Part shown: piece after piece, positions 1 through 64,000 of the stretch | How positions within the stretch are numbered: position 1 is the stretch's first letter | Layout of the letters: each line of letters begins with the position of its first letter | IMG/VR virus record: IMGVR_UViG_3300041407_000094 | Coordinates: 17,123 to 81,122 of that record | Direction: 5' to 3' (one strand) | Source of the DNA: a virus | DNA: 64,000 bases | Notes under the pieces: model-generated | Database searches by the model: none | What the model saw: only the letters and a program-made list of their open reading frames with translations | Told to the model about the DNA's origin: nothing | Program-made: the position numbers and the translations under genes

Positions 1-312
1 TCCGATGACCTTAGCGATGTCATTAAAGGGACTCCGTTCTACTTTAGTGCAGAACAAATTGCTGATCGTCTGGATGCACTTACAGAATATCGCGCAAGTC
101 TTCCTTGCCAGTGTGGTGATCCGTTGTGTGGGGTAGGCACAACAGAAACTTCTGAAGAAAACGAAGAAGACTTTGACGAAATGCCTACATTGGAAGACAT
201 GATTTCTTCTGCGGTAGCTTCCGGTATTGAGCAGTACGAAAAGAAACGATTGGCTACTGAAAAGAAAGCAAGTCGTGCAAAACCAGTAAAAATTACCGAG
301 AAATCCGAATAA
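1..312 (+). CDS. 3' end of a gene truncated by the window edge, possibly a ClpP-like protease
   Basis: Frame 1 is open from base 1 (SDDLSDVIKGTPFYFSAEQIADRL...), which resembles the C-terminal part of phage ClpP-like proteins. The catalytic region is not visible. Confidence 0.35.
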   Translation, partial: SDDLSDVIKGTPFYFSAEQIADRLDALTEYRASLPCQCGDPLCGVGTTETSEENEEDFDEMPTLEDMISSAVASGIEQYEKKRLATEKKASRAKPVKITEKSE

Positions 313-317
313 TTCGC

Positions 318-346
318 TAGACAAACCAGTGGAGTGCATGTATTAT
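318..346 (+). promoter_or_regulatory. sigma70-type promoter overlapped by an inverted repeat
   Basis: TAGACA-17-TATTAT; AGTGGAG (328-334) and CTCCACT (349-355) flank the -10 box. Confidence 0.55.
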
Positions 347-381
347 GGCTCCACTAACCCAAACACAAAGGAGAGAGTATT

Positions 382-597
382 ATGAAAACCACAGGTGAAA
401 TGTATTTTGATGAAAATGTAAGCCTTGAGCACCGTCAAGGATTTCGTTCAGGTCTTGAGAAAGCCTACGAAATTATTGAAGAATATAAGACAGCACTAAA
501 GCAAGATGGTAGGGTCAATGAACTAAATTGGGTGAATGTTTGTAGTGAACACCTAGATGACGAACTTTCCATGTATCAAGTTGGAGATGAAGAATGA
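382..597 (+). CDS. hypothetical protein
   Basis: 71-aa ORF with AAGGAG RBS. Confidence 0.7.
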   Translation: MKTTGEMYFDENVSLEHRQGFRSGLEKAYEIIEEYKTALKQDGRVNELNWVNVCSEHLDDELSMYQVGDEE

Positions 598-816
598 TCA
601 GCACACAGGAAATCGAGGAACTAATTGCAGAACAACAAGCTGACCTTGCTGCACAGGAAAAGTCAGAGAATTCTGAGGAGGAAGAATGAAAGAGTTAGAT
701 TATGATGAACGGTATGAGGATTACTTAGCCATCGTTGAACACTGCTTTGATGTGGACCCTCAATGGAACTGGGAAGTTGATTTAGAATCTAATTGTATTG
801 ATTAAAGGAGAATACT

Positions 817-990
817 TTGTCTGGATCAAATGCCAATAAGAGAAGTCAACACTTAGCAATCAGGTGTGCCCTACTCAGAGAAGAAGGTTTGACATTATCT
901 GAGATTGCTAAGTTAGTTGGGATTGAGAAAGACAAAGTAAACACAAGAACTGAACTGGGTAAACGACTTTTAAGTTTAGGAGAAATGTAA
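817..990 (+). CDS. small helix-turn-helix protein (sigma region 4-like)
   Basis: Below the ORF track cutoff. AAGGAG + TTG start; 57 aa with LREEGLTLSEIAKLVGIEKDKV HTH pattern; stop overlaps the next ATG. Confidence 0.6.
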   Translation: MSGSNANKRSQHLAIRCALLREEGLTLSEIAKLVGIEKDKVNTRTELGKRLLSLGEM

Positions 991-1301
991 TGACTGTAGA
1001 TATTCAAGAAGTGCTAGACTGCCCAATGCAAGAGAATGATTCAGAGGCAACTACAATTAAAGGCTATCTGAAAGCACTTCTCTTCACACTGTGGGACGAA
1101 GGTGAGGGATTCTCTGGTAAACGCCCGTTTGGTAATTCTAATTGGGAGGATGATGTAGCATTTGCACTTGTGAAAGGCAAGTTCATTAAAGGTCGAATCA
1201 CATCTGAAATGGAAGACGGGGAGGTTGTCAACGAGTATTTGGAGGATGCTGATTACCCATTGATGAACAAATTGATTCAACGTGCTATTGAGGCTTTGTA
1301 A
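990..1301 (+). CDS. conserved phage hypothetical protein
   Basis: 103 aa with RBS; LWDEGEGFSGKRPFGNS motif recalled from other phage hypotheticals. Confidence 0.7.
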   Translation: MTVDIQEVLDCPMQENDSEATTIKGYLKALLFTLWDEGEGFSGKRPFGNSNWEDDVAFALVKGKFIKGRITSEMEDGEVVNEYLEDADYPLMNKLIQRAIEAL

Positions 1302-1605
1302 TTATTATGCCACTATATATATGCTAGTTAAAGTTGACTTCGGACACCGTGAATATATTAGTCTATTCGACACGCAAGACAAGGTTAAAGCTTACCAGTC
1401 AAGCCTAGAGATGGAGATGTTTGACTCCAACAATCTTTGCGGTATTACTTTTTACACTGAGGAGTTTCAAGTACGATGAGTTATACAGAAGTTGAATTGG
1501 AAGGTTTGGAAAGTTCACTTGAACATTGGATTCTGAGTGATGAGCAAGATATGCGTGAAACTTTTGGTGACGACCTTGTGTTTGCTGTGAAGGAGGCTCT
1601 AGTAG

Positions 1606-2238
1606 ATGATTAGGGAGAAGCATTACGGAATAGGGATTAATGATGCTGATTGGCCATTATATACTTATGAAATAGTGGGGAATAAAAAGAAAAGAATTGG
1701 GATTTGCCCGTTTTATATGCGATGGGTTACAGTTTTAAGTAGATGCTACTCACCAAAGGAGTTAAAAAGGAATCCATCATATCTTGGCTGTGGTGTTTGC
1801 GACGAGTGGAGATACCTTTCAAATTTCAGGTCTTGGATGGAAACTCAGGATTGGGAAGGTAATCAATTAGATAAAGACTTGCTTGTCAGGGGTAATAAAA
1901 CTTATAGCCCTGAAACTTGTGTATTTGTATCACAAGACGTTAATAAATTTTTAACTGATCGTGCTAATGACAGAGGGGCTTTTCCGATTGGTGTTTATTT
2001 TGAAAAAGATTCTGGTAAATATAAAGCTCAAGGAAGCGGTGGTGTAGGGAAGCGTATAAATTTAGGCCGTTTTGGTACTCCAGAAGAAGCTCATAAAGCA
2101 TGGCTAACCTTTAAATTAGAACAAGCTTACGTGTTAGCCGAACGACAATCTGATGAGAGGGTCGCCAAGGCTTTGATTGATCGCTACGAAAATTATGTGA
2201 TGGCTTTCTCAATTACTGAGGATACTGCAAATGACTGA
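1606..2238 (+). CDS. HNH-family homing endonuclease with AP2-like C-terminus
   Basis: GIGIND...RCY...W..LSNFRSWM...LDKDLL..GNKTYSPETCVFV...N; C-terminal LGRFGTPEEAHKAW. Confidence 0.85.
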   Translation: MIREKHYGIGINDADWPLYTYEIVGNKKKRIGICPFYMRWVTVLSRCYSPKELKRNPSYLGCGVCDEWRYLSNFRSWMETQDWEGNQLDKDLLVRGNKTYSPETCVFVSQDVNKFLTDRANDRGAFPIGVYFEKDSGKYKAQGSGGVGKRINLGRFGTPEEAHKAWLTFKLEQAYVLAERQSDERVAKALIDRYENYVMAFSITEDTAND

Positions 2239-2377
2239 ATATGATCGCTGGCTAGATGATGGCATGGAAGACTGGTATTGTGACGGTGAAGAAGTACTAG
2301 AGGGTGTATATGATGAACCCGATGTAGAACCAAACACTGATTACGATAACTATGACGGCTGGGATGACATGCAATGA
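2231..2377 (+). CDS. very acidic 48-aa micro-protein
   Basis: GAGG RBS; overlaps both neighbours; 19 of 48 residues are Asp/Glu. Confidence 0.55.
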   Translation: MTEYDRWLDDGMEDWYCDGEEVLEGVYDEPDVEPNTDYDNYDGWDDMQ

Positions 2378-2658
2378 CTAAAGAAAAAGAAATTGTATCG
2401 GTTGTAGTTTCTTATGAAGACTTCACTAGCTATGATCACATACCGATTGGGAATTTCTACTTCAAAACTGCTATGGGAGATATCATTTATTTGAAGACTT
2501 CTCAACGTGAGTTGGCCCAAGAATGGATTGATGACTACGCTGGTGTTAAAGGTAAATATGTAGCAATTCCTTCCAAGGTGTTTAAGACTAAATCTAGACA
2601 GGAGAATGGACTCAGTACTGCCACAGGAACTAGTACTAGACGCGGGCAATCTAAATGA
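2374..2658 (+). CDS. hypothetical protein
   Basis: 94-aa ORF coupled by ATGA overlap to its neighbours. Confidence 0.65.
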   Translation: MTKEKEIVSVVVSYEDFTSYDHIPIGNFYFKTAMGDIIYLKTSQRELAQEWIDDYAGVKGKYVAIPSKVFKTKSRQENGLSTATGTSTRRGQSK

Positions 2659-3143
2659 AGCTTAAACATCAGCTCATGTATATGAGGATTGCAGAGGCCG
2701 CTGCTGAAACATCGTCTGCTGTCAGACTCAAGGTTGGTTGCTGTTTGGTTAAGAATAATGCAGTGATTGCAGTATCATATAATGGACTGCCAAGTTTTCT
2801 AGATGGACCTATTGAGGATAAAGTATATCTTGCGGGAGGCGGAGCTTGGCTAGATCCTGATGAGATACTTGAAACTTATCCTTACAAAGATGATGTGGAT
2901 AGATATAAATTAGTTACCAAAAAAGAATGTAGGCATGCGGAGAAGAATAGTCTTCTAGCTTTGTCTAAGAGTAACGAGAGTGCAACCGGGGCTTCGCTCT
3001 TCTGTACTCACGCATGTTGCGAACTTTGTTCGATTGATATCATTGACAGTGGAATCGTAAAGGTCTATTATCGTAACGAGTACCGAAGCACAGAAGGGTT
3101 GGAGTATCTTCGGGCAAACAATATTGAAGTAATTAAAATTTAA
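2655..3143 (+). CDS. dCMP deaminase
   Basis: KVGC..V, YNG, HAEKN and ACCELC zinc-binding deaminase motifs. Confidence 0.92.
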   Translation: MKLKHQLMYMRIAEAAAETSSAVRLKVGCCLVKNNAVIAVSYNGLPSFLDGPIEDKVYLAGGGAWLDPDEILETYPYKDDVDRYKLVTKKECRHAEKNSLLALSKSNESATGASLFCTHACCELCSIDIIDSGIVKVYYRNEYRSTEGLEYLRANNIEVIKI

Positions 3144-3153
3144 GGAGAAGAAA

Positions 3154-3582
3154 ATGCATAGCAATGAATCGAGCTGGAATCCCGACGAAATCGTAGACAC
3201 TAAATCTTTACAACTATTCACCCTTCGTGAATTTATGAAGTGTCTTAATTATGAATTTGTTGAAGGAAATCTATGGTCCAACCCATTCTTTCACTCATCT
3301 CACCATTCTAATAAAGGTCGTAATATTATTGGTTTTGTTGGAGCCCTGAAACTTTATAACGGGAATAGTGTTAAGTGTGTATTCGGTAAGCCACCAGAAA
3401 AGCTCAGCTTGTGGTCATTCAATGATTATCAAATTGCTAAAGCTAAGGCTTCACGTATCCTTGTCCGGTTGAAGCTGCAACTGTGTAAGTCTACCAAAAC
3501 TATTTTGGTTCAGGACCACCGAGTGGAATTTACTTTAAAAAGTTATTCTAGACTCTTTCTTTCGAATAAATATTTGGGGTGA
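3154..3582 (+). CDS. hypothetical protein
   Basis: 142-aa ORF with AAGGAG RBS. Confidence 0.7.
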   Translation: MHSNESSWNPDEIVDTKSLQLFTLREFMKCLNYEFVEGNLWSNPFFHSSHHSNKGRNIIGFVGALKLYNGNSVKCVFGKPPEKLSLWSFNDYQIAKAKASRILVRLKLQLCKSTKTILVQDHRVEFTLKSYSRLFLSNKYLG

Positions 3583-3781
3583 TGTATGGAGCATCGTACT
3601 ATCGCCTTGCTTTTTAGTAACTCACATTGGATGTGGTCTGAAGACTACCACTTTGGTAATCACAAAGACCTTGGGAAGTTCGTTGAAGTGTTCTTCACAA
3701 AAGGCTTCTCTGATCGTGAGGTTGATGAAGTCGTGAGGGATTACTATTCGGCAAACTGTGAGCATCTTTTTGACTAATTCT

Positions 3782-3822
3782 AAGGCTCGGGACTTGACTG
3801 TCTCGGGCTTTTATTTTATCAT
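3782..3822 (+). terminator. intrinsic terminator whose loop is the -35 box of a sigma70 promoter
   Basis: Stem AAGGCTCGGGAC / GTCTCGGGCTTT, loop TTGACT (3794-3799), T tract, TATCAT at 3817-3822 (17-bp spacer). Confidence 0.75.
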
Positions 3823-3851
3823 TGGTTTACTAATTTAAAGGAGCACAACAA

Positions 3852-4178
3852 TTGGCTAACGTTTGGTTTACATCAGACCTACACCTAGGTCACAAGAATA
3901 TTGCAAACTTCCGCACTCAGTTTGAATCTGAACTTCACCATAGGGAAGTAATTAAAGAGAATTACCACAAGGTCGTCACTAAACGTGATAAAGTGTACTT
4001 TCTTGGTGATGTGGCGTTTACACAGGAAACTCTAAAAGATGTTGGTACTTGGGTTGCTGAGAAGAAAGTACTGATTGTAGGTAATCATTGTATTGACAAC
4101 ATCAAGATGTCAGAAGTATGCAAACACTTTGATGAAGTGTACAGCCTTAAAAAGTACAAAGAAACGGTTGAATATTGA
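3852..4178 (+). pseudogene. calcineurin-like metallophosphoesterase, C-terminally truncated
   Basis: SDLHLGH, LGD and GNH motifs present; later H and GHxH motifs absent; only 108 aa. Confidence 0.65.
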
Positions 4179-4628
4179 AGAGAAGGTTTACAAATGAATA
4201 AAGCAAAACTAAAGAAAGACCTAGAACTAATCCACCGCCACCTAACACGGGCAGAAGTTGTGATGGAAAAGATAGCCACAAAGCTTGGCATTGACAGACA
4301 CGAATACTTAGAGAAAACTCTATACGAAGTGGAAGAGTTGCTGAAAATGTTTGAAGACAACGGACCACCAAAGACCCACTAGGCCTTGTTTAGTTACTTA
4401 GTGGACATCATAAAGACTTTTAGAGAACATTTGCAATGGTAGGATTAGTTAAACAACGTCTAGCTTGGGAAGCAGAATTTGCATTAGGTGCTGAGACAGA
4501 CTTCGTAGCTTTCAAAGAATATAAGGAAAAGAGATTGTCTGAAGATTTCAGACTGTCAAGTTATATGGAAAAGCATTTTGAATATGTGATTAACTTAGAA
4601 CGACGGCTTAAATTGAAGGAGAAAGAAG

Positions 4629-5009
4629 ATGAGTAATCCAAACTTTACACCGATTACAGACGCTCAACGAGAGCAGGCTAAACAACAACGTCTAGCTGAC
4701 CAAGAGTTTGCCCGTAATAACTTAAAAGTAACATACATGGACCAACCACACTGGGTGACATTGGCTTCAAAATATAATTGCAAACTGCCGATGTGGTGGA
4801 AGCCCTCTAGTGATGTGAAATACCTTAGGCGAGTGGCCAAGAAAGCTAATTTTGATTTGAATGTGTTCGTAGAAAGTACAGGCTGTTCTAATATCAAAGA
4901 ATATGCTGACTTAAACTCAAATTGGAGCGTTCTTGGACTGGTTGGTACTCTACTTGAGTTTATTGATGAGCAAAAGAGCTTAGAATCAAGCGCATGTACT
5001 ACAAGTTAA
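4629..5009 (+). CDS. hypothetical protein
   Basis: 126-aa ORF with RBS, overlapping the previous gene. Confidence 0.7.
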   Translation: MSNPNFTPITDAQREQAKQQRLADQEFARNNLKVTYMDQPHWVTLASKYNCKLPMWWKPSSDVKYLRRVAKKANFDLNVFVESTGCSNIKEYADLNSNWSVLGLVGTLLEFIDEQKSLESSACTTS

Positions 5010-5503
5010 GGGAGTTTTAGGGGTATAAAACTATGATCTCTGTTTCAAAGCTGTGGGATCAGGGTTGTAAAGACACGAAGTTTCTGATATGATATATTTC
5101 CAATGAAAGGAGTAATAAAATGTTTATAATTCTATATCTCGCAATAACTTTAGTAATGCTGTATAGCGAAGCACTCGATTGCTACAGAACTAAAGTGAAA
5201 TTCAATATCCTCGGTAGTTTGTTGTTCTCCTTTGCTTGGATTATATCCCTACCTTGGTCTATTTATAGTATTTGGGCTGTTCAACAGAAAGATACAAACT
5301 GAGTAACTTGGTGGGGTGTAAATAATGACCAAACAATATTCCCATGACAGAGAAGTGATCAAAGACTTCATCCGCTTCCTGTCAGATGAGCATAAGTGTG
5401 CAGTGGTGTGTTTTCCTGATGAATTTGCAGCCAACAGTTATGTGAACTATAAGTTTATTAACGTTTCAGATATCTTGGAAGAGTTTTTGGAGGGGAGAAA
5501 GTA

Positions 5504-6337
5504 GTGAGCATTCAAATGAATAACCAAACAATCGTGTTAGGGAATCAGTCCATGTACGTTTCAATTAAGCCGGGGAAGCTTGGGGCTGTCCCACTTTTGA
5601 TAATGAATGGTATAGGAGCGAATACTGGTCTGCTGACTCCGTTTGTTGAAGCTATGCACGAATCAAATCCTGAACTTGAGATTATTACTTTTGATGTGCC
5701 GGGGTGTGGTGGATCTTCTGTTCCCTCTTTTCCATACCGATTCAGTGGTTTGGCTAAAACAGTAAGTCAGGTACTTGACTATTTGAACTATGGGCAAGTT
5801 GATGTACTTGGCCTATCATGGGGTGGATTTTTGGCGTCGCAGTTCGCATACGATTACCCACAACGTTGTAAGAAACTAATACTATGCGCGACGGCCACTG
5901 GCGTTACATCCGTTCCACCTAGTTTTAAGGTGTTGTCGCTGATGGCTTCGCCTAGACGCTACTCTGACTCAGCTTATATGATCGAGATTGCTCCTCTAAT
6001 CTACGGTGGAAAATTCCGCTCTGATCCTGAGCTAGCAATTAAGTATGCACGGAAGATGGAAGCTAATAGGTCTGAAAATAAAGCTAACACCGCTGGATAC
6101 AAGTTTCAACAGCTAGCAATTTGTTGGTGGAGCAGCATGTGGATGCTTCCTTGTATTAAACAACCTACACTTCTGATTGGTGGTAGCGATGATCCAATCA
6201 TACCGTTAGTGAATATGAAGATTATGAAAGGACTTATTCCTAATTCAAAGCTTCATGTGGTGGACGATGGACACCTTTTCCTACTCTGTTCAACTGATGT
6301 GGTAACACCTATTATTAATGAATTCTTGGAGGGTTAG
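5504..6337 (+). CDS. phaZ: poly(3-hydroxyalkanoate) depolymerase (intracellular mcl-PHA type)
   Basis: Collinear with Pseudomonas PhaZ: PLLIMNGIGAN, FDVPG.GGSS.P..PYRF.GLAK, lipase box GLSWGG, CKKL, MASPRRY, IAP.IYGG.FR.DP, QPTL...G.DDPIIPL.NM, DDGHLFL. Confidence 0.93.
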   Translation: MSIQMNNQTIVLGNQSMYVSIKPGKLGAVPLLIMNGIGANTGLLTPFVEAMHESNPELEIITFDVPGCGGSSVPSFPYRFSGLAKTVSQVLDYLNYGQVDVLGLSWGGFLASQFAYDYPQRCKKLILCATATGVTSVPPSFKVLSLMASPRRYSDSAYMIEIAPLIYGGKFRSDPELAIKYARKMEANRSENKANTAGYKFQQLAICWWSSMWMLPCIKQPTLLIGGSDDPIIPLVNMKIMKGLIPNSKLHVVDDGHLFLLCSTDVVTPIINEFLEG

Positions 6338-6724
6338 ATGATAATTGAATATGCTAGAATACTCTCACCTCCAATGTGCAGGCGATATCCAGAGAAGATA
6401 TACATCTATGGTGATAACTTAAAAGCCTTCGGTAAAGGAGGGCAAGCTATCATCCGTGATGAGCCTAATGCTTTGGGTATCCCAACTAAACGATACCCTT
6501 CTTGGGATGATTGGGCATTCTTTAGTGATAAACCAGATGAAATTGAAGCTGTAAAGATATCCCTACGTGAATTGTGGAAGGTTGCACAAGACAAAGTGAT
6601 TGTATTCCCTGAAGATGGTATTGGAACAGGAAGGGCTAAGATGAAAGAGAAATCTCCTGTTGCTTATGAGATGATGTGTGGTATATTGTGGGAACATTTT
6701 GGTATTGTTAATGGAGGAAAATAA
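6338..6724 (+). CDS. conserved phage hypothetical protein
   Basis: YGDN...GKGGQA.IR.EPNA.GIPTK and FP.DGIGTGRA motifs, recalled from many phages; starts immediately after the phaZ stop. Confidence 0.75.
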   Translation: MIIEYARILSPPMCRRYPEKIYIYGDNLKAFGKGGQAIIRDEPNALGIPTKRYPSWDDWAFFSDKPDEIEAVKISLRELWKVAQDKVIVFPEDGIGTGRAKMKEKSPVAYEMMCGILWEHFGIVNGGK

Positions 6725-6991
6725 TGACAAACCCTGAACGCTGTTCATGTGGAGCTAGGGAGAAGAATAAGTGCAGTGAGGAGAGTGAACATGGAACTGG
6801 GAAGATGTGTTTGAAGGATGAAGATAAGGTCATAGTGAAGAAAGGTAGGATTAGGATTAAACAAGGTTGGGGAATCTATATACTGTCGAATGTCGGCTTA
6901 GTTGGTGGCTGCCCTTTTGGTGGTACATGGGGTATACCAGCTATTTTGATGTTGCACAGAACCATATAAAGTGGATTGAGGAGAATATACT

Positions 6992-7300
6992 GTGAACCAA
7001 ACAATTGAAGACAGGATGCAAGCTGTAGAAGATCAACTGAAAGAAATTCGTAAAGAATTGGAGGAGAGTTTGGCGAGGTATAAGGATAAAGAAGACCCTC
7101 TTGCAAACTACAATCTGCACACAGCAAACCCTAACCTCCCTGTGTGGGATGCATCTACTTACTATAGGGAAGGCTGTCTTGTAAAATGGCCTGATGGTGG
7201 TATAATGAAAGCTAAGATTAATACCATATCAAATATTGAAGATTGGTATGACCCTGCAAAATGTGATATACATGGAAACATGGTTGAGAAGATCAAATGA
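6992..7300 (+). CDS. hypothetical protein with possible CBM5/12-like motif
   Basis: N-terminal coiled coil followed by PVWDASTYYREGCLV.W.DG...KA. Confidence 0.5.
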   Translation: MNQTIEDRMQAVEDQLKEIRKELEESLARYKDKEDPLANYNLHTANPNLPVWDASTYYREGCLVKWPDGGIMKAKINTISNIEDWYDPAKCDIHGNMVEKIK

Positions 7301-8041
7301 AACCTAACGGCTGCAATGAAGATGGTTGGGACTTATTCGAACAGCAGACTAAAGAAGAGTTTGAACATTATGCTGTTCGTAGGGGATATGATATAACACG
7401 AGACAGTGAATACAGCTTCTTCTATGCTGATAAGCGTACAGCGGATGCTTGGGAGATGTATCATCAGGGTCATGTTAGCGGGAGGGTGTGGAATGATTGA
7501 ACATTACACAAAAGAGGGTGGACATTTCAAAGTAGGGTTGTCTGCCAATAGCAACCACATACTCTTGCAGATTCAGAATAAGTATGGAGATCAAGCAAGA
7601 GAAGCACTCACTAGTACAGAGGCTGAACATGTTGCTTTGCTATTACTGGACTACGTAAAGGAATTAAAGAATGAAACCAATAATCCTTAAAACACCAGAA
7701 GGGCTATATGTCTGTGAAATACCAATTGAGAATGAACCAGAAGATGGGGCATCTGATAGAACGTGGTGGATATGGGCAGCAACAGGAGTTGGTAGTAGTC
7801 CAGTAGAGGCTTATGATAGGTGGGTACTTGACTATGAGTCACAATTGGAGGATAAGGTGTGATGAACAAAGACACAATTATGGATTTCATCGAATGGCTT
7901 GAAGATGAAAAGAATGTTTATCTTGTAGATATGTACTACCACAATAAAGAGGGTACAGGGATGTTTGATTCACTGGATGAAGTGAGAAGTCTGGTGGATG
8001 AGTTTGCAAAGTTGCCGTCTGTCGGATACATAGACACAGCC

Positions 8042-8070
8042 TTGTAAACGCAGATTTAAGCTGATATAAT
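8042..8070 (+). promoter_or_regulatory. sigma70-type promoter (extended -10)
   Basis: TTGTAA-17-TATAAT with TGn before the -10. Confidence 0.7.
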
Positions 8071-8132
8071 CATTTCATAGCATCAAAGCTATACGGACAA
8101 TCTTGTCCTGAATATTATTTGGAGATTTAAAT

Positions 8133-8642
8133 ATGACAACTTACCACGTAGAACTTACAGGCCATTGCGATGTGATTGTAGAGGCTAATAGTGAGCAAGA
8201 GGCATTTGATCGTGCTGTAGCTCGCATTCCTTCGTCTTCCTTGAGTATCGAGACAGCAGAAGTGAAGGGTGTGTTGGAAGGTGAAGCTTTGAAACAGGCT
8301 TATCGTTATTTTCCTGAGCATTTGGCTATGGTGGATACAGAAGTGTTTGAGAAGGAAGAGAATTTTGTATTGTACACCAAGGAAATGCAAGATGCTGATG
8401 CGCTTGATGCTGACAAGATTTATAAAGAGCTTTCTGCACGTAAATCCGCTGGTGAAACTCTTGATTGGATTGATGAAGAGTTCCTTGAGCAACATTCTTA
8501 CATCAACGGTTTGGTAGAAGAACTTATTCCAAAGCAAGAGAGTTACAAAGATAAGATGATGGCTTGTTTTGATGAGGATGATAATTTTGTTGGCTTGGTT
8601 GGTCAACAAGAGAATGGTACTTATAAGATTTTGAAGAAATGA
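8133..8642 (+). CDS. acidic hypothetical protein
   Basis: 169-aa ORF with GGAG RBS downstream of a promoter. Confidence 0.75.
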   Translation: MTTYHVELTGHCDVIVEANSEQEAFDRAVARIPSSSLSIETAEVKGVLEGEALKQAYRYFPEHLAMVDTEVFEKEENFVLYTKEMQDADALDADKIYKELSARKSAGETLDWIDEEFLEQHSYINGLVEELIPKQESYKDKMMACFDEDDNFVGLVGQQENGTYKILKK

Positions 8643-9104
8643 AACAGTCTCGTGAACAAGCAAAGCAACGATATGCTGAACGTTCAGTGGATGAGCAGAT
8701 ATCTGATGCTATCAACAGTATGGAGAGTATTTACGAGACAATGGTAAATCAACCTGAGTGGTTGAATAACCCAAGTGAAGAATATATTGAAGGATTTAAG
8801 TTTGCCATGAATATGATGAATAGTCGATTCTTTCCAGAGGATGTAATTAAATGACTGTAAGTGAATATGAAGATTTCAAACCCACCGTAGAAGATTTGAT
8901 GTTGGCTCAGAGAGTAATTATGGCATCTCACAAGCAACTTATGAGGGAGTGGTCAGATGGTGATCTTGGGCAAAACCAAGACCCTGAAATCTTCCGACTA
9001 AAAGAGTCTTTGCTTGTTGCCCATGCCACACTTATGTTGTTTTAATTTATAATATCCTCACATTTCTTAATTGATTTGTGGGGTGCTTTTATTTTGGAGG
9101 GGTT

Positions 9105-9710
9105 ATGGCATATAGGATTATACAAGGTGTAGGCATTAATGATGCCGGCTATGTAGTTAATAAGACGGACAGTCTAGGTAGGAGGGTTAGGTGTCCATTC
9201 TATGTTAAGTGGGCAGCGATGCTAGAACGATGCTACTCTGAGTCTTTTCATAAAACCAATCCAAGCTACGTAGGGTGTTCTGTGCATCCCAACTGGCACA
9301 GGTTCAGTAACTTCAAAGCTTGGATGGAACAGCAAGATTGGGAAGGGAAACACTTGGACAAAGATCTACTAATTATTAACAATAGAATATATTCCCCTGA
9401 AACTTGCGTTTTTGTTAGTGGTGCGGTTAATAACTTTACTCTTGATGGTGGCAACCAGAAAAGTGGACTACCGATGGGAGTATCACTAGACAAGAGCTAT
9501 GTTCCGTTGATGTACAAGGCACAGTGCAGGAGTGTTATAAGTGGGAAGAATGAGACTGTGGGCCGTTCACCAAACCCAGATATTGCACACAAAGCATGGT
9601 TAGCAGCTAAGCTAGAACAAGCTTACATCCTTGCAGAACAACAAACAGATAAGCGTGTAGCTGAAGCTTTGATTGATAGGTATGAAAATTATAAGGAGTA
9701 TTTTGGTTGA
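9105..9710 (+). CDS. HNH-family homing endonuclease (paralog of 1606-2238)
   Basis: GVGIND, LDKDLL, YSPETCVFV and a near-identical C-terminus; ATG at 9105 follows GGAGG. Confidence 0.85.
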   Translation: MAYRIIQGVGINDAGYVVNKTDSLGRRVRCPFYVKWAAMLERCYSESFHKTNPSYVGCSVHPNWHRFSNFKAWMEQQDWEGKHLDKDLLIINNRIYSPETCVFVSGAVNNFTLDGGNQKSGLPMGVSLDKSYVPLMYKAQCRSVISGKNETVGRSPNPDIAHKAWLAAKLEQAYILAEQQTDKRVAEALIDRYENYKEYFG

Positions 9711-10945
9711 CAGACATACAAATCGTAGATGCAATATGTGGTGCAGGTAAAACAACTTGGGTGTTTGATCATATGCGCAGGCATCCAGATAAGAAGTGGA
9801 TATTTGTAAGTCCATATCTAGACGAAGCTGGTGATGGTGAACACAAAGGTCGTATTCAAGAAGAGCTTCCTGAGTTTGGATTTAGATCACCATCTAGCAC
9901 ACCAAGTAAAACAAAAGACTTCTTACGCCTTGCACAGAAAGGAAAGAACATTGCTATTACCCACAAACTGTTCACAGGCTTTAGTCCTGAAGTGGCATTG
10001 GTTTTGAAGGAACAGAAATACCATCTTGTGATTGATGAAACTATAGACCTTGTTTCATTCTATGAAGACATCAGCCACGAGGATGTTAAGTTTCTTATTC
10101 TTGCCGGAATGGTTAAGTGTGGTGATAAAGGACTCCTTACATGGAATAATGAGCTATGGCCTAATTATACAGGTAGGGATATTAGAATCAAAGAACTCTG
10201 CGAACTAGGTTGTCTGTGGCTTTACGGAGAGAATGTATTGATTCAACGTATCCCACCAACTTGTATGAAAGCTTGTGAATCTGTTATCATCCTTACCTAT
10301 TTGTTTGAAGCCAGTCTTATGCACTGCTGGATGCAGCTCAATGAAATGGACTGGAGATACTTACAACCACAAGAGATGAGGTTAACATCAGACATAAAGA
10401 AGATAATCAGAAACAAGATACATCTGATTGAACCTCCTAAACTTGTAAAGGACTTGCAACGTACTGAATACGGAGCACCAATACTCAATCCATTCAATGT
10501 CACTTGGTACAAGGATAATGAACCAATACTAGAAAGAGTTAAGAAGAGTATTGAAAGCACACTGAAAGATGATATGGATAAGGGTAATGTCTTCTGGACA
10601 ACCTTTAAAGAATGGGAGTCAGACCTTGCAGGTGTAGGTTATAAGAGATCTAGGAAAGTAGAAGGTAAACTTAGAAAACCCTTTGTACCTAAGAATATGA
10701 GAGCTTCTAACGAATACAGAGATTGTACTAACTGTATTTACACAATCAATATCTATCCTCATGGTAGTTTAGAAAGCCACTTGAGGGCATTTGGTATTGT
10801 GCTAGATAGAGATCTGTATGCATTGTCTGAAGTCGTTCAGTTTATCTTTAGGGGCAGTATTAGGGAACATAAAGACATGTACCTCTATATCTTATCGGAT
10901 AGAATGAGGACTTTAGTGAGTAATTGGTTACAAGAGGATTACTAA
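9707..10945 (+). CDS. SF2-like (DEAD-related) helicase, possible origin-binding protein
   Basis: Walker A DAICGAGKT, Walker B LVIDE, late motif QFIFRGSIR. Confidence 0.7.
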   Translation: MTDIQIVDAICGAGKTTWVFDHMRRHPDKKWIFVSPYLDEAGDGEHKGRIQEELPEFGFRSPSSTPSKTKDFLRLAQKGKNIAITHKLFTGFSPEVALVLKEQKYHLVIDETIDLVSFYEDISHEDVKFLILAGMVKCGDKGLLTWNNELWPNYTGRDIRIKELCELGCLWLYGENVLIQRIPPTCMKACESVIILTYLFEASLMHCWMQLNEMDWRYLQPQEMRLTSDIKKIIRNKIHLIEPPKLVKDLQRTEYGAPILNPFNVTWYKDNEPILERVKKSIESTLKDDMDKGNVFWTTFKEWESDLAGVGYKRSRKVEGKLRKPFVPKNMRASNEYRDCTNCIYTINIYPHGSLESHLRAFGIVLDRDLYALSEVVQFIFRGSIREHKDMYLYILSDRMRTLVSNWLQEDY

Positions 10946-11647
10946 TCTCATATCTAGTATTGGTGTTTACTCTAATTGGAATACGTTCGAGATGGAGTAA
11001 AATATCTACACCCCTTGTAAACAAAGGCTTTCACAGCAAAACCCCTTATAGATTTTATATTAACAAAATATAGGTTGGTAACTTAATATCACCAACTCCC
11101 CTCTGGAATAGGACTAGCTTTCAACTAGTAGTCCTAATTTTCTGTATCTTAAATATGTGTAAGATCCTTATAAGCCTTTGAAATTACTAGATATTTAGAC
11201 TAGGTGTTTAGCAAGGGTAACACACCCCGTTTTAACATGCAAGAGGAATTTAAAATATTGGAGACTTCGCCGACGAACGGTCTACCTAGACTGCATGCAC
11301 CTATCGTACCAACTAAACTACCACCTGTCGCCTAAACTAAATGTCTTGACAGGAGCACTGACCTATGGATGTAACAGCTTAGCTTGCTATGGGAACGTGT
11401 AACATGGATTATGTTCAAGTAATACTATAACACTACTGACCAGTCACCCTGAACAGACTACATATGTCAACCATAATAATCTCCTCTGCACAACTAGCAC
11501 ACTTCACTAGCTTAAGTCAATGTATTGTGATGTTTGTGAGCAAGGATTGGCTAAGAGATGGGTGGAATGGAATCGTTACAGGGGGAAGCAGCGACAAGAG
11601 CGTCTGTGCTTAACTACCAAAGGTAGTCTCGCATACTTACAGATGAC

Positions 11648-11741
11648 TATAAAGTGACTAAAACACTCTTATCAGTCACATTGGAGACTAAGTAGAATAA
11701 AGCTTTGACAGGATTTGTTAGTGTTTATAAAGTGACTAAAA
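11648..11741 (+). repeat. 16-bp direct repeat TATAAAGTGACTAAAA (2 copies)
   Basis: Exact copies at 11648-11663 and 11726-11741. Confidence 0.85.
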
Positions 11742-11770
11742 GAAGAGGTGTAGTCATATTTAAGACAACA

Positions 11771-11796
11771 TAAAGCCGACTCTTTAGTCGGCTTAG
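11771..11796 (-). terminator. intrinsic terminator ending the leftward early region
   Basis: AAGCCGACT/AGTCGGCTT stem just downstream of the last minus-strand ORF. Confidence 0.7.
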
Positions 11797-11814
11797 AATT
11801 ACCCTGCTAGAGTG

Positions 11815-11967
11815 TCAGACTACAACTTCCTTCACTAACCAGTCTTCAGGATCGTCTACAGACTGTTTGACTATCTCCACAGCCTGCTGTGCAGTACTGG
11901 CTTGAACAGCCTGAGAGTGGGTGACAGAGCTGAACTGGTTGATTAGGGTGATTGTATAAGTAGTCAT
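11815..11967 (-). CDS. 50-aa hypothetical early protein
   Basis: Below track cutoff; MTTYTITLINQF...; has its own promoter at 12001-12029. Confidence 0.65.
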   Translation of the reverse strand: MTTYTITLINQFSSVTHSQAVQASTAQQAVEIVKQSVDDPEDWLVKEVVV

Positions 11968-12000
11968 TTTGTTTAATCTCTGTTTGTCTTTGGTGTTTAG

Positions 12001-12029
12001 AGTGTAGCCCTCTTTCGAGGGCTTGTAAA
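12001..12029 (-). promoter_or_regulatory. sigma70 promoter with a hairpin as its spacer
   Basis: TTTACA-aGCCCTC GAAA GAGGGC-TACACT (17-bp spacer). Confidence 0.75.
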
Positions 12030-12283
12030 CACTTATCTTAGATCTTTAGCACCATTTACAACCTCTTGTGCAGCCTTTTTGTTGGTCATTTGAACTTTAC
12101 GGCTTGCATTCAGGTGACTGTACTCTCCAGTTGCCCGTGCAGCATTGATTGCAGATGTAGGACCAATTGAGTCAATGATGAATGCCACTTTAGAGGTCTC
12201 ATATTCACCGGCTTTGTAGAGTTCAACGAAGTAGATGGTCATTTTCGTATTCCTTTCAGGAGGTTTTCTTTGTCTGTGTGGTT

Positions 12284-12311
12284 AGTATAACAGACTAGAG
12301 ACCTCCGTCAA
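12284..12311 (-). promoter_or_regulatory. sigma70 promoter
   Basis: TTGACG-16-TATACT with extended -10 TG. Confidence 0.7.
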
Positions 12312-12690
12312 GAACTATTTTCATGTTTTTACTCATTGGTTTGACACAACAATAACAGCTTCTCTAGCAGTTCATCGGGGTTACTGTCTTGATCAAAACA
12401 CATAGGTACGACCTGTGATACCAATCTTTTTATCTCGTCAAGTTCGTTAGTCAGCGAGACGATCTTTTGGTCTATGTTATCAGGGTTGTCTGAATAGGAA
12501 CCGAAAGCAATGGGGTTTGCAGGAACTCCGTTTTGTAGTTTAAGGTGCTCAAAACTGGAGGAGTTGAGATTGCAAACTAATTCTCCGTTCACCCAGACTT
12601 CCCGGCACTTAGTTTTCCGGTTATCGAAAGTGCCTTCTAAGTATTCATTCATATTTGATCTTCCTAATTAGTGTTTCGTTCTGATGCCTC

Positions 12691-12719
12691 ATTGTAAGAG
12701 AATTTATCTACCCTGTAAA
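12691..12719 (-). promoter_or_regulatory. sigma70 promoter
   Basis: TTTACA-17-TACAAT with AT-rich upstream element. Confidence 0.7.
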
Positions 12720-13221
12720 CAACTATTTTCAATTTATTTTAAAGCTTTCAGAGGCTCAAAGAGCCTCAAACCTAATAGGATATTCAGGCTTTGCCTGTTC
12801 CATCCATTCTCACAAAGCTTCGAATCGGATTGGCGTGTATTCAGCATAGTCATTACTCATCATAGTGAATTGCTCATACATCTCAGCACGTTCAACATGG
12901 AGGGACTTTTACCATTGTTTCAATACAGACCGTACACTAGACACATCATCAATGAGAGAATGCAGCTTCTCAACAGCTTCCCACTCACTAAATGCACAAA
13001 CAAGAATCCACAAATGACCTTTGCAATAGCTAGTGTCGTAATTCAAGATAAACATGATATTAGCTCCAGTATTGAACAGTGAAAGAATCAGCATTATTCT
13101 TAGTGAAGTAGGCTTTGTAGCCTTCACCTTTCAATTCAGCTACCAAGGAGATTGCTTGGGCTTCTGTGTAGCGTTCGATGTAGGTCATGATCTTTACTCT
13201 GTGTTTGGTTGGTATGTCTAG

Positions 13222-13250
13222 ATTGTAAGCCCCTTTCGAGGCTCTGTCAA
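13222..13250 (-). promoter_or_regulatory. sigma70 promoter with a hairpin as its spacer
   Basis: TTGACA-gAGCCTC GAAA GGGGCT-TACAAT (17-bp spacer). Confidence 0.8.
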
Positions 13251-13500
13251 CCACTCTTACAAAACTAAATCATTCTCTGAGTCAGCACCACGGACATATT
13301 TGCCATCAAAAGTGTAGTAGGCGATACGATGAACCAAGCCATTGGTCTGCATAATCTTACCGAAGAAAGGGTAGAAATCATCACCCTTATCGTGCTCGAT
13401 GGTTACAGTCATACCAGATTTAGTTTTGTAGGTTTGGCCGATAGTGATCATGTTCTGTACTCTGTGTTGGTTGGGTTGAGCTTTCTGCTCTGTATGGCTC

Positions 13501-13529
13501 ATTATGAAGCTATCCACCACACCAGTCAA
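13501..13529 (-). promoter_or_regulatory. sigma70 promoter
   Basis: TTGACT-17-CATAAT. Confidence 0.7.
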
Positions 13530-13552
13530 CAATTATTTTAAGAAGTTTATAT

Positions 13553-13777
13553 TTATTTGGGGTCTTCTGGTAAGGGCATCCAGTGTGTAGGTGTGAAGCC
13601 AATAGGTCCATCACAAGGCAGCAATTCACCTGCACAGAAGTAGTGCCACTTGTCATCAATAAATTCACAATCTGTTAAGCGCATCTCAATTAAATCATAC
13701 TGAATGTGCCCGAATAAATCAACAGATTCTAATGATAAATCTACAGTTTCAATTGGTAGCCAGTCACTCATATTCAA
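13553..13777 (-). CDS. DUF551-like protein
   Basis: WLPIET ... PTHWMPLPEDPK signature. Confidence 0.7.
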   Translation of the reverse strand: MNMSDWLPIETVDLSLESVDLFGHIQYDLIEMRLTDCEFIDDKWHYFCAGELLPCDGPIGFTPTHWMPLPEDPK

Positions 13778-14891
13778 TCCCCTTGCCCATTTATCCCACT
13801 ATAATAATCCCCACCATGATTCCCTGTCCTTTTGCTCCATATGTCTTCAGCAGAATGTTCAGACAAGGTGTTTTCGATATTGTCCCAACTCATGTATTTA
13901 CTATTCCACTTGTGAAGCTTCTTAGACTTGATGTCTAGCCTGTAATCAGAGCCTAAGCTTTGATCATCACTATCTAGCTTAAAGTAAACTGTTGTATATG
14001 TCACCCATGTGCAAGTGAGAAAACTTGATTCATAGTAGTCGGCTTGGAGCTTGTATTTGGTGCCCTCTTGATAGTTCATGATTCAATCCTAAGATAATTG
14101 ATAGATCTTTTCTAGAACCAATTGTTTGATTGGTTGAGCATCAGGCTTGTAGTTTGTCTCCACTTGAACAGAGTAAACGTATGCAAACTCTTCACTTAGT
14201 TTCTTGTGAAGTAATTCAGGAATTTCTGTGACAAACTCGTATTGTTCTAGATACAAGTAGTCATCACCAGATTCTGTCTTTAAGGCTACAGCAGCATATT
14301 TAATCTTCATCTAAATTCTCCACTAGGTCAGGTATGATAGCGCGAAGCTTCCACATGTAGTACATACAGTTGTTTTCATTGTGAACAGGAACCAGTCACT
14401 CGGGAATCCACGTCAGAAATTGTTTGTCGGTCATTTGTTTTTCTCTTCCTTGATACGCATTGCATAACCCAGCATCATGTTGAAGTTGAAAGGAGTATAG
14501 CCATGGAATTCGCTAGTAGGCCATTCACCATCCATCTTAGTAATGCATTCTTCAATAGACATGGATTTCAAGTCTTCACAAGCTGCTTCATAGCCTTTAG
14601 CTTGGATTGCATCTTTCTCTTCGCGGGTCAGTTGGGTAGTCATGTCTTTAGTCTCTTTGGTTGGTGAGAGCTTTTCTCTCTTCTTGTGTCCATTCTACTC
14701 TATTGATGCGGACGTGCAAGCTTTATTTAAAAGAATTTCGATTTATTTGCGATGCAGTCATTAGGACTTTTCAATGAGTTTTATGTCTTGCAGCGATAGA
14801 CCAGTCTCTTCTAAAAAGTAATCTACCGCCTTTCTGACATCTGTATGCATGGATTTTACCCAAGTCCCGTTATATGCTGTAATCTTCCAGA

Positions 14892-15047
14892 TCATGCCTC
14901 TATCTCCCAATTCCGCTTAAGACTCCGCTCAGTACTATAGCTTCGCTTCTTGTCTTTACGATCTGTCTTATACTGGTCTGCACACTTGCGCTTAGAAGAA
15001 TGCTTGCGTTCATATTTCTGGCATGATTCTTGTGTGTAGGTGTTCAT
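14892..15047 (-). CDS. small basic protein (T7 gp1.1-like composition)
   Basis: Below cutoff; 51 aa, K/R-rich, ends KRNWEIEA; overlaps both neighbours. Confidence 0.5.
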   Translation of the reverse strand: MNTYTQESCQKYERKHSSKRKCADQYKTDRKDKKRSYSTERSLKRNWEIEA

Positions 15048-15645
15048 TACATCCAATCCTCGTTTACATCACCAAAAGTAAAATGACCAACATCACGCAA
15101 TTCCTTGAGTGCTTCAGCAATCACATAGGCCCGATAGCTTCCATTGTGATGATTCTCATCAAGAAGGAACAATTCAATAGCTGAAGACTTCAAAGCTTCT
15201 GGAAGATTCATACTAGCCTCTTTCGCATAGGGTGTCAACTCAAGCACCTTAGACCAAACATACTCTCTTGACCATTTCATTTCAACATCTCCGATTCAAT
15301 CATCTGTTTTGTATTATACATTGGAACACATGGAGTGTCTGACGTAGGAAGACAGACCCATTGCCCATTGTCACGGAATAATTTAGCACGTGTGCCTTGG
15401 GAAAGGAAGAGAAAAGCTTGTTGGAAGGTTGTTTGATAGTTTGTCATTATTGTTCTTCCAAGTGTACGCAGTTAGCAAGGTTTGTATAGTCTTGAGTGAT
15501 AGTTGTGACAGCCGTAAGTTTAGGAGTTCCCATAGGACTACGAACTTCATCAAAACGCTTAAAAGCTTCTTGGACATCTGTAAACTCTTCCGACCAAGAA
15601 TCGTGGATTTCTAATACATATTTGATTGTGGTTGTATTATCCATG

Positions 15646-16272
15646 TTACACCTCTTTAAGAGTCTTAATGTATCGTTTGGTTGCTTGGCTGTAGTGTATC
15701 AAAGCTTTAGTGGTCTTGCAAGCAATCTGTAAAATCTTTTTAAAACTATTTGTGTGGGGAAGATCCTCGATGAAATCGGACATCCAGCTCACTCCACAAG
15801 GTGTGGCTACCTCTGTGTGGGTGTACTCTACATCAGACGTTTCATAGGCACTTTCTACGCCAACTTCGTCTGTTTCCTCACGAATTGGACGGACACTTGT
15901 AGCTTTCTTAAGAAGCTCTTCAGCCCTATCACGTTTGACGATTAAAATGTCACGTAATTTTGAATAGGTGTGAATGTCCATCCCGGCTTTACGTTCGGCT
16001 TCAAGTTCGATGAGTTGTTCTGTCAACACACGAACCCGGCGTTGCTGAGGTAAGATGCGATCAACCAAAGGGATGGAAGTCTTACGTTTCTCTTTGTTAG
16101 CTTCAAGTGCAGCATCAGAGAAAGCTTCTACTCGGGCCCTCCCATTTTTATCAAATGTGCTGAAGTCAACCGAACGATCACCGCGATACTGGTCATTTCC
16201 GCCGGACCAAAGTCCATGCTCTTCGCAGCTATTTAGAAAACTTGGTTGTATGTACATGCGAGTCATTATCAT
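15646..16272 (-). CDS. hypothetical early protein
   Basis: Long ORF; AGGAG precedes the ATG at 16272, downstream of the promoter at 16306-16334. Confidence 0.75.
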   Translation of the reverse strand: MIMTRMYIQPSFLNSCEEHGLWSGGNDQYRGDRSVDFSTFDKNGRARVEAFSDAALEANKEKRKTSIPLVDRILPQQRRVRVLTEQLIELEAERKAGMDIHTYSKLRDILIVKRDRAEELLKKATSVRPIREETDEVGVESAYETSDVEYTHTEVATPCGVSWMSDFIEDLPHTNSFKKILQIACKTTKALIHYSQATKRYIKTLKEV

Positions 16273-16305
16273 TCTCCTGAAGCTTTGTTTGTTCCTGTTG
16301 TGATG

Positions 16306-16343
16306 ATTGTATAACAACGCAGAAAGGAGCACAAGGCTCCTTT
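16306..16343 (-). terminator. terminator hairpin overlapping a -35 box, with promoter
   Basis: AAAGGAGC-CTTGT-GCTCCTTT; TTGTGC-17-TACAAT. Confidence 0.6.
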
Positions 16344-16353
16344 AAGGTTTATT

Positions 16354-17127
16354 TTAGTCATCTATTGAGATTTCCCATGACAGTAAGGCTTGGTAAGCCC
16401 TTGGGTCAATTTGATCCTTATAGATTTCAGCCGCTTCCTTGATCACACGTTCTTTGTTCGTTTTGTAGAACATAAAAGCTTCGTTCACTGTCCAAAACCT
16501 TTTAAGTTTCTTTGACCCACTAAACTCATTGAATTGTGCTGTGAATTGGTTTCGGCCTTTACCTTTATGTACACCAATAGGGTATTCACCCCGCCCACCA
16601 ATTCGGGTAACAATTAGCATATTCAAATCGTGGGGTAGCATCACACAGGTGTCTGGCCCATAAACTTTATTACCTTTGAATAAAAGATCCTTGTCAATGT
16701 TCCACATGTTGTTGCCCCAACCTATGGCAGACTCTGACCAGTCTCCAAAATCTTGAAAGCACTCCCACTGTGAATCGACAGAACAACCTCTGTATGTTGG
16801 TTTCTGAATTAGAAATTTCTCCGAATGACATCGATTATAAAGGCCCTTCCATGTAGAATACTCTAATGTGTGTACGCCAGAGGCTAGTGGTATGTGCTTA
16901 CCAATGCCGACATAGCCCCTACCATATACGGACGGCTTGTATGGATTATAAAGCTTACCGTTACTAAGATTAGTCGTATTAACAACCTGTTCATAGCCAA
17001 CACCATCAAGCCACTTGACCAATACCCTTTGTTTGCCTAACCCTGACACTTCAAGTATCTGCACATCCACACCACAGTTTGTTGGATATACATCACCTAT
17101 AAAATACTTTCTTACTGTCACAAACAT
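16354..17127 (-). CDS. HNH-family homing endonuclease
   Basis: NPYKPSVYGRGY.G, W.CFQDF, IDKDLL.KGNKVYGPDTC..LP..LN. Confidence 0.85.
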   Translation of the reverse strand: MFVTVRKYFIGDVYPTNCGVDVQILEVSGLGKQRVLVKWLDGVGYEQVVNTTNLSNGKLYNPYKPSVYGRGYVGIGKHIPLASGVHTLEYSTWKGLYNRCHSEKFLIQKPTYRGCSVDSQWECFQDFGDWSESAIGWGNNMWNIDKDLLFKGNKVYGPDTCVMLPHDLNMLIVTRIGGRGEYPIGVHKGKGRNQFTAQFNEFSGSKKLKRFWTVNEAFMFYKTNKERVIKEAAEIYKDQIDPRAYQALLSWEISIDD

Positions 17128-17130
17128 CTC

Positions 17131-17337
17131 CTATAATTTCTTAGATATATTTCCACACACTGAGCAACGCACGGAGCCACTGCACAACATCATTAAAATG
17201 TAGACAGGTAATGCCAACAGACCGGTTAGTAGGGTCAAGACCAACCCTACAAAGTGCCCACCGCCGGATAACCCAGACTTAATACCCACCCGGTTTGCCT
17301 TGCAAGACTTACAGAAACACATCACTTGACTGCTCAT
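17131..17337 (-). CDS. membrane-anchored zinc-ribbon (LITAF-like) protein
   Basis: CxxC - hydrophobic segment - CxxCG. Confidence 0.55.
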   Translation of the reverse strand: MSSQVMCFCKSCKANRVGIKSGLSGGGHFVGLVLTLLTGLLALPVYILMMLCSGSVRCSVCGNISKKL

Positions 17338-17766
17338 TCTATATCACCTCAATCAATTCAGTTGTATACCAATTCTGTAGCCACTGGCCCTTACCATCAT
17401 CAAAAAGTATAGTGGCTGTTTCATTGTCCTGTCCTACGTTGTTAAAGGTTATCTCTTTAACCTCACAAGCGGATTTGAATTTGCTGCCACCTACATGGGT
17501 GAACACCTTATCACCGGGTTGAAGCTCGCCTATAAGCTTTTTGATGATCACACTCCAAACCGATTAGTCAGCATGCGATCACGAGTGGCGTTGCTTGCTG
17601 AAGCACCGTAGTGGGTCTTGGAAGACAAGGCTGCATAGGCGGCTACAGCTTGTTCGTTAGAAAGGATGCCAGCTTTGAGGGCTGCTTCTACACGGGCTTT
17701 GAGTTGGGACATGTTCATGGTTGTTGCTCCGGTTGGTTTAGAAGCTTTCTGCTTCCTATGTCTTAG

Positions 17767-17795
17767 AGTTTAGGGTATCTAGAAAGTCCTGTCAA
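17767..17795 (-). promoter_or_regulatory. sigma70 promoter
   Basis: TTGACA-17-TAAACT upstream of a 56-aa ORF (MNMSQLKARVEAALKAG...). Confidence 0.75.
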
Positions 17796-17951
17796 CGCCT
17801 ATTTTCATTTTATTTAACTCCTGCGAGTACCGAGGCAACCAGCACAGATGTCAGCGTAGCCACAATCATCCAGAAAATCACTTCACATACAAAGTCAGTA
17901 ATGTTCATCTCAATCACCTTGGTTTGTTTGGTTTCTTACTCTATTGTGGTA

Positions 17952-17987
17952 ATTCTAGGTCAACAAAAAGCCCCAGTCAAGGGGCTT
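17952..17987 (-). terminator. intrinsic terminator whose loop is a -35 box, with promoter
   Basis: AAGCCCC-TTGACT-GGGGCTT-TTT; TAGAAT lies 17 bp after TTGACT. Confidence 0.75.
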
Positions 17988-18735
17988 GGTGTAAATCTTT
18001 TCACTTATTCACTAGGTTTTAACACCTGTTTGCAACTCTCTGAGATAACAAGTAGCTTCGAACGATTCTCAATGCTACTTTGACTAATCACTTCTGTCAG
18101 CTCAACGATCCCTTCCACCACTTCAACAAATTTCTCAAGCTGTTGTTTTAGCTGATCTATTTCCTGTTGCTGCAAGTCAAACAACTCATTCATCAGTTGC
18201 ATGCGTTCGGCAGTGTCGTCTGTTTGCGGTTGGATTTCAATAACGTTTTCATAACATTTGTAGATGTCTACGGGGATCAGAGCGGTTACTGTGTATTCAC
18301 TATCCTCCAACGCCCACGAAGCCTCGTTAATGTCTCGGATGAAGAGTGAACGATTATCCCTTTCTACTAAATAACCTTTGACATTAGTCATGGTCTGATC
18401 CTCAATTTTCGCGCCGGATAGTCTTGAATGCATCGGTCAAATACCGTTTGATTCTGCGCTTTCCATCTTTGAGACGGAACACTGAGTAGCCTTGATTGTT
18501 GTCAAGCTTGGTAATCGTACCAAGAAACAATCCACTATCGTTAAACACACGGCGGACTTTGCCGGGGTTGATTGTGCTGAAAGTGCTTTTGATCTGTGTG
18601 ACTGCCATGATTTTGTACTCTCTATTAAGGTTAGGTTAACAGACTAAAAGTTTTGCTCTACTTTTACTGCTGTGCCTCCCTGTTCGCCGAGACTTCTTTG
18701 TTACTCGGCTGCTTGCATCTCCCTTCTGTGACTTA

Positions 18736-18764
18736 ATAGTATGCGAGCCTGATCATGGCGTCAA
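18736..18764 (-). promoter_or_regulatory. sigma70 promoter with a long structured leader
   Basis: TTGACG-17-TACTAT; ~120-nt leader to the ATG at 18608 contains a GCCGAG/CTCGGC stem. Confidence 0.65.
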
Positions 18765-19212
18765 GCTCTTCTGTCAAAATAAATCAAATTATTTCAAACC
18801 TATCAATCGTTATAGATAAGTCCTTGATTTACCAGCACTTGCTCAATACTCCCAAGGCTGATAGCATAAGCTTTAGCCTCATCTGTAGGGTAAGCTGTAT
18901 CGAAATCAATATCCTCAGCAAACCACAGGTTGCTGTCTAGGAATCCTTCCAGTGTGCTGATAGGAAGGTTTGAATAAGCGAGACAATCCATCAGTGCTTC
19001 ATTGTGAACACCTTCTACTTTCAAGGATTCCAATACAGCTTTGATGGTAGAAACTTCGATTCTTGCGATCATTTTAAGCTCCATTAATGTTGTGTGTTGA
19101 CTCGTTTGTGTTACAGATCTACAGAGTGTGTTGCTTTGGTGAATCACCCTGTAAGCGCCATGGTACAGCCTTTGGTTGCGAATACAAGATGTGATCCAAT
19201 ATATTTACACAT

Positions 19213-19719
19213 TTATTTTCCAATGATTCCTTGCAATTTCTCAGCTTGTTGCTGTAGATCCGTGATCTGTTGCATCAGAATGTCAAGCTGTTCTTGCTCA
19301 GCACTTTTACGACCAAAGATTTCAGCTTCAAATCCCTCTTGAACAGCACGGTAATCAATCAGATTAAATTTATCAGCAATAAATTTATTGTATGCCACTC
19401 CATCAGGGTCAACAAATGACTTAAGGGTTTTGTAAAGGCTGTAGCCAACAGTCCCATTTGCTCGTGCGCTGATTGCATAAAGCCAAGCTGCATCTTGTAA
19501 AGTCATCTCGATATTAATTTTGTCTTCACGTTTCATTTGTTTCTTCTCCTCAATAATTTCAAAATAAACATTAGGTAGAAAATAGCTGCCGTCAACCTTT
19601 AGCCCATCGTCGCACAATGCAACTACTTCATGAGTTTCTTTATTGTTCAAGAGGTAGTTGAACGCTGTCATACCCCTGTAGCCTTCTTTCACACGCACAG
19701 TATCACCAACGTTAAACAT
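19213..19719 (-). CDS. hypothetical protein (SH3-like N-terminus, coiled-coil C-terminus)
   Basis: MFNVGDTVRV start; AGGAG RBS. Confidence 0.65.
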   Translation of the reverse strand: MFNVGDTVRVKEGYRGMTAFNYLLNNKETHEVVALCDDGLKVDGSYFLPNVYFEIIEEKKQMKREDKINIEMTLQDAAWLYAISARANGTVGYSLYKTLKSFVDPDGVAYNKFIADKFNLIDYRAVQEGFEAEIFGRKSAEQEQLDILMQQITDLQQQAEKLQGIIGK

Positions 19720-20876
19720 TTGTTTCTCTCCTAAAACATTAATTTAAATTATCAAAACACCAGCTCTTTAAAACATCCCAGTGATTGCATGCCACTGTTC
19801 TTCTACAAACCGAATCCCTTTGCAATATTCATAGTTATAAGGTCCGTTCAACCATTTCTCCATATGTTGCTCAAGGGCTGTCACACTGAGATTACAAGCG
19901 TAGTCACAATCAGAAAGAGCCTCTTGATAACAATCTGATTCTGTCGATTCATTTAAGGCAGTTTGCAAGCGTTCTTTTAGTTGTTGAAGAGGGTTCATTA
20001 TCAATCCAAGCACCATCACACAGTTCGTTGTTGCCAGTTTTTATATCAAAGTCTTTAACTTTATATTCAGCACCATACGTGAACCCACACGATGTTGGTG
20101 TGCCAAGTAACCTAACTTTCATAAATTTCTCCTCTGGATATCTAAATTCCTATTTCAAGCTATTTCTCAACTGTGCTAATTCCTCCCGCAATCTGTCCAC
20201 CACTTCCACATTATTACTAGCAATGCAGTCAGATATTACCCCTCTAGTTCGTCTATTGAATCTAGTATCTGCGCCTCAATATCTATATCAAACTCAGGTT
20301 CATTTAGGTGGGTTGTAGGCTGAGATTTCAAGCCCTCTAGTCGCATGAGTTGTGTGAAAGTATCTACGGACATAAGACCATATCTGACCATCTTATTTCT
20401 CCTCAATTTCTATCTGATTAATTATGTGAGATAAGCTCTACTTCTCACCACCCAAACAATACCCCAATTTCCCTCACAAAACAACCCTTTCATGCGGCTT
20501 TTTGTATGTTTAAGCCACGTTAGGGATTAGTTGATACAAGGGCAAGCCAAAGCAATAATCCCTGTTTAATTCCACTCCAAAACACTATTCTTCAGTGTCT
20601 GCATCAACTCTTTATAATCCATCTCTCCCGGCTCTTGAAATTTCTTCAAAGATTCTTCCAGCCACAAAGCTTCCACACCATCACATTCTATAAAATCCAC
20701 AAGAGGAGTGTCTAGAATGTAGGCGTGTCCTTCATTTGTGTAAATTGTCTGCCCTGTAAGCCTACACACAAAATCTTCATTAGCTTCGATAATGGCTTCG
20801 ATAATGTAACACCCATTATGCTCTGATAGGAGTTTACTTTGGAGAATGACCTTTTCGCCTATGCTAAAGAGGTGGT

Positions 20877-21062
20877 TCATGATTTATCCTCTTTAGTGAG
20901 CACACGCTGGCTGACATTGCCCGCAACATACGCACTAATGATAACCATTGTCAGTGACTGAAACACATCTGGTGGGAGCGTACCACTCCATAAACACACG
21001 AAGAACAGGAGCTGTGTAATGGATATGAGAAGAAACTTACGAGATAGAAATTTATCAGACAT
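20877..21062 (-). CDS. small two-TM membrane protein, holin-like
   Basis: LSRKFLL, two hydrophobic helices, AYVAGNV and a charged tail. Confidence 0.5.
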   Translation of the reverse strand: MSDKFLSRKFLLISITQLLFFVCLWSGTLPPDVFQSLTMVIISAYVAGNVSQRVLTKEDKS

Positions 21063-23445
21063 TCTCTTCGTCCTCATCAGTTAGAATTTTACCATGTTTA
21101 TACAATTCAGCACAGACATTCTGGTGAATACGAATAGTCCCTTGAATACCAGACTCCATATGCAAGATGCTCCCACGCTTTCTCTCGGAAGAATCCCACT
21201 CCCAAACGATTGTTTCAGCATAGCGACCTCCGTACATGGAGGAGCTTTCTCTATCGATTGTAGACACATAAAATGCCTTATCTTCTTTTGTTTCGTTTGA
21301 ATAAAACACATAGGTTTGGATAAGGGTTTTGTTTGGTCCACGTTCTTCTGAATAACTCATGCTCCATCCTCGCAAAATAATGTATCTTCCACATAATCCC
21401 TACAAGCCAAGGCATAATTATACCGGGCCTGTTTAAGCTCCTCCTTCGCCAGAATGTACTCTAAAGATCCGTCTAGAGAAGTCTTAGCTGTCTTATAGCT
21501 TTGTTCAGCTAACGTTAGGATTTTACGAAGCTCTGTTAGTTCGTTCATTTCACCAATCCCTTCGCAAACATCATTGCATCACTCACATTTCCAAATGTCT
21601 TAGCAATGTTGTTAAAGATTACAGTCCAAACATTATCTTTGTTTTTGAATGGGAGGATTCCCAATCCGTTAATGGTCATTAGTTCTGCTGAATTACTCAT
21701 TTAGTTTCTCCTAGGATCGTGCCTATCATTCGTCGAGAACATTATGCACAGAATTATAAAAGGATAAAAGAGGAGGCAAAATACTAGGAACATTATCCAT
21801 TACCCCTCATAGCCAAATCGATTGCATTATTAATATCTTCTTCACTGGACTCTGTGCTCCCCATACTTGCAAAGAAGTCACGGGATTCTTCACTCAAACT
21901 GTCCCACTCAATAGCGCACTGAGACAGGAGGAAGGTCCACCGTTCGTGATTCAGAATCTGTTCAGCGGATGGACGCTTTGCTACTGTCACGCGCTTAGTT
22001 TTAACCGACATTACCTTTCTCCCTTACCAGTCAATATCAATTGTATAGTTACCAGCTTCAATCAAGCCTTTTGTATGTAGGTCATTTGCAATCATTTGAA
22101 CATCTGGATAGAAGTTACGTTCCCACCAAAGACCAAGACTCCAACTACCATTCTCATTTGGAATTGATTTCTTTGGATCACGCTCAAGCCAAGCTTTGAA
22201 ACTAACTCCCATATCTTCATGGTTAACGACTTCTGGAACTGTGTCATTCTCATAGTCATAAGCTTCTTGAGGAATTGTAATCTGAACACGTTGACGTTCT
22301 TTACAACCATCTTGTTGCTGGAAACTGTAAGGCTTACCATAAGTGTCAATTACTAGTTGATCCCAATCACCAACATCAATGACTTGTTCTGTTCGTGTAC
22401 TGATCTTCATAACCATCTCTCCTCTCTATCCTACATAACATATCTATTTCATTTATTTCAGCGCTTTTAACGCCATGTCTTGTGTGTTGATTATGGTAGG
22501 TTTTGGTGGATGTGTCAAGTATAAATTATCCAGCTATCATACTCTTCTGACCAATGAGAGAACTCCTCCATCTCTGTAAACTCTCGTGAACCGGGGAGAT
22601 AAATCACATCGTGATCAGCAGCTAGCCATTCATCACCAAAACCACGATCATCAAGAAATTGCAAGGCTTGAAGCAAACTTTTCACTGTACTCATTCTGTT
22701 TTCTCTTTGTTGTTGATGAAAAAGATACATGCATTCACATCTTTGACACTCACTTCCATACACAACCACGGTTGATAACGAGGAGCTGTCTCTACCAGAT
22801 ACCGATAGCAAAGCTCCTTTCGTGGGCAGTTTGTGCCAACGCATTTACTATAGGTTGACACTAGACATACTCCACTTTTTCTGTCATCACTTGAGTAACT
22901 TTACGTGTCAAGCCTTCCTTCTCAACACTGATGTCAAACAAACCTTCACCAGAGCTGTGATAAGCTTTCACTTGTGCGTAAGTACCATTATCATTTGCAA
23001 TATAGAACTGAATGATCTTTGAATAACTCTTTTCTAACAAAGTTTCCTTGTTCAACAGCTCGTCAGGCTCATAGTTGTGCAGGATACACCAATCTTCAAA
23101 TTCTGAACGGTAGTTAAATCGCATTAGTTTTTCTTCTCCCAAGATATACAATGATTATAACCATCATGATGTCTTACATATTTACAAGATAGATAATTCA
23201 TTCGCCCTCCTACATCATTTGTGTATTTAGGGTGCGAGCAACGCCATTCAAGGAGTGTCATATACCGCAATTGTAGAGGGAAGCATTTGTATTTGCAATC
23301 TGTGCAGGTTTTCATTTATTAATCCTTAGTAAATTTACCCTTACCCAGTAGCCAAGCTTGAAGGCTGTACGGTAGTCAGTATGTATTTTTGTAATAACTT
23401 CCCAGTCAGTTTTCTTGCATTTCACACCGCAAAGAAAGGCATAGA

Positions 23446-23709
23446 TCATTTAATAGCCTCCGGCTTGTCTGGTAAAGACATCCAATGTGAAACAATAGGA
23501 CGATTACAGAACCCCGGACCATCTGCAACAGTTTCCACAAACTCACAATGATCCTCAATTCCTAGCCAATAACCACCATCATCATGGTTGCTGTCTGTTT
23601 GCCACCTGTCAATCTCAATAGAGAAGTCAGGATCACCCGCCCACTTGACACAGATCAAAGCGTCTGCTGATTTAGTTGGCGGAGATAGTTTAAAATTATT
23701 CCATGTCAT
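23446..23709 (-). CDS. DUF551-like protein
   Basis: VSHWMSLPDKP C-terminal signature. Confidence 0.6.
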   Translation of the reverse strand: MTWNNFKLSPPTKSADALICVKWAGDPDFSIEIDRWQTDSNHDDGGYWLGIEDHCEFVETVADGPGFCNRPIVSHWMSLPDKPEAIK

Positions 23710-24895
23710 TTGATTACCTCCAATTCAGTTAATACCTTTAAGTTCTTTCAGTATGTCTGTGATCCAAAGCTGCTCTTTACCAATTAACTTCTCAACTCTT
23801 GAGTCAAGCACTTTGACAAGAGTTTTATATTTACCAACCTCTAGAATTTCTACTTTAAAGCAGATGTTTCCGTCAGATGTTTGTTGAGTGATTATATCAC
23901 CTATTTTTAGTTTCATTCTCCAACCCTCCGCAATTCATTAACCAAAACATAACATCTACCGGTAGTTTTGTCCATCCCCATCACGCAGATATGTTCACCC
24001 TTACCTAGCTCATCAGGAGAGGTTCCAACACGAATTAGTAGCTCTTTTCCCGCCAACTCTTCCCATTTGAAGGTGGGGTTTGCTAGGGTGTCTTTAGTGA
24101 ATAAGGGAGTCATCAGAAAACATCCTCTTCCTCATAAACCATGTTGATTCCTTTACCATACTCCTTGTAATAACCTTTTGGACATTTGGAATATGAATAT
24201 TCTTTCCAGTCTGTAATAGTTAACACACGCTCAGGATACTGCTCAATTGTAAATTTGTCTCCTTCGCGGATACCATACCAAGCTCCGTTGCAGACGTAAT
24301 ACTTACCTGTTGACTGCTCAATTATACACAACAGATTGGATTCCTTTGAAAACATATAGACATCTTTCATTTAATCATCTCCTTAGCAGCCCACACTATA
24401 ATTTCCATTGCTATTTCTTGTCGGTCATCGAAAGCATACGAACCAAAATACTTATATTCCGTTTGTTCAATAGCCCATTGTATCTCTTCCGTGCTGAAAT
24501 GTATTGGAGCTTTTTGCTCAGCACTCCAAGATGTACGTTCCATGTAGAATTGATTGTATGTCCAGTGGTCGAAGATCATTTATATTTCTCCAGAAAATTA
24601 CTAGCTTCCTCATTAAGATTCTCAAGAACTTCTGCATAAATCAAAGCTACACCTTCAAGCTCAGAGATAGCACCTTCATATTCATAATGAGCATAAGCAT
24701 TCTTGATATCGGAGATAACTTTATAGGCGTCACTCAACTCTTCTTTGAGTTTCAAGTTTTCTAGTACATAGTCAGAAAGGTTCATTCTTCATCCTCCAAA
24801 TTTATAAATAGAGTAACACGCCCAACCTAGAAATGCTGCCACCATTACTATACAAGTCAACATCGTTCCAAGCCAAATATTTAGTTCCTCACGGC

Positions 24896-25291
24896 TCATT
24901 TCATCTCTCCCAAACGTTCATTAATACGCTGACGATTAATTTCAATAGCTTCTTGTGTAGGGATGTAGTCTCCAAACCACCAGCTATTGATCCCTTCAAT
25001 CAAACTGTCTTTCTCAATAGGATTTACTTTATATCCACGACTGACAGCTTCATTGCACAGAGAATAATACCGCTTGGTGATGAAGTCAAGCTTATCGTAA
25101 AAATGAAGCACATGGCCTGTACCCATTGTGTAAGCTGATGGTTGTTTGATCTTTTCTTTGAAATTGTATTTGTTAATTTTTCTATCTTGTGCCTTACGGA
25201 CAAGACCAAAGACACGCGTTATCTCGTGGATTTCAGCGACCAAGTGTTTCGGGTGCAGTTCAGATGGGGCGATAACATTGATTCGTGTCAT
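24896..25291 (-). CDS. denV: pyrimidine-dimer DNA glycosylase / endonuclease V
   Basis: MTRINV..PSEL...HL.AE..EI.RVFG.VRK, MGTGHV..FYDKL, GDYIPT.EAI..N..RI matches T4 DenV, including Thr2 and Glu23 equivalents. Confidence 0.93.
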   Translation of the reverse strand: MTRINVIAPSELHPKHLVAEIHEITRVFGLVRKAQDRKINKYNFKEKIKQPSAYTMGTGHVLHFYDKLDFITKRYYSLCNEAVSRGYKVNPIEKDSLIEGINSWWFGDYIPTQEAIEINRQRINERLGEMK

Positions 25292-25323
25292 GAGAGTCTT
25301 CTGTGAGAAGGGCTGATGTGAGA

Positions 25324-25359
25324 ACAATACAGACAAAAGAAAAGGCCGTCAAGCGGCCT
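25324..25359 (-). terminator. terminator hairpin with -35 box over its loop, promoter for denV
   Basis: AGGCCG-CTTGA-CGGCCT-TTTCTTTT; TTGACG-17-TATTGT. Confidence 0.65.
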
Positions 25360-25915
25360 GTGAGGTTTATTTGTGTTTATCTGCTTCAGCCATTAATTCC
25401 TTAGCAGTCTTCGCAATACGTTCTTTCCAAACCTTCTCAGCCTCTTGCCAAGTATTCCTGTTGTAATTGCAAGGACCAACAAGATTGGCTGCTACAAGCA
25501 TGTATTGGTCAAATCTTGACATTTCATTACCCATCATTCTTACTCGTATTTAGATTTATCACAAGACAATATCATTTCAGCTTGTCCTTTCCAGTTGAAA
25601 TTAAGTTGCTCTTGCATATCTTTGTAAGAAAATCCTAGACGTTTCATAGCATGAAGTGCTTCCTTACGAGCTTCAAGGAAATCCCCCCACCATTTGTATG
25701 ATTCGTCAAATTGTTTTAGTTCTTGTGTGTTCATACCACTAGCTCCAATTCATGTTCCATGAAAGGCCATTGTGCATAAAGATCTTCATCACTGCCGACG
25801 TAAAATGGATCTATGATGTAGATTAGATCTTCATTAATAGAACTGATTGTGTGTTCAGAACCTACAGTAAAAGCTGTGTATACAGCCTCAACTATTTTAA
25901 CTTTATCACCAGTTT

Positions 25916-27292
25916 TCATTTTTGATCCACCTTTACAAATTCTTTGGAGCCGATAACATCATTCCATGCTTCGACCATTGCTGAATGTAACAATTCACCT
26001 GCACTTGCTCGGCACTGAAAACTGTCATGCCAACACAGAACAACTTCACCAGACTGTAGCATCAAATCAATCACTCGTAAAGCAATTTCGCTATCAAGAT
26101 TTTGTAACCAAATACCCTTATCTTGAAAGAAATCCTTAGAAATCAAATGGTTGTGTGCACAAACTACCATTAACACCTGTTTAGTATCAGGTTTAATCAG
26201 CCCAACATACTCACGATCTGCTATGTTTTTCTTACCGTCGGTGAACAATTCATGGGATAGACTAGACCATGCACGATCAAAACTATCACAATTCAACGCC
26301 CTCATAACAGCATGTTTCATAAAGGATCGCGCGGGATTATATTTCTTAATACCAAACCGAAGTTTGTGTTCTTCCACTGCTACATGGTCCACACGAAGGC
26401 ATGATTCATCAGCACCATACGGGTCTACATCTTTTGAAACCAAATCAAGAATTTGAGGCTCTTTTTGAGACAAAATTTCTAGAAGAATTCTTGGGTGGTT
26501 TGCTGAATAGTCCCACTCCTGAACAGATTCACCCTCAATTGTGATGGCAGACAAGCGTAATTCTTGAGGAACAAGCTGAATACTTCCTCCGTGTGCAAAC
26601 AACCGACCACCACTATTGAAGTCACCACTGAAACTACGATGGTATTCTAGCAAAGGGACCTCTTTACCATTAAATCGGATGTCAACACTTGACAAACTCT
26701 CATTGTAACGAGCCATTTCCTGAGCCATCTTGTCAATCATGCCTGTTTTCTCTACTTCGATCATCTCTTTTGTCTTCCTATCTTTCAAAATAATAGGGTA
26801 ATCCATAGCAACGCTAGGGACGTGTAATTCTAATTGTTTCTTGTCAAACAAGTCAACCAGTTTTTGATTGAATCGGACAACACTCATATAAGAAAAGTCT
26901 TCATTTCGATAGTCATGACTGCCTTTGAGAACATAAATGTATTCATTTTCGCTCATATAACCAAGAACAGAATTAATTCCACGAGCACTAATACCACAAT
27001 CGTTACCTGTCCAGTAGGCAGATTGTAGCTTTACAGAGAAACCCATGTAGTTGTCTCTTAACGATCTTGCTGTATTAGTGAAGAACCATTGTACTGCTTC
27101 AAACTTCTTGTACTTTAATTCTTTGTTCACTTGATCAACAAGATGGTTATATGCTTTGTTTGGTGATCTGTAAGGCTTACCTTTAGCTGTAGTGATGAGA
27201 ACAGAATATAACTCTCTACCAACTAAATCTCTTACCTTATATACTACATCTTTCTTCTCTTTCTCATCTATTATATTACTAATCTCACTCAT
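25916..27292 (-). CDS. superfamily A / T7-RNAP-like polymerase-fold protein (TV-Pol-like)
   Basis: Ordered motifs SGGRLF, EWDYSANHPRIL (A), RSFMKHAVM (B), LQNLDSEI, LCWHDSF (C); 458 aa. Confidence 0.7.
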   Translation of the reverse strand: MSEISNIIDEKEKKDVVYKVRDLVGRELYSVLITTAKGKPYRSPNKAYNHLVDQVNKELKYKKFEAVQWFFTNTARSLRDNYMGFSVKLQSAYWTGNDCGISARGINSVLGYMSENEYIYVLKGSHDYRNEDFSYMSVVRFNQKLVDLFDKKQLELHVPSVAMDYPIILKDRKTKEMIEVEKTGMIDKMAQEMARYNESLSSVDIRFNGKEVPLLEYHRSFSGDFNSGGRLFAHGGSIQLVPQELRLSAITIEGESVQEWDYSANHPRILLEILSQKEPQILDLVSKDVDPYGADESCLRVDHVAVEEHKLRFGIKKYNPARSFMKHAVMRALNCDSFDRAWSSLSHELFTDGKKNIADREYVGLIKPDTKQVLMVVCAHNHLISKDFFQDKGIWLQNLDSEIALRVIDLMLQSGEVVLCWHDSFQCRASAGELLHSAMVEAWNDVIGSKEFVKVDQK

Positions 27293-27732
27293 ACATACCT
27301 ATCTCCTTCCAAGCCACTATAATAGAAACGCTTTGGTTAAAAAATGATCAGCCCACTAATTAAGTGAAATCCAGACAACCATAATCTCACACTCACCCTT
27401 CCAAATACAAGGTTGAATTCACTGTTTATTGAGTGGTTTCAGGAGATTTACCTAATCCTCAATCCCATCATCAAAATGTCTACGGATCAAATACTGTCGC
27501 CACTCTTCACTTACTTCATAGTCTTTCTTCGTGTGGTTTTCAAAGAAATACATAGACCAACCACTACTACTAATGATACCACCTTCTTGGATAGGCTTTC
27601 CCCAAGATTCCTCTACATTCAGCACTTCACCTTCAACGTACGTTGATGCAAGATAGCGTGATTTACTAAGGACAACTGAGGAATATTTCTTTCCTGAATG
27701 TAAATGTGTAACGTACCAAGCTTTAAGGTTGT

Positions 27733-27882
27733 TCATTCTTCATCCTCCCAATATTCAAGTTCTTCTTCAAACTCAAAGTCATCATAAGGACCATCAGCTT
27801 CCAGTTGAGCTTTACGTTCTGCACGTAGATCAGCTTGATGTCCTTCATCAGAATAGTATTCATCCCAATCTTGTTCGTTCAT
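27733..27882 (-). CDS. very acidic 49-aa micro-protein
   Basis: MNEQDWDEYY...EEELEYWEDEE; 21 of 49 residues Asp/Glu; ATGA overlap with the next gene. Confidence 0.55.
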   Translation of the reverse strand: MNEQDWDEYYSDEGHQADLRAERKAQLEADGPYDDFEFEEELEYWEDEE

Positions 27883-28598
27883 ATTATTGCCCCTTAAGCC
27901 CATAACGGCGTTTGAGTGTAGAGGACGCTAGTCCGTATCCCCTCACCAGTTTCTTTCTGGAGTAGACGTACATCTTCTACTGTGATTTGTTTCACTGTAA
28001 GTCCTCCCAAATCTTTTTAAGATGTTTCTTCTTGATATCAGGGAATGCTTCAACAATATCCTCAAAGAAAATTCTATGGAAAGACTTGAAGTACTTGTCA
28101 GCCATCCATTGTTCAATCTCTTCAACCAAGGCATCAAATTTCTCTTGTTTCATTTCACTCTCCGAACATTAGCCCAGTGTTCAACACCAAATTGATCACG
28201 TTTAAACTCTCCAGACACCTCACCTTCAAAGGTTACATCAAGCTTCATGTTTGTGCGAACATTCTTCTTATATACTGACTGGAAGGTTGTACCTGTGGTT
28301 TCGTAGTCCGATACCCAAGGACTGGACTCTTCTGTGATTTCAGAGGCACTGATAGGAAACACTTCAAAATCTTCTGGCAAGCTCTCAATCCAACTGATAA
28401 ATTCTTTCTTGTTCATCACTCTTCTCCCTTCCACACTACATCAAACCTCGGCTTACCCTCTAACGAGGGCTTACACACATCAGCTAGCTTCCTGACATAC
28501 GTATCATAATCCATAAAATTCCCTACGAGGAAGAATATTCCCTGATCATTCATGACAAGCATCTCCTTCTCACGTAGCTTAAGCTTCTGTCCCGTAGA

Positions 28599-29256
28599 TG
28601 TGTCGATTATTTTGAATTTCTTTTTCATTTGTTATTGTCCAAGTGGTATGGAATTTTAAAGTCGCTCAGGTGGATACGTTCAACAGTGCCGTCTTCAAAT
28701 ATGACATCAACCTTAGACCATTCATCACAAGGCTCGTTGTAATCCATTTTACGCCGTTGTACTTTGACAGGAACACCACCATACAAACCAACATCAGTTA
28801 GAAGCTCACTGTGATAACGTACAGTATAACTGCCCCATATTCATCATCAAGAGCTGCAATTGTAGGATAAAACTTCTCATCTTCTTTTACCAAGCTTAGG
28901 ATAAAATCCCTTACTTTCAAGGCTGCTTCTTCAGACACAAATCGAATGTAGACATCACTTTTACGTGCGGATTGGGTAGAGACAGCAATAGGCTCATCAT
29001 CCATAAAATACACATTCATACCAACATGGGTATCTGTACACAACCACTGTGTAAGGGCATAACCTTTTACATGTTCATCGAAACGTTCGTCCCAACCCAA
29101 CCACTCATTAATATTCAGAGCTTGACAGAAAGCATCAATATCAGCACTGTCTTCGTTCTTCTCGGAACGGTCTACCTTGGCAATCAGTTCACGTAGCTTC
29201 ATTTTTATATCTCCGCATTGGTTGCTGTGTCGATTATTTTGAATTTCTTTTTCATT
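28599..29256. repeat. 31-bp exact direct repeat flanking one gene
   Basis: TGTGTCGATTATTTTGAATTTCTTTTTCATT at 28599-28629 and 29226-29256. Confidence 0.9.
28625..29202 (-). pseudogene. frameshifted paralog of gene 30091-30678
   Basis: N-terminal ~125 aa align with 30091-30678 (WLCTDT.VG, QSARK); homology continues in the -1 frame after the G4 run (28833-28836) to a TGA at 28625. Confidence 0.75.
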
Positions 29257-29832
29257 CTACAATCTCAGAAGGTTTGTCTGGCCTGAAGTTCTCACAGATA
29301 GCTTTCACCAAAGCATCCTCTTCTTCATCCATCTTAGCTGCATTCATAAATTTATAAGCCTCAACATCACCTACGAACCTAGCTACAATCATCCTGCCTT
29401 TGTGTACGGCCCAACGGTAAGGCCTGTGCCACTCATGCAATTCTCTAACTTCCCAAGTGGCCATGTGGCTACCCTCCAAAGCTTCTATACAGGGATAGGA
29501 TTTCTTCCTCAGTGTTTCGTTGATAGTGCCGACCTTCAAAAGAAAAATAGAAATACTGACGGTTTGCACAAAAGCCTGTGGAAATTACACTTTTCATTTA
29601 CTCAACTCCTTGATCTGCTTTTCGAGCTCGTAATTCAAGATATTCAATTGGTTACGAAGGGTTGTCAAGTGGTCTTGTAGAACCATGCACTCTTCACGAT
29701 CTGATGCGCTATTAGCACAAGCTGCCCTTTCAAACTCTTTATAGCAGTAGCCGGTAGCCATCAATTCTTGGTTTACGTTTGCAATGCCCATTTTGTATCT
29801 CCCTCTGTTGGGTTTGTCTTTCAGTAGGTGTA

Positions 29833-29861
29833 ATCTTAACCTCATCACCAACCCCTGTCAA
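29833..29861 (-). promoter_or_regulatory. leftward sigma70 promoter heading the early region
   Basis: TTGACA-17-TAAGAT. Confidence 0.75.
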
Positions 29862-29896
29862 CCCTTCCTTCGAAAAATCTTCTGACAGAGTGTAGA

Positions 29897-29961
29897 TAAA
29901 TCTACCAAACAAATTTGCTGGGTAAATCTACTGAATAAATTTACCAAATGGGTTTACCAAA
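29897..29961. repeat. five tandem degenerate 13-bp repeats
   Basis: TAAATCTACCAAA / CAAATTTGCTGGG / TAAATCTACTGAA / TAAATTTACCAAA / TGGGTTTACCAAA. Confidence 0.75.
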
Positions 29962-30029
29962 GGAGGGTTTCCCTGAATTGAGAGCTTAGAGAATATTTTT
30001 AAATCAGTGCGTAATTTTACAAATTACCC

Positions 30030-30057
30030 TTGACAGGTGTGTAGGAACATGTAAACT
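30030..30057 (+). promoter_or_regulatory. rightward sigma70 promoter
   Basis: TTGACA-16-TAAACT, preceded by the GTAATTT/AAATTAC inverted repeat. Confidence 0.65.
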
Positions 30058-30090
30058 GAGGCCAATCGAAAACCCTGAAGGAGCATAATC

Positions 30091-30678
30091 ATGAAACTTA
30101 AAGAAGCCATTCGGCTGGTGAATAAAGACAAGAGTAACACAACTGATGCCGACATTAACGACTTTGCCCGCGCAGTGAATGCTGACATCTATATTGGCTG
30201 GAGTGACAAATGGAATGAGCGTGTCAAAGGTTACTGGCTTGTTCGTTGGCTGTGCACAGACACTTGGGTAGGTCGTCGGGTGTATTTCTTTGATGGCGAG
30301 CCTGTTGCTACCAGCTATCAGAGTGCCCGTAAAAATGATGAATATATTGAATTTGTCAGTAATGAAGCTGCCGAGAAAATTCGTTCATTTATTTTTGAGC
30401 TTTATGGTCAAGAAGAAAAACCAGCATATGACATTGTCAATGTTGAAGAGGACATTGAAGATTTCTATCATTTCGACCTAACTGATTACTTTCTTGAGGA
30501 TGAAGGTTTTGTGGATGGTAAGCCTGTTAAGATCATTCAGCGTCGCTGGTTCGATGATACGGAAGACAAGCGCTGGGTTTGCTACCACGCTAAAGTGAAA
30601 TTTGAGGGTGGAGAAGAACGTGTTGTAAAGGCAGAAGAAATTCATTTTCCACTTCGTATTAGCAAAGATTTCTCTTGA
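30091..30678 (+). CDS. conserved phage hypothetical protein
   Basis: 195 aa, AAGGAG RBS, WLCTDTWVG motif; intact paralog of 28625-29202. Confidence 0.8.
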   Translation: MKLKEAIRLVNKDKSNTTDADINDFARAVNADIYIGWSDKWNERVKGYWLVRWLCTDTWVGRRVYFFDGEPVATSYQSARKNDEYIEFVSNEAAEKIRSFIFELYGQEEKPAYDIVNVEEDIEDFYHFDLTDYFLEDEGFVDGKPVKIIQRRWFDDTEDKRWVCYHAKVKFEGGEERVVKAEEIHFPLRISKDFS

Positions 30679-31469
30679 CCTCTCACAAACAATGTGACAA
30701 GATGCTGTGACTTGTAGAAATGTAAGCAAATAAATTTGAATAATTATTAATGTAACACTATGCAGCGAAAGCTATTCGAAGAATGGTGGCTGTGGGAGAG
30801 ATGGGATGAACGCAGCACAAAAGCACATGCTTGAGTATATGCAAGAGGTGGTCAATCAGGAGGATGTTTATTTCTTTGAAGCATGGAAACAGGTGGAGAA
30901 TTTTGTGATGGACGCTCTCTGTGATTCAACCGAACAACCAGCCTTGGAGAACCAATATGAAAATTAACAGATATACATTTGACAACGGTAAATATGAAGT
31001 CCATTCTGCTGACGATGGAAGCTCTTTGGTAGCTTATCGTCACGGTGAGTTCTGGCAGAATATGATCGGTGATAATCTTACAGCGGCTATGTTGCATAGG
31101 ATTGATGAGCTTGAAGCTAAGATCAAAGATGTGACTATTCAAGCCTATGAAGAAGGTTTAATGGATGGAGCTAATAAATGAGAGTATGTCAATCAATTCA
31201 AGAGCTTCTTGACGAAGAGATTAGTCAGATGTGGGAAGGCTTGGACTATGAAGGGCTGAATGTGGAAGCAACCAAAGAATGGTTTGCAGGGACAGATATT
31301 TTTATTCAGCTTCTAGAGAAGCTTAAAGAGGAGAATAAGCACCTGTCATGATTGATGAACGTATGCAGCAATTAAGTGAGATGGAAAATAAATTGAATGG
31401 GGAGCGAGACAAGCTCGCTTTCGTTCAGGCGCCATTGGGGCTTTAAAGGCAATTAGCTAGGAGAGAATT

Positions 31470-33329
31470 TTGAGTAATATCCGAGAGGTCATATCTCATT
31501 ATCTTGATATCTCTGGAGATAAGTGTTGCTGCCCTTTTCACAAGGAACGCACACCATCTCTGAATATCTTTGACGATACCAATTCATTTTATTGTTTTGG
31601 CTGTGGTCAGAGTGGGGATGAGATTGAGTTTGTGAAGGACTACAAAGGTTTGACATTTCCCAACGCTGTTAAGGAAGTGTGTTCAATTCTGAAATTAACC
31701 AAAGAGGAGCTTATGGAAAGTAAAGATAAAGAAAAGGTTGCTGAGAAAGTAGCTATTGAGAATGCTGAAGTTATGGATGTTGAAGAAGTTAAATCTCTCA
31801 TTCAATCCACAGGATATGTGAGTCATGGGTATCGCGGTATCCGAGATGACATTAACAAATTCTTTGGGCATTTGAGTAAACTGGATAGTCAAGGTAAAGT
31901 CCTTGCACGCTACTACCCAGAAACCAATAACAACGGTAAGTTGACAGGTTATAAATGCAGAAACACACCAAAGGACTTTAGTCACGGAAACCAAGGAATT
32001 ACTGGCAGTAAGAGTCAACTTAGTGGTCAGGTGAAATTCAAATCCCCCGCTAAATATGTTCTCTATGTTGGTGGCGAGGAGGATAAAGCAGCAGCTTTTC
32101 AGATGCTCAAGGATAATCGTAAGGATCAGGAGTTCGATTCTATTCCTGTAGTAAGCTCAACGGTTGGTGAGTTGACAGCAGCCAAACAAGCTGCCCAACA
32201 ATATGACTGGTTTGACATGTACGATATCATCGTAATTGGCATGGATAACGATGAAGCTGGTCGTGCTGCTGCAAAGAAGATTGCAGACGTTCTACCAAAA
32301 GAGAAAGTACGAATTGCTACATGGTCCGGCAAAGATCCAAATCAGATGTTGATTGATGGTAAAGAGAAACAATTTGTTCGTGATTTCTACAATGCAAAAG
32401 AATTCATTAGTAGTGGTATTTCCTCTTCTGGTGACGCTGAAGCTGGTTTGGCTGAGTTCCTGACAGCTCCAAAGATTGGTCTACCACCTCAACTGAGCAA
32501 GCTTGAGGCTGCAATGCGTGGTGGTATCAAATCTACTGGCTCCGTTGTGAACATTATTGGTGACACAAGTATTGGTAAGAGCTTTCTGTCTGACACTCTG
32601 ATCTATCATTGGTTGTTCAACAGTCCTCGTGTACCAACAATTGTCAGTCTTGAGCGAACTAAGGAAGAGTTGACAATTGATTTGCTGTCAATGCATCTTA
32701 AGAAAAACCTGATGTGGTTCACAGATGGTCACGATGCTGTGGATTATCTGAATCAACCTGAAGTACAAGTATTGAAGAATAATCTTCTTTACAACGAAGC
32801 TGGTGAGCCTCGATTCTTTATTATTGATGAGCGGGAAGGGGAGATTGAACTTCTCAAGCGTCAGATGGAGAAAAGTGGTAAAGTCAATGATTCACGACTG
32901 ATGGTGATTGACCCACTCACTGACTTCTTGCGATCATTAGGGACAGAGGTTCAAGAAAACTTTATGATGTGGCAGAAGTTGCAAAAGAAGAATGGTTTTG
33001 TATTCATCAACATTCTTCACACCCGCAAGCCACCAACTGATAAAGATGGCAATGTTCGCAAGGTTACGGAATATGACGCACTTGGTTCTGGGACATTTAT
33101 CCAGTCAGCAGACGTGAATATTGTGATCAATCGTGATAAGATGGCTTCAGATCCGATTGAGAAGAATACGACCTATGTTGACATGCCTAAGTGTCGTGGG
33201 GGTATCACTGGTGAGATTTGTGCGCTATACTATGACGCTGAAACTCGTCAGCAGTATGATCGTGATGAGTATTTTGACCGTAAAGTAGAAGATCCACCGC
33301 AACATCATGCGGATGAGATTGATTTTTAA
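31470..33329 (+). CDS. DNA primase-helicase
   Basis: CHC2 zinc finger (CPFH.ERTPS...CFGC), TOPRIM (GGEED, MDNDEAG, KDPN), DnaB-like helicase (GDTSIGKS, VIDP, LHTRK, GSG...QSAD, KCRGG.TG). Confidence 0.93.
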   Translation: MSNIREVISHYLDISGDKCCCPFHKERTPSLNIFDDTNSFYCFGCGQSGDEIEFVKDYKGLTFPNAVKEVCSILKLTKEELMESKDKEKVAEKVAIENAEVMDVEEVKSLIQSTGYVSHGYRGIRDDINKFFGHLSKLDSQGKVLARYYPETNNNGKLTGYKCRNTPKDFSHGNQGITGSKSQLSGQVKFKSPAKYVLYVGGEEDKAAAFQMLKDNRKDQEFDSIPVVSSTVGELTAAKQAAQQYDWFDMYDIIVIGMDNDEAGRAAAKKIADVLPKEKVRIATWSGKDPNQMLIDGKEKQFVRDFYNAKEFISSGISSSGDAEAGLAEFLTAPKIGLPPQLSKLEAAMRGGIKSTGSVVNIIGDTSIGKSFLSDTLIYHWLFNSPRVPTIVSLERTKEELTIDLLSMHLKKNLMWFTDGHDAVDYLNQPEVQVLKNNLLYNEAGEPRFFIIDEREGEIELLKRQMEKSGKVNDSRLMVIDPLTDFLRSLGTEVQENFMMWQKLQKKNGFVFINILHTRKPPTDKDGNVRKVTEYDALGSGTFIQSADVNIVINRDKMASDPIEKNTTYVDMPKCRGGITGEICALYYDAETRQQYDRDEYFDRKVEDPPQHHADEIDF

Positions 33330-33339
33330 GGAGAAGGTT

Positions 33340-35562
33340 TTGGATAAGAAGTGGTATGAATCAGACTTTATTTACGATTTGGAGTCGTACCCGAATGTTT
33401 TCTCTATGAGCATCATCCATGCTTCTGGTAAACACATGCGAGTTTTTGAGATTAGTGATCGTAAGAATGAAATTGAAGGGATTGCTAAATGCTTGCGATA
33501 TCTGGTTCAGAATAAATGTCGTATGGTGGGATTTAACAATAACTCATACGACTACACTCTTATCCATGAAATCATTAAATCTCTGAAGGAAGCAAAGCAA
33601 ACTGGTAAAGCTCCAAATATTACAGCTCAGAAGCTTTACAAACTCACAACTCAAATCATTACAAAAATGCAGTCTGAAGATAAGTGGTACGGCATTAAAG
33701 AAGCTGACCACTTTATTCAACAGGTTGATTTGTATAAAATTCACCATATGGATAACATGGCGAAAGCTACATCTTTGAAGATGTTGGAAGTGAACATGCG
33801 ATCTACCAACGTGGAGGATTTACCCTTTCCTGTTGGTAAGAAGCTGACAAGTGATGAAATTGATATCTTATTGCATTATAACAAACACGATGTTAATGAA
33901 ACTCTGAAGTTCTATTACTACTCTTATGAGGCGATTGAGCTTCGTAAGGAGTTGTCTGAGAAGTTTGGATTTGACTGCACAAGTTTTAGTGATAGTAAGA
34001 TTGGTGAAACCTTGTTTATCAACCGTCTAGAACAAGCTCAGAAGGGTTTGTGCTATGAGTACAGTAAACATGGTGGCCGTAAGATCAATCAGACCAAGCG
34101 TGACAATGTAAAGATTAAAGATTGTCTTTTTGACTATCTGAAATTTGATCGTCCTGAGTTTAGGGCTGTACATGATTGGTTGAGTAATCAGACAGTGCAA
34201 GAAACTAAGGGTGTCTTCAATGATTATGAAGAACATCAGATCGGTGATCTTGCTAAGTATGCTCAGATGAAAACCAAAAAGGTGTTGTTCAAGAATAGGT
34301 TGAATCTCGATAATAAAGATAAACCTAAAGCTGACTTTGATTTTACTGATCTAGATCACTTGGAAGAACTTCAACGTCTGAAAGATGAATTCTTGAAAGA
34401 ACATCCTATGGGATATTTTGAAGAGAAGGAAACTAAAACGTCACGCTCTCATAAGCTTAAGGTAACTGCTTTCTATCGAGTGGTTGAGGCAATTAACACT
34501 GTAATTGATGATAAGGTGTACGTGTACGGTACTGGCGGTATTCACATGTCTATTGAAAGTGAGACTGTGAGAGCAGATGACGAATGGACAATTATAGACG
34601 CCGACGTCACCAGTATGTACCCGTCGATTTCCATTGCCAACAACGTGTATCCTGAACATCTCGGTATTACATTCTGTAAAGTGTACAAGGATCTATTTAT
34701 GGAGCGTGGTAGATATCCAAAAGGTAGTGGTCCAAATGGTGCAATTAAGCTAGCATTGAACTCTGTGTACGGTAAGTCCAACAGTGAGTTTAGTCCGCTT
34801 TATGACCCTAAATATACCTTAACTATCACCATTAACGGTCAACTGTGCCTGTCTATGCTGGCTGAAAAACTGATTGATCTTGGTTGTAAGATGATTCAAT
34901 GTAATACTGACGGTGTGACAGCTTTGGTTCCACGCAGTAAGGAAGCTGATTATTATGCAATCACAAAAGAATGGGAAAAAACTGTTGGACTTCGGTTGGA
35001 GTATGCTGTATATTCAATGATGGCTTTGGGAAACGTTAACAACTACATCGCCGTTTATGAAGATGGGAAGGTGAAGAGTAAAGGTCAGTATGAAGTTGCT
35101 CACTTTGAAAAGCTTGGATGGTCTAAAAACCATTCTGCGATGATCGTGCCAAAGGCTGCACTTGACTACATTGTTTATGGTAAAGATATTGAAGAGACTA
35201 TTCGTTCTCACAAGGATGAATTTGATTTTCTTTTGAGGGCGAAAGTACCACGTAGCTCAAAGCTTTATCTTTGTTATGAGGACGGTCGTGAGGTTCAGCA
35301 ACAGAACATCTGCCGCTACTATCCATCTGAACAAGGTGGTAAATTGGTCAAGCTGATGCCAGCCTTGATTGATGGTGGTGAATGGCGTAGACTTGGATTG
35401 GACACTGAATGGACGGTTGAGACGTGCAACAACATTGCAGAGTTTGACTGGAATAAACTTAACTATGATTATTACATCAAGGAGGCTCAAAAGCTGATTG
35501 ATGGTGTGGGGATGAAAGAAATTGAAAATAATGCTTTACAGGGCCATGAAAACGTGGAATAA
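33340..35562 (+). CDS. family B DNA polymerase with 3'-5' exonuclease
   Basis: Exo motifs YDLE, GFNN..YD, YNKHDV; pol motifs DADVTSMYPS, KLALNSVYGK, NTDG; likely TTG start at 33340 after AAGGAG. Confidence 0.93.
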   Translation: MDKKWYESDFIYDLESYPNVFSMSIIHASGKHMRVFEISDRKNEIEGIAKCLRYLVQNKCRMVGFNNNSYDYTLIHEIIKSLKEAKQTGKAPNITAQKLYKLTTQIITKMQSEDKWYGIKEADHFIQQVDLYKIHHMDNMAKATSLKMLEVNMRSTNVEDLPFPVGKKLTSDEIDILLHYNKHDVNETLKFYYYSYEAIELRKELSEKFGFDCTSFSDSKIGETLFINRLEQAQKGLCYEYSKHGGRKINQTKRDNVKIKDCLFDYLKFDRPEFRAVHDWLSNQTVQETKGVFNDYEEHQIGDLAKYAQMKTKKVLFKNRLNLDNKDKPKADFDFTDLDHLEELQRLKDEFLKEHPMGYFEEKETKTSRSHKLKVTAFYRVVEAINTVIDDKVYVYGTGGIHMSIESETVRADDEWTIIDADVTSMYPSISIANNVYPEHLGITFCKVYKDLFMERGRYPKGSGPNGAIKLALNSVYGKSNSEFSPLYDPKYTLTITINGQLCLSMLAEKLIDLGCKMIQCNTDGVTALVPRSKEADYYAITKEWEKTVGLRLEYAVYSMMALGNVNNYIAVYEDGKVKSKGQYEVAHFEKLGWSKNHSAMIVPKAALDYIVYGKDIEETIRSHKDEFDFLLRAKVPRSSKLYLCYEDGREVQQQNICRYYPSEQGGKLVKLMPALIDGGEWRRLGLDTEWTVETCNNIAEFDWNKLNYDYYIKEAQKLIDGVGMKEIENNALQGHENVE

Positions 35563-35580
35563 TAGATCTATTGAAAATAA

Positions 35581-36336
35581 TTGTGGACTCATATGAAGAA
35601 AGTAATCAAACCGTTAGACGAGGGTTCAATATACGAGACGATATACGGAGAGGGTTTCAAGGTTGTTTGGTATATAGGCAGGGATAAGATACTGATTGAA
35701 TTCCTAGACGAAACAGCACACCTGCACTGGACATCAAAGTGCCAGATACTTAGAGGAGACTTTAGGAATCCTTATAGAAAAACAGTCTATGGTAGAGGAT
35801 TCCTAGGTTTTGGTAAGTACAAAACTAAAGAGGGTAGGAAAGATACCTTAGAATATAAAACTTGGGCCGGTATATTTCGCAGATGTTATGAGCAGGACGA
35901 TTGTGGTAATAATCTAGAGCCAACTTATCAAGGGTGTGAAGTTGATGAAAGATGGTATAATTTCCAAAACTTTGCATCTTGGTTCTGTAGTAGAAAACAA
36001 TATGGAATGGGGTGGCACTTGGATAAGGATATTACTGTTTCGGGTAACAAGGTATATGGTCCAGATACTTGTACAATGTTACCTGTACAACTTAATGCCT
36101 TGATTGTTGGGGAAAGATTAAAGTCTAGAGAGTTACCTGTAGGAGTATACAAGGATCGTTATGGATATAAGGCGGGAACTGGTAAAGTATATGCCGGATT
36201 TTATAGAAATGTAGAAGAAGCACACCAAGCGTATAAAGTTAGAAAAGGAGAGTACATAAGGGAGGTTGCTGAAGGTTTTAAAGAATTTCTTGATGCAGAA
36301 ACGTTTGACAAACTAATGAACTTTGAAGTTAAATAA
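35581..36336 (+). CDS. HNH-family homing endonuclease
   Basis: NPY..TVYGRGFLG, WYNFQNFA.W, LDKDI...GNKVYGPDTC..LP..LN; free-standing after the polymerase gene. Confidence 0.85.
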   Translation: MWTHMKKVIKPLDEGSIYETIYGEGFKVVWYIGRDKILIEFLDETAHLHWTSKCQILRGDFRNPYRKTVYGRGFLGFGKYKTKEGRKDTLEYKTWAGIFRRCYEQDDCGNNLEPTYQGCEVDERWYNFQNFASWFCSRKQYGMGWHLDKDITVSGNKVYGPDTCTMLPVQLNALIVGERLKSRELPVGVYKDRYGYKAGTGKVYAGFYRNVEEAHQAYKVRKGEYIREVAEGFKEFLDAETFDKLMNFEVK

Positions 36337-36773
36337 CTGGAGAAATAAAATGCAAACCAAATTTGAATACCTGATCACAGATTACAAGAATCTTTTTGCA
36401 GTATGTAGCACAAGGGAAGAATCGAGAAAAGAATTGCGCGAGATTAAAGCATTGGGTTACAAAGATGCTAAGATTGTTCGCGAAGAGTTTGTAAAGATTT
36501 CGGAAAAGGTTGTTCGGTAATGGGCAGCGTAACATTAAAAGATTCTGTAGAAAAAGTTGGTGATGCATCAATTTCCACTGTAGAATATGTCTTCTCAGAT
36601 ATTCAGGACTTTCTGCTTTGGGAGTCAAGTAAACGAGATGCTATGAATCAGGCTGTAAAGAGCTTTGTTGATAGTCAGTTGTTTGGTGGATATGAAGAGC
36701 CTGTCGAAGAAACGGCTGTAGTGGATATTAATGTTAAAAAGAAAGAAACTAAACACTAATTAAGGAGAAGTAA

Positions 36774-36992
36774 ATGAAAGTTGCATTTTTCGGTATCGTT
36801 GTTGTAATTGCTGCAATCTTGATGGCTCTAGCAGTTGTCTCGGGTATTGGTTATGGTCTATACTTGTTGGGTGTTGTTGGCCTGACATTTGGTCCAGCGG
36901 CTTGGGCAGGATTTGTACTGTGGGCTAAGATGTTTGGCGGCGGGTTTGTGTTGTACATCGCCGGCATTCTTGGTGTTACACTTAGTAAGTAA
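36774..36992 (+). CDS. small membrane protein
   Basis: Almost entirely hydrophobic, 2-3 TM segments; AAGGAG RBS. Confidence 0.7.
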   Translation: MKVAFFGIVVVIAAILMALAVVSGIGYGLYLLGVVGLTFGPAAWAGFVLWAKMFGGGFVLYIAGILGVTLSK

Positions 36993-37088
36993 AAAGAATT
37001 TACGGAAACGTAGATATCGATTCGTAAGAATCAATCCCTCACAATATTGTGAACTAAATAAATACACACCAAATAGAGAAAATTAAAT

Positions 37089-37814
37089 ATGACTGCTTCT
37101 GTAATTGTAAAGCAACTTCCTAAGTCTGGCACTTTGGAAACTTTTAATGTATACGTGCTGAATGCTCCAGTGTTCTATGCAGCGGTACACACTCCCAAGA
37201 GCAAATATCAGAGTACCGATAAAGAGTTCAGTCTGACAGCGTTTGTGGACGAGGCAACTAAAGACAAACTGCTGGACGAAGTGATGTTGAACAAAGGTTT
37301 TGCACTTGTAGGTAAGGACAAGACAACTAAGCCGCCACGTCGGATTAAATATCCTTTGTCCAAGGACGTTGAGGAAGGTAAGACCAACTATGATGTAGTG
37401 GAAGGTATGTACGGCTTTGGTCTTGCAAAGCCTGAGTTCAGCAAGAAAGGCAACCCGATGACTGTCAATGTTATTGACAAAGAAGGTCAAGCGTTTACTC
37501 AGGACATTGGGAATGGCTCAGTTTGTACTTTGAAATTGTTCGGCTATCGTAATCCTGAAGGTCAACTCACTGTTACATTGGACACTGTACAAGTAGTAGA
37601 ACACATTCCTTATGAGGGTCGTACTTCCTCGGATGAAGTTGTTGATGATGTGATGGGTAGCTACAAGGTGAAGAAAGCTGAGGCTAAACCTGCTGAAGAG
37701 GAAACTCCTGCACCGAAAGCCAAGGCTGCTCCACAACCAGTACCGGACTTTGCAGCGCTCGACGATGACATTCCATTCATGCGTATCAGTGATCGTCTGT
37801 TGATGATTATCTAA
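37089..37814 (+). CDS. single-stranded DNA-binding protein (T7 gp2.5-like)
   Basis: IGNGS...L motif, flexible A/P/E linker, DDDIPF near the C-terminus; position in the replication module. Confidence 0.8.
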   Translation: MTASVIVKQLPKSGTLETFNVYVLNAPVFYAAVHTPKSKYQSTDKEFSLTAFVDEATKDKLLDEVMLNKGFALVGKDKTTKPPRRIKYPLSKDVEEGKTNYDVVEGMYGFGLAKPEFSKKGNPMTVNVIDKEGQAFTQDIGNGSVCTLKLFGYRNPEGQLTVTLDTVQVVEHIPYEGRTSSDEVVDDVMGSYKVKKAEAKPAEEETPAPKAKAAPQPVPDFAALDDDIPFMRISDRLLMII

Positions 37815-37875
37815 AGGAATTTAAGAGCAAGGATGCTCAACCATTTAAACAAATTAATTGCTAGGAGATTTAAAT

Positions 37876-38124
37876 ATGAAAGAACGTCAATCGCTGTACA
37901 GCCGTGCATATCAACTGGCTCAAGAAGCTATCACCAATAAAGAAGACATGAAAGAACTGGCGGGGGAATTTACTTACGACAAAGAATACAACACCGATGG
38001 TTTTGATAAAGTTGAAGTGAAGAATATTGTTAAAGCAGCCCAAGCAAAAGCGAAGCAAGATAATCTTGCAGAGAAGGTTGAAGAGCTGAATAAGCTGCAA
38101 CAGATTCAAGAAGCTTATAGCTGA
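37876..38124 (+). CDS. small helical DNA-binding protein, GapR/DsbA-like
   Basis: EDMKEL...GFDK..VK.IV pattern; adjacent to SSB. Confidence 0.4.
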   Translation: MKERQSLYSRAYQLAQEAITNKEDMKELAGEFTYDKEYNTDGFDKVEVKNIVKAAQAKAKQDNLAEKVEELNKLQQIQEAYS

Positions 38125-38472
38125 GTAGTTAATTCAAATAGCCGGTGAAATATCCGGCTTTCTTGTAAGAGGAGAATTAAATGAATAATCTTTATAGTTT
38201 CTATGTTGATTGCGGTCGTCAAGGTAGTTTGGATGGTTTGTTCATCGCTACACAAGAACAAGTAGATAAAGCTATTGGTTGCGAGATGTACTTTGGCGAA
38301 GTTCTTGGTAAACACTCTGATGTACAAGGCACTCTTGAAGCTCATGAGATTAAGTTGGTTTCAAGTGACCAAGACAAAGTTGAGTGGCTTCTTGAACTTC
38401 TTGGTGAAAATGTAAGCGGTTTTAATCCTCTTGACTACATTCAAGAATCTGATGAAGAAGAGGAATATGAGG

Positions 38473-39555
38473 ATGACGAGTAAACAATACACCGCTATAG
38501 TAGACATCGACACTCTCATAATCCACGCTGCCCTTGCTGGACAAGAAACATCTGTAATTGTCACACACAAAGAAACTAATTGGAGTAAGACTTTCAAGAA
38601 TCAAACTGAATTCTTTGGTCACTTCAAAAAGAAAGAAGGGGGATGGCTTGCAGAAGTAAATGCAAAGAAAATTGAGAAAGGTCTTGAGCCTGTATCAGCG
38701 GATGCATTTGAAATTACTCCCGTTGTTGTAAAGATTGCTGATCAGTACACAGATGAAGGCGATGTAATTACTGCTGAGACTGTTGTGAAAGGTCGATTCA
38801 AGAATAAGATCGAAGCTATTACTTCTCAAGCTTGGTGCAAAGACTTTAAGATTTGCTTTGGTACTGGTAAGAACTTCCGATACGATATTGCACAGACTCA
38901 ACCTTATAAAAATGAACGTCCTGTAAAACCTTTGTTGTATGAAACTGTCAAAGAGTATATGCTTTGGAAATACAAAGACAAAATGCTTATTGTTGACGGC
39001 GTTGAGACGGATGAGATTGTAACCCAAGAAGTTTGGAAAGCTTGGATCAAAGCAAAACGTAAACATGAGAACTTAGATGCTGTGGCTTGTTACATTGACA
39101 AGGACATTTCGCAGTTCCCATGTCTTTGGTATAACTTCGATAAGCCTGAACTTGGTTTAGTGAAAATTGATGCACTTGAGGCCGTAAAGAACTTGGCTGT
39201 TCAGCATCTCAAGGGTGACACAATCGATTCGATTCCCGGTCTCCCGGCATTACCAGAAGATATGTATAAGCAGTATTCTCTGCGTAAAACTAAGGGTATT
39301 GGGGAGACTACGGCAAGAGGGCTGCTAGCGGACGCTAGCTCTCCTAAAGAGGTTTTTGAGCGGGTAGCCGCCGCATACAAAGGGTATTACGGAGAGGAAA
39401 AACAACCATTCACTTCGTTCCGTGGTGATGAGTCTGAAAGGGATTGGTTGGATCATCTGAATGAGCAATTTAGACTTCTTAGGATGCGAACTGATGTGAC
39501 TAAAGACGTTGGGCATGTTAGAGACTTTCTAAAGGCAATGGAGATTGAAGTGTGA
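38473..39555 (+). CDS. 5'-3' exonuclease / RNase H (T7 gp6-like)
   Basis: IVDID, NFRY.IA..QPYK..R, ETDE, IDKD, GD..DSIPG, GIGE.TA motifs. Confidence 0.88.
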   Translation: MTSKQYTAIVDIDTLIIHAALAGQETSVIVTHKETNWSKTFKNQTEFFGHFKKKEGGWLAEVNAKKIEKGLEPVSADAFEITPVVVKIADQYTDEGDVITAETVVKGRFKNKIEAITSQAWCKDFKICFGTGKNFRYDIAQTQPYKNERPVKPLLYETVKEYMLWKYKDKMLIVDGVETDEIVTQEVWKAWIKAKRKHENLDAVACYIDKDISQFPCLWYNFDKPELGLVKIDALEAVKNLAVQHLKGDTIDSIPGLPALPEDMYKQYSLRKTKGIGETTARGLLADASSPKEVFERVAAAYKGYYGEEKQPFTSFRGDESERDWLDHLNEQFRLLRMRTDVTKDVGHVRDFLKAMEIEV

Positions 39556-40091
39556 AAGAACCTTGGAAACAATCTCCAGATGTGTGGCCTACAAAGTCAA
39601 GCTTTTTCACATGGCTTAGGGGAGCACTCAGAAAGTCTATCTGGCAGTTTTACCCACCAAAGATGCAGTTTAAGAATGAAGGATGCTCTAAACCACCAGA
39701 AGACTACAAAGGGCGTGCAAAGTCTGGAGCCTACTGTGAGCTGACAGGAGAGTGGACAGGGAAGTCATTGCTGGAAGTGGACCATAAGATTGGTAACGTA
39801 AAGTTCACCGAGTGGGAAGATGTACTTCCATTCATTCTTCACTTATGTTGTGATAAAGATGAAATGGCCTTGGTGAATAAGGAAGCGCATAAGGTGAAAT
39901 CTTACGCTGAGAGGATGGGGATCAGTTTCGAGGACGCACTCATCCAGAAAGAGATTATTTCTATCTGTAAGGCAAAGAAAGATATTGCATGGCTGAAAGA
40001 ACGTGGTATAGTGCCAGCAAGCAACGCCAAGAAAAGGCGTCAACAAATTGAGGAGGAAATGAAGAATGCTGATATTTCACTTCAAACCTGA
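39552..40091 (+). CDS. HNH-type endonuclease (conserved replication-module nuclease)
   Basis: WLRGALR..W, EVDH, H..KS motifs; follows the exonuclease. Confidence 0.65.
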   Translation: MKEPWKQSPDVWPTKSSFFTWLRGALRKSIWQFYPPKMQFKNEGCSKPPEDYKGRAKSGAYCELTGEWTGKSLLEVDHKIGNVKFTEWEDVLPFILHLCCDKDEMALVNKEAHKVKSYAERMGISFEDALIQKEIISICKAKKDIAWLKERGIVPASNAKKRRQQIEEEMKNADISLQT

Positions 40092-41350
40092 AAACATGCT
40101 TGAACTCAACAAAGAAGATAACCGAAAGAAATTAATGGATACTCTCAGGAAGTTTCAAGAAGCTGATGAGGAGCTTGAGAGGATCTGTAGAGAACTTGGC
40201 ATTGATAAACCTGAAATGGTTTGTAGGAGTATGGAAATTGACTGAACCAAAACCAAATAAAACCTACATTATCCAACACAAAGAAACAAAAGAGTTGTTC
40301 ATTGCACGGTCTGGCAAGTCCTCTTGGAAACAGCCTGGACATGCCAAGAATGCTTGGAATCAAAGCTTCTATTCATCCAAACAAGTAGAGGCTCTTGGGA
40401 TGAATATGATAGCTGATGCCAGTCGTTATAATCCTGAACGTACTCGTGTTCCGCTATTCTCAGAGCAAGATAACTTTGAAGTGGTAGAACTTAAACACGA
40501 AGCTCATAGTAAACTTGACGAGGCTGTTAATCTTCTTCGATCTGTCCTAGGTCGTTGTGATTATCAAGTACATAATGAAATCGTTAAATTTTTGGAGAGT
40601 GTAGAATGACTGACAAAACTAAGATGTCCAACCTTGAATCCTATCAGGAATTAACTATTCAAATTTCTACGCTAAATCTAAAGCTTGATAAAATTCTAAG
40701 TTTGTTGAATAAGCCACAAGAAGAATATGTAATCAACCAACTAGTAACCCACACACACTTGGACGCTCGTGACCCTGAGATTACAAGGGTGGTTAACAAA
40801 GCTATTGCTCAGCTTTCTGACAACGAAAACTTTGAGGATTCTTTTAAATGATTAAAGATTATTGGACAGCAATCTTCTGGTGTGAATTTGTCCAGTTTAG
40901 TGTTTATTTCAATGTGTGGTGCTCACAATTGGGGATATGATCCGGAGGATCTAGATATGTCAGTTATAGAGATGTTTCCAAAGAAACCAGACACAGATAA
41001 ATCAGTTGATCACACTATCTCTAAGTTAGACTTCTGGCGCTGGCGGAATGAGATTATATCGAGGGATTTTCATACTTTCTCGATCTACCAAAAACAAGAG
41101 ACGCTTGATACAATATTGAATATCAACAACCAGCTATATCAACTTATTTTAGAATTGAAGGGAGAGATTTAATGAACATTACGTTCTTCACATTGGAGGA
41201 TGCTTTAGACTGTGTATGTGATATTGACGGGAAAGTGTTCAGTTATCTAGATGGTGAGCCAGAGAATGCAATCTACAACCTTTTGAGATTTTGTGGGCAC
41301 ACTGTTAATCGGGTTGAACTTACAGAAGAAGAATATGAGGAGAAGTTTCA

Positions 41351-42277
41351 GTGAGTGAGTGGAATTGGAGAGATAAAGCACAACGACTAAAAGAACAAGG
41401 TTTGTCTAGTCGGGAAATTGGTAAAATTTTAGGTAAGGGGAAATCTACTATTAATGATTATCTATCTTTAGTGAAAAAGATGGCTGCAAATATTCCTCTA
41501 GAAACAAAAGGTCCAAAGATTCTATTTATCGATATTGAAACGAAGCCCATCCTTGCACATGTATGGCGACTATTTGATCAGAACGTTGGATTGAACCAAA
41601 TCCAAGAAGATTGGTCAATCTTGTCTTACTGTGCAAAATGGAAAGGGTCTGACGAAGTAATTTATGAAGACCTTCAAGGATCTGCTGATTTTGAAGATGA
41701 TAGTAAACTTCTTGGTAATCTTTGGAAGTTGATGAATGAAGCCGATATTATTGTTGGTCAAAACAGTAAACGATTTGATGTGAAGAAAATCAATGCGCGT
41801 TTGGTACTGAACGGCTACCCTAAGCCAAGTACATTCCGTCAGATTGACACACTCAACATTGCTAAAGCTCAGTTTGGTTTTACAAGTAATAAGCTTCAAT
41901 ACATGACAGATCAGCTTTGCACCAAGTATAAGAAACTTGAGCATGGCAAGTTTGCAGGCCACTTGCTTTGGTCAGAATGTATGAAGAATAACCCAGAAGC
42001 TTGGGCTGAAATGAAACTGTATAATATCAATGATGTGTTGAGTCTAGAAGAACTCTACGACATTCTCAGTAGCTGGGACAATACACTTCCTAACTTTGAT
42101 GTCTATGTAGATGAAATTCTAGATATGTCTGTGTGGGAAGAAGATGGTTTCCATTACTCCAACGTGGGTAAATACAAACGGTATCGCAATAAAGTTACTG
42201 GTGTTCAACGTAGGTCGCGTGTTAATCTATTAAACAAAGAAAAGCGTGATAGTTTGTTGTCTAATATTGCGGGGTAA
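41351..42277 (+). CDS. DnaQ/RNase H-like 3'-5' exonuclease with N-terminal HTH
   Basis: FIDIET, GQNSKRFD, IDTL, YNINDV; N-terminal GLSSREIGKILGKGKSTI. Confidence 0.85.
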   Translation: MSEWNWRDKAQRLKEQGLSSREIGKILGKGKSTINDYLSLVKKMAANIPLETKGPKILFIDIETKPILAHVWRLFDQNVGLNQIQEDWSILSYCAKWKGSDEVIYEDLQGSADFEDDSKLLGNLWKLMNEADIIVGQNSKRFDVKKINARLVLNGYPKPSTFRQIDTLNIAKAQFGFTSNKLQYMTDQLCTKYKKLEHGKFAGHLLWSECMKNNPEAWAEMKLYNINDVLSLEELYDILSSWDNTLPNFDVYVDEILDMSVWEEDGFHYSNVGKYKRYRNKVTGVQRRSRVNLLNKEKRDSLLSNIAG

Positions 42278-42732
42278 GTAAATGAGCATTCACAACCGAG
42301 TACACGAAGCATATAAATACAAGCTACTAGCTGAATTTAAAGAAAACAAATATCTTCCACAAACCCCAGAAGGTCTGTTGGACTTCTTGTTTGACGATGA
42401 CAGTGAATACCGTATTTACTATTACAGCGATCCGTGGGGTAGCAGTAAGCGTACTATTGGTACTCGTCTCAACACTATTTGGATGATGCCTATTTGGGCT
42501 ATATGTGCCCCATTCCTATGGTTGTTTACAGGTGAGACAGGAATTAATCAGCACAGTAAGCTTGGTAAGTGGATTGCTAAAGTAACGGGGCTTTAAGTGG
42601 AAGACTACAAACTAAAGAACACTGTCAATCGCTTGGAGAATTCGGTTGACAGCTTGACTAAAGAAATCTATAATCTTAAACAATAGCAAGCAGATATGAT
42701 TGAGCAGATTAAACGACTGAAGGGAGAGAAAG

Positions 42733-43206
42733 ATGATTGCAAATAGTAGGTTTACAGATGGTGACCGTGTAATCTCTGTAAGGGACACGTCAGATGTGCC
42801 GGAAGGCTTTATTGGCACTTTACAGCACGCTCAAGGCGTGTTTGATTATGAAGTGACAGATGATAAGGGTAAAATGGAGTTATTTAATGATGATGAACTT
42901 GAGTTGTTGAGTGTCAGCAGTAAAGTTCATATCCCAAACGGCCTAGATCGTGATGATATTACACCACAAGAGATTCAAGGTATTCACCAGTCAGCACTAG
43001 ACAAACAAGTCAGTGGTAATCACTATAAAGATTGTGGTATTCAACCAATTGAGTATATTCACGCGAATAACCTTAGCTATCTTGAAGGGAATGTGATTAA
43101 ATACACAACTCGACACAGCAAGAAGAACGGGAAACAAGATATTCTTAAAGCTATTCATTACCTTGAACTAATCTTGGAAATGGAGTATAAAGGTGAAACA
43201 GAGTAA
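42733..43206 (+). CDS. DUF3310 (T7 gp1.7-like nucleotide kinase) domain protein
   Basis: QVSGNHYK..GIQPIEYI...GNVIKY..R...KNG.QD..KA.HYL. Confidence 0.85.
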   Translation: MIANSRFTDGDRVISVRDTSDVPEGFIGTLQHAQGVFDYEVTDDKGKMELFNDDELELLSVSSKVHIPNGLDRDDITPQEIQGIHQSALDKQVSGNHYKDCGIQPIEYIHANNLSYLEGNVIKYTTRHSKKNGKQDILKAIHYLELILEMEYKGETE

Positions 43207-43411
43207 GCTTCAGTCTCTGACGGAGACACTGACAAATACTGGTGTAGGAATGGTAGGAAGTTGGTTACTAACAATGGCTTGCCTAATGTTCTTCACTACA
43301 CCAGTTGGGATTGCAACATCGACCACCATTGCTTGCACTGTATGGTCGCTAGGAAGGGGTTATGTTGTAAGGCGTTATTTTGATTCAAAGCTGCAAACAC
43401 AAATTAATTAA
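43193..43411 (+). CDS. small two-TM phage membrane protein
   Basis: QSK.QSL.E..TN..VG ... S..RGY.VRR.F pattern. Confidence 0.65.
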   Translation: MKQSKLQSLTETLTNTGVGMVGSWLLTMACLMFFTTPVGIATSTTIACTVWSLGRGYVVRRYFDSKLQTQIN

Positions 43412-43419
43412 GGAGAGTT

Positions 43420-43908
43420 TTGGTGTCAAAGAAAGAATGTATAAAGTTTGGTTATGCAATCGGTAATCAACCTGCCATGGGTGATCACTGGGAAGTTTGG
43501 AAACAAGTGAAAGCTCAGTCTAAACTTATCCTAGAAGAAGTGAATGAACTTGAGGATGCTTGTTCAGAGGAAGACCTTCTAGAAGTGCTGGACGCTGTAA
43601 TGGACATCAAATACCTTAACACATATCTGGAACATCTGCTGGAAGCTTACGGCTGTAAGACAAAGCTTGCTTGGGAAACAGTGTGCTCAAATAATGCACA
43701 GAAGATTACAACCAGCTACACCTACGCACAAAGCAGTAAAGAATACCTAGAGTCTCGTGAAGAGGGTGAATTCTATATTGATGAAACTTTGTTTGAAGGT
43801 GAACGTCTATATACGGTAAAGCGCATGTCTGACAACAAAGTAATGAAGCTGAAGTCTCATGTACGTCCAGAACTTACCACTTGTATTCCTGAAGAGTTTA
43901 AAGTATGA
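43420..43908 (+). CDS. MazG-like nucleotide pyrophosphohydrolase
   Basis: LILEEVNEL...EVLDAVMD, V..NN..K and K..K motifs. Confidence 0.75.
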   Translation: MVSKKECIKFGYAIGNQPAMGDHWEVWKQVKAQSKLILEEVNELEDACSEEDLLEVLDAVMDIKYLNTYLEHLLEAYGCKTKLAWETVCSNNAQKITTSYTYAQSSKEYLESREEGEFYIDETLFEGERLYTVKRMSDNKVMKLKSHVRPELTTCIPEEFKV

Positions 43909-44076
43909 TTCACGCAAGCACTCAAACAGCTAGACCTAAAGCAGACTGGAAAGATTATGTCTTCAACAAAGAAGACTACAGTAAAGTGGTAGCTTCGGGG
44001 ATGTGTTGGGTGGTTTTTCCAGACTGGCCTACACCACAAGAGTTTGAAGAGTATTTGAATAATAAGGAGAAAGAAG

Positions 44077-44754
44077 TTGTTTGAATTTATCAAAGCGCAA
44101 GTAATCGGGGTAACAACACCGACTGTAGATTTCATCCCGACAGCAGAAGACCTTCCAGCCTTCTGCGCAAGGGTGAGTAACCCAGACAATCAAAAGAACT
44201 TTGATACAGCGGCAGGGCTTCTTAAATACTGCATGCGAGTTGGTCACTGGTCTGTATTTGATATGTCCAATATCGTTGTAGAGATTGAGGCTCCACGGGA
44301 TATTGCAAGGCAAGTGTTGCGACATTCAAGTATTAAGTTTCAAGAATTCAGTCAGCGTTATGCAGTAGCCCAGAACTTTGTTATTCGTGAAGCTCGTCTA
44401 CAAGACACAAAGAATCGTCAGAATAGTGTTGAGCTTGATAAGTTTAACGAAGAAGATTTTAACCTGATGCTTGCTTGGGAGAACAAGCAGCGAGAAGTGA
44501 TTGAACTAGTTAAAAAGAATTATAACTGGGCACTAGATAACAATATCGCCAAAGAGTGTGCTCGTGTTATTCTTCCTGAAGGTAATACAATGAGCTACAT
44601 GTATGCAAACGGTACAGTACGCCAGTGGATTACCTATCTGAAAGTTCGTGATGATCTAGGTGTTACACAGAAAGAACACGTAGACCTTGCACGAAAGATT
44701 AAACCTGTTATCATTGAACACTTCCCGTTCCTTGAAGAGTTGATGGAGAAATAA
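44077..44754 (+). CDS. thyX: flavin-dependent thymidylate synthase
   Basis: ARVSNP, GHWSVF, RQVLRHSS..FQEFSQRY, KECARVILP, TQKEH. Confidence 0.95.
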   Translation: MFEFIKAQVIGVTTPTVDFIPTAEDLPAFCARVSNPDNQKNFDTAAGLLKYCMRVGHWSVFDMSNIVVEIEAPRDIARQVLRHSSIKFQEFSQRYAVAQNFVIREARLQDTKNRQNSVELDKFNEEDFNLMLAWENKQREVIELVKKNYNWALDNNIAKECARVILPEGNTMSYMYANGTVRQWITYLKVRDDLGVTQKEHVDLARKIKPVIIEHFPFLEELMEK

Positions 44755-44949
44755 AATGATTAACGTAGATTACAAGTTCTCTGATTTCGTAAAAGAATAT
44801 CAAAACCTATTAATGATTCGTTTGGGGATGAGTGTTAGTGAATCGTCACGTTACATTGTTGATGTTATAGAAGACATCGAGGCGGCAGTTATGCAAGACA
44901 TTTCAGCATTTGAATTTTTCCAAGACGAACTTAAAGATGGGGTAGATGT

Positions 44950-45315
44950 ATGAGTGGTATCGGACATGTGTTGAGCATTAGTGATTTGCTTCTAATTGAT
45001 AATTTCAAAGCTGCTTTTGGTAGTGATGATAAAGTGGCCCTTGAAAAGATTCTTTTTGATAACGGCATTGATGTAGAAGAGCCATACACACTTGAGTATT
45101 CTAAGCATCGTAATTTGCGTGGTAATATTGTAAGTTGTGAACGATTTGTAGGAATTGAAAGGTCTGATATTAGCTGGCTGAAGTCTGGGGCGAGTAGTTG
45201 GGAAAATATCGTAGCTAATTGTGATCTAGACCTACGCATTCAATTGATGAATATGGGCAAGAATTACAGCAATACGGCACACATTGTGTCTGAGCTTGAA
45301 CGACACGCTAATTAA
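44950..45315 (+). CDS. hypothetical protein
   Basis: 121-aa ORF in the thyX-RNR operon. Confidence 0.7.
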   Translation: MSGIGHVLSISDLLLIDNFKAAFGSDDKVALEKILFDNGIDVEEPYTLEYSKHRNLRGNIVSCERFVGIERSDISWLKSGASSWENIVANCDLDLRIQLMNMGKNYSNTAHIVSELERHAN

Positions 45316-45324
45316 GGAGTATTT

Positions 45325-45987
45325 GTGGGAAAGAAACTAGTTTATGGAGTAGGTATAAATGACTTAGGTTACCCTATAACTAAGACAGAACAAGGTATTC
45401 GTGTATGGGAGTGTCCTTATTATAACAAGTGGATTGAGATGTTGAGGCGTGGATTCTCTGAAGCTGAGAAAGCAAGGCATTCAACTTATAAAAATACAAC
45501 CGTCTGTGATGAGTGGAGAACAGCAAGTGTGTTTAAAGCTTGGATGGAGCAACAAGACTGGAAAGGGTTGGACTTGGATAAGGATATACTTTTAAAAGGT
45601 AATAATATTTATAGTCCAGAAACAACAGTATTTGTTCCATCCTATATCAACACCTTACTTGTAACGAGCAGCGCTATTAGAGGTAAGTGGCCTTTAGGAG
45701 TATCTTTTGTAAAACAGAATTTCTTAAAAGGTGTGAGTAAAGTATTTAGGGCATCTATTAAAGATAAGAGAAACCTTGAATGTATACAGAAGAATCTGGG
45801 ACATTTTACAACACAAGATGAAGCTCATAGAACTTGGCAACAAGCTAAATATGAAGTATTCTTGCGGCGTCTAGATGAATACTCAAAAGACCCTCAGTTC
45901 AATCAGAAAGCATATGATGCAATCAAGATTCGTGCAATTAATTTAAAACTAGACATAGCTCTAGGAAAAGAAACTTTTAATATCTAA
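45325..45987 (+). CDS. HNH-family homing endonuclease
   Basis: VYGVGIND, FKAWMEQQDW, LDKDILLKGNNIYSPET.VFVP..IN; free-standing before the RNR gene. Confidence 0.85.
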   Translation: MGKKLVYGVGINDLGYPITKTEQGIRVWECPYYNKWIEMLRRGFSEAEKARHSTYKNTTVCDEWRTASVFKAWMEQQDWKGLDLDKDILLKGNNIYSPETTVFVPSYINTLLVTSSAIRGKWPLGVSFVKQNFLKGVSKVFRASIKDKRNLECIQKNLGHFTTQDEAHRTWQQAKYEVFLRRLDEYSKDPQFNQKAYDAIKIRAINLKLDIALGKETFNI

Positions 45988-45997
45988 GGAGTAACAA

Positions 45998-48217
45998 TTG
46001 AATACCGCTGGCAAAAAGATGATGAGTTCTTCTAAGTTTCACATGGGTTATTCTCGTTGGGATGAAGTGAAAGGAGGTTACGAAAGCTGGGGAGAGTCTG
46101 TTGAACGTGTGATGAATATGCACCGTCAGAAATATGCTTCTGTAATGACACCAGAGCTTGAAGAGTATATTGTTTTTGCAGAACAAGCCTACAAAGATAA
46201 AATTGTACTGGGGGCACAACGAGCATTGCAGTTTGGTGGTGAACAGTTGTTCAAACATGAAGCTCGTATGTATAACTGTTCAGTATCTCACTGTGACCGT
46301 GCCACTTTCTTTCAAGAAGCTATGTACTTGTTGTTGTGTGGTTGTGGTGTTGGCTTCTCTGTTCAAAGTCATCATGTTGCAAAACTCCCGAAAGTTCATA
46401 AGCGTTATGAGAAGAAAGTAAAAGTATTCCAAGTTCCAGATACAATTGAAGGCTGGGCTGACGCATTTGGTGTATTGTTCAGCAGTTACTTTGTTGATGG
46501 TGGCAGCTTCCCTGAATATAAAGGTTGCCAAGTACACTTTGATTTCAATAAGATTCGACCTAAAGGTTCATTGATTTCTGGTGGTTTTAAAGCTCCCGGT
46601 CCAGATGGTTTGCGTAGTGCGTTGGTCAAGTGTGAAGCTCTACTAGAAGCATTAGTTGAGGGGAAAACAGAGGCTGTTAGCGTTCCAACCATAACAGCCT
46701 ATGACTTTGTTATGCACATGTCTGACGCTGTTTTGAGTGGGGGTGTTCGCCGGTCTGCAACCATCTGTATGTTTGATAAAGATGATGAGTTGATGTTGAA
46801 GGCCAAGACGGGGGATTGGTTTGTTGACAACGCCCAACGTGGCCGCTCAAATAATTCTGTTATGCTAGTACGAGACGAACTAAGCCGTGAAGAGTGGGCT
46901 AACATTATGAAGTCTGTTAAAGACTTTGGTGAACCCGGTTTTATCTTCACAGAGAATAAAGAGTTCTGTTTCAATCCTTGCGTAGAAATTGGGATGTTGC
47001 CTGTAACAGAAGATGGTGTGTCAGGCTTTCAATTCTGCAATTTGTCGGAGCTGTCGGGGGACAAGTGCACAAGTAAAGAAGCTTTTCTTCACGCATGTAA
47101 AGCTGGTGCAATTCTTGGGACATTGCAAGCGGGTTATACGAATTTCAAGTATCTGTCTGATGCAACACGTAAGATTACAGAAAAAGAGTCTTTGCTTGGT
47201 GTGAGCATTACCGGCTGGATGAACAATCCTGATGTTCTGTTTAATCCTGAAAACATGATTGAAGGCGCTAACGTTGTTAAAGCTACAAACAAAGAAGTTG
47301 CACATCTCCTTGGAATCAATCAAGCAGCACGAACTACGGCTGTAAAGCCAAGTGGTAATGCTTCTGTTATTCTTGGTACAGCTTCTGGTATTCACGGGGA
47401 ACACAGTCCTAAATACTTGCGTAATGTCCAGATGAATGTAGGAGATGAAGTTACTCGTATCATCACTAAAACCAACCCTAAAATGGTTGAGCCAAGTGTT
47501 TGGAGTAGTAACGGGACAGACGTTGTAGTTAGCTTCCCTGTTGAAAGTAAAGAGGGCAGTATTTACAAGTCTGATTTGATGGGCGTGAAGCAGCTTGATT
47601 ATGTAAAAACTGCTCAGCAATATTGGATTGAACACGGTACTAACTATGAGCTTTGTGTTGACCCTGATCTTCGTCACAACGTAAGTAATACTATTACAGT
47701 TGATGATTGGGATGAAGTTGAGGAATATATCTACAACAATCGTAAATGGTTTGCGGGTATTTCTCTTCTGAGTAGTATGGGTGATCGGGCATATGCTCAA
47801 GCACCGTTTACTGAAGTGTTTACAGCACAACAGATTGTAGATATGTATGGGGATAGCTCAATGTTTGCATCTGGTTTGATTGTTGGTGCATTGCAAGCGT
47901 TCGGTAATAACTTGTGGATGGCCTGTGATACAGCACTTGGTTATGGGTTGAAACTTGACCCTGAAGACTCTAGTGACTTGTTGAAACGTGATTGGGTACG
48001 ACGAGTTAAGAAGTTTGCAGAACGTAACTTTGACGGGGATGTTATGAAACTTACCTTTATGCTCAAGGATTGTCATAATCTGCATAAATGGGTGGGCATT
48101 AATAGTAACTTCGTTGATGTAGATTTTGCTGTTGACCTATCTCAACAAAGCTACACAGAAGTAGATACAATGGGCAGCCAGGCTTGCGCAGGTGGTGTGT
48201 GTGAGATTAGCTTCTAA
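45998..48217 (+). CDS. nrdJ: class II (adenosylcobalamin-dependent) ribonucleotide reductase
   Basis: YNC, GCGVGF, GGVRRSA, SNNS, FNPCVEI, CNLSE, TAVKPSG; C-terminal CAGGVC redox pair; no nrdB-like partner in the window. Confidence 0.9.
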   Translation: MNTAGKKMMSSSKFHMGYSRWDEVKGGYESWGESVERVMNMHRQKYASVMTPELEEYIVFAEQAYKDKIVLGAQRALQFGGEQLFKHEARMYNCSVSHCDRATFFQEAMYLLLCGCGVGFSVQSHHVAKLPKVHKRYEKKVKVFQVPDTIEGWADAFGVLFSSYFVDGGSFPEYKGCQVHFDFNKIRPKGSLISGGFKAPGPDGLRSALVKCEALLEALVEGKTEAVSVPTITAYDFVMHMSDAVLSGGVRRSATICMFDKDDELMLKAKTGDWFVDNAQRGRSNNSVMLVRDELSREEWANIMKSVKDFGEPGFIFTENKEFCFNPCVEIGMLPVTEDGVSGFQFCNLSELSGDKCTSKEAFLHACKAGAILGTLQAGYTNFKYLSDATRKITEKESLLGVSITGWMNNPDVLFNPENMIEGANVVKATNKEVAHLLGINQAARTTAVKPSGNASVILGTASGIHGEHSPKYLRNVQMNVGDEVTRIITKTNPKMVEPSVWSSNGTDVVVSFPVESKEGSIYKSDLMGVKQLDYVKTAQQYWIEHGTNYELCVDPDLRHNVSNTITVDDWDEVEEYIYNNRKWFAGISLLSSMGDRAYAQAPFTEVFTAQQIVDMYGDSSMFASGLIVGALQAFGNNLWMACDTALGYGLKLDPEDSSDLLKRDWVRRVKKFAERNFDGDVMKLTFMLKDCHNLHKWVGINSNFVDVDFAVDLSQQSYTEVDTMGSQACAGGVCEISF

Positions 48218-48408
48218 TGGACTACATGGAACTAATGGAAAAGGTAGGTACACAGTCAAACGTATCTCACTCGTGCCCTCGATGTGAAAACCCGGTTAGA
48301 TGCGACATTATGCTAGGTAAAAACACTTGTTGGTGCTTCAGTGTACAGAGCAAGGGGTTAGAACTGAACGACGTTTGTATGTGTAAAAACTGCCTTAACA
48401 AGGCTTGA
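48217..48408 (+). CDS. cysteine-rich CWC family protein
   Basis: CPRC....C......CWC..........C.C..CL; TAATG overlap with nrdJ. Confidence 0.75.
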   Translation: MDYMELMEKVGTQSNVSHSCPRCENPVRCDIMLGKNTCWCFSVQSKGLELNDVCMCKNCLNKA

Positions 48409-48473
48409 CACGCTAATCTTATATGCTACACTTGACCCTACAAGAGCAGAGATGTTCTGTAGGGTTTCTTTTT
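48405..48473 (+). terminator. terminator overlapped by a sigma70 promoter
   Basis: TTGACA-16-TACACT (TGn extended), then ACCCTACA...TGTAGGGT-TTCTTTTT. Confidence 0.65.
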
Positions 48474-49106
48474 ATCTGGAGATTAATAATGACACGCGAA
48501 GAATTTGAATATCAATTGCTAGTGGTTGCAGACATTCAACGTCGTGAGGGTTGGAGTGAAAAGAGTATTGGACTTTATGCGCAGGAAAGAGTAAAATGAA
48601 AGACCATGAATTTAGACAAGAGGCAGCACGACAAAAGGCTGTGGAGAAATCTAAGAAAGTTAAATATATTCGTTACCCTTGAGGCTTAAAATGATGAAAG
48701 GTTATGAAGATCTAATTGCAGGATTACTCCTTCTAATTGTTGTACTAGTCGGTGGTTACACTTACCTGCAGAGTGAGGTATTTAAACAGAAGCAGAGTTT
48801 GCAAGTTCCGCTTGTTAAAGAGAAACCAATAGTGCAGAGAAGTGAGAAGACAATGTTCGAAACTGTTGTGAAGAGGACTGAGTGATGAATATCTATACTG
48901 CAATGAGTGACAAAGAAGTAGAAGAAGCTACAAAACTTCAAGACCTTATCAAGTCAGTAGTTAGTGCGTCAGAGGATATGTCAAGGGTGCTTGACTATAG
49001 ATTTGAAGTTAGATTTGCTGGTGTTGGGCAAACAACTCACTTCGTCTGTGAGGAACTGGGTATTAACAAAAATATTACAGATTATAATTGCTGGTAATTT
49101 GTAGGC

Positions 49107-49146
49107 AAAAGAAAGCCCCGAAAGACTCACGTCCTCGGGGCTTAAA
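49107..49146. terminator. terminator between the convergent replication and lysis operons
   Basis: AAGCCCCGA/TCGGGGCTT stem with an A tract on the left. Confidence 0.75.
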
Positions 49147-49206
49147 CATATCTGAAATAAGGCTAATGGCGTAGCCTATGTGCCTAGTGGCTTCTTATTC
49201 TTAGCT

Positions 49207-49548
49207 TTAATTATTCGTCAACGTGTTGATATTATTATTCACGATTTTCTGATTATTCTTCTTGTCAGCTTGCAACTGTTTCATTTGCATCTCAAGCACA
49301 TACACACGTTGATCTGTGCCAACTTGATAGCTGTCTTGTTTCTCTGATACATTGTTAATACGCTTTTCAAAGTATTCAACATTGTTCTTTATGGTATTCA
49401 GAGATTCTTGCTTTACTACATCCAACTTCAAACCGAAGTTACCTACATCCTCTGAGCTTTTGCTATTAGTCATAATGATAGCCAACATCGCTACTAACAG
49501 AACAAAAGTGAGTAGGTGAATAGTCCTTTCAAGTATCGTCCATATCAT
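49207..49548 (-). CDS. single-TM membrane protein of the lysis region
   Basis: N-terminal TM helix followed by a coiled coil. Confidence 0.65.
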   Translation of the reverse strand: MIWTILERTIHLLTFVLLVAMLAIIMTNSKSSEDVGNFGLKLDVVKQESLNTIKNNVEYFEKRINNVSEKQDSYQVGTDQRVYVLEMQMKQLQADKKNNQKIVNNNINTLTNN

Positions 49549-49557
49549 TGGATGCCT

Positions 49558-49875
49558 CTACCGTTGTTTGTTTTTAACACCTACAAAGTAGAGTTCGATG
49601 GTACGAATAATCTCTTGTTTGTCTGCTGCACTTCTTGCAATTAGGTCAGAGATACTGGCGTCAATCTTGTTGTTCAATCTGTTCTCTACCTCCCTCAAAT
49701 CTTCTCGGTTTACCTTGCCTGTCTGCATCGTAAGAACTTTTTCTTCAAGTCCTTTGAAGTCTGCTCGTTGAGCTTGGTAAGTCAGAAAGAGGGCACTAAC
49801 AATCAAAGAGAGCATACCCAAACAGAGTCGCTCCCATAGGTTGTTGATCCTAATGTTAGCATCGTCATTTGACAT
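49558..49875 (-). CDS. single-TM membrane protein (holin/antiholin candidate)
   Basis: TM helix plus coiled coil directly after the spanins. Confidence 0.55.
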   Translation of the reverse strand: MSNDDANIRINNLWERLCLGMLSLIVSALFLTYQAQRADFKGLEEKVLTMQTGKVNREDLREVENRLNNKIDASISDLIARSAADKQEIIRTIELYFVGVKNKQR

Positions 49876-50143
49876 TATAAAGGGCCTTTTGTTTTGCTTT
49901 GTTATCCTTAATCTTATTCATCTGCTTTTCCCACTTAGCAATACAACCTACATTAGTGTTCTGAGCAATAGCTAAGTCAATAAGACTCTCTCCAGTAGGA
50001 GTAGGTTTACAAGGGTTTACCAACAGATTGTCCGGGGGAAACACATTGGTCACTGTCGGGGTAGACTGAACACCAGCCGTTGCGAAGCAGCCTTGTAACA
50101 GAAGGACTAAGAAGCCCATCATCAGGCAAGAAATTGCTTTCAT
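49865..50143 (-). CDS. outer-membrane spanin (Rz1-like lipoprotein)
   Basis: Lipobox LLQGC, Pro-rich PPDNLLVNPC; overlaps the i-spanin gene in another frame. Confidence 0.8.
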   Translation of the reverse strand: MKAISCLMMGFLVLLLQGCFATAGVQSTPTVTNVFPPDNLLVNPCKPTPTGESLIDLAIAQNTNVGCIAKWEKQMNKIKDNKAKQKALYNVK

Positions 50144-50489
50144 TTTTAGTAGTCTCTTGTTTAGCAGCCACAACTGTGACAACTTTACTTATTACTTTCT
50201 TCACTGTAGCCAAGTCTTTAAGTTGACTGTTTACAGGAGAAATACCTTCATCAATCTTATTCTTCTCAGATACAAGCTCAGCACCAGACTCAGAGTCTAT
50301 TTGACAGCTTAAATCCTTTAAGTTAAGGGACTTTTGCATGTCAGAATTGACGTTAATAGCTTGGACTAGTGCTTCCACAGCTACTACTTTATCGTCGTGC
50401 AGAGATAGAGAAAGCCAGCCTAAAGCACCTACTGTTGCAGACAATCCAAAGATGATGTAGAACATCCAGCTATTGAACATCCTCATCAT
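50007..50489 (-). CDS. inner-membrane spanin (Rz-like)
   Basis: N-terminal TM, helical periplasmic region, C-terminal Cys; position after endolysin and holin. Confidence 0.75.
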   Translation of the reverse strand: MMRMFNSWMFYIIFGLSATVGALGWLSLSLHDDKVVAVEALVQAINVNSDMQKSLNLKDLSCQIDSESGAELVSEKNKIDEGISPVNSQLKDLATVKKVISKVVTVVAAKQETTKNESNFLPDDGLLSPSVTRLLRNGWCSVYPDSDQCVSPGQSVGKPL

Positions 50490-50727
50490 CCTCTTTCTGT
50501 GAGGTTTGTTTTAGGAACCTACCAACAAAACCAAGACTAGCAACACCACCCATCACTAACACAATATAGAAAGGGCTCATATAGACAAGCCCCATTCCAA
50601 ATGCTAAGGATAGACCGTAAGCTAAGGCAATGAGGACGTTAGCAATCAAACTGAGTGCAGAGTAGGAATGGAGTTGTTTCTTCCAGTCTTCAATAATAGA
50701 AGGAGGCTTACTTACCTTTAGTTTCAT
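50470..50727 (-). CDS. holin-like membrane protein
   Basis: IIEDWKK...YS, two TM helices, GRFLKQ; lies between endolysin and spanins. Confidence 0.65.
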   Translation of the reverse strand: MKLKVSKPPSIIEDWKKQLHSYSALSLIANVLIALAYGLSLAFGMGLVYMSPFYIVLVMGGVASLGFVGRFLKQTSQKEDDEDVQ

Positions 50728-51238
50728 TAACTAACCCCTCCACTTCAATTGGAATTTCATTCATACAATATTTATATTCCAATGAACGTCTGATAACTAA
50801 TCCCTTAAGCATTTTCTTTTTCGCGTAAACCCATTTGGTCAGCTCTTGACAAGCCCCGTCATAGTCCTTTGCATTAAGTTTCTTAATCATTGTACTAGAT
50901 GAGAAATTACCAATACCGACATTATAAACAAATGATAGCATTGCAGCGTGTTGGTAATCAGACTTAAATGGAACCTTAACAACAGACATTAACTGCTTGT
51001 CATGTTTGATAAGATCATCAGCAAACACTTTGTCACATTGGTCAACTGTAAAGGTTTGCCCAAGCTTAAGTTCTGGTCCTGTGTGGCCTCTACAACTTGT
51101 AACGATGTTCACAGGATCTAAGTAGGTTTTAGTTATAAGACCCTCGCTAGGTGCAATAAGGAAGGAGCCAGAAAGGGCTAACGCAGTGCCCAAACCAACC
51201 CCAAGGAGCTTTTTATACAAATTAGAGTTGGTGATCAT
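50708..51238 (-). CDS. endolysin, T4/GH24-type lysozyme with probable SAR anchor
   Basis: G/A-rich hydrophobic N-terminus, SEG.....YLDPV...T.C.GHT catalytic E-D-T, SFVYNVG.G, GL..RR..E. Confidence 0.92.
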   Translation of the reverse strand: MITNSNLYKKLLGVGLGTALALSGSFLIAPSEGLITKTYLDPVNIVTSCRGHTGPELKLGQTFTVDQCDKVFADDLIKHDKQLMSVVKVPFKSDYQHAAMLSFVYNVGIGNFSSSTMIKKLNAKDYDGACQELTKWVYAKKKMLKGLVIRRSLEYKYCMNEIPIEVEGLVNETKGK

Positions 51239-51243
51239 TAATC

Positions 51244-51711
51244 CTACATCCCTTCAGTTGGTTGCACAGGCCACACCACTTCTGTAGGCCAATTAGCTTG
51301 AGCAGTTACTCGTCCCAGCAGTACACCGTAAGTTTTCCAAGCTTTAAGTTGAAGAACCCTTACTGGAAGTTCAGCTTCCTCTTCTTCAGTTGCCATCTCA
51401 AGTTCAATAGCATCATTGATTGTACTGACACGATTAGCGAGTGCAGTCTTCTGTACAATCGAAACTTGTGTAAGGCCTTGAAGTTTAATGGTTTGACTGG
51501 CGAGGATTTCCTCTGGAGTAGGAGGGGGAGCTACATACTCAGTAAAGGACCAAGATGTCCCTACTTGTGTAGCCACCCACCCTTGTTTAATATCCTGAAC
51601 GTTAGTTACATCTACCCATATAAATTCAGGAACAAATATAGTGCTAATATCTAGGTCTGTTTCTAACAACTCTTTAACTAGAGAGTCTTCGATTAGTGCA
51701 TACATAGTCAT
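51244..51711 (-). CDS. tail fibre assembly chaperone
   Basis: DAIELEMAT.EE...L.AWK.Y..LL.RV...WP..P pattern. Confidence 0.8.
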   Translation of the reverse strand: MTMYALIEDSLVKELLETDLDISTIFVPEFIWVDVTNVQDIKQGWVATQVGTSWSFTEYVAPPPTPEEILASQTIKLQGLTQVSIVQKTALANRVSTINDAIELEMATEEEEAELPVRVLQLKAWKTYGVLLGRVTAQANWPTEVVWPVQPTEGM

Positions 51712-52661
51712 TACATATACTCCTGTACAATAATAATCCCAGCACCACCTACACCTCCCGGAGCACCGCCACCGGGGTTATTCTGAGTAATAGCACCAGA
51801 GCCACCAGAACCATAAAGGCCAATATCACCAGAGTTAGTTGTACCGGAACGTGGAGAGCCACCACCAGAGAACTGACTTCTTCCACCAAACCCTGAAATA
51901 CCGTTACCGAAAATAGTTAGTAGGGCAGAGCCGCCGGCACTGCCTTTGGAATTGAACAAGTTACCACCACTAGCAGTGCCGCCCGCAGGTGGGGATATTT
52001 GAACAGGGAATGTTGACGTTGCGTTAATGGTCACACCCGCCCCACCACCAGATGTAGACAAAACACCTGCGAAAGAGGAAGCACCACCCGCGGCATTAGC
52101 AGCTCCACCAGTACCTACAACGTAGCTTACACCGGAGAATGCACTAGTCAGGAATGATTGAGAGAAGCCTCCTGCACCACCGCCACTACCCGCAGAGCTT
52201 GCACCTGCGCCAGTCGCATCGGCTGAACCACCACCACCACCACCAGCTTGAACACTAACAAGAATAGCTCGTGTACCTGGAGTTGGTGTGTAAGTGCCAC
52301 TAGAAGTGAAGACACGAGTTGCAAGAAGGCCACCACTGAGTGCTTTGGACCAGTAAACAAAAGTAGTATCTGTTACAGGGTTTTGACCGGTGTGAGTTTG
52401 AATAGCCTTATAAAGCAACCCATCACTGCCCTGAACATAGCTCTTACCAGCTTGATACTCTGTAACAACATCCCATACAGAAATACCGTGTTGCAGAATA
52501 TGAGCAATGGCCTGATCTTGACGATTCTGTGACCAGTTTTCCCATTGGAAAGGGGGTACTTCAGCAGTCCACCCAGTTTGTACTTTTACATTACTTGGGG
52601 CTACAATAGCACCCCCGGAAGACCACAAATAAGTGTAGTCAGGTTTATTAATCTCAGGCAA
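51711..52661 (-). CDS. tail fibre (Gly-rich C-terminus)
   Basis: GWTAEVPP.QWENW N-terminus; FTSSGTYTP..GGGGG...GIIIVQEY Gly-rich domain. Confidence 0.85.
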   Translation of the reverse strand: MPEINKPDYTYLWSSGGAIVAPSNVKVQTGWTAEVPPFQWENWSQNRQDQAIAHILQHGISVWDVVTEYQAGKSYVQGSDGLLYKAIQTHTGQNPVTDTTFVYWSKALSGGLLATRVFTSSGTYTPTPGTRAILVSVQAGGGGGGSADATGAGASSAGSGGGAGGFSQSFLTSAFSGVSYVVGTGGAANAAGGASSFAGVLSTSGGGAGVTINATSTFPVQISPPAGGTASGGNLFNSKGSAGGSALLTIFGNGISGFGGRSQFSGGGSPRSGTTNSGDIGLYGSGGSGAITQNNPGGGAPGGVGGAGIIIVQEYM

Positions 52662-52680
52662 TTTATTTATTCCTAACTAG

Positions 52681-52992
52681 TTATTCGGGCTTTGGGTACT
52701 TGTCTTTGATGGCTTGAAGTTTTTCAGTCATGTCTTTAGGGAAAAGACCTGCTGCAAACAGTGCGTCTAGCTGGTCACCAATGGAGGGGTATTCAGCTTT
52801 ACGGAGGTAATAGTAGTCGTCGGCATGACGGATACGTCCTTTTGCGTCATGGACATATTCTACGTCTTCTTCAACAGTACCTTCTGGTATGGGGTTGGTA
52901 ATAACTTCATTACCTTCCTCGTCCAAAGAGATGCAATAATCCCAATCCCCAACGTTAATGATTTGTCCATTAAGTGTAAATACCTTACTCAT
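52681..52992 (-). CDS. tail-associated chaperone-like protein
   Basis: INVGDWDY...NPIPEG and RKAEYPSIGDQLDAL...IKDKYPK motifs. Confidence 0.6.
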   Translation of the reverse strand: MSKVFTLNGQIINVGDWDYCISLDEEGNEVITNPIPEGTVEEDVEYVHDAKGRIRHADDYYYLRKAEYPSIGDQLDALFAAGLFPKDMTEKLQAIKDKYPKPE

Positions 52993-54980
52993 TTAGCCAC
53001 CCATCCTGTGTTACCTACACCAGACTCTTTTATATATAAAGTAGTTACTGCTCCACCATCCGAACGAAGCCACTGAGAACCCACAGGAGCAGTAACAACT
53101 CCTTCCGGGGTTCCAGTTCCTCCTGATACTAGTTGCGTACCTGCTCCAATAAATAGCTGACGACTATACGTAGAAGCTGCTCTGAATGATGCCGACCCGA
53201 AAGAGGACGCGTTATCTACAGTGTGTCGTATAATACCGGGGTTAGTCATTGTCCCATCACTGAGACTGGCAACTCCCGATACAGACAGTTGAACAGTACC
53301 TGACGCAAACCTTCGAATTATTGGGGCTGCGTTAGAAACCGAGTAAATCCCAGCATTCGTATTGTCTATAGTTAGGTTGCCAGAGGATGTTACTGCCCCG
53401 GCTTCCGTGACACTAAAACGGCTAGTAAAGGTACTGTCGTACAGACGAAATACCTGCCCTGAACGAAGACGAATCCCATAAGATGTTGAAAAATTAGGAC
53501 GCTCCCATTCACTATCCTGAGCAGTTTCTGGGTTGAATACGCCCGGAGTCGCAAAAGTGTAGCGAGAAGTGGTGAGGCTGGAGTCTTTAGTAAAGTACGG
53601 AGAATAGTCAACTGCATATTTAGTATTGCTGTGTTCAAAGACTGCGCCAGAGTTAGCTGTAGCGACCATCCGAGAGCCAACAGAACCTGCGAGGAACGAT
53701 CCACTAACTTTAATTTCTTTCGATTCAGCATAGCAACCGAGGTGAAGAATCTCACTACAATAATCAGTGATGACGTTAATATCGTCACGACCCATACGGG
53801 TGCAATTGAGAAACTGAATCCCTCGAAGTACAGTAGATCCATCCATTTCCAAAGATGCGGAAGGAGATGAAAAAGGTGTCGTTAGAAAGCTCGATGTAGC
53901 CAAGTGTAGAGATTGATGGTTCAAGCTTCGAATGAAACAATTGATGAAGTCTGTACCAGCAAAGCCGTAGTTTGTGGAGCCTACAGCATCACGAGGGGCT
54001 CTGATAGAAACACCACGAAACCCACCGAAAGAGCAGTTCAATGCCTGCCCCAGCTCACACTGGGGGACCTGTCCATCCCCAATATCTGAAGAAGTTACTA
54101 GTAGGCCCGACTTTCTCCAATGACCATCAACGACTACGTTTTCGGTTTGCCAACCCGATGCATTACGGCACCAAACACCAACATCCCACTCATCAGAAAG
54201 GCGTCCGTCTGTGCCATCATATCCAGTCAAGCCATCAAACCATGGAATGATCCCCATATCCTTTAGTCTGGAACCTTTATCTAGAATAACACCAGCGCTG
54301 AAAGGAACAGTTAAATCAAGCGTGGCATATGTATTACCCCGTGTACCAGAGTCGGCAAGATAAGCAGCTCCACTGTCAGGATTAGCAACAGAGATAGATG
54401 TAGCATTTGCAATTGAAAAGGTCTTTGTACCCACACCCTTAAAAAGTAGCCCACCTTTAGGACGTTTTTCATAGCCCTTGCCGAGACTCCTTAGTGTTAC
54501 ACCTTTAGGGACTACAATAGTTGATGACACAACACTTATGCCGGGGATAAAGACCTCCCCTCCACCTACCAAGTCTATGAAGGCTATAGCATTAACTAGT
54601 GCTGTTGTGTCATCAACTACACCATCTACAACACCACCAAAACTTTTAATGTTGGCGCTGTTTAGTCTATTAAATGCTACTAAGGATGTTCCATTAAACT
54701 GGTATTCCAACCCACTTGTCCTATCAGTAACAACAAACCACTTAGGAGTTGGGCTAGAGTAGCGCTGACCATCAACATCAAAATAAAGACGATTGTCAAG
54801 AGTAAGAAAGTAAGCCTTGCCATTTACAATAGCTGGCAGGCTTCCGACAATTCCGTCAATATTCCGATCAAACAGATAGGAGAACTTAACCAAGTTTGCA
54901 TCCATATCATCGTTCCAGCCGGATGACCCGTAGGGCCAACCAAAGTTTGCTTCTACGAATGGGGAAATTTCAGCAGCCAT
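52989..54980 (-). CDS. tailspike / putative polysaccharide depolymerase
   Basis: NIKSFGGV.DGV.DDT.AL..AI...GGGEVFIPG beta-helix entry motif; C-terminal GTPEGVVTAPVGS...GNTGW. Confidence 0.8.
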   Translation of the reverse strand: MAAEISPFVEANFGWPYGSSGWNDDMDANLVKFSYLFDRNIDGIVGSLPAIVNGKAYFLTLDNRLYFDVDGQRYSSPTPKWFVVTDRTSGLEYQFNGTSLVAFNRLNSANIKSFGGVVDGVVDDTTALVNAIAFIDLVGGGEVFIPGISVVSSTIVVPKGVTLRSLGKGYEKRPKGGLLFKGVGTKTFSIANATSISVANPDSGAAYLADSGTRGNTYATLDLTVPFSAGVILDKGSRLKDMGIIPWFDGLTGYDGTDGRLSDEWDVGVWCRNASGWQTENVVVDGHWRKSGLLVTSSDIGDGQVPQCELGQALNCSFGGFRGVSIRAPRDAVGSTNYGFAGTDFINCFIRSLNHQSLHLATSSFLTTPFSSPSASLEMDGSTVLRGIQFLNCTRMGRDDINVITDYCSEILHLGCYAESKEIKVSGSFLAGSVGSRMVATANSGAVFEHSNTKYAVDYSPYFTKDSSLTTSRYTFATPGVFNPETAQDSEWERPNFSTSYGIRLRSGQVFRLYDSTFTSRFSVTEAGAVTSSGNLTIDNTNAGIYSVSNAAPIIRRFASGTVQLSVSGVASLSDGTMTNPGIIRHTVDNASSFGSASFRAASTYSRQLFIGAGTQLVSGGTGTPEGVVTAPVGSQWLRSDGGAVTTLYIKESGVGNTGWVAK

Positions 54981-55000
54981 ATATTTTATTCCTTAATTCT

Positions 55001-55807
55001 TTATATAAGTGAGGCGTACACGCCACCATCACCAAGTGTGAAATCACTGTCGCCGTATCCAATACCGTACCCTGCACCATAACCATAAGTGCCGGACAAT
55101 AAATCTCCATAACCTTTAGCTCCCGGAACACCTTGGAATGCAAAGGCACCCCCTGAAATATATGTCCCATAGTTAACTCTTACACCAATCGGCTTAGGCA
55201 CAAATCTAGAAGGATATCCACTTGAATAACTTACATAAGTGAGGAGCACTGTTTCAAAGTTACTTAACTCTTTGCCAATAAGAAGGGTGTATGCAGCATC
55301 GCCTTCTTCAATCAGTTGGTTATTGTCACTACCAAACACAAAGTTAATAAACTCAAGTATTTGATTTGGTGTAGCATTGGTATTATTCTTTATAATCTTG
55401 GCTTTAATGAAAAGCCTATATTGTTCATCAGTTAGGAGTGTGTTACCAGCAAGAGGGTCATCAACGCCCCTATACGGACCACCAACAGATGAATTATCCA
55501 AATCACCAAAAGACTGAGCATCTGGATAGCCAAGGTAGGCGAAGTATGTCAAGAGAGCTGTATCAATAAGCTCTCTTGGTTGTCCTACGATATCACCAAC
55601 GATATCTAATTGAGCACCAACGGCAGTATCAATAGAGCGCTCTTGCATCAACTGACGGAAGACTTCTTGAAGTTCGATCTTCCCACCGAGGAGGAGTTGG
55701 AGATATTTGTCAAACGTAGGTGCAGACTCTTGGCGAAATTGTTCAGTCGTTCTAGATCTGGCAACTTCTAGATAATCTTCTATATTGAATAAATTGAGTT
55801 CTGACAT
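55001..55807 (-). CDS. baseplate protein (DUF2612-like)
   Basis: IDTAVGAQLDIVGDIVG.PR, LTDEQYRLFIKAKI..N. Confidence 0.8.
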   Translation of the reverse strand: MSELNLFNIEDYLEVARSRTTEQFRQESAPTFDKYLQLLLGGKIELQEVFRQLMQERSIDTAVGAQLDIVGDIVGQPRELIDTALLTYFAYLGYPDAQSFGDLDNSSVGGPYRGVDDPLAGNTLLTDEQYRLFIKAKIIKNNTNATPNQILEFINFVFGSDNNQLIEEGDAAYTLLIGKELSNFETVLLTYVSYSSGYPSRFVPKPIGVRVNYGTYISGGAFAFQGVPGAKGYGDLLSGTYGYGAGYGIGYGDSDFTLGDGGVYASLI

Positions 55808-56899
55808 CTAGATTGGTCCCCAAAATAAGTGGTCCATCTGAAGGACGTCTTTAGTGAATAACTCAGTATTACCCGTCTGTAAGATTTTTACACCTTTCGG
55901 ACGGTATTCCTTGTAGAGTTTGAGAATATTTCTTTCGGCCAATAGCGCATCTGCACCATTATCAAACAGGTGGCAGTAAAGAGTTGTAAGTTTTCCTCTG
56001 TCTTTTGCTGGAAACCTTTCTCTAATACTTAGGTTTGTAATACCAACTTTCCAGTAAGTCTCGCCTTCATATTCAACTCGTAAGTAGTATAAGTTTCCCG
56101 GCTTACTGGGGTCAAAACCAGTTACTGCGCATCCCGGACAACCTCTCTTCTTTAAGTTAGAAGGTGTTGCATCCCATTCAGTTTTGCAGATTTGACACTC
56201 ACAAGACAAGTGGGTCTGAGAGTTTACATACTCCCCTGACACCTTTATTTGTTTTCCTTGTGAATCCAGACGGGCTTGTATTGATTCTAAATCAGACTTC
56301 TTAAGGTGAGAGCAATTGTAGCAACCATGTAATCTTATATGCAGTGGTATCTTACTGTCTTCATAACCACAAACATTGCACATGAAATCAATGTGAGATT
56401 TATGATTGGTGAAGTTAGACAGCAAGGTGAAGTCCTTACCCATAGCTCTAAGATCTTCAATTAATTCAAGGTGGCCTAATTTAGACTTCTCTTGTTTTTC
56501 AATTGCTCTGCAACCTTGGCAATAAAAAGTACCACATCTAAGGTAGCCAGCCGTGGTCATCCACTGGTAATTACACAGTGTGCAAACAGCATTAAACTTT
56601 TCTTTGGAGTTACGATACGGACCGAAAACTACGACATTCTTATCTTTAGCGTTAAGCTCTTCTTGAAGTTCTTCTAGTGGCACGATAGCCCGCCCTACAC
56701 ATCTTGCACAACGAGTACCCTTTACTAGATTACAAGGGGTGGCTTCCCAAGTATACCCACATACTGGACACAGGCATTCAATATCATGCCCAGATTTTGT
56801 AAACTCAGACATAATAATTACTGTGCTGCCCCTCAGTATTAACTCTTCTTGAAGCAGATCTTTTGTACAAACCCTATCCCAATCTAATATCTTAGCCAT
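55808..56899 (-). CDS. zinc-finger-repeat endonuclease with GIY-YIG-like C-terminus
   Basis: Four CxxC...CxxC repeats; LYYLRV.....WKVGIT...ERF...E; inserted between baseplate genes. Confidence 0.75.
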   Translation of the reverse strand: MAKILDWDRVCTKDLLQEELILRGSTVIIMSEFTKSGHDIECLCPVCGYTWEATPCNLVKGTRCARCVGRAIVPLEELQEELNAKDKNVVVFGPYRNSKEKFNAVCTLCNYQWMTTAGYLRCGTFYCQGCRAIEKQEKSKLGHLELIEDLRAMGKDFTLLSNFTNHKSHIDFMCNVCGYEDSKIPLHIRLHGCYNCSHLKKSDLESIQARLDSQGKQIKVSGEYVNSQTHLSCECQICKTEWDATPSNLKKRGCPGCAVTGFDPSKPGNLYYLRVEYEGETYWKVGITNLSIRERFPAKDRGKLTTLYCHLFDNGADALLAERNILKLYKEYRPKGVKILQTGNTELFTKDVLQMDHLFWGPI

Positions 56900-56935
56900 C
56901 CTGTCAACCTTTAGTTAGCTCAGTAAAATATCAAA

Positions 56936-58375
56936 TCAAGTGATGATAATGTTTGAAGTGGATATTGAAGCAATCGAGTCAAAACTGACGGGAATGTTCG
57001 TGGTTCCACTCGGGCTGGGGCTTGTCCCAATGAATAAGCTATTCACTTCGTGTCCTTGGACCGAATTTATTGGGGTATATAACCTGCTGTAGATAACATC
57101 ATCTCCAGTTCCGAAATTGTCGATGAAGAACTGGGCAATCGAACTCTTGATGGCATCATTCCCATTAGCTGGGAAGTTCACATCAGTTGTGATATCCATA
57201 CTAATGTAGACTACAACCGGATTAGGACGAGAGAAACTAATATCATGAGCAAAACCTTGGACATCACTTATGCTTACAGTGGTGTTACCATAGCTCAAAA
57301 TACCAACAGGTTTGTTATCCCAAATAGCATTAGCAATGTCTGTAGACAAGCCACCGGAAACAATAGGAAGGAAGCTGTGGGCAGGGACACCATTACCGTC
57401 TACAACACTTGTATCATTCTCATAGATAGTAACTTCACTAACATTATCAAGATTGATAAGAGCAGAGTAGATAGCATCCAGTGTGTTAGTTGCACGATCA
57501 AACTTACCGTTACGAAAGCGTAGACGAAGTTGCTCGTCTGTCTCACGATCTTCACCGGGAGTAGCTGCAACAGGGTTGATTACACTATCCCAACCAAGCA
57601 TTGGTGTGAGGATGGTATCAATAGTGTTTGCAGGCTGTTCAATGATTCCAGATTCTACAGCAACAACTTCACCAACGGTACGTACTTTGTTAATGCCAAG
57701 ATTAACAGAAGTAGTAAAGTTTACAGTTTGGAAGATATCATTGCGATCAATTACAAGAGTCGTTCCAACAACAGAGGAGGTCAGTGTTGGGTGAGCACCA
57801 GCAATAACACTTTGCAATCCAGCCAAGATTTCAGCAACAGTAGCACTGGCATCAGATGTGTATGTGATGGTGTTAGAGGTTGTTGTATTGGCATATGTGA
57901 TGGTGTAAGCTGTGCTATTCTGTAATGTGACAACAGATACGGTTATACCACTAGCGCTGCTGGGAGATAGAGAAATAGCGCCAACTGTGGTGAATTGCTC
58001 ACCAGTAGTAGAGCTACTTACAGTTTGTCCTACAGGGATTAGCGTGTTAGTGTCGCCAGCAACTAGAATAGAAGAGGTGGTAAAGGTTTGTTCTTTGCGG
58101 GTAATGCCTGCGTATGCTACAAGGTTATCAAGAGCAATGCCTGTTGCGGAGTTTGGGTCAAAGGCTGCATATACTTCTTGAGCAGCTTCCCATAGGTCAG
58201 CCTCACTTGGAGCAGCTAGGGAGATGAGGCGACCTAGTGCGGAAGAGTCCGAGACGTCTACGTTATCTTGAGGCTGAACAAGGTCTTGAAAGAGTTGTAC
58301 AGCCAGCGCCCTGTCATCAGCAAGGATATCAGCTAGCCTTTTAATTACAAAACCGGCATCGGTCAAACCTGCCAT
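56936..58375 (-). CDS. baseplate J-like wedge protein
   Basis: FDPNSATG.ALD, G.DRETDEQLR.R, ENDT...D.NGVPAHS, KPVGI..YG. Confidence 0.9.
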   Translation of the reverse strand: MAGLTDAGFVIKRLADILADDRALAVQLFQDLVQPQDNVDVSDSSALGRLISLAAPSEADLWEAAQEVYAAFDPNSATGIALDNLVAYAGITRKEQTFTTSSILVAGDTNTLIPVGQTVSSSTTGEQFTTVGAISLSPSSASGITVSVVTLQNSTAYTITYANTTTSNTITYTSDASATVAEILAGLQSVIAGAHPTLTSSVVGTTLVIDRNDIFQTVNFTTSVNLGINKVRTVGEVVAVESGIIEQPANTIDTILTPMLGWDSVINPVAATPGEDRETDEQLRLRFRNGKFDRATNTLDAIYSALINLDNVSEVTIYENDTSVVDGNGVPAHSFLPIVSGGLSTDIANAIWDNKPVGILSYGNTTVSISDVQGFAHDISFSRPNPVVVYISMDITTDVNFPANGNDAIKSSIAQFFIDNFGTGDDVIYSRLYTPINSVQGHEVNSLFIGTSPSPSGTTNIPVSFDSIASISTSNIIIT

Positions 58376-58385
58376 ATGATATCCT

Positions 58386-58760
58386 TTAATTTAATGGTTC
58401 AATTACGATAGGGGCTGTGACCTCTCCTGTGACAACACGGACGCTGAAAGAAAGAGAGTATTTACGATTTACAAAAGTGGAGTTGAAAGTTACTATTTCT
58501 TTCACCCCCTCTTCTGCAAGAATCTGTTGTTGGAAAATAAGATCAGCAGCAGCTTTAGAAGTTTGCTTCTGGCCCAGAAGTCTGGAAAAGTAGGGAACCC
58601 CGTAGACTGTATTAATAAACCACTCACCATAAAATGTGAGAAGTCTAATTTTCAAGCGCTGTCCAACCGTTTCGGTTAAGGGCTGGGTGGTTTCCTCTTT
58701 TCTCAGTGGGCCATTCCGCCAAATTATGTCCCAACTGGTGGAGTCTAATTTGAAGTCCAA
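58386..58760 (-). CDS. baseplate wedge / sheath initiator (gp25-like)
   Basis: QRLKIRL..FYGEWF.N..YGVPY motif; position upstream of baseplate J. Confidence 0.75.
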   Translation of the reverse strand: MDFKLDSTSWDIIWRNGPLRKEETTQPLTETVGQRLKIRLLTFYGEWFINTVYGVPYFSRLLGQKQTSKAAADLIFQQQILAEEGVKEIVTFNSTFVNRKYSLSFSVRVVTGEVTAPIVIEPLN

Positions 58761-58764
58761 AGTG

Positions 58765-58793
58765 TTGACTCCTTTTAAATAACTTGATATAAT
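58765..58793 (+). promoter_or_regulatory. near-consensus sigma70 promoter, antisense to the late operon
   Basis: TTGACT-17-TATAAT with extended TG. Confidence 0.8.
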
Positions 58794-58821
58794 CTTCTCT
58801 CATATTTTATAAGGAAAAGAG

Positions 58822-59802
58822 ATGAATTTTTACAAAGGTAATATTGAGGATTTAAGTCACGACAGCGTTTCACATAAAACGTTTGGTGAGAGCAGTCAAA
58901 TAACGGTTTTAGGTCATTTTCAAGAAGGCTACAAGAAAACTTATATTGTCAGATGTTCAATTTGTATAGAAGATCCTGAACTTTATCAGAAGGGCTTGTT
59001 TATGTGCTCAAGAACATACGTAAATGGACTTAAACTACCCTGCGGTTGTTCTTCTGTACCGAAGTGGAATGTTGATCAACAATATATCCGTGTACTGAGG
59101 GCTTGTTCTGAAATGGGATGTACTATAGTTACAGATTTTGATAAACTAAATTACGAAAACCAGTACACTAAAATTACTGTCTGCTGTAAGTTGCATGGAG
59201 AAAGGACTGTACCTATTGCATCTATAACTAGTAAAAGACGTTGCCGTAAATGTGTTCAGGAAGAATCTTCTCTGTCTCTTAGAAAACCTGACAACATTAT
59301 GATCCAAGGCTTTCTAGAATCAGGTGCTTTCCACCCAGAAACAATCTTTTATCGTAGCGAAAGGAAAACTTCACAAGGCTGTAAAAATTATTGGTGGGTT
59401 GATTGTCCGGTGTGTGGGTATTCCGGTGAAGCTATTAGTGGGGATCTAAAGAAAGGTAATCAGCCATGTCAATGTATAAAGAATCAAAGACAATCTTATA
59501 TTAATCTTGTATCCGATGGTGATCTTCCAGTTGCAATTAAGTTTGGTATTGCAAAGGATTTTAAATCAAGAATTCCACGGCAAAATAAGCGCTCAGTCTA
59601 TACCGTTACTAACTTAAAGGCTTGGGAATTTCCCACTAAAGAGTCTTGTATTTTAGCAGAACTTGAATGTAAACAAAGACTTAACTGTGGAATTCTACAA
59701 AGAGAAGAAATGCCTGATGGATTTAGTGAAACCACATATGTTTATAACTTAGATAAAATTTCTGAAATCTTTGAAAAACACGGTGGTGTCACTATTCACT
59801 AG
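58822..59802 (+). CDS. zinc-finger homing endonuclease (Hef/GIY-YIG-like), inverted
   Basis: CSIC, PCGC, C..HG, CRKC, CPVC; YINLV.D....AIKFGIA.....R....N...E..CK; DG.SETT. Confidence 0.75.
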   Translation: MNFYKGNIEDLSHDSVSHKTFGESSQITVLGHFQEGYKKTYIVRCSICIEDPELYQKGLFMCSRTYVNGLKLPCGCSSVPKWNVDQQYIRVLRACSEMGCTIVTDFDKLNYENQYTKITVCCKLHGERTVPIASITSKRRCRKCVQEESSLSLRKPDNIMIQGFLESGAFHPETIFYRSERKTSQGCKNYWWVDCPVCGYSGEAISGDLKKGNQPCQCIKNQRQSYINLVSDGDLPVAIKFGIAKDFKSRIPRQNKRSVYTVTNLKAWEFPTKESCILAELECKQRLNCGILQREEMPDGFSETTYVYNLDKISEIFEKHGGVTIH

Positions 59803-60584
59803 TTAGTACTCGGGCCAGATGTCCCAGAGCCTGTGGTCACGCCGGTATGTTTATGTAGATTAATATTAATACTATTAAGTACATAAGTACCGGTCTGAGT
59901 ATAATTTCCGACTTGAGTAATATTACCTTGAAAGGTCAAATCACCTATCCAAAGTGCCGAAGCTGCATCAACAGTCAAACTTGGAGTATTCAGATTCAAA
60001 CTAGTGGCAGCATTAATAGTAATGTCGGAACCTTCAATAATAATCGGCATGTTACTTGTTGTAATCCCAATACTACCATCAACTTTAATTCTAACTTCAG
60101 CCTCGACGCCACCTAAGTTACCAAAGATTACGGTATCTTTCGGATCATGAGTAAGAACATGCTTTGCTGGGTTATTCACAGCAACCCCGGGGGGTTGAAT
60201 ACCCGGAAGAAAGATGGCATCCCCCTTATCCATCTTGGCAAAGTTCATAGGACTTGCCGGTCTGCCGTTACCAGCCTTCCAACCATCCATGTTTCTCATA
60301 GAGAACATTGCTGTGCCAGTATCACCAACTTCAATTGGAAAAGTGAAGCCAGCTTTCTTGGACACTTGAAACGATACAGGAACACCGGGAATAACCGCAC
60401 GTTCTTTAACTGTACCATCTTGTTCTTTTTGGTTAATGGTAGGTTGTATATCCACCATTTGACCATTCAACCCATCTCTTACAGCAACCACAATACATGG
60501 GATGATGGTGTACTTATTGTTCATGAGACTATCAAAAGCTCCTGTCATAGTACTTTGAATAGCTGAGGTAACTTCTGCACTCAT
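59799..60584 (-). CDS. baseplate spike (gpV/gp138-like)
   Basis: VDIQP, VPV.F, FPIEVGD.G..MFS.R..DGW; C-terminal HKHTGV iron-binding tip. Confidence 0.88.
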   Translation of the reverse strand: MSAEVTSAIQSTMTGAFDSLMNNKYTIIPCIVVAVRDGLNGQMVDIQPTINQKEQDGTVKERAVIPGVPVSFQVSKKAGFTFPIEVGDTGTAMFSMRNMDGWKAGNGRPASPMNFAKMDKGDAIFLPGIQPPGVAVNNPAKHVLTHDPKDTVIFGNLGGVEAEVRIKVDGSIGITTSNMPIIIEGSDITINAATSLNLNTPSLTVDAASALWIGDLTFQGNITQVGNYTQTGTYVLNSININLHKHTGVTTGSGTSGPSTN

Positions 60585-61483
60585 GATCCAGCCCCTTTCT
60601 GAACAACTTTCTCAAGACTTGATGCTTTGATGTCCGTATACCAAGTTGGCGAACGCCATCCGCCATAGTGTCTGAGAGAATCCACTTTCATCCAGCCTGT
60701 GATTAATGTATCTTCAAGATAAATAATATCACCAGCTTTAATATCTGGATTAAGAAGAATCCTCATCTGAATTCCGGGCTTCTTAGCCTTATCCTTTGCG
60801 GATCTACGTCTATCACCTGATACACGATAAGCTGTATCAACCAAACCTGTATATTGAGAAATCACATAAGCTTGTTGAAAGTTTTCTGTGGCAGCTCTAT
60901 CATTATTATGGACATACAAAACGTCATCATCTATCTGAGTGTCAAGTTGATACTTTTCAGCCAACTCATCTAACATCTCTTTAGGCGTACCCATCAAAGG
61001 GTAGCCATAAATGATTTCGTTGTTTAAGTTGGTGCCGTTATAAACACCTCTAGATACGCCGGGAAGATTCTTACGAATAGCTTCTGCAACATCTTTAACT
61101 GTTTGTCCCGGTGCAACTAGCTCAGAGAGTATCTGATGATTTAATTCCGTATAGCCAGCACCAAGCTGAAGCTGAGTAACAAGGTCCGTACCAGACTTAC
61201 GAGTACTTACATGGGTAACTTGTCCACCGAACAATCTTTTAGGACCACCAGTGTCCAGATAACCTGCACTGAAAACAGCAGCGGGGTAGTCGGTGTCTAG
61301 GAGTTTAATCTGTTCCCTTGAAAGATTATAAATCTCAATGGCCGCACTGTTGGTTTTCTTTTTGTTGTCCGTTGATTTAGATATATCAAAGGTTACTTGA
61401 AGATCTGTAATCTCTAGAGCTTCACCAGAGTTACTATCACCAACAATTAGGACATACTGGCGGTTTCTCTGGATTAAGTCCAT
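60581..61483 (-). CDS. baseplate hub protein
   Basis: FDISKS, N.A.IEIYNLS, LLNP.I..GD motifs; position in the tail module. Confidence 0.8.
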   Translation of the reverse strand: MDLIQRNRQYVLIVGDSNSGEALEITDLQVTFDISKSTDNKKKTNSAAIEIYNLSREQIKLLDTDYPAAVFSAGYLDTGGPKRLFGGQVTHVSTRKSGTDLVTQLQLGAGYTELNHQILSELVAPGQTVKDVAEAIRKNLPGVSRGVYNGTNLNNEIIYGYPLMGTPKEMLDELAEKYQLDTQIDDDVLYVHNNDRAATENFQQAYVISQYTGLVDTAYRVSGDRRRSAKDKAKKPGIQMRILLNPDIKAGDIIYLEDTLITGWMKVDSLRHYGGWRSPTWYTDIKASSLEKVVQKGAGS

Positions 61484-61821
61484 TAATCTTCCTCTGGTGA
61501 ATATAAATAAAACAAATTATAATACTGATCAACAGACTCGGGATAAACCTTATATGGTTCACTAATGATATCAGCCTTCTCTTCCATCCAAATGAATCCA
61601 GTTAGAGGGAAGATTGCATAATCAAGGAACAAGGGATAGTTAGGAACTAAAGCCTCCCCCAATATGATTGGGTTGGAATCAGCATCATAAAGATTTATGA
61701 AATACAGTTCAGCCCTCTCATTATAAATGAACTCAAATATATAAGAGTCACCTTGAAAGGCTATTGTATAAGTATAGTAAGGATCACTAAACAAAGGCAT
61801 TGCTATATATTTATCAGCCAT
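61483..61821 (-). CDS. virion baseplate-associated protein
   Basis: Y.FEF.YNER...Y.I.LYD pattern; conserved position before the hub gene. Confidence 0.65.
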   Translation of the reverse strand: MADKYIAMPLFSDPYYTYTIAFQGDSYIFEFIYNERAELYFINLYDADSNPIILGEALVPNYPLFLDYAIFPLTGFIWMEEKADIISEPYKVYPESVDQYYNLFYLYSPEED

Positions 61822-62611
61822 TTTCCCTTGCCTGCCTTAGTGGGTCTGTGTCTTTAGGTGCATTCGTTCCCGCGTTAGGTCCATCTACCTCTTGAGGAGT
61901 GCTGTCCTGTTTACCTTTTGATGCTTTAGGGGCTGCTTTCTTTTTAAGAGATTCCTGTACATCTTTTGGGATTGTGGTCTTCTTCAAGAAAGCAAAAGTC
62001 ACTTGCTCAAAGGTGATATCACAATACAAACCATACCCTGTATTTGCATCTTCCTTAAAAGTAATCTTGGTCATTACAAGATTATTGATTACTTTACGAA
62101 GCAGAGTATTATCGTATTCAAACAAGCGGACAAGTTGAATGCTAGGATCGAATTGACCAGTCTTCTCGTTGAAGATAACGCCAGCGGTGAGGTCTACCAG
62201 AGCCTGACGAATCTGCTCCATAAGATCAGTACGTCTTGCGTCAACAATTACTTCAGGTGCACTATCGGACAGGAATTGACCAAGACTATCAGGAATAAAC
62301 TTCTTAAGAACACTTTGATCAGTAGAATTTACACTGACAGCATTAGGAGCTTCATTACTATTATAGGGAGAGTTACCATCCAAATCTTGGATTAGGTAAG
62401 TTCCTGTAGAGATATCTACACCCGTAATCACAGCACCAATTGTAAAAACTGGGTTACTTTTGATGTAGTGATCAGTGATATTTCCACCTAAAGCGACGGG
62501 ATGTTTGGTTACTTGTCCGCTGTAGTTTTGTGTATAGCTTGTTACAGCATCACAGTAGATCAGTCCCCCCTCTTGTACAGAGGAGTCACCCCAAGAAATT
62601 GCTAATGACAC
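61814..62611 (-). CDS. tail tube initiator / Dit-like protein
   Basis: DAV.......VTKHPV..G..ITDH motif directly after the tape measure gene. Confidence 0.75.
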   Translation of the reverse strand: MSLAISWGDSSVQEGGLIYCDAVTSYTQNYSGQVTKHPVALGGNITDHYIKSNPVFTIGAVITGVDISTGTYLIQDLDGNSPYNSNEAPNAVSVNSTDQSVLKKFIPDSLGQFLSDSAPEVIVDARRTDLMEQIRQALVDLTAGVIFNEKTGQFDPSIQLVRLFEYDNTLLRKVINNLVMTKITFKEDANTGYGLYCDITFEQVTFAFLKKTTIPKDVQESLKKKAAPKASKGKQDSTPQEVDGPNAGTNAPKDTDPLRQARENG

Positions 62612-62621
62612 AGGTGCCTCC

Positions 62622-64000
62622 TTATTGTTTAACTGGGAACTGTACGTTCACTTGCTCAAAGGATTGAACAAACATATTTGCTACAGCTTCGCCAATAGCT
62701 TGAGCTTGTGCATTAGCATCCATGCCTTGTAGAGTAGACCCATCAACATTAACTTCAATATTGATTTCATTACTGTTGTTATTCACGATACCCATTGCTT
62801 TATCTTCAGCAGCAGCTTTAGCCATATCACCTTGGAGTGCATCGTAATCAGCAGCGTTATCGTATTGTGGTGACTTGGGGTCTTCGTACAGCGCCTTACC
62901 TCTAGCCTGTGCTCGGTCAATCGCTGCATCAGTACCATCATAAGTTTTGGTAGCTACTTGGTATGCCCAAGTAAGCGGTCTTTCCCAACCATTAACAAGG
63001 GGCTTTTCTGTAGAGCCTTTTGTATTATTCAACCACTCTTGAAACTCAGCAATCTTTGCCATTATCGCTGCAATTTCTTTTGCTGTGGCCTCAAGGGTAG
63101 GTAGAAAATCAAACTTAATTCCACCTATATCTGTGAACATTTGTTTGATAATTTGCCAATCTTGTACTAGTTGAGATGTTTTATCAATCCCTAGCCAATC
63201 AGCTACAACACTATCCTTACCTTCTAAAGCTCTCATAAACGATTGTGGAAAAAGGAGTAGATCATCGGCCCACTTAGTGGCCTCATTAAAGCCCTCAGCC
63301 AATCCCTTAACCAGAGTACCACTCTCACTCAATCCTGCGTTTAGTGTGCGAAAGATACGTGCAAAACCTTCTTCTACTCCTGAATTCGAAGCAACTACAG
63401 CTAGGTCATTTACGGAGTTTTGATAACGAGCTTGTTCAGCCTGAGACGCAGTAGAGGCCGCACCCAAAGCCCCGCCTGCATTAGCTCGTTGGGAAGCAGC
63501 AGCCCCCGCATATGTAAGGATGTCACTAGTAACTTTACCCTTCTTCATATCAGCAAGAAGTTGCTGGATGGCTTCGGCACCGGTTTTATTGCCACCAATT
63601 TGTTTTTGATAAGCCTCAGCGAATAGTGCTGTACCACCGGGCAATGCTTCTGCGATTTGGCCAGTTAATTCTTCAGACTGGAGTTTACCCTTACCCGCAA
63701 CTTGAGACAATGCACGAAACAAACGATTCTGAGTTGTCTTGTCAAGTTTGTTTACACGGGCAAGTTCAGCAAATCCAGAGAATACTTTCTGGCTTTCTTT
63801 TAAACCAATACCCGATCCAGTAAGACCTGAGATTAGTTTATTGTAATCGCCCGAAGCGTCAAGGAAATTGAAGCCCACACGGTTCGCTTCAGACCTCAAA
63901 TATTGGAAAGAATCTGAGCCTTGTTGTGCTGTTCCCCCGGCTTGCTGTACAACCGCTGACGTTTGCAACTGGGCAGAGACGACTTCTTGGTTACGCCTAT
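62622..64000 (-). CDS. tape measure protein (5' end outside the window)
   Basis: ALSQVAGKGKLQSEELTGQIAEALPG tape-measure motif; Ala-rich; frame open to the window edge. Confidence 0.92.
   Translation of the reverse strand, partial: RRNQEVVSAQLQTSAVVQQAGGTAQQGSDSFQYLRSEANRVGFNFLDASGDYNKLISGLTGSGIGLKESQKVFSGFAELARVNKLDKTTQNRLFRALSQVAGKGKLQSEELTGQIAEALPGGTALFAEAYQKQIGGNKTGAEAIQQLLADMKKGKVTSDILTYAGAAASQRANAGGALGAASTASQAEQARYQNSVNDLAVVASNSGVEEGFARIFRTLNAGLSESGTLVKGLAEGFNEATKWADDLLLFPQSFMRALEGKDSVVADWLGIDKTSQLVQDWQIIKQMFTDIGGIKFDFLPTLEATAKEIAAIMAKIAEFQEWLNNTKGSTEKPLVNGWERPLTWAYQVATKTYDGTDAAIDRAQARGKALYEDPKSPQYDNAADYDALQGDMAKAAAEDKAMGIVNNNSNEINIEVNVDGSTLQGMDANAQAQAIGEAVANMFVQSFEQVNVQFPVKQ

Follow-up and report, generated by a model that had tools for sequence, protein, structure and literature searches.

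In Pseudomonas and other soil bacteria, poly(3-hydroxyalkanoates) (PHA) can account for a large share of the cell mass if carbon is abundant but other nutrients are in short supply, and under such carbon-rich, nutrient-scarce conditions phage replication is limited by the energy of the host. The presence of a gene for a putative intracellular PHA depolymerase (phaZ) in a phage genome raises the question whether the virus uses it to gain access to this polymer. We analyzed such a gene in a stretch of 64,000 nucleotides (the window), which comprises bases 17,123–81,122 of an IMG/VR virus record from a tailed phage, which has a length of 81,122 b and a completeness of 92% according to CheckV; in the numbering of the whole record, the gene is located at 22,626–23,459. 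The results suggest that the phage draws on the PHA store of its host during infection, and we consider it fairly probable that the gene codes for an active cytoplasmic mcl-PHA depolymerase of the PhaZ type, which would supplement the host's own enzyme and fuel the replication of the phage.

The phaZ-like gene is surrounded by viral genes on both sides, with those for portal and terminase proteins located upstream and those for primase/helicase, DNA polymerase, baseplate, and tape measure proteins downstream. In complete relatives with terminal repeats, phaZ is likewise bordered by viral genes. The record also encodes an exonuclease, ribonucleotide reductase, ThyX, dCMP deaminase, a baseplate wedge protein, and a tailspike. 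The immediate environment of the gene contains the following features:

5325–5504, + strand: ORF of 59 aa abutting the phaZ-like gene on its upstream side; no Pfam family found
5489–5497, + strand: purine-rich, Shine-Dalgarno-like sequence GGAGGGGAG, 6–10 nt 5' of the GTG, identified by direct reading of the sequence
5504–6337, + strand: phaZ-like gene of 277 aa with GTG start and TAG stop, from the ORF list
6338–6724, + strand: downstream DUF7831 gene of 128 aa (Pfam PF25176, E 7.6e-30)

The GTG start of phaZ overlaps by one base with the TAG stop (5502–5504) of the 59-aa ORF, the reading frame is free of stops and frameshifts, and the DUF7831 gene starts one base past the phaZ stop, with its ribosome-binding site located within the 3' end of phaZ. 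The neighborhood of phaZ is highly mosaic. No conserved promoter was found 5' of the gene, as the 480 nt upstream fail to align across 11 relatives in this mosaic context, and the number of sigma-70-like sites (40) was not above the expectation from shuffled sequences (32.8 ± 5.3). For positions 3000–9000 of the window, no RNA run containing the stretch was listed. An obligate functional pair of phaZ and the DUF7831 gene was considered and rejected: the two genes adjoin each other in the window and in three further loci (L002, L009, and L010) and lie 3.4 kb apart in two others (L026 and L036), while DUF7831 was not found in the remaining loci.

The identity of the gene product was evaluated by comparing it to the NCBIfam equivalog model for poly(3-hydroxyalkanoate) depolymerases, TIGR02240. 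The protein scored 330.8 bits (E 6.2e-99) against a curated cut-off of 250.6 bits and covered positions 5–264 of the 276 positions of the profile, whereas the second-best family reached 87.6 bits. This agrees with the preliminary description of the gene, which had identified it as phaZ by reading the translated sequence. Canonical Pseudomonas PhaZ proteins score 606–619 bits on the same model, about twice the value of the window protein. The protein also matched Pfam Abhydrolase_1 (E 4.5e-30), and its label in PHROGs is only "esterase/lipase".

All four motifs of an α/β-hydrolase pointed out in that description were recovered from the ORF list and the alignments, namely NGIG at residues 35–38, GLSWG at 103–107, GSDDP at 227–231, and DGHLF at 255–259. 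For PhaZ of P. putida, a catalytic triad of S102/D221/H248, an FNGIG loop at residues 34–38 with an essential N35, and a YYWQLF hinge at residues 190–195 have been described (PMC12504323). In our alignment, the triad corresponds to S105/D230/H257 of the window protein, the loop to MNGIG at 34–38, and the hinge to YKFQQL at 199–204 (Y199–L204); the columns of S105, D230, and H257 were invariant in all 26 aligned sequences. These residues and the regions in which the protein deviates from the host enzyme are located as follows:

5606–5617, + strand: codons of N35-G36-I37-G38, oxyanion and lid-connecting loop, from the alignments (role according to PMC12504323)
5657–5665, + strand: insertion of three residues, H52-E53-S54, relative to canonical Pseudomonas PhaZ; seen in the alignments and common to the near relatives
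5816–5818, + strand: codon of S105, the nucleophile within GLSWG, equivalent to S102 of P. putida PhaZ
5909–6106, + strand: lid domain, residues 136–201, helical in the model and equivalent to the lid at 133–192 of P. putida PhaZ
6056–6088, + strand: M185–N195, part of the lid which, according to the alignment, is about six residues longer than in P. putida PhaZ
6191–6193, + strand: codon of the catalytic acid D230, equivalent to D221 of P. putida PhaZ
6272–6274, + strand: codon of the catalytic base H257, equivalent to H248 of P. putida PhaZ

The two insertions had originally been read as MHESNP and MEANRSENKAN. Both are real, but they turned out to be smaller, comprising H52-E53-S54 and about six residues within M185–N195, respectively. 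That they alter granule binding or regulation is speculative. An AlphaFold2 model based on a 26-row alignment (pLDDT 89.9, pTM 0.90) showed an α/β-hydrolase core with a helical lid at residues 141–207 approximately, and its N-terminus formed a β-hairpin of the fold rather than a signal peptide. The confidence of the model was lowest around the lid insertion, with block means of the pLDDT of 78, 65, and 78 over residues 181–210. A search of the PDB yielded no solved structure for the PhaZ family, the best matches being generic esterases and lactonases, and a structure search in BFVD returned generic α/β-hydrolases only. By its sequence, the protein belongs to the family of the mcl-PHA depolymerases, with a match well beyond chance level.

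The strongest divergence from the host enzyme was observed in the lid, which controls the access of the substrate, with a consensus identity to canonical PhaZ of 0.46 (residues 136–204) vs. 0.61 and 0.53 for the two parts of the core. Together with the insertion of about six residues, the halved TIGR02240 score, the generic PHROGs label, and the generic esterases and lactonases as nearest solved folds, this may indicate an active esterase whose substrate is not the PHA granule and whose specificity drifted within the phage clade after the gene was captured; candidate substrates would be other cytoplasmic esters, namely oligomers of short-chain PHB, lipid intermediates, or 3-hydroxy fatty acid acyl esters, for example precursors of rhamnolipids. 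A further point in its favor is a family member in the phages RP12 and RP31 (295.9 bits on TIGR02240 for the RP12 protein), the host of which, Ralstonia solanacearum, accumulates short-chain PHB and not mcl-PHA, so that the phage members of the family need not all act on mcl-PHA. We nevertheless regard such a shift as unlikely, because the protein passes an equivalog model with the next competitor far behind, retains N35 and the hinge Y199–L204, which matter in PhaZ, and carries a lid conserved across the phage clade (mean conservation 0.71), and because its closest cellular relatives, evaluated from the best 80 matches, are all PhaZ enzymes flanked by phaC.

We searched the whole 81,122-b record by tblastn for phaC, using PhaC1 and PhaC2 of P. 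guariconensis as queries, which both pass TIGR01839. Only matches with E ≥ 2.2 were obtained, confirming that flanking phaC genes are missing, as noted before. The same was observed for the other viral copies, as phaC was present within 6 kb of phaZ in none of 36 IMG/VR loci, whereas the Pseudomonas-type genomes contained at least one phaC beside phaZ in 79 of 80 loci and two in 76 of 80. The placement between phaC1 and phaC2 is a trait of the cellular operon and not of the enzyme.

The base composition of the gene corresponds to that of its phage. Its GC content is 43.2% (GC3 39.2%), compared to medians of 41.3% (GC3 35.4%) for the 46 phage ORFs of at least 150 aa, among which it ranks 36th in GC and 39th in GC3; its GC content is slightly above that of the surrounding sequence and inside the range of the phage, so the earlier remark that it is as AT-rich as the neighboring genes holds with this small shift. 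For comparison, a phaZ from Pseudomonas shows a GC content of 64.1% (GC3 82.9%). Across the viral loci, the GC content of phaZ tracks that of the respective phage genome from 39 to 61%. The composition of the gene is fully ameliorated.

We then evaluated the distribution of the gene. Among 5.8 billion protein clusters, 1,699 matches were obtained, the best 119 of which showed 55–91% identity and were in many cases located on contigs of 75–92 kb; a copy from Pseudomonas lini was the only one among the 120 matches listed that was located on a contig of more than 300 kb. In a separate observation, 105 metagenome proteins clustered with the window protein. IMG/VR contained 35 contigs with a copy at 50–90% identity from 19 sample identifiers, and the carriers belong to several unrelated phage types, the group of the window phage itself comprising genomes of 85–93 kb. 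Complete carriers with terminal repeats were found at 85.8, 103.8, 228.6, and 283.6 kb, in addition to a record of 307 kb. Among 50,697 GenBank phage records, full-length relatives were detected only in the Ralstonia jumbo phages RP12 and RP31 (46.5% identity). In species genomes (one each, n = 185,579), the best 80 matches were PhaZ of the Pseudomonas type with 53–56% identity, and in an even draw of 300 genomes from the same class, only two passed the TIGR02240 cut-off, one of them being the center genome itself.

A phylogeny had been proposed in the preliminary description for examining whether the phage copies form their own clade. We calculated a fast tree from 183 rows and, under a mixture model, a more careful one from 57 rows chosen from these 183 top matches; the two trees agreed with each other. 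Canonical Pseudomonas PhaZ formed a clade of its own (support 99/100), and 22 of the 24 viral rows grouped apart from it (support 96/94), together with the window protein, 14 metagenome rows, and one bacterial copy, which is a second, low-GC phaZ of P. lini. The window protein is placed in a nested clade of 28 rows (support 100/98), while RP12, on a long branch, and a second group (L028) are located outside the main phage clade on an unresolved backbone. An AU test did not reject the placement of all 40 phage-type rows in a single clade (p-AU 0.276), which is weak evidence because this group was named post hoc. The trees support a phage PhaZ clade that is distinct from cellular PhaZ; since their rows are a chosen subset of top matches and both under-sample bacterial diversity outside of Pseudomonas, they do not reveal in which direction the gene was transferred.

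One reading of this distribution is that a lineage of phage PhaZ, marked by the lid insertion, has spread from phage to phage across unrelated types and liquidates host PHA as fuel. We put this forward tentatively, with a chance slightly short of even, and attach the same reservation to the types which would have taken part in the spread, namely the 85–93-kb myovirus types, phages of 104–116 kb, and jumbo phages of 228–307 kb. If it is true, the second, low-GC phaZ of P. lini would represent a return from phage to host.

For analyzing the selection acting on the gene, which had also been proposed beforehand, we used a codon alignment of the window gene and ten relatives. The dN/dS values were 0.065–0.164 in the 25 pairs listed, with dS values of 0.58–1.06 for close pairs and saturation for those farther apart. 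These values show that the phaZ-like gene is under purifying selection. To see how regularly it occurs, near-complete relatives of the phage (at least 78 kb, n = 16) were gathered via the baseplate protein. The gene was present in eight and absent in the other eight, which indicates that the phage can do without it. Within the group of the window phage, phaZ was the only ORF within the first 12.5 kb that all ten syntenic loci had in common, and its neighbors ranged from absent to 97% identity. In two relatives without phaZ (G314 and G316), the homolog of the ORF at 6992–7300 is located within 190 or 390 bp downstream of the 59-aa ORF, and phaZ is missing together with the DUF7831 gene, representing a clean case of presence or absence at one site. 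The 59-aa ORF, which is also present in relatives devoid of phaZ, marks the left edge of this insertion site.

The occurrence in only eight of 16 near-complete relatives and the highly mosaic neighborhood could also be explained if the gene were a passenger devoid of a phage function, either captured recently from a host, introduced as an assembly chimera, or present as a decaying moron. This is highly improbable, as the same arrangement occurs in independent assemblies from several samples, the composition is fully ameliorated, dN/dS is around 0.1 at dS values up to about 1 in a frame devoid of stops or frameshifts, and the host genes are located outside the phage clade, which branches deeply. 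The selection data, the near-complete relatives, the phage clade, and the composition largely exclude a passenger. The original proposal of an ameliorated auxiliary metabolic gene is supported in that the gene is phage-borne, detached from phaC, matched to its phage in composition, part of a phage clade, and under purifying selection; it is also dispensable (present in eight of 16 relatives).

Structural and replication genes of the phage were compared with those of cultured phages. By the baseplate protein, the nearest cultured phage was Pseudomonas phage vB_PsaM_M1 (65% identity), a myovirus of the Ounavirinae with a genome of 89,387 b. The two phages are only distantly related, sharing 31 of 108 crude ORFs with a median identity of 40%, and PhaZ is absent from vB_PsaM_M1. 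The DNA polymerase is nearest (44–49%) to those of phages infecting hosts of the Pseudomonas putida group, Acinetobacter, and Rheinheimera. A megablast search of positions 1–20000 of the window against the 50,697 phage records gave no match, and the tailspike (52989–54980) showed only partial matches with 8–32% coverage to phages of many hosts and therefore no host signal. One rhizosphere metagenome run, which may represent the sample from which this uncultured phage originates, contained the stretch nearly completely (0.94 of the sampled words). From the best cellular PhaZ relatives, the baseplate protein of vB_PsaM_M1, the DNA polymerase, and the rhizosphere run, we conclude that the host is probably a Pseudomonas from the rhizosphere. 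The phage had been called lytic at the outset, for which we obtained indirect support: the record, which is 92% complete, yielded no tyrosine integrase (PF00589), and vB_PsaM_M1 as the nearest cultured relative is a myovirus of the Ounavirinae.

Based on these data, the following sequence of events is proposed. When infecting its host, probably a rhizosphere Pseudomonas, the phage would produce a PhaZ-type serine esterase that is soluble and located in the cytoplasm. This lid-bearing enzyme would bind to the PHA granules of the host, and its S105/D230/H257 triad would split the polyester into (R)-3-hydroxyalkanoic acids, which the acyl-CoA synthetase and the β-oxidation pathway of the host would convert to acetyl-CoA, reducing power, and ATP. 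These products may then feed phage replication in carbon-rich, nutrient-limited cells. We infer the substrate, the expression of the gene, the host, and the benefit to the phage from the data described above. The scheme is supported by the TIGR02240 score above the cut-off, the conservation of the triad, N35, and the hinge, and the confident model with a lid, as well as by the location in a phage genome devoid of phaC, the phage clade, the low dN/dS values, the GC content tracking that of the phages, and the complete carriers. It is weakened by the TIGR02240 score of about half the canonical value and by the lid being the most diverged part and containing an insertion, by the dispensability of the gene, which is absent from eight of 16 near-complete relatives and from vB_PsaM_M1, by the PHB-storing Ralstonia host of RP12 and RP31, the only cultured carriers, and by a tailspike without host signal and a nearest cultured phage that is only a distant relative.

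The same family evidence would apply if PHA were degraded for a gain other than fuel, such as space for virion assembly, a fuller lysis and release, or 3-hydroxy acids altering the physiology of the host. The wide differences in size and replication style among the carriers, which range from the 85-kb myovirus types to jumbo phages of 228–307 kb, would suit such a solution to a generic problem of the cell state better than a particular demand of metabolism. We consider it quite improbable, because no lysis genes adjoin phaZ in the window and the endolysin gene of RP12 is located 3.4 kb away from its phaZ, with four genes in between.

The best-studied counterpart of the window protein is PhaZKT of P. 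putida KT2440/KT2442, the model intracellular mcl-PHA depolymerase, which belongs to the same TIGR02240 family; Pseudomonas PhaZ and the window protein share 53–56% identity over their full length. PhaZKT and the window protein are alike in the triad, the FNGIG-type loop with N35, the hinge, the helical lid, and the lack of a signal peptide. They differ in that PhaZKT is encoded between phaC1 and phaC2, whereas the window gene is phage-encoded and its product belongs to a separate clade, in the additional residues of the window protein, of which three follow position 51 and about six belong to the lid, and in a GC3 of 39% for the window gene vs. 83% for a phaZ from Pseudomonas. Moreover, the disordered C-terminal tail reported for PhaZKT (residues 266–283, PMC12504323) is missing from the window protein.

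Among phages, the closest precedent is that of RP12 and RP31, for which Matsui et al. (2017) listed a "poly(3-hydroxyalkanoate) depolymerase" (RP12-ORF269 and RP31-ORF266) in one line and did not comment on it further (PMC5468394); in GenBank, the same ORFs are annotated as "esterase/lipase" or "hypothetical protein". The RP12 protein belongs to the same family, with the identity of 46.5% extending over 97% of the query, and its gene likewise has no flanking phaC in the annotated 12.8 kb. Unlike the window phage, RP12 and RP31 are phiKZ-related phages of 280 kb infecting another host genus, Ralstonia, and the lid of the RP12 protein is short and host-like, without the insertion of the window protein. 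Other proposals concern phages from PHA bioreactors, for which phaC and fatty-acid genes of PHA synthesis were proposed from metagenomes (PMC12013262), and a cyanobacterial (Gloeobacter) prophage with a polyhydroxybutyrate depolymerase candidate (PMC13317609). Like these candidates, the window gene is a host-type metabolic gene in a viral genome which is proposed to steer carbon metabolism; the passages on these candidates concern PHA synthesis genes or a PHB depolymerase, and no mcl-type clade of virulent-type phages was found in them.

Our literature search, which covered titles and text passages, revealed neither a characterised phage PhaZ nor an account of this phage clade, and a search on PHA granules and phage infection returned nothing. 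The initial impression of novelty thus stands with regard to a characterised enzyme, but not to the gene type, which had been listed for RP12 and RP31 (PMC5468394). The novelty is a phage lineage of a known enzyme, and the gene type itself was previously noticed in phages.

Because an enzyme assay and the genetics of P. putida already exist, the hypothesis is directly testable. If it is true, the gene would represent a class of auxiliary metabolic genes aimed at a storage polymer, with a bearing on carbon turnover in the rhizosphere and on phage outbreaks in PHA bioproduction, and the phage copies would provide a pool of diverse mcl-PHA depolymerases for the recycling of bioplastics. If the gene has in fact spread from phage to phage as tentatively proposed, and serves to use PHA as fuel, bacterial storage polymers would be a regular target of the auxiliary metabolism of phages in habitats rich in carbon but poor in nutrients, for example the rhizosphere.

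The phage genome is a mosaic, as seen by comparing window positions 33307-35562 with 56936-58375. The baseplate and tail module was closest to that of vB_PsaM_M1, a Pseudomonas phage of the Ounavirinae type (52-66%), whereas the DNA polymerase has no counterpart in vB_PsaM_M1 and was closest to those of phiPMW/SYP-type Pseudomonas phages and Acinetobacter phages (44-49%). Further genes were matched to vB_PsaM_M1:

25916-27292, 458-aa protein of PHROG 4756, which has no assigned function
58822-59802, opposite strand, 326-aa protein within the baseplate gene block
1606-2238, 9078-9710, 16354-17127, 35581-36336, 45325-45987 and, in whole-record coordinates, 15124-15927, six paralogous ORFs

The 458-aa protein matched the product of gene 35730-37085 of vB_PsaM_M1, annotated as 'DNA polymerase', at 28.6%. 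The 326-aa protein contains a CapR homology domain (E 3.7e-14) and shares 41% identity with a vB_PsaM_M1 gene product annotated as 'endonuclease'. All six paralogues matched one and the same vB_PsaM_M1 gene, annotated as 'Y38_BPT7 Protein 3.8' (33-43% identity), and an AP2 domain was detected in one of them. The six appear to form one family of free-standing genes of the homing-endonuclease type, dispersed across the genome.

The phaZ gene is tightly coupled to the gene directly 3' of it:

6338-6724, DUF7831 gene

Comparison with G314 and G316, two near-complete relatives without phaZ, indicated that both genes were gained or lost jointly. Two unrelated phages of 104 kb, L026 and L036, also carry a DUF7831 homologue (52-53%), located 3.4 kb upstream of phaZ.

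The same IMG/VR sample series, which includes 3300041407, 3300041411, 3300042009, 3300042010, 3300042013, 3300025728 and others, repeatedly yielded PhaZ-plus phages of several unrelated lineages. Of the eight relatives in the phage group studied here that lack PhaZ, seven came from other sample identifiers. PhaZ carriage may follow habitat.

Two members of the TIGR02240 family were found in the bacterium Pseudomonas lini (CC269). The canonical phaZ scored 606 bits and the second copy 333 bits:

L038 (P. lini locus on NZ_JAUSSR010000005.1), 5004-5816, second phaZ-type copy

This copy falls within the phage clade of the tree, and its GC content is 45-49%, compared to 55-60% in its flanks. It is located next to polysaccharide-synthesis genes, coding for a UDP-galactopyranose mutase, a glycosyltransferase and an epimerase, with no adjoining phaC or prophage genes at this locus. 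The second P. lini copy may represent a phage-to-host transfer.

Follow-up and report, generated by a model that had tools for sequence, protein, structure and literature searches.

The window analysed here, a stretch of 64,000 nucleotides (positions 17,123 to 81,122 of the IMG/VR virus record IMGVR_UViG_3300041407_000094), contains on its minus strand a gene that, as judged by its sequence, is a member of the divPolA2 family. The encoded protein is predicted to have a catalytically intact, minimal family-A core (Pol I / T7 RNA polymerase fold) that lacks an exonuclease and has a reduced thumb, and in this respect sequence and structural model agree with the first-pass annotation, which had proposed a minimal, exonuclease-less polymerase of the PolA/T7 RNA polymerase superfamily. 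The family itself is not new and had already been described computationally in 2008 and 2024. With regard to its role, it is tentatively proposed that the enzyme is a site-specific, chain-starting polymerase for the initiation of replication, a reading that is regarded as possible and that falls somewhat short of being probable.

The gene starts with an ATG and encodes 458 amino acids followed by a stop codon, according to the ORF list and the translation. It had been described earlier as an ORF of the early region carrying a mixture of PolA and T7 RNA polymerase motifs, and every motif could be placed at a given residue. The features are the following (window coordinates):

25916..27292, minus strand: divPolA2-type gene, copy 2 of 2 in the phage (ORF list and translation; phrog_4756, E 1.7e-73; the family profile matches the published representative)
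26798..27292, minus strand: N-terminal domain, residues 1-165, alpha+beta in the model, winged-helix-like
25919..26797, minus strand: predicted polymerase core, residues 166-458, palm and fingers with a reduced thumb region (fold matches over model residues ~160-458)
26597..26614, minus strand: SGGRLF hairpin motif, residues 227-232, with R230, aligned with TGRLS of E. coli Pol I
26483..26518, minus strand: motif A EWDYSANHPRIL, residues 259-270, with the predicted catalytic D261 and with H266 at the steric-gate position of Pol I
26417..26425, minus strand: DPY motif of the fingers (D290, Y292), aligned with D-I-H of Pol I
26291..26329, minus strand: motif B helix with R322, K326, M330 and N334, Asn replacing the Y of the YG pair
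26084..26107, minus strand: LQNLDSEI helix motif, residues 396-403 (Q397, D400, S401)
26018..26038, minus strand: motif C LCWHDSF, residues 419-425, with H422 and the predicted catalytic D423, aligned with H811-D812 of T7 RNA polymerase and HD of N4 gp16

The conservation of these residues was evaluated with 228 distinct family members (232 including identical sequences). The hairpin arginine R230, part of model strand 229-234, was present in all 228 members, and the same was true for R246, Y292, K326 and H422. The aspartates D261 and D423 were each found in 227 members and H266 and R322 in 226, while D400, S401 and Q397 of the LQNLDSEI helix were retained in 223, 220 and 216 members, respectively, and D290 of the fingers in 173. 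It was thus verified that the putative catalytic Asp pair and the RxxxK pair are kept across the homologues. The Pfam family DNA_pol_A has a Glu as steric gate and a Y-G pair in motif B, whereas in the present protein H266 and N334-C335 stand at these positions, and the earlier observation that the Y-G pair is missing was therefore correct. Position 334 was Asn in 217 members, Tyr in 7 and Phe in 3, and the position 8 residues after R322, which is the last residue of RSFMKHAVM (residues 322-330), was aliphatic (L in 142/228, M in 65/228). At the level of sequence the motif set is judged to be beyond chance. As to which conserved columns touch the triphosphate or the primer-template, the knowledge on Pol I can presumably be carried over.

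Comparisons with single sequences of Pol I, T7 RNA polymerase and N4 gp16 using hhalign brought the expected motifs into line, with E-values of 0.011-0.26. D261 and H266 were placed on D705 and E710 of E. coli Pol I (E 0.024) and H422-D423 on H811-D812 of T7 RNA polymerase (E 0.26), both of which are weak taken alone. The structural model matched family A over residues ~160-458, including DNA polymerases as well as the mitochondrial and N4 RNA polymerases, and the same two groups of fold matches have been described for divPolA2. The secondary structure of the model contains only one helix (184-201) between the head domain and the beta-hairpin; for comparison, divPolA2 proteins were described as lacking a thumb homologous with those of other DNA polymerases, and the thumb of the TV-Pols is a bi-helical coiled coil.

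At E<=10 the protein matched no Pfam family, DNA_pol_A included, and neither Pfam searches with 10 relatives nor NCBIfam gave any real match. The only PHROG found was phrog_4756, which is labelled 'unknown function', and the only name in the protein Atlas is an automatic one, 'family A palm domain-containing protein'. Neither the protein nor the profile found a polymerase in sequence searches of the PDB, and the same was true of ICP1 gp102. The only PADLOC match was to DrmE (E 0.0039); it covered 79 residues, all in the head domain, and was dismissed.

The name divPolA2 was introduced by Yutin et al. (2024, Virol J 21:200, PMC11348598), a description that the first-pass annotation had missed. 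That paper places the family in phages of ~80 kb which also encode a regular PolB, notes paralogues and reports no exonuclease. The setting found here is alike: the phage is ~81 kb in size and has, besides its regular PolB, a second paralogue of the gene, and the protein lacks an exonuclease and has an N-terminal globular domain. The PolB is 44% identical to that of the barbaviruses. The family profile matched MG592441 at 25484-26485 (minus strand, E 1.9e-21), within the CDS AUR84708.1 of the published divPolA2 representative, and Barba1A at 20426-21490 (minus strand, E 9.9e-30), which is gp034, the barbavirus copy. A single-sequence tblastn search with the window copy listed no Rheinheimera; this copy is too diverged to reach the barbaviruses. 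The second copy of the gene is located outside the window (10328-11647 of the phage genome, G000) and is 22% identical to the window copy. Two family matches were present in 8 of the 11 near-complete genomes, one of the second matches being a 185-aa fragment only, and a single copy was present in the other 3. The whole family comprises 8552 cluster representatives. In the accessible parts of PMC11348598 the gene neighbourhood is called variable and a function in repair or transcription is proposed, and an origin role, a primer role and a kinship with the TV-Pols are not discussed there. A literature search for the term 'divPolA2' retrieved only the naming paper and its preprint.

The model suggests that the head domain is probably of a DNA-binding type. 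Residues 1-165 fold separately as alpha+beta, and their matches were winged-helix proteins and not nucleases, which agrees with the earlier statement that an exonuclease domain is absent. Yutin et al. (PMC11348598) detected no proteins similar to the N-terminal domain of divPolA2, whereas the one found here is weakly winged-helix-like. In the wider family the N-terminal parts vary and a core of ~300 aa is constant. N-terminal alignments were weak with ICP1 gp102 (E 0.016) and not significant with Ma-LMM01 gp030 (E 0.26).

A kinship with the TV-Pols had been suggested at first pass, and the link observed here is weak but consistent. TV-Pols have been predicted to be primase-polymerases and occur typically in transposons and integrative elements (Iyer, Abhiman and Aravind, 2008, Biol Direct 3:39, PMC2579912). 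They resemble the present protein in the minimal family-A core, the Arg-bearing hairpin (R230), the two palm Asp (D261, D423), the fingers Asp (D290, 173/228) together with R...K (R322, K326) and the absence of a nuclease, and also in that some of them carry an additional N-terminal domain and have relatives linked to integrases. In contrast, an all-helical fold was predicted for the TV-PolN domain (PMC2579912) while the head domain here is alpha+beta, and the linkage of TV-Pols to a D5-like helicase, resolvase, integrase or transposase was seen near neither of the two copies. For a direct comparison gp030 of Ma-LMM01 was taken as a TV-Pol of the 2008 paper on the strength of its neighbours, two adjoining transposase genes. 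A plain profile search of the Ma-LMM01 genome at E<=10 yielded no match to the family, while gp030 was the top ORF for both HMMs with weak E-values (0.012 and 3.5e-5 within that genome), and its hhalign comparison with the family was also weak (E 0.025 over 136 columns). D-x4-H, K-x7-N and HD are common to gp030 and the divPolA2 family. In the bacterial relatives a tyrosine integrase was present within 6 kb in 5 of 9 loci (called with Pfam in 2 of the 5 and assigned by blastp cluster in the remaining 3).

A second precedent is CcPol-MP of SCCmec, which makes primers de novo according to Bebel et al. (2020, PMC7581432) and Rice (2023, PMC10061031). Compared by description, CcPol is alike as a family-A core on a mobile element that is plausibly chain-starting and lies near a helicase module. 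It differs, in the same sources, in that some of the exonuclease region of Pol I is retained and an N-terminal TV-Pol domain is absent, and it requires the OB-fold partner MP that is encoded adjacently, whereas a conserved small partner was not found here. When the loci were compared for a gene that regularly accompanies the polymerase, only synteny inside phage groups was seen; the 62-aa ORF located downstream was present in just 3 loci and does not always adjoin the polymerase gene. Compared with T7 RNA polymerase, mitochondrial RNA polymerase and N4 RNAPII the protein is at most about half as large (458 aa versus 883 aa for T7 RNA polymerase, in accordance with the earlier estimate), and the motif B Y-G, the promoter-recognition parts and the phage promoter set of the T7-like enzymes are all missing.

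The presence of a PolB (33307-35562) and of a primase-helicase of the DnaG-DnaB type in the phage was confirmed. The polymerase gene is located 2.6 kb into an operon that begins at a divergent junction, and this junction abuts the primase-helicase/PolB module. A primase-helicase cluster was found at a distance of <=6 kb from the polymerase gene in 9 loci (the present phage, L006, L019-L022, L024, L025 and L041); the divergent orientation was inspected in the present phage, L021 and L024. Orthologues with as little as 45% identity to the window copy are still located near the primase-helicase, although the surrounding small genes are replaced, and in Barba1A the divPolA2 gene comes first in the string of genes that also contains the primase and PolB. 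No divPolA2 match was obtained for phiPMW and Acinetobacter phage BS46, which have a similar PolB, and therefore this type of replisome works without requiring the enzyme. A partnership with the SF2-like helicase at 9707-10945, which had been considered earlier, was not upheld, as the relatives of the helicase are mainly from Bacillus (24/56 records) and Acinetobacter (15/56), while the polymerase family occurs in Vibrio phages (92/119) and Aeromonas phages (14/119).

The cholera phage ICP1 encodes a homologue, gp102 (profile E 1e-53), at 58951-60618 of ICP1_2006_E. In PMC7145576 the 8-min coverage peak of ICP1, taken as the theta origin, is placed 'near the 60 kb position'. The coincidence of gene and origin is at the resolution of the coverage plot only, and the frame may be shifted by a few kb because the mapped strain carried CRISPR and cas2-3 deletions.

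The initiation reading is preferred because of the head domain of a DNA-binding type, the precedent of the TV-Pols and CcPol-MP, the position next to the primase-helicase and PolB, and the placement in ICP1; the integrases near 5 of the 9 bacterial loci were also counted towards it. The N-terminal domain would dock the enzyme at a specific DNA site, and the core would copy the template over a short stretch, probably starting chains de novo. The primer would then be passed to the phage replisome, i.e., PolB and the DnaG-DnaB helicase-primase, for leading-strand synthesis from the origin, and the two diverged paralogues might serve two different sites. The primer could be RNA or DNA, between which the sequence cannot tell. 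Origin primers are made by T7 RNA polymerase and by mitochondrial RNA polymerase at their own origins. A role apart from bulk replication, as had been assumed at first pass, is plausible, and among the three options named there (primer synthase, small RNA polymerase, counter-defence nucleotidyltransferase) the primer synthase has the most support, all of it circumstantial.

Several observations were counted against the initiation reading, namely that a primase of the DnaG type is already encoded by the phage, that phages with a similar PolB gave no divPolA2 match, that a cognate site was not found, that a conserved CcPol-like partner is absent, that 3 of the 11 near-complete genomes have a single copy and that Yutin et al. 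favour repair or transcription. With respect to a site, an iteron-like word has 4 clustered occurrences at 29896-30020, and a link to these repeats had been proposed. The word is unclustered in the two closest relatives examined, L019 and L006, which have an 81%-identical orthologue, and the cluster was rejected as the cognate site. No iteron arrays were found in the junctions of L019, L021, L024, Barba1A and ICP1, junctions that were guessed from ORF maps and may be misplaced.

Yutin et al. (2024) offered a role in transcription as one of two options. A small RNA polymerase dedicated to a few genes of the phage, in the manner of N4 RNAPII, is considered unlikely, yet it is the alternative that survives best. 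A His (H266) stands in place of the Glu that forms the steric gate of Pol I, and the head domain could read a promoter. The residue 8 positions after R322 is aliphatic and not aromatic, and T7 RNA polymerase is also aliphatic at this position. However, the motif B Y-G pair is missing, the T7-type N-terminal domain, specificity loop and other parts are too large for a 300-aa core, and Q397 stands at what we take to be the position of His784 of T7 RNA polymerase and Gln849 of Pol I, which also speaks against an RNA polymerase. In the 81-kb genome no word of >=14 bases occurred 3 times, and no 9-mer was shared by >3 of 53 upstream regions; the lack of a recurrent phage-specific word therefore counts against a general transcriptase. 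TTGACA-type words were among the commonest in the upstream regions, a further point against a phage polymerase with its own promoters. The use of host sigma70 promoters, which the first-pass annotation had taken for granted, is plausible, but it was not demonstrated by a scan with the sigma70 consensus, which gave 17 sites versus 15.6 expected.

A DNA polymerase for short-patch repair or lesion bypass, as also offered by Yutin et al. (2024), ranks next and is likewise considered unlikely. The lack of a thumb and of proofreading would suit short, distributive synthesis, and a gene for a denV-type pyrimidine-dimer glycosylase (24896-25336, PF03013, E 5.5e-13) is located ~0.6 kb downstream on the same strand. 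However, this neighbour cluster occurs in 1 locus only, the present one, neither a winged-helix head that reads sequence nor a set of several diverged paralogues in one genome would be expected of a repair enzyme, and the bacterial relatives reside in integrase islands.

It is improbable that the gene encodes the replicase of a resident selfish element, or is its remnant, serving its own spread as has been proposed for the TV-Pol element of Ma-LMM01. [quoted passage not shown] A counter-defence or signalling nucleotidyltransferase yielding a decoy or small nucleic acid is very improbable, as nothing further than the early-type region of small genes points to it, PADLOC gave DrmE only, and the conserved Pol I-aligned motif columns, which presumably contact the primer-template duplex, argue for templated synthesis.

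For the present phage the result is a modest one, i.e., one further member of a published family. It is a very large family, is without a function in Pfam, NCBIfam or PHROGs, and is present in many large lytic phages including ICP1, which is tractable in the laboratory. It is conceivable, at about one chance in three by our estimate, that divPolA2 proteins are widespread, unrecognised replication initiators of phages, in which the winged-helix head would bind the origin and the thumbless core would prime de novo for the replicative polymerase of the respective phage, PolB in the present one and PolA in ICP1, each paralogue representing a separate origin. If the enzyme initiates replication at an origin, this would explain the choice of origin in phages with T7-like or PolB replisomes that have no known initiator, and phages would have a third type of primase in addition to DnaG and AEP. 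Should the enzyme prove to be a minimal RNA polymerase or to act in repair, it would represent the smallest working family-A core.

The gene at 25916-27292 (-) was found in the ORF list of the window and by translation to be a single unbroken open reading frame of 458 codons. Its product contained the five polymerase motifs described in the first-pass annotation (residues 227-232, 259-270, 322-330, 396-403 and 419-425). The family profile served to align 228 distinct members, each 300 aa or longer (232 including identical sequences). R230, R246, Y292, K326 and H422 were present in all 228 members, D261 and D423 in 227, H266 and R322 in 226, D400 in 223 and Q397 in 216, and the near-invariant columns were exactly the residues of the annotated motifs. 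The tyrosine position of motif B is occupied by asparagine (N334), as in 217 of the 228 members; only seven had tyrosine and three phenylalanine. Eight residues past R322 a leucine or methionine was found. The steric-gate glutamate of Pol I is replaced by H266, and the choice of sugar is not readable from the sequence alone. The gene encodes a real polymerase-fold protein that is under selection.

An AlphaFold2 model for A1, the profile of the protein and its relatives, had a pLDDT of 87.1 and a pTM of 0.81. The best 50 Foldseek matches in the PDB were all Pol I-type polymerases (best E 1.1e-6), with low global TM values of 0.27-0.34. Alignments with hhalign against single sequences (E. coli Pol I, T7 RNAP and N4 gp16) were statistically weak and agreed with the earlier motif placement: GGRLF...D261...H266...DPY was aligned with TGRLS...D705...E710...DIH of E. 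coli Pol I (E 0.024), and the HD with H811-D812 of T7 RNAP (E 0.26) and with the HD of N4 gp16 (E 0.011). The motif positions of Pol I touch the primer-template and the triphosphate. The columns aligned with them were conserved across the 228 members, which makes templated synthesis by the protein likely.

A word-indexed search yielded 42 relatives, none of them named, and A1 was built from 24 of these. Out of 1.84 billion, A1 matched 8552 cluster representatives with a cut-off of E<=1e-3; with E<=1e-10 the number fell to 6127, and with E<=1e-30 to 1746. Pfam, NCBIfam and PADLOC contained no model for the family, and PHROGs placed both copies of this phage in phrog_4756, "unknown function". 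On sequence grounds, the gene is a divPolA2, carried by the type of phage in which divPolA2 was defined, because A1 matched MG592441 at 25484-26485 (E 1.9e-21) within AUR84708.1, the modelled divPolA2 representative of the naming paper (PMC11348598), as well as gp034 of Rheinheimera phage Barba1A (20426-21490, E 9.9e-30), and because the PolB of the window shares 44% identity with that of barbaviruses. Its identity to the PolB of Pseudomonas phage vB_PpS_SYP was 49%. In the literature search, the term divPolA2 occurred solely in the naming paper and its preprint.

TV-Pol (Iyer et al., 2008, PMC2579912) is an older and broader frame. The family has already been published twice, both times as computation only. 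The earlier TV-Pol label was upheld with respect to residues, as its defining features (Arg in the hairpin, two metal-binding Asp, Asp and RxxxK in the fingers) were all found, but the sequence link is weak. One named TV-Pol host was compared, Microcystis phage Ma-LMM01, in which the A1 search of genomes gave no match. Its gp030, a 506-aa hypothetical protein adjoining two transposase genes, ranked first among the ORFs with each of the two family HMMs (E 0.012 and 3.5e-5, for a search of this genome alone), shares D-x4-H, K-x7-N and HD with the family, and was aligned by hhalign with an E of 0.025.

The 81,122-bp virus record, of which the window covers bases 17123-81122, is rated 92% complete and also encodes a gp2.5-like SSB and an exonuclease. 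Both the PolB and the primase-helicase of the first-pass annotation were present, and are listed here with a glycosylase gene:

24896-25336 (-), T4 denV-type pyrimidine-dimer DNA glycosylase (PF03013, E 5.5e-13)
31470-33329, DnaG-DnaB primase-helicase
33307-35562, family-B DNA polymerase, PolB (phrog_1252, E 1e-176; archaeal PolB structures, E down to 3.3e-7)

The polymerase gene lies 2.6 kb into a leftward operon starting at a divergent junction (29852-30090), opposite the primase-helicase/PolB module. In nine loci, this phage and eight with orthologues whose identity goes as low as 45%, the primase-helicase cluster lies within 6 kb of the polymerase gene, though small neighbor genes were replaced. 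The divergent orientation was seen in the three loci inspected (this phage, L021 and L024), and in Barba1A the divPolA2 gene is second in a gene string continuing to primase and PolB. The position of the gene thus recurs among phages. Among the neighbor clusters of the compared loci no conserved partner gene was found, and the A1 search revealed no copy in phiPMW and BS46, relatives with similar PolB. The PolB of Pseudomonas phage phiPMW (88101-90783) is annotated as two CDS with two small ORFs between them, suggesting an interrupted gene. Several free-standing HNH endonuclease genes were observed, one directly 3' of PolB (35581-36336, +) and two in locus L051 (4611-5192 and 15936-16667).

In cholera phage ICP1_2006_E the homologue is ORF100 (ICP12006E_102, 58951-60618; profile E 1e-53 in ICP1), 1.3 kb from a divergent junction. 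No relevant paper combining "ICP1" and "gp102" came up in the literature search. In Barth et al. (PMC7145576), ICP1 read coverage at 8 min peaks "near the 60 kb position", which the authors take to mark the site where bidirectional theta replication begins; the coordinate frames may differ by a few kb, because that strain is described as lacking the CRISPR array and cas2-3. TV-Pols were predicted to be primases (PMC2579912), and primase activity has been demonstrated for the SCCmec polymerase with its partner, CcPol-MP (PMC7581432, PMC10061031). Because of the 60-kb coincidence, this prediction and this activity, a site-specific chain-starting enzyme is tentatively preferred.

A small RNA polymerase seems rather unlikely. 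No T7-style promoter set was found in this phage: no word of at least 14 bases occurred three times in the 81-kb genome, no 9-mer was present in more than three of 53 upstream regions, and the commonest upstream words were ribosome-binding sites and TTGACA-containing. At 29896-30020, four copies of a 10-base word (at most one mismatch, both orientations) lie within 125 bp, flanked by divergent sigma70-like hexamer pairs (29861-29833, -; 30030-30057, +), and look like an operator or iteron array. The proposed link of the polymerase to these repeats was not borne out, as the word was unclustered in L019 and L006, the closest relatives examined, and guessed junctions of five other phages contained no iteron-type arrays. 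The suggested link to the SF2-like helicase (phrog_2467) was not supported either, since that helicase occurs in other kinds of phage (24 of 56 records are from Bacillus phages, 15 from Acinetobacter phages). The divergent junction has a phrog_4518 gene of unknown function on each side (28798-29202, -, E 3.7e-37; 30091-30678, +, E 6.9e-41), and these two genes are paralogues. A 36-nt direct repeat (94% identical; 28594-28629 and 29221-29256) lies where two consecutive genes of the minus strand begin. Three copies of a 107-nt stretch (65-71% identity; 1822-1928, 9309-9415, 45529-45635) lie inside ORFs of 210-220 aa (1606-2238, 9078-9710, 45325-45987), suggesting a three-member gene family. Two CapR-homology-domain proteins (PF21817; 55808-56899, -; 58822-59802, +), one also with a treble-clef zinc finger, are encoded amid baseplate/tail genes.

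A repair polymerase would fit the denV-type gene 0.6 kb downstream in this phage, but this gene occurred in no orthologous locus, and repair is an unlikely role. A terminator-like hairpin (25359-25343) lies just upstream of the denV-type gene.

With tblastn the protein was detected in 119 of 50,697 phage records (hosts: Vibrio 92, Aeromonas 14, Pseudoalteromonas 6, Shewanella 5, Pseudomonas 1, Pseudaeromonas 1); the best 40 matches were all hypothetical or unannotated. A second copy in the same phage, outside the window (10328-11647, -, of the whole record), shares 22% identity with the window copy across 361 residues and keeps every motif. Two matches were present in eight of 11 near-complete phage genomes, one second match being a 185-aa fragment, and one match in three. 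This 185-aa open frame (33304-33807, -, of the 86-kb phage G010) covers the head domain alone (profile positions 8-181), 1.6 kb from a full-length copy, and is a gene fragment or else a head domain encoded on its own. The genome collection contained ten confirmed loci, of which L006 is evidently a phage contig. In five of the other nine a tyrosine integrase lies within 6 kb (PF00589 confirmed for L007 and L009; L008, L012 and L014 by blastp cluster), and a Pseudodesulfovibrio MAG carries a tandem pair (L013 5278-6618, E 4.2e-39; 6864-8201, E 8.9e-37). That the protein is the replicase of a resident selfish element is judged improbable, and a counter-defence enzyme very improbable. The gene adds one member to a known family, and the interesting question attaches to the family rather than to this window.
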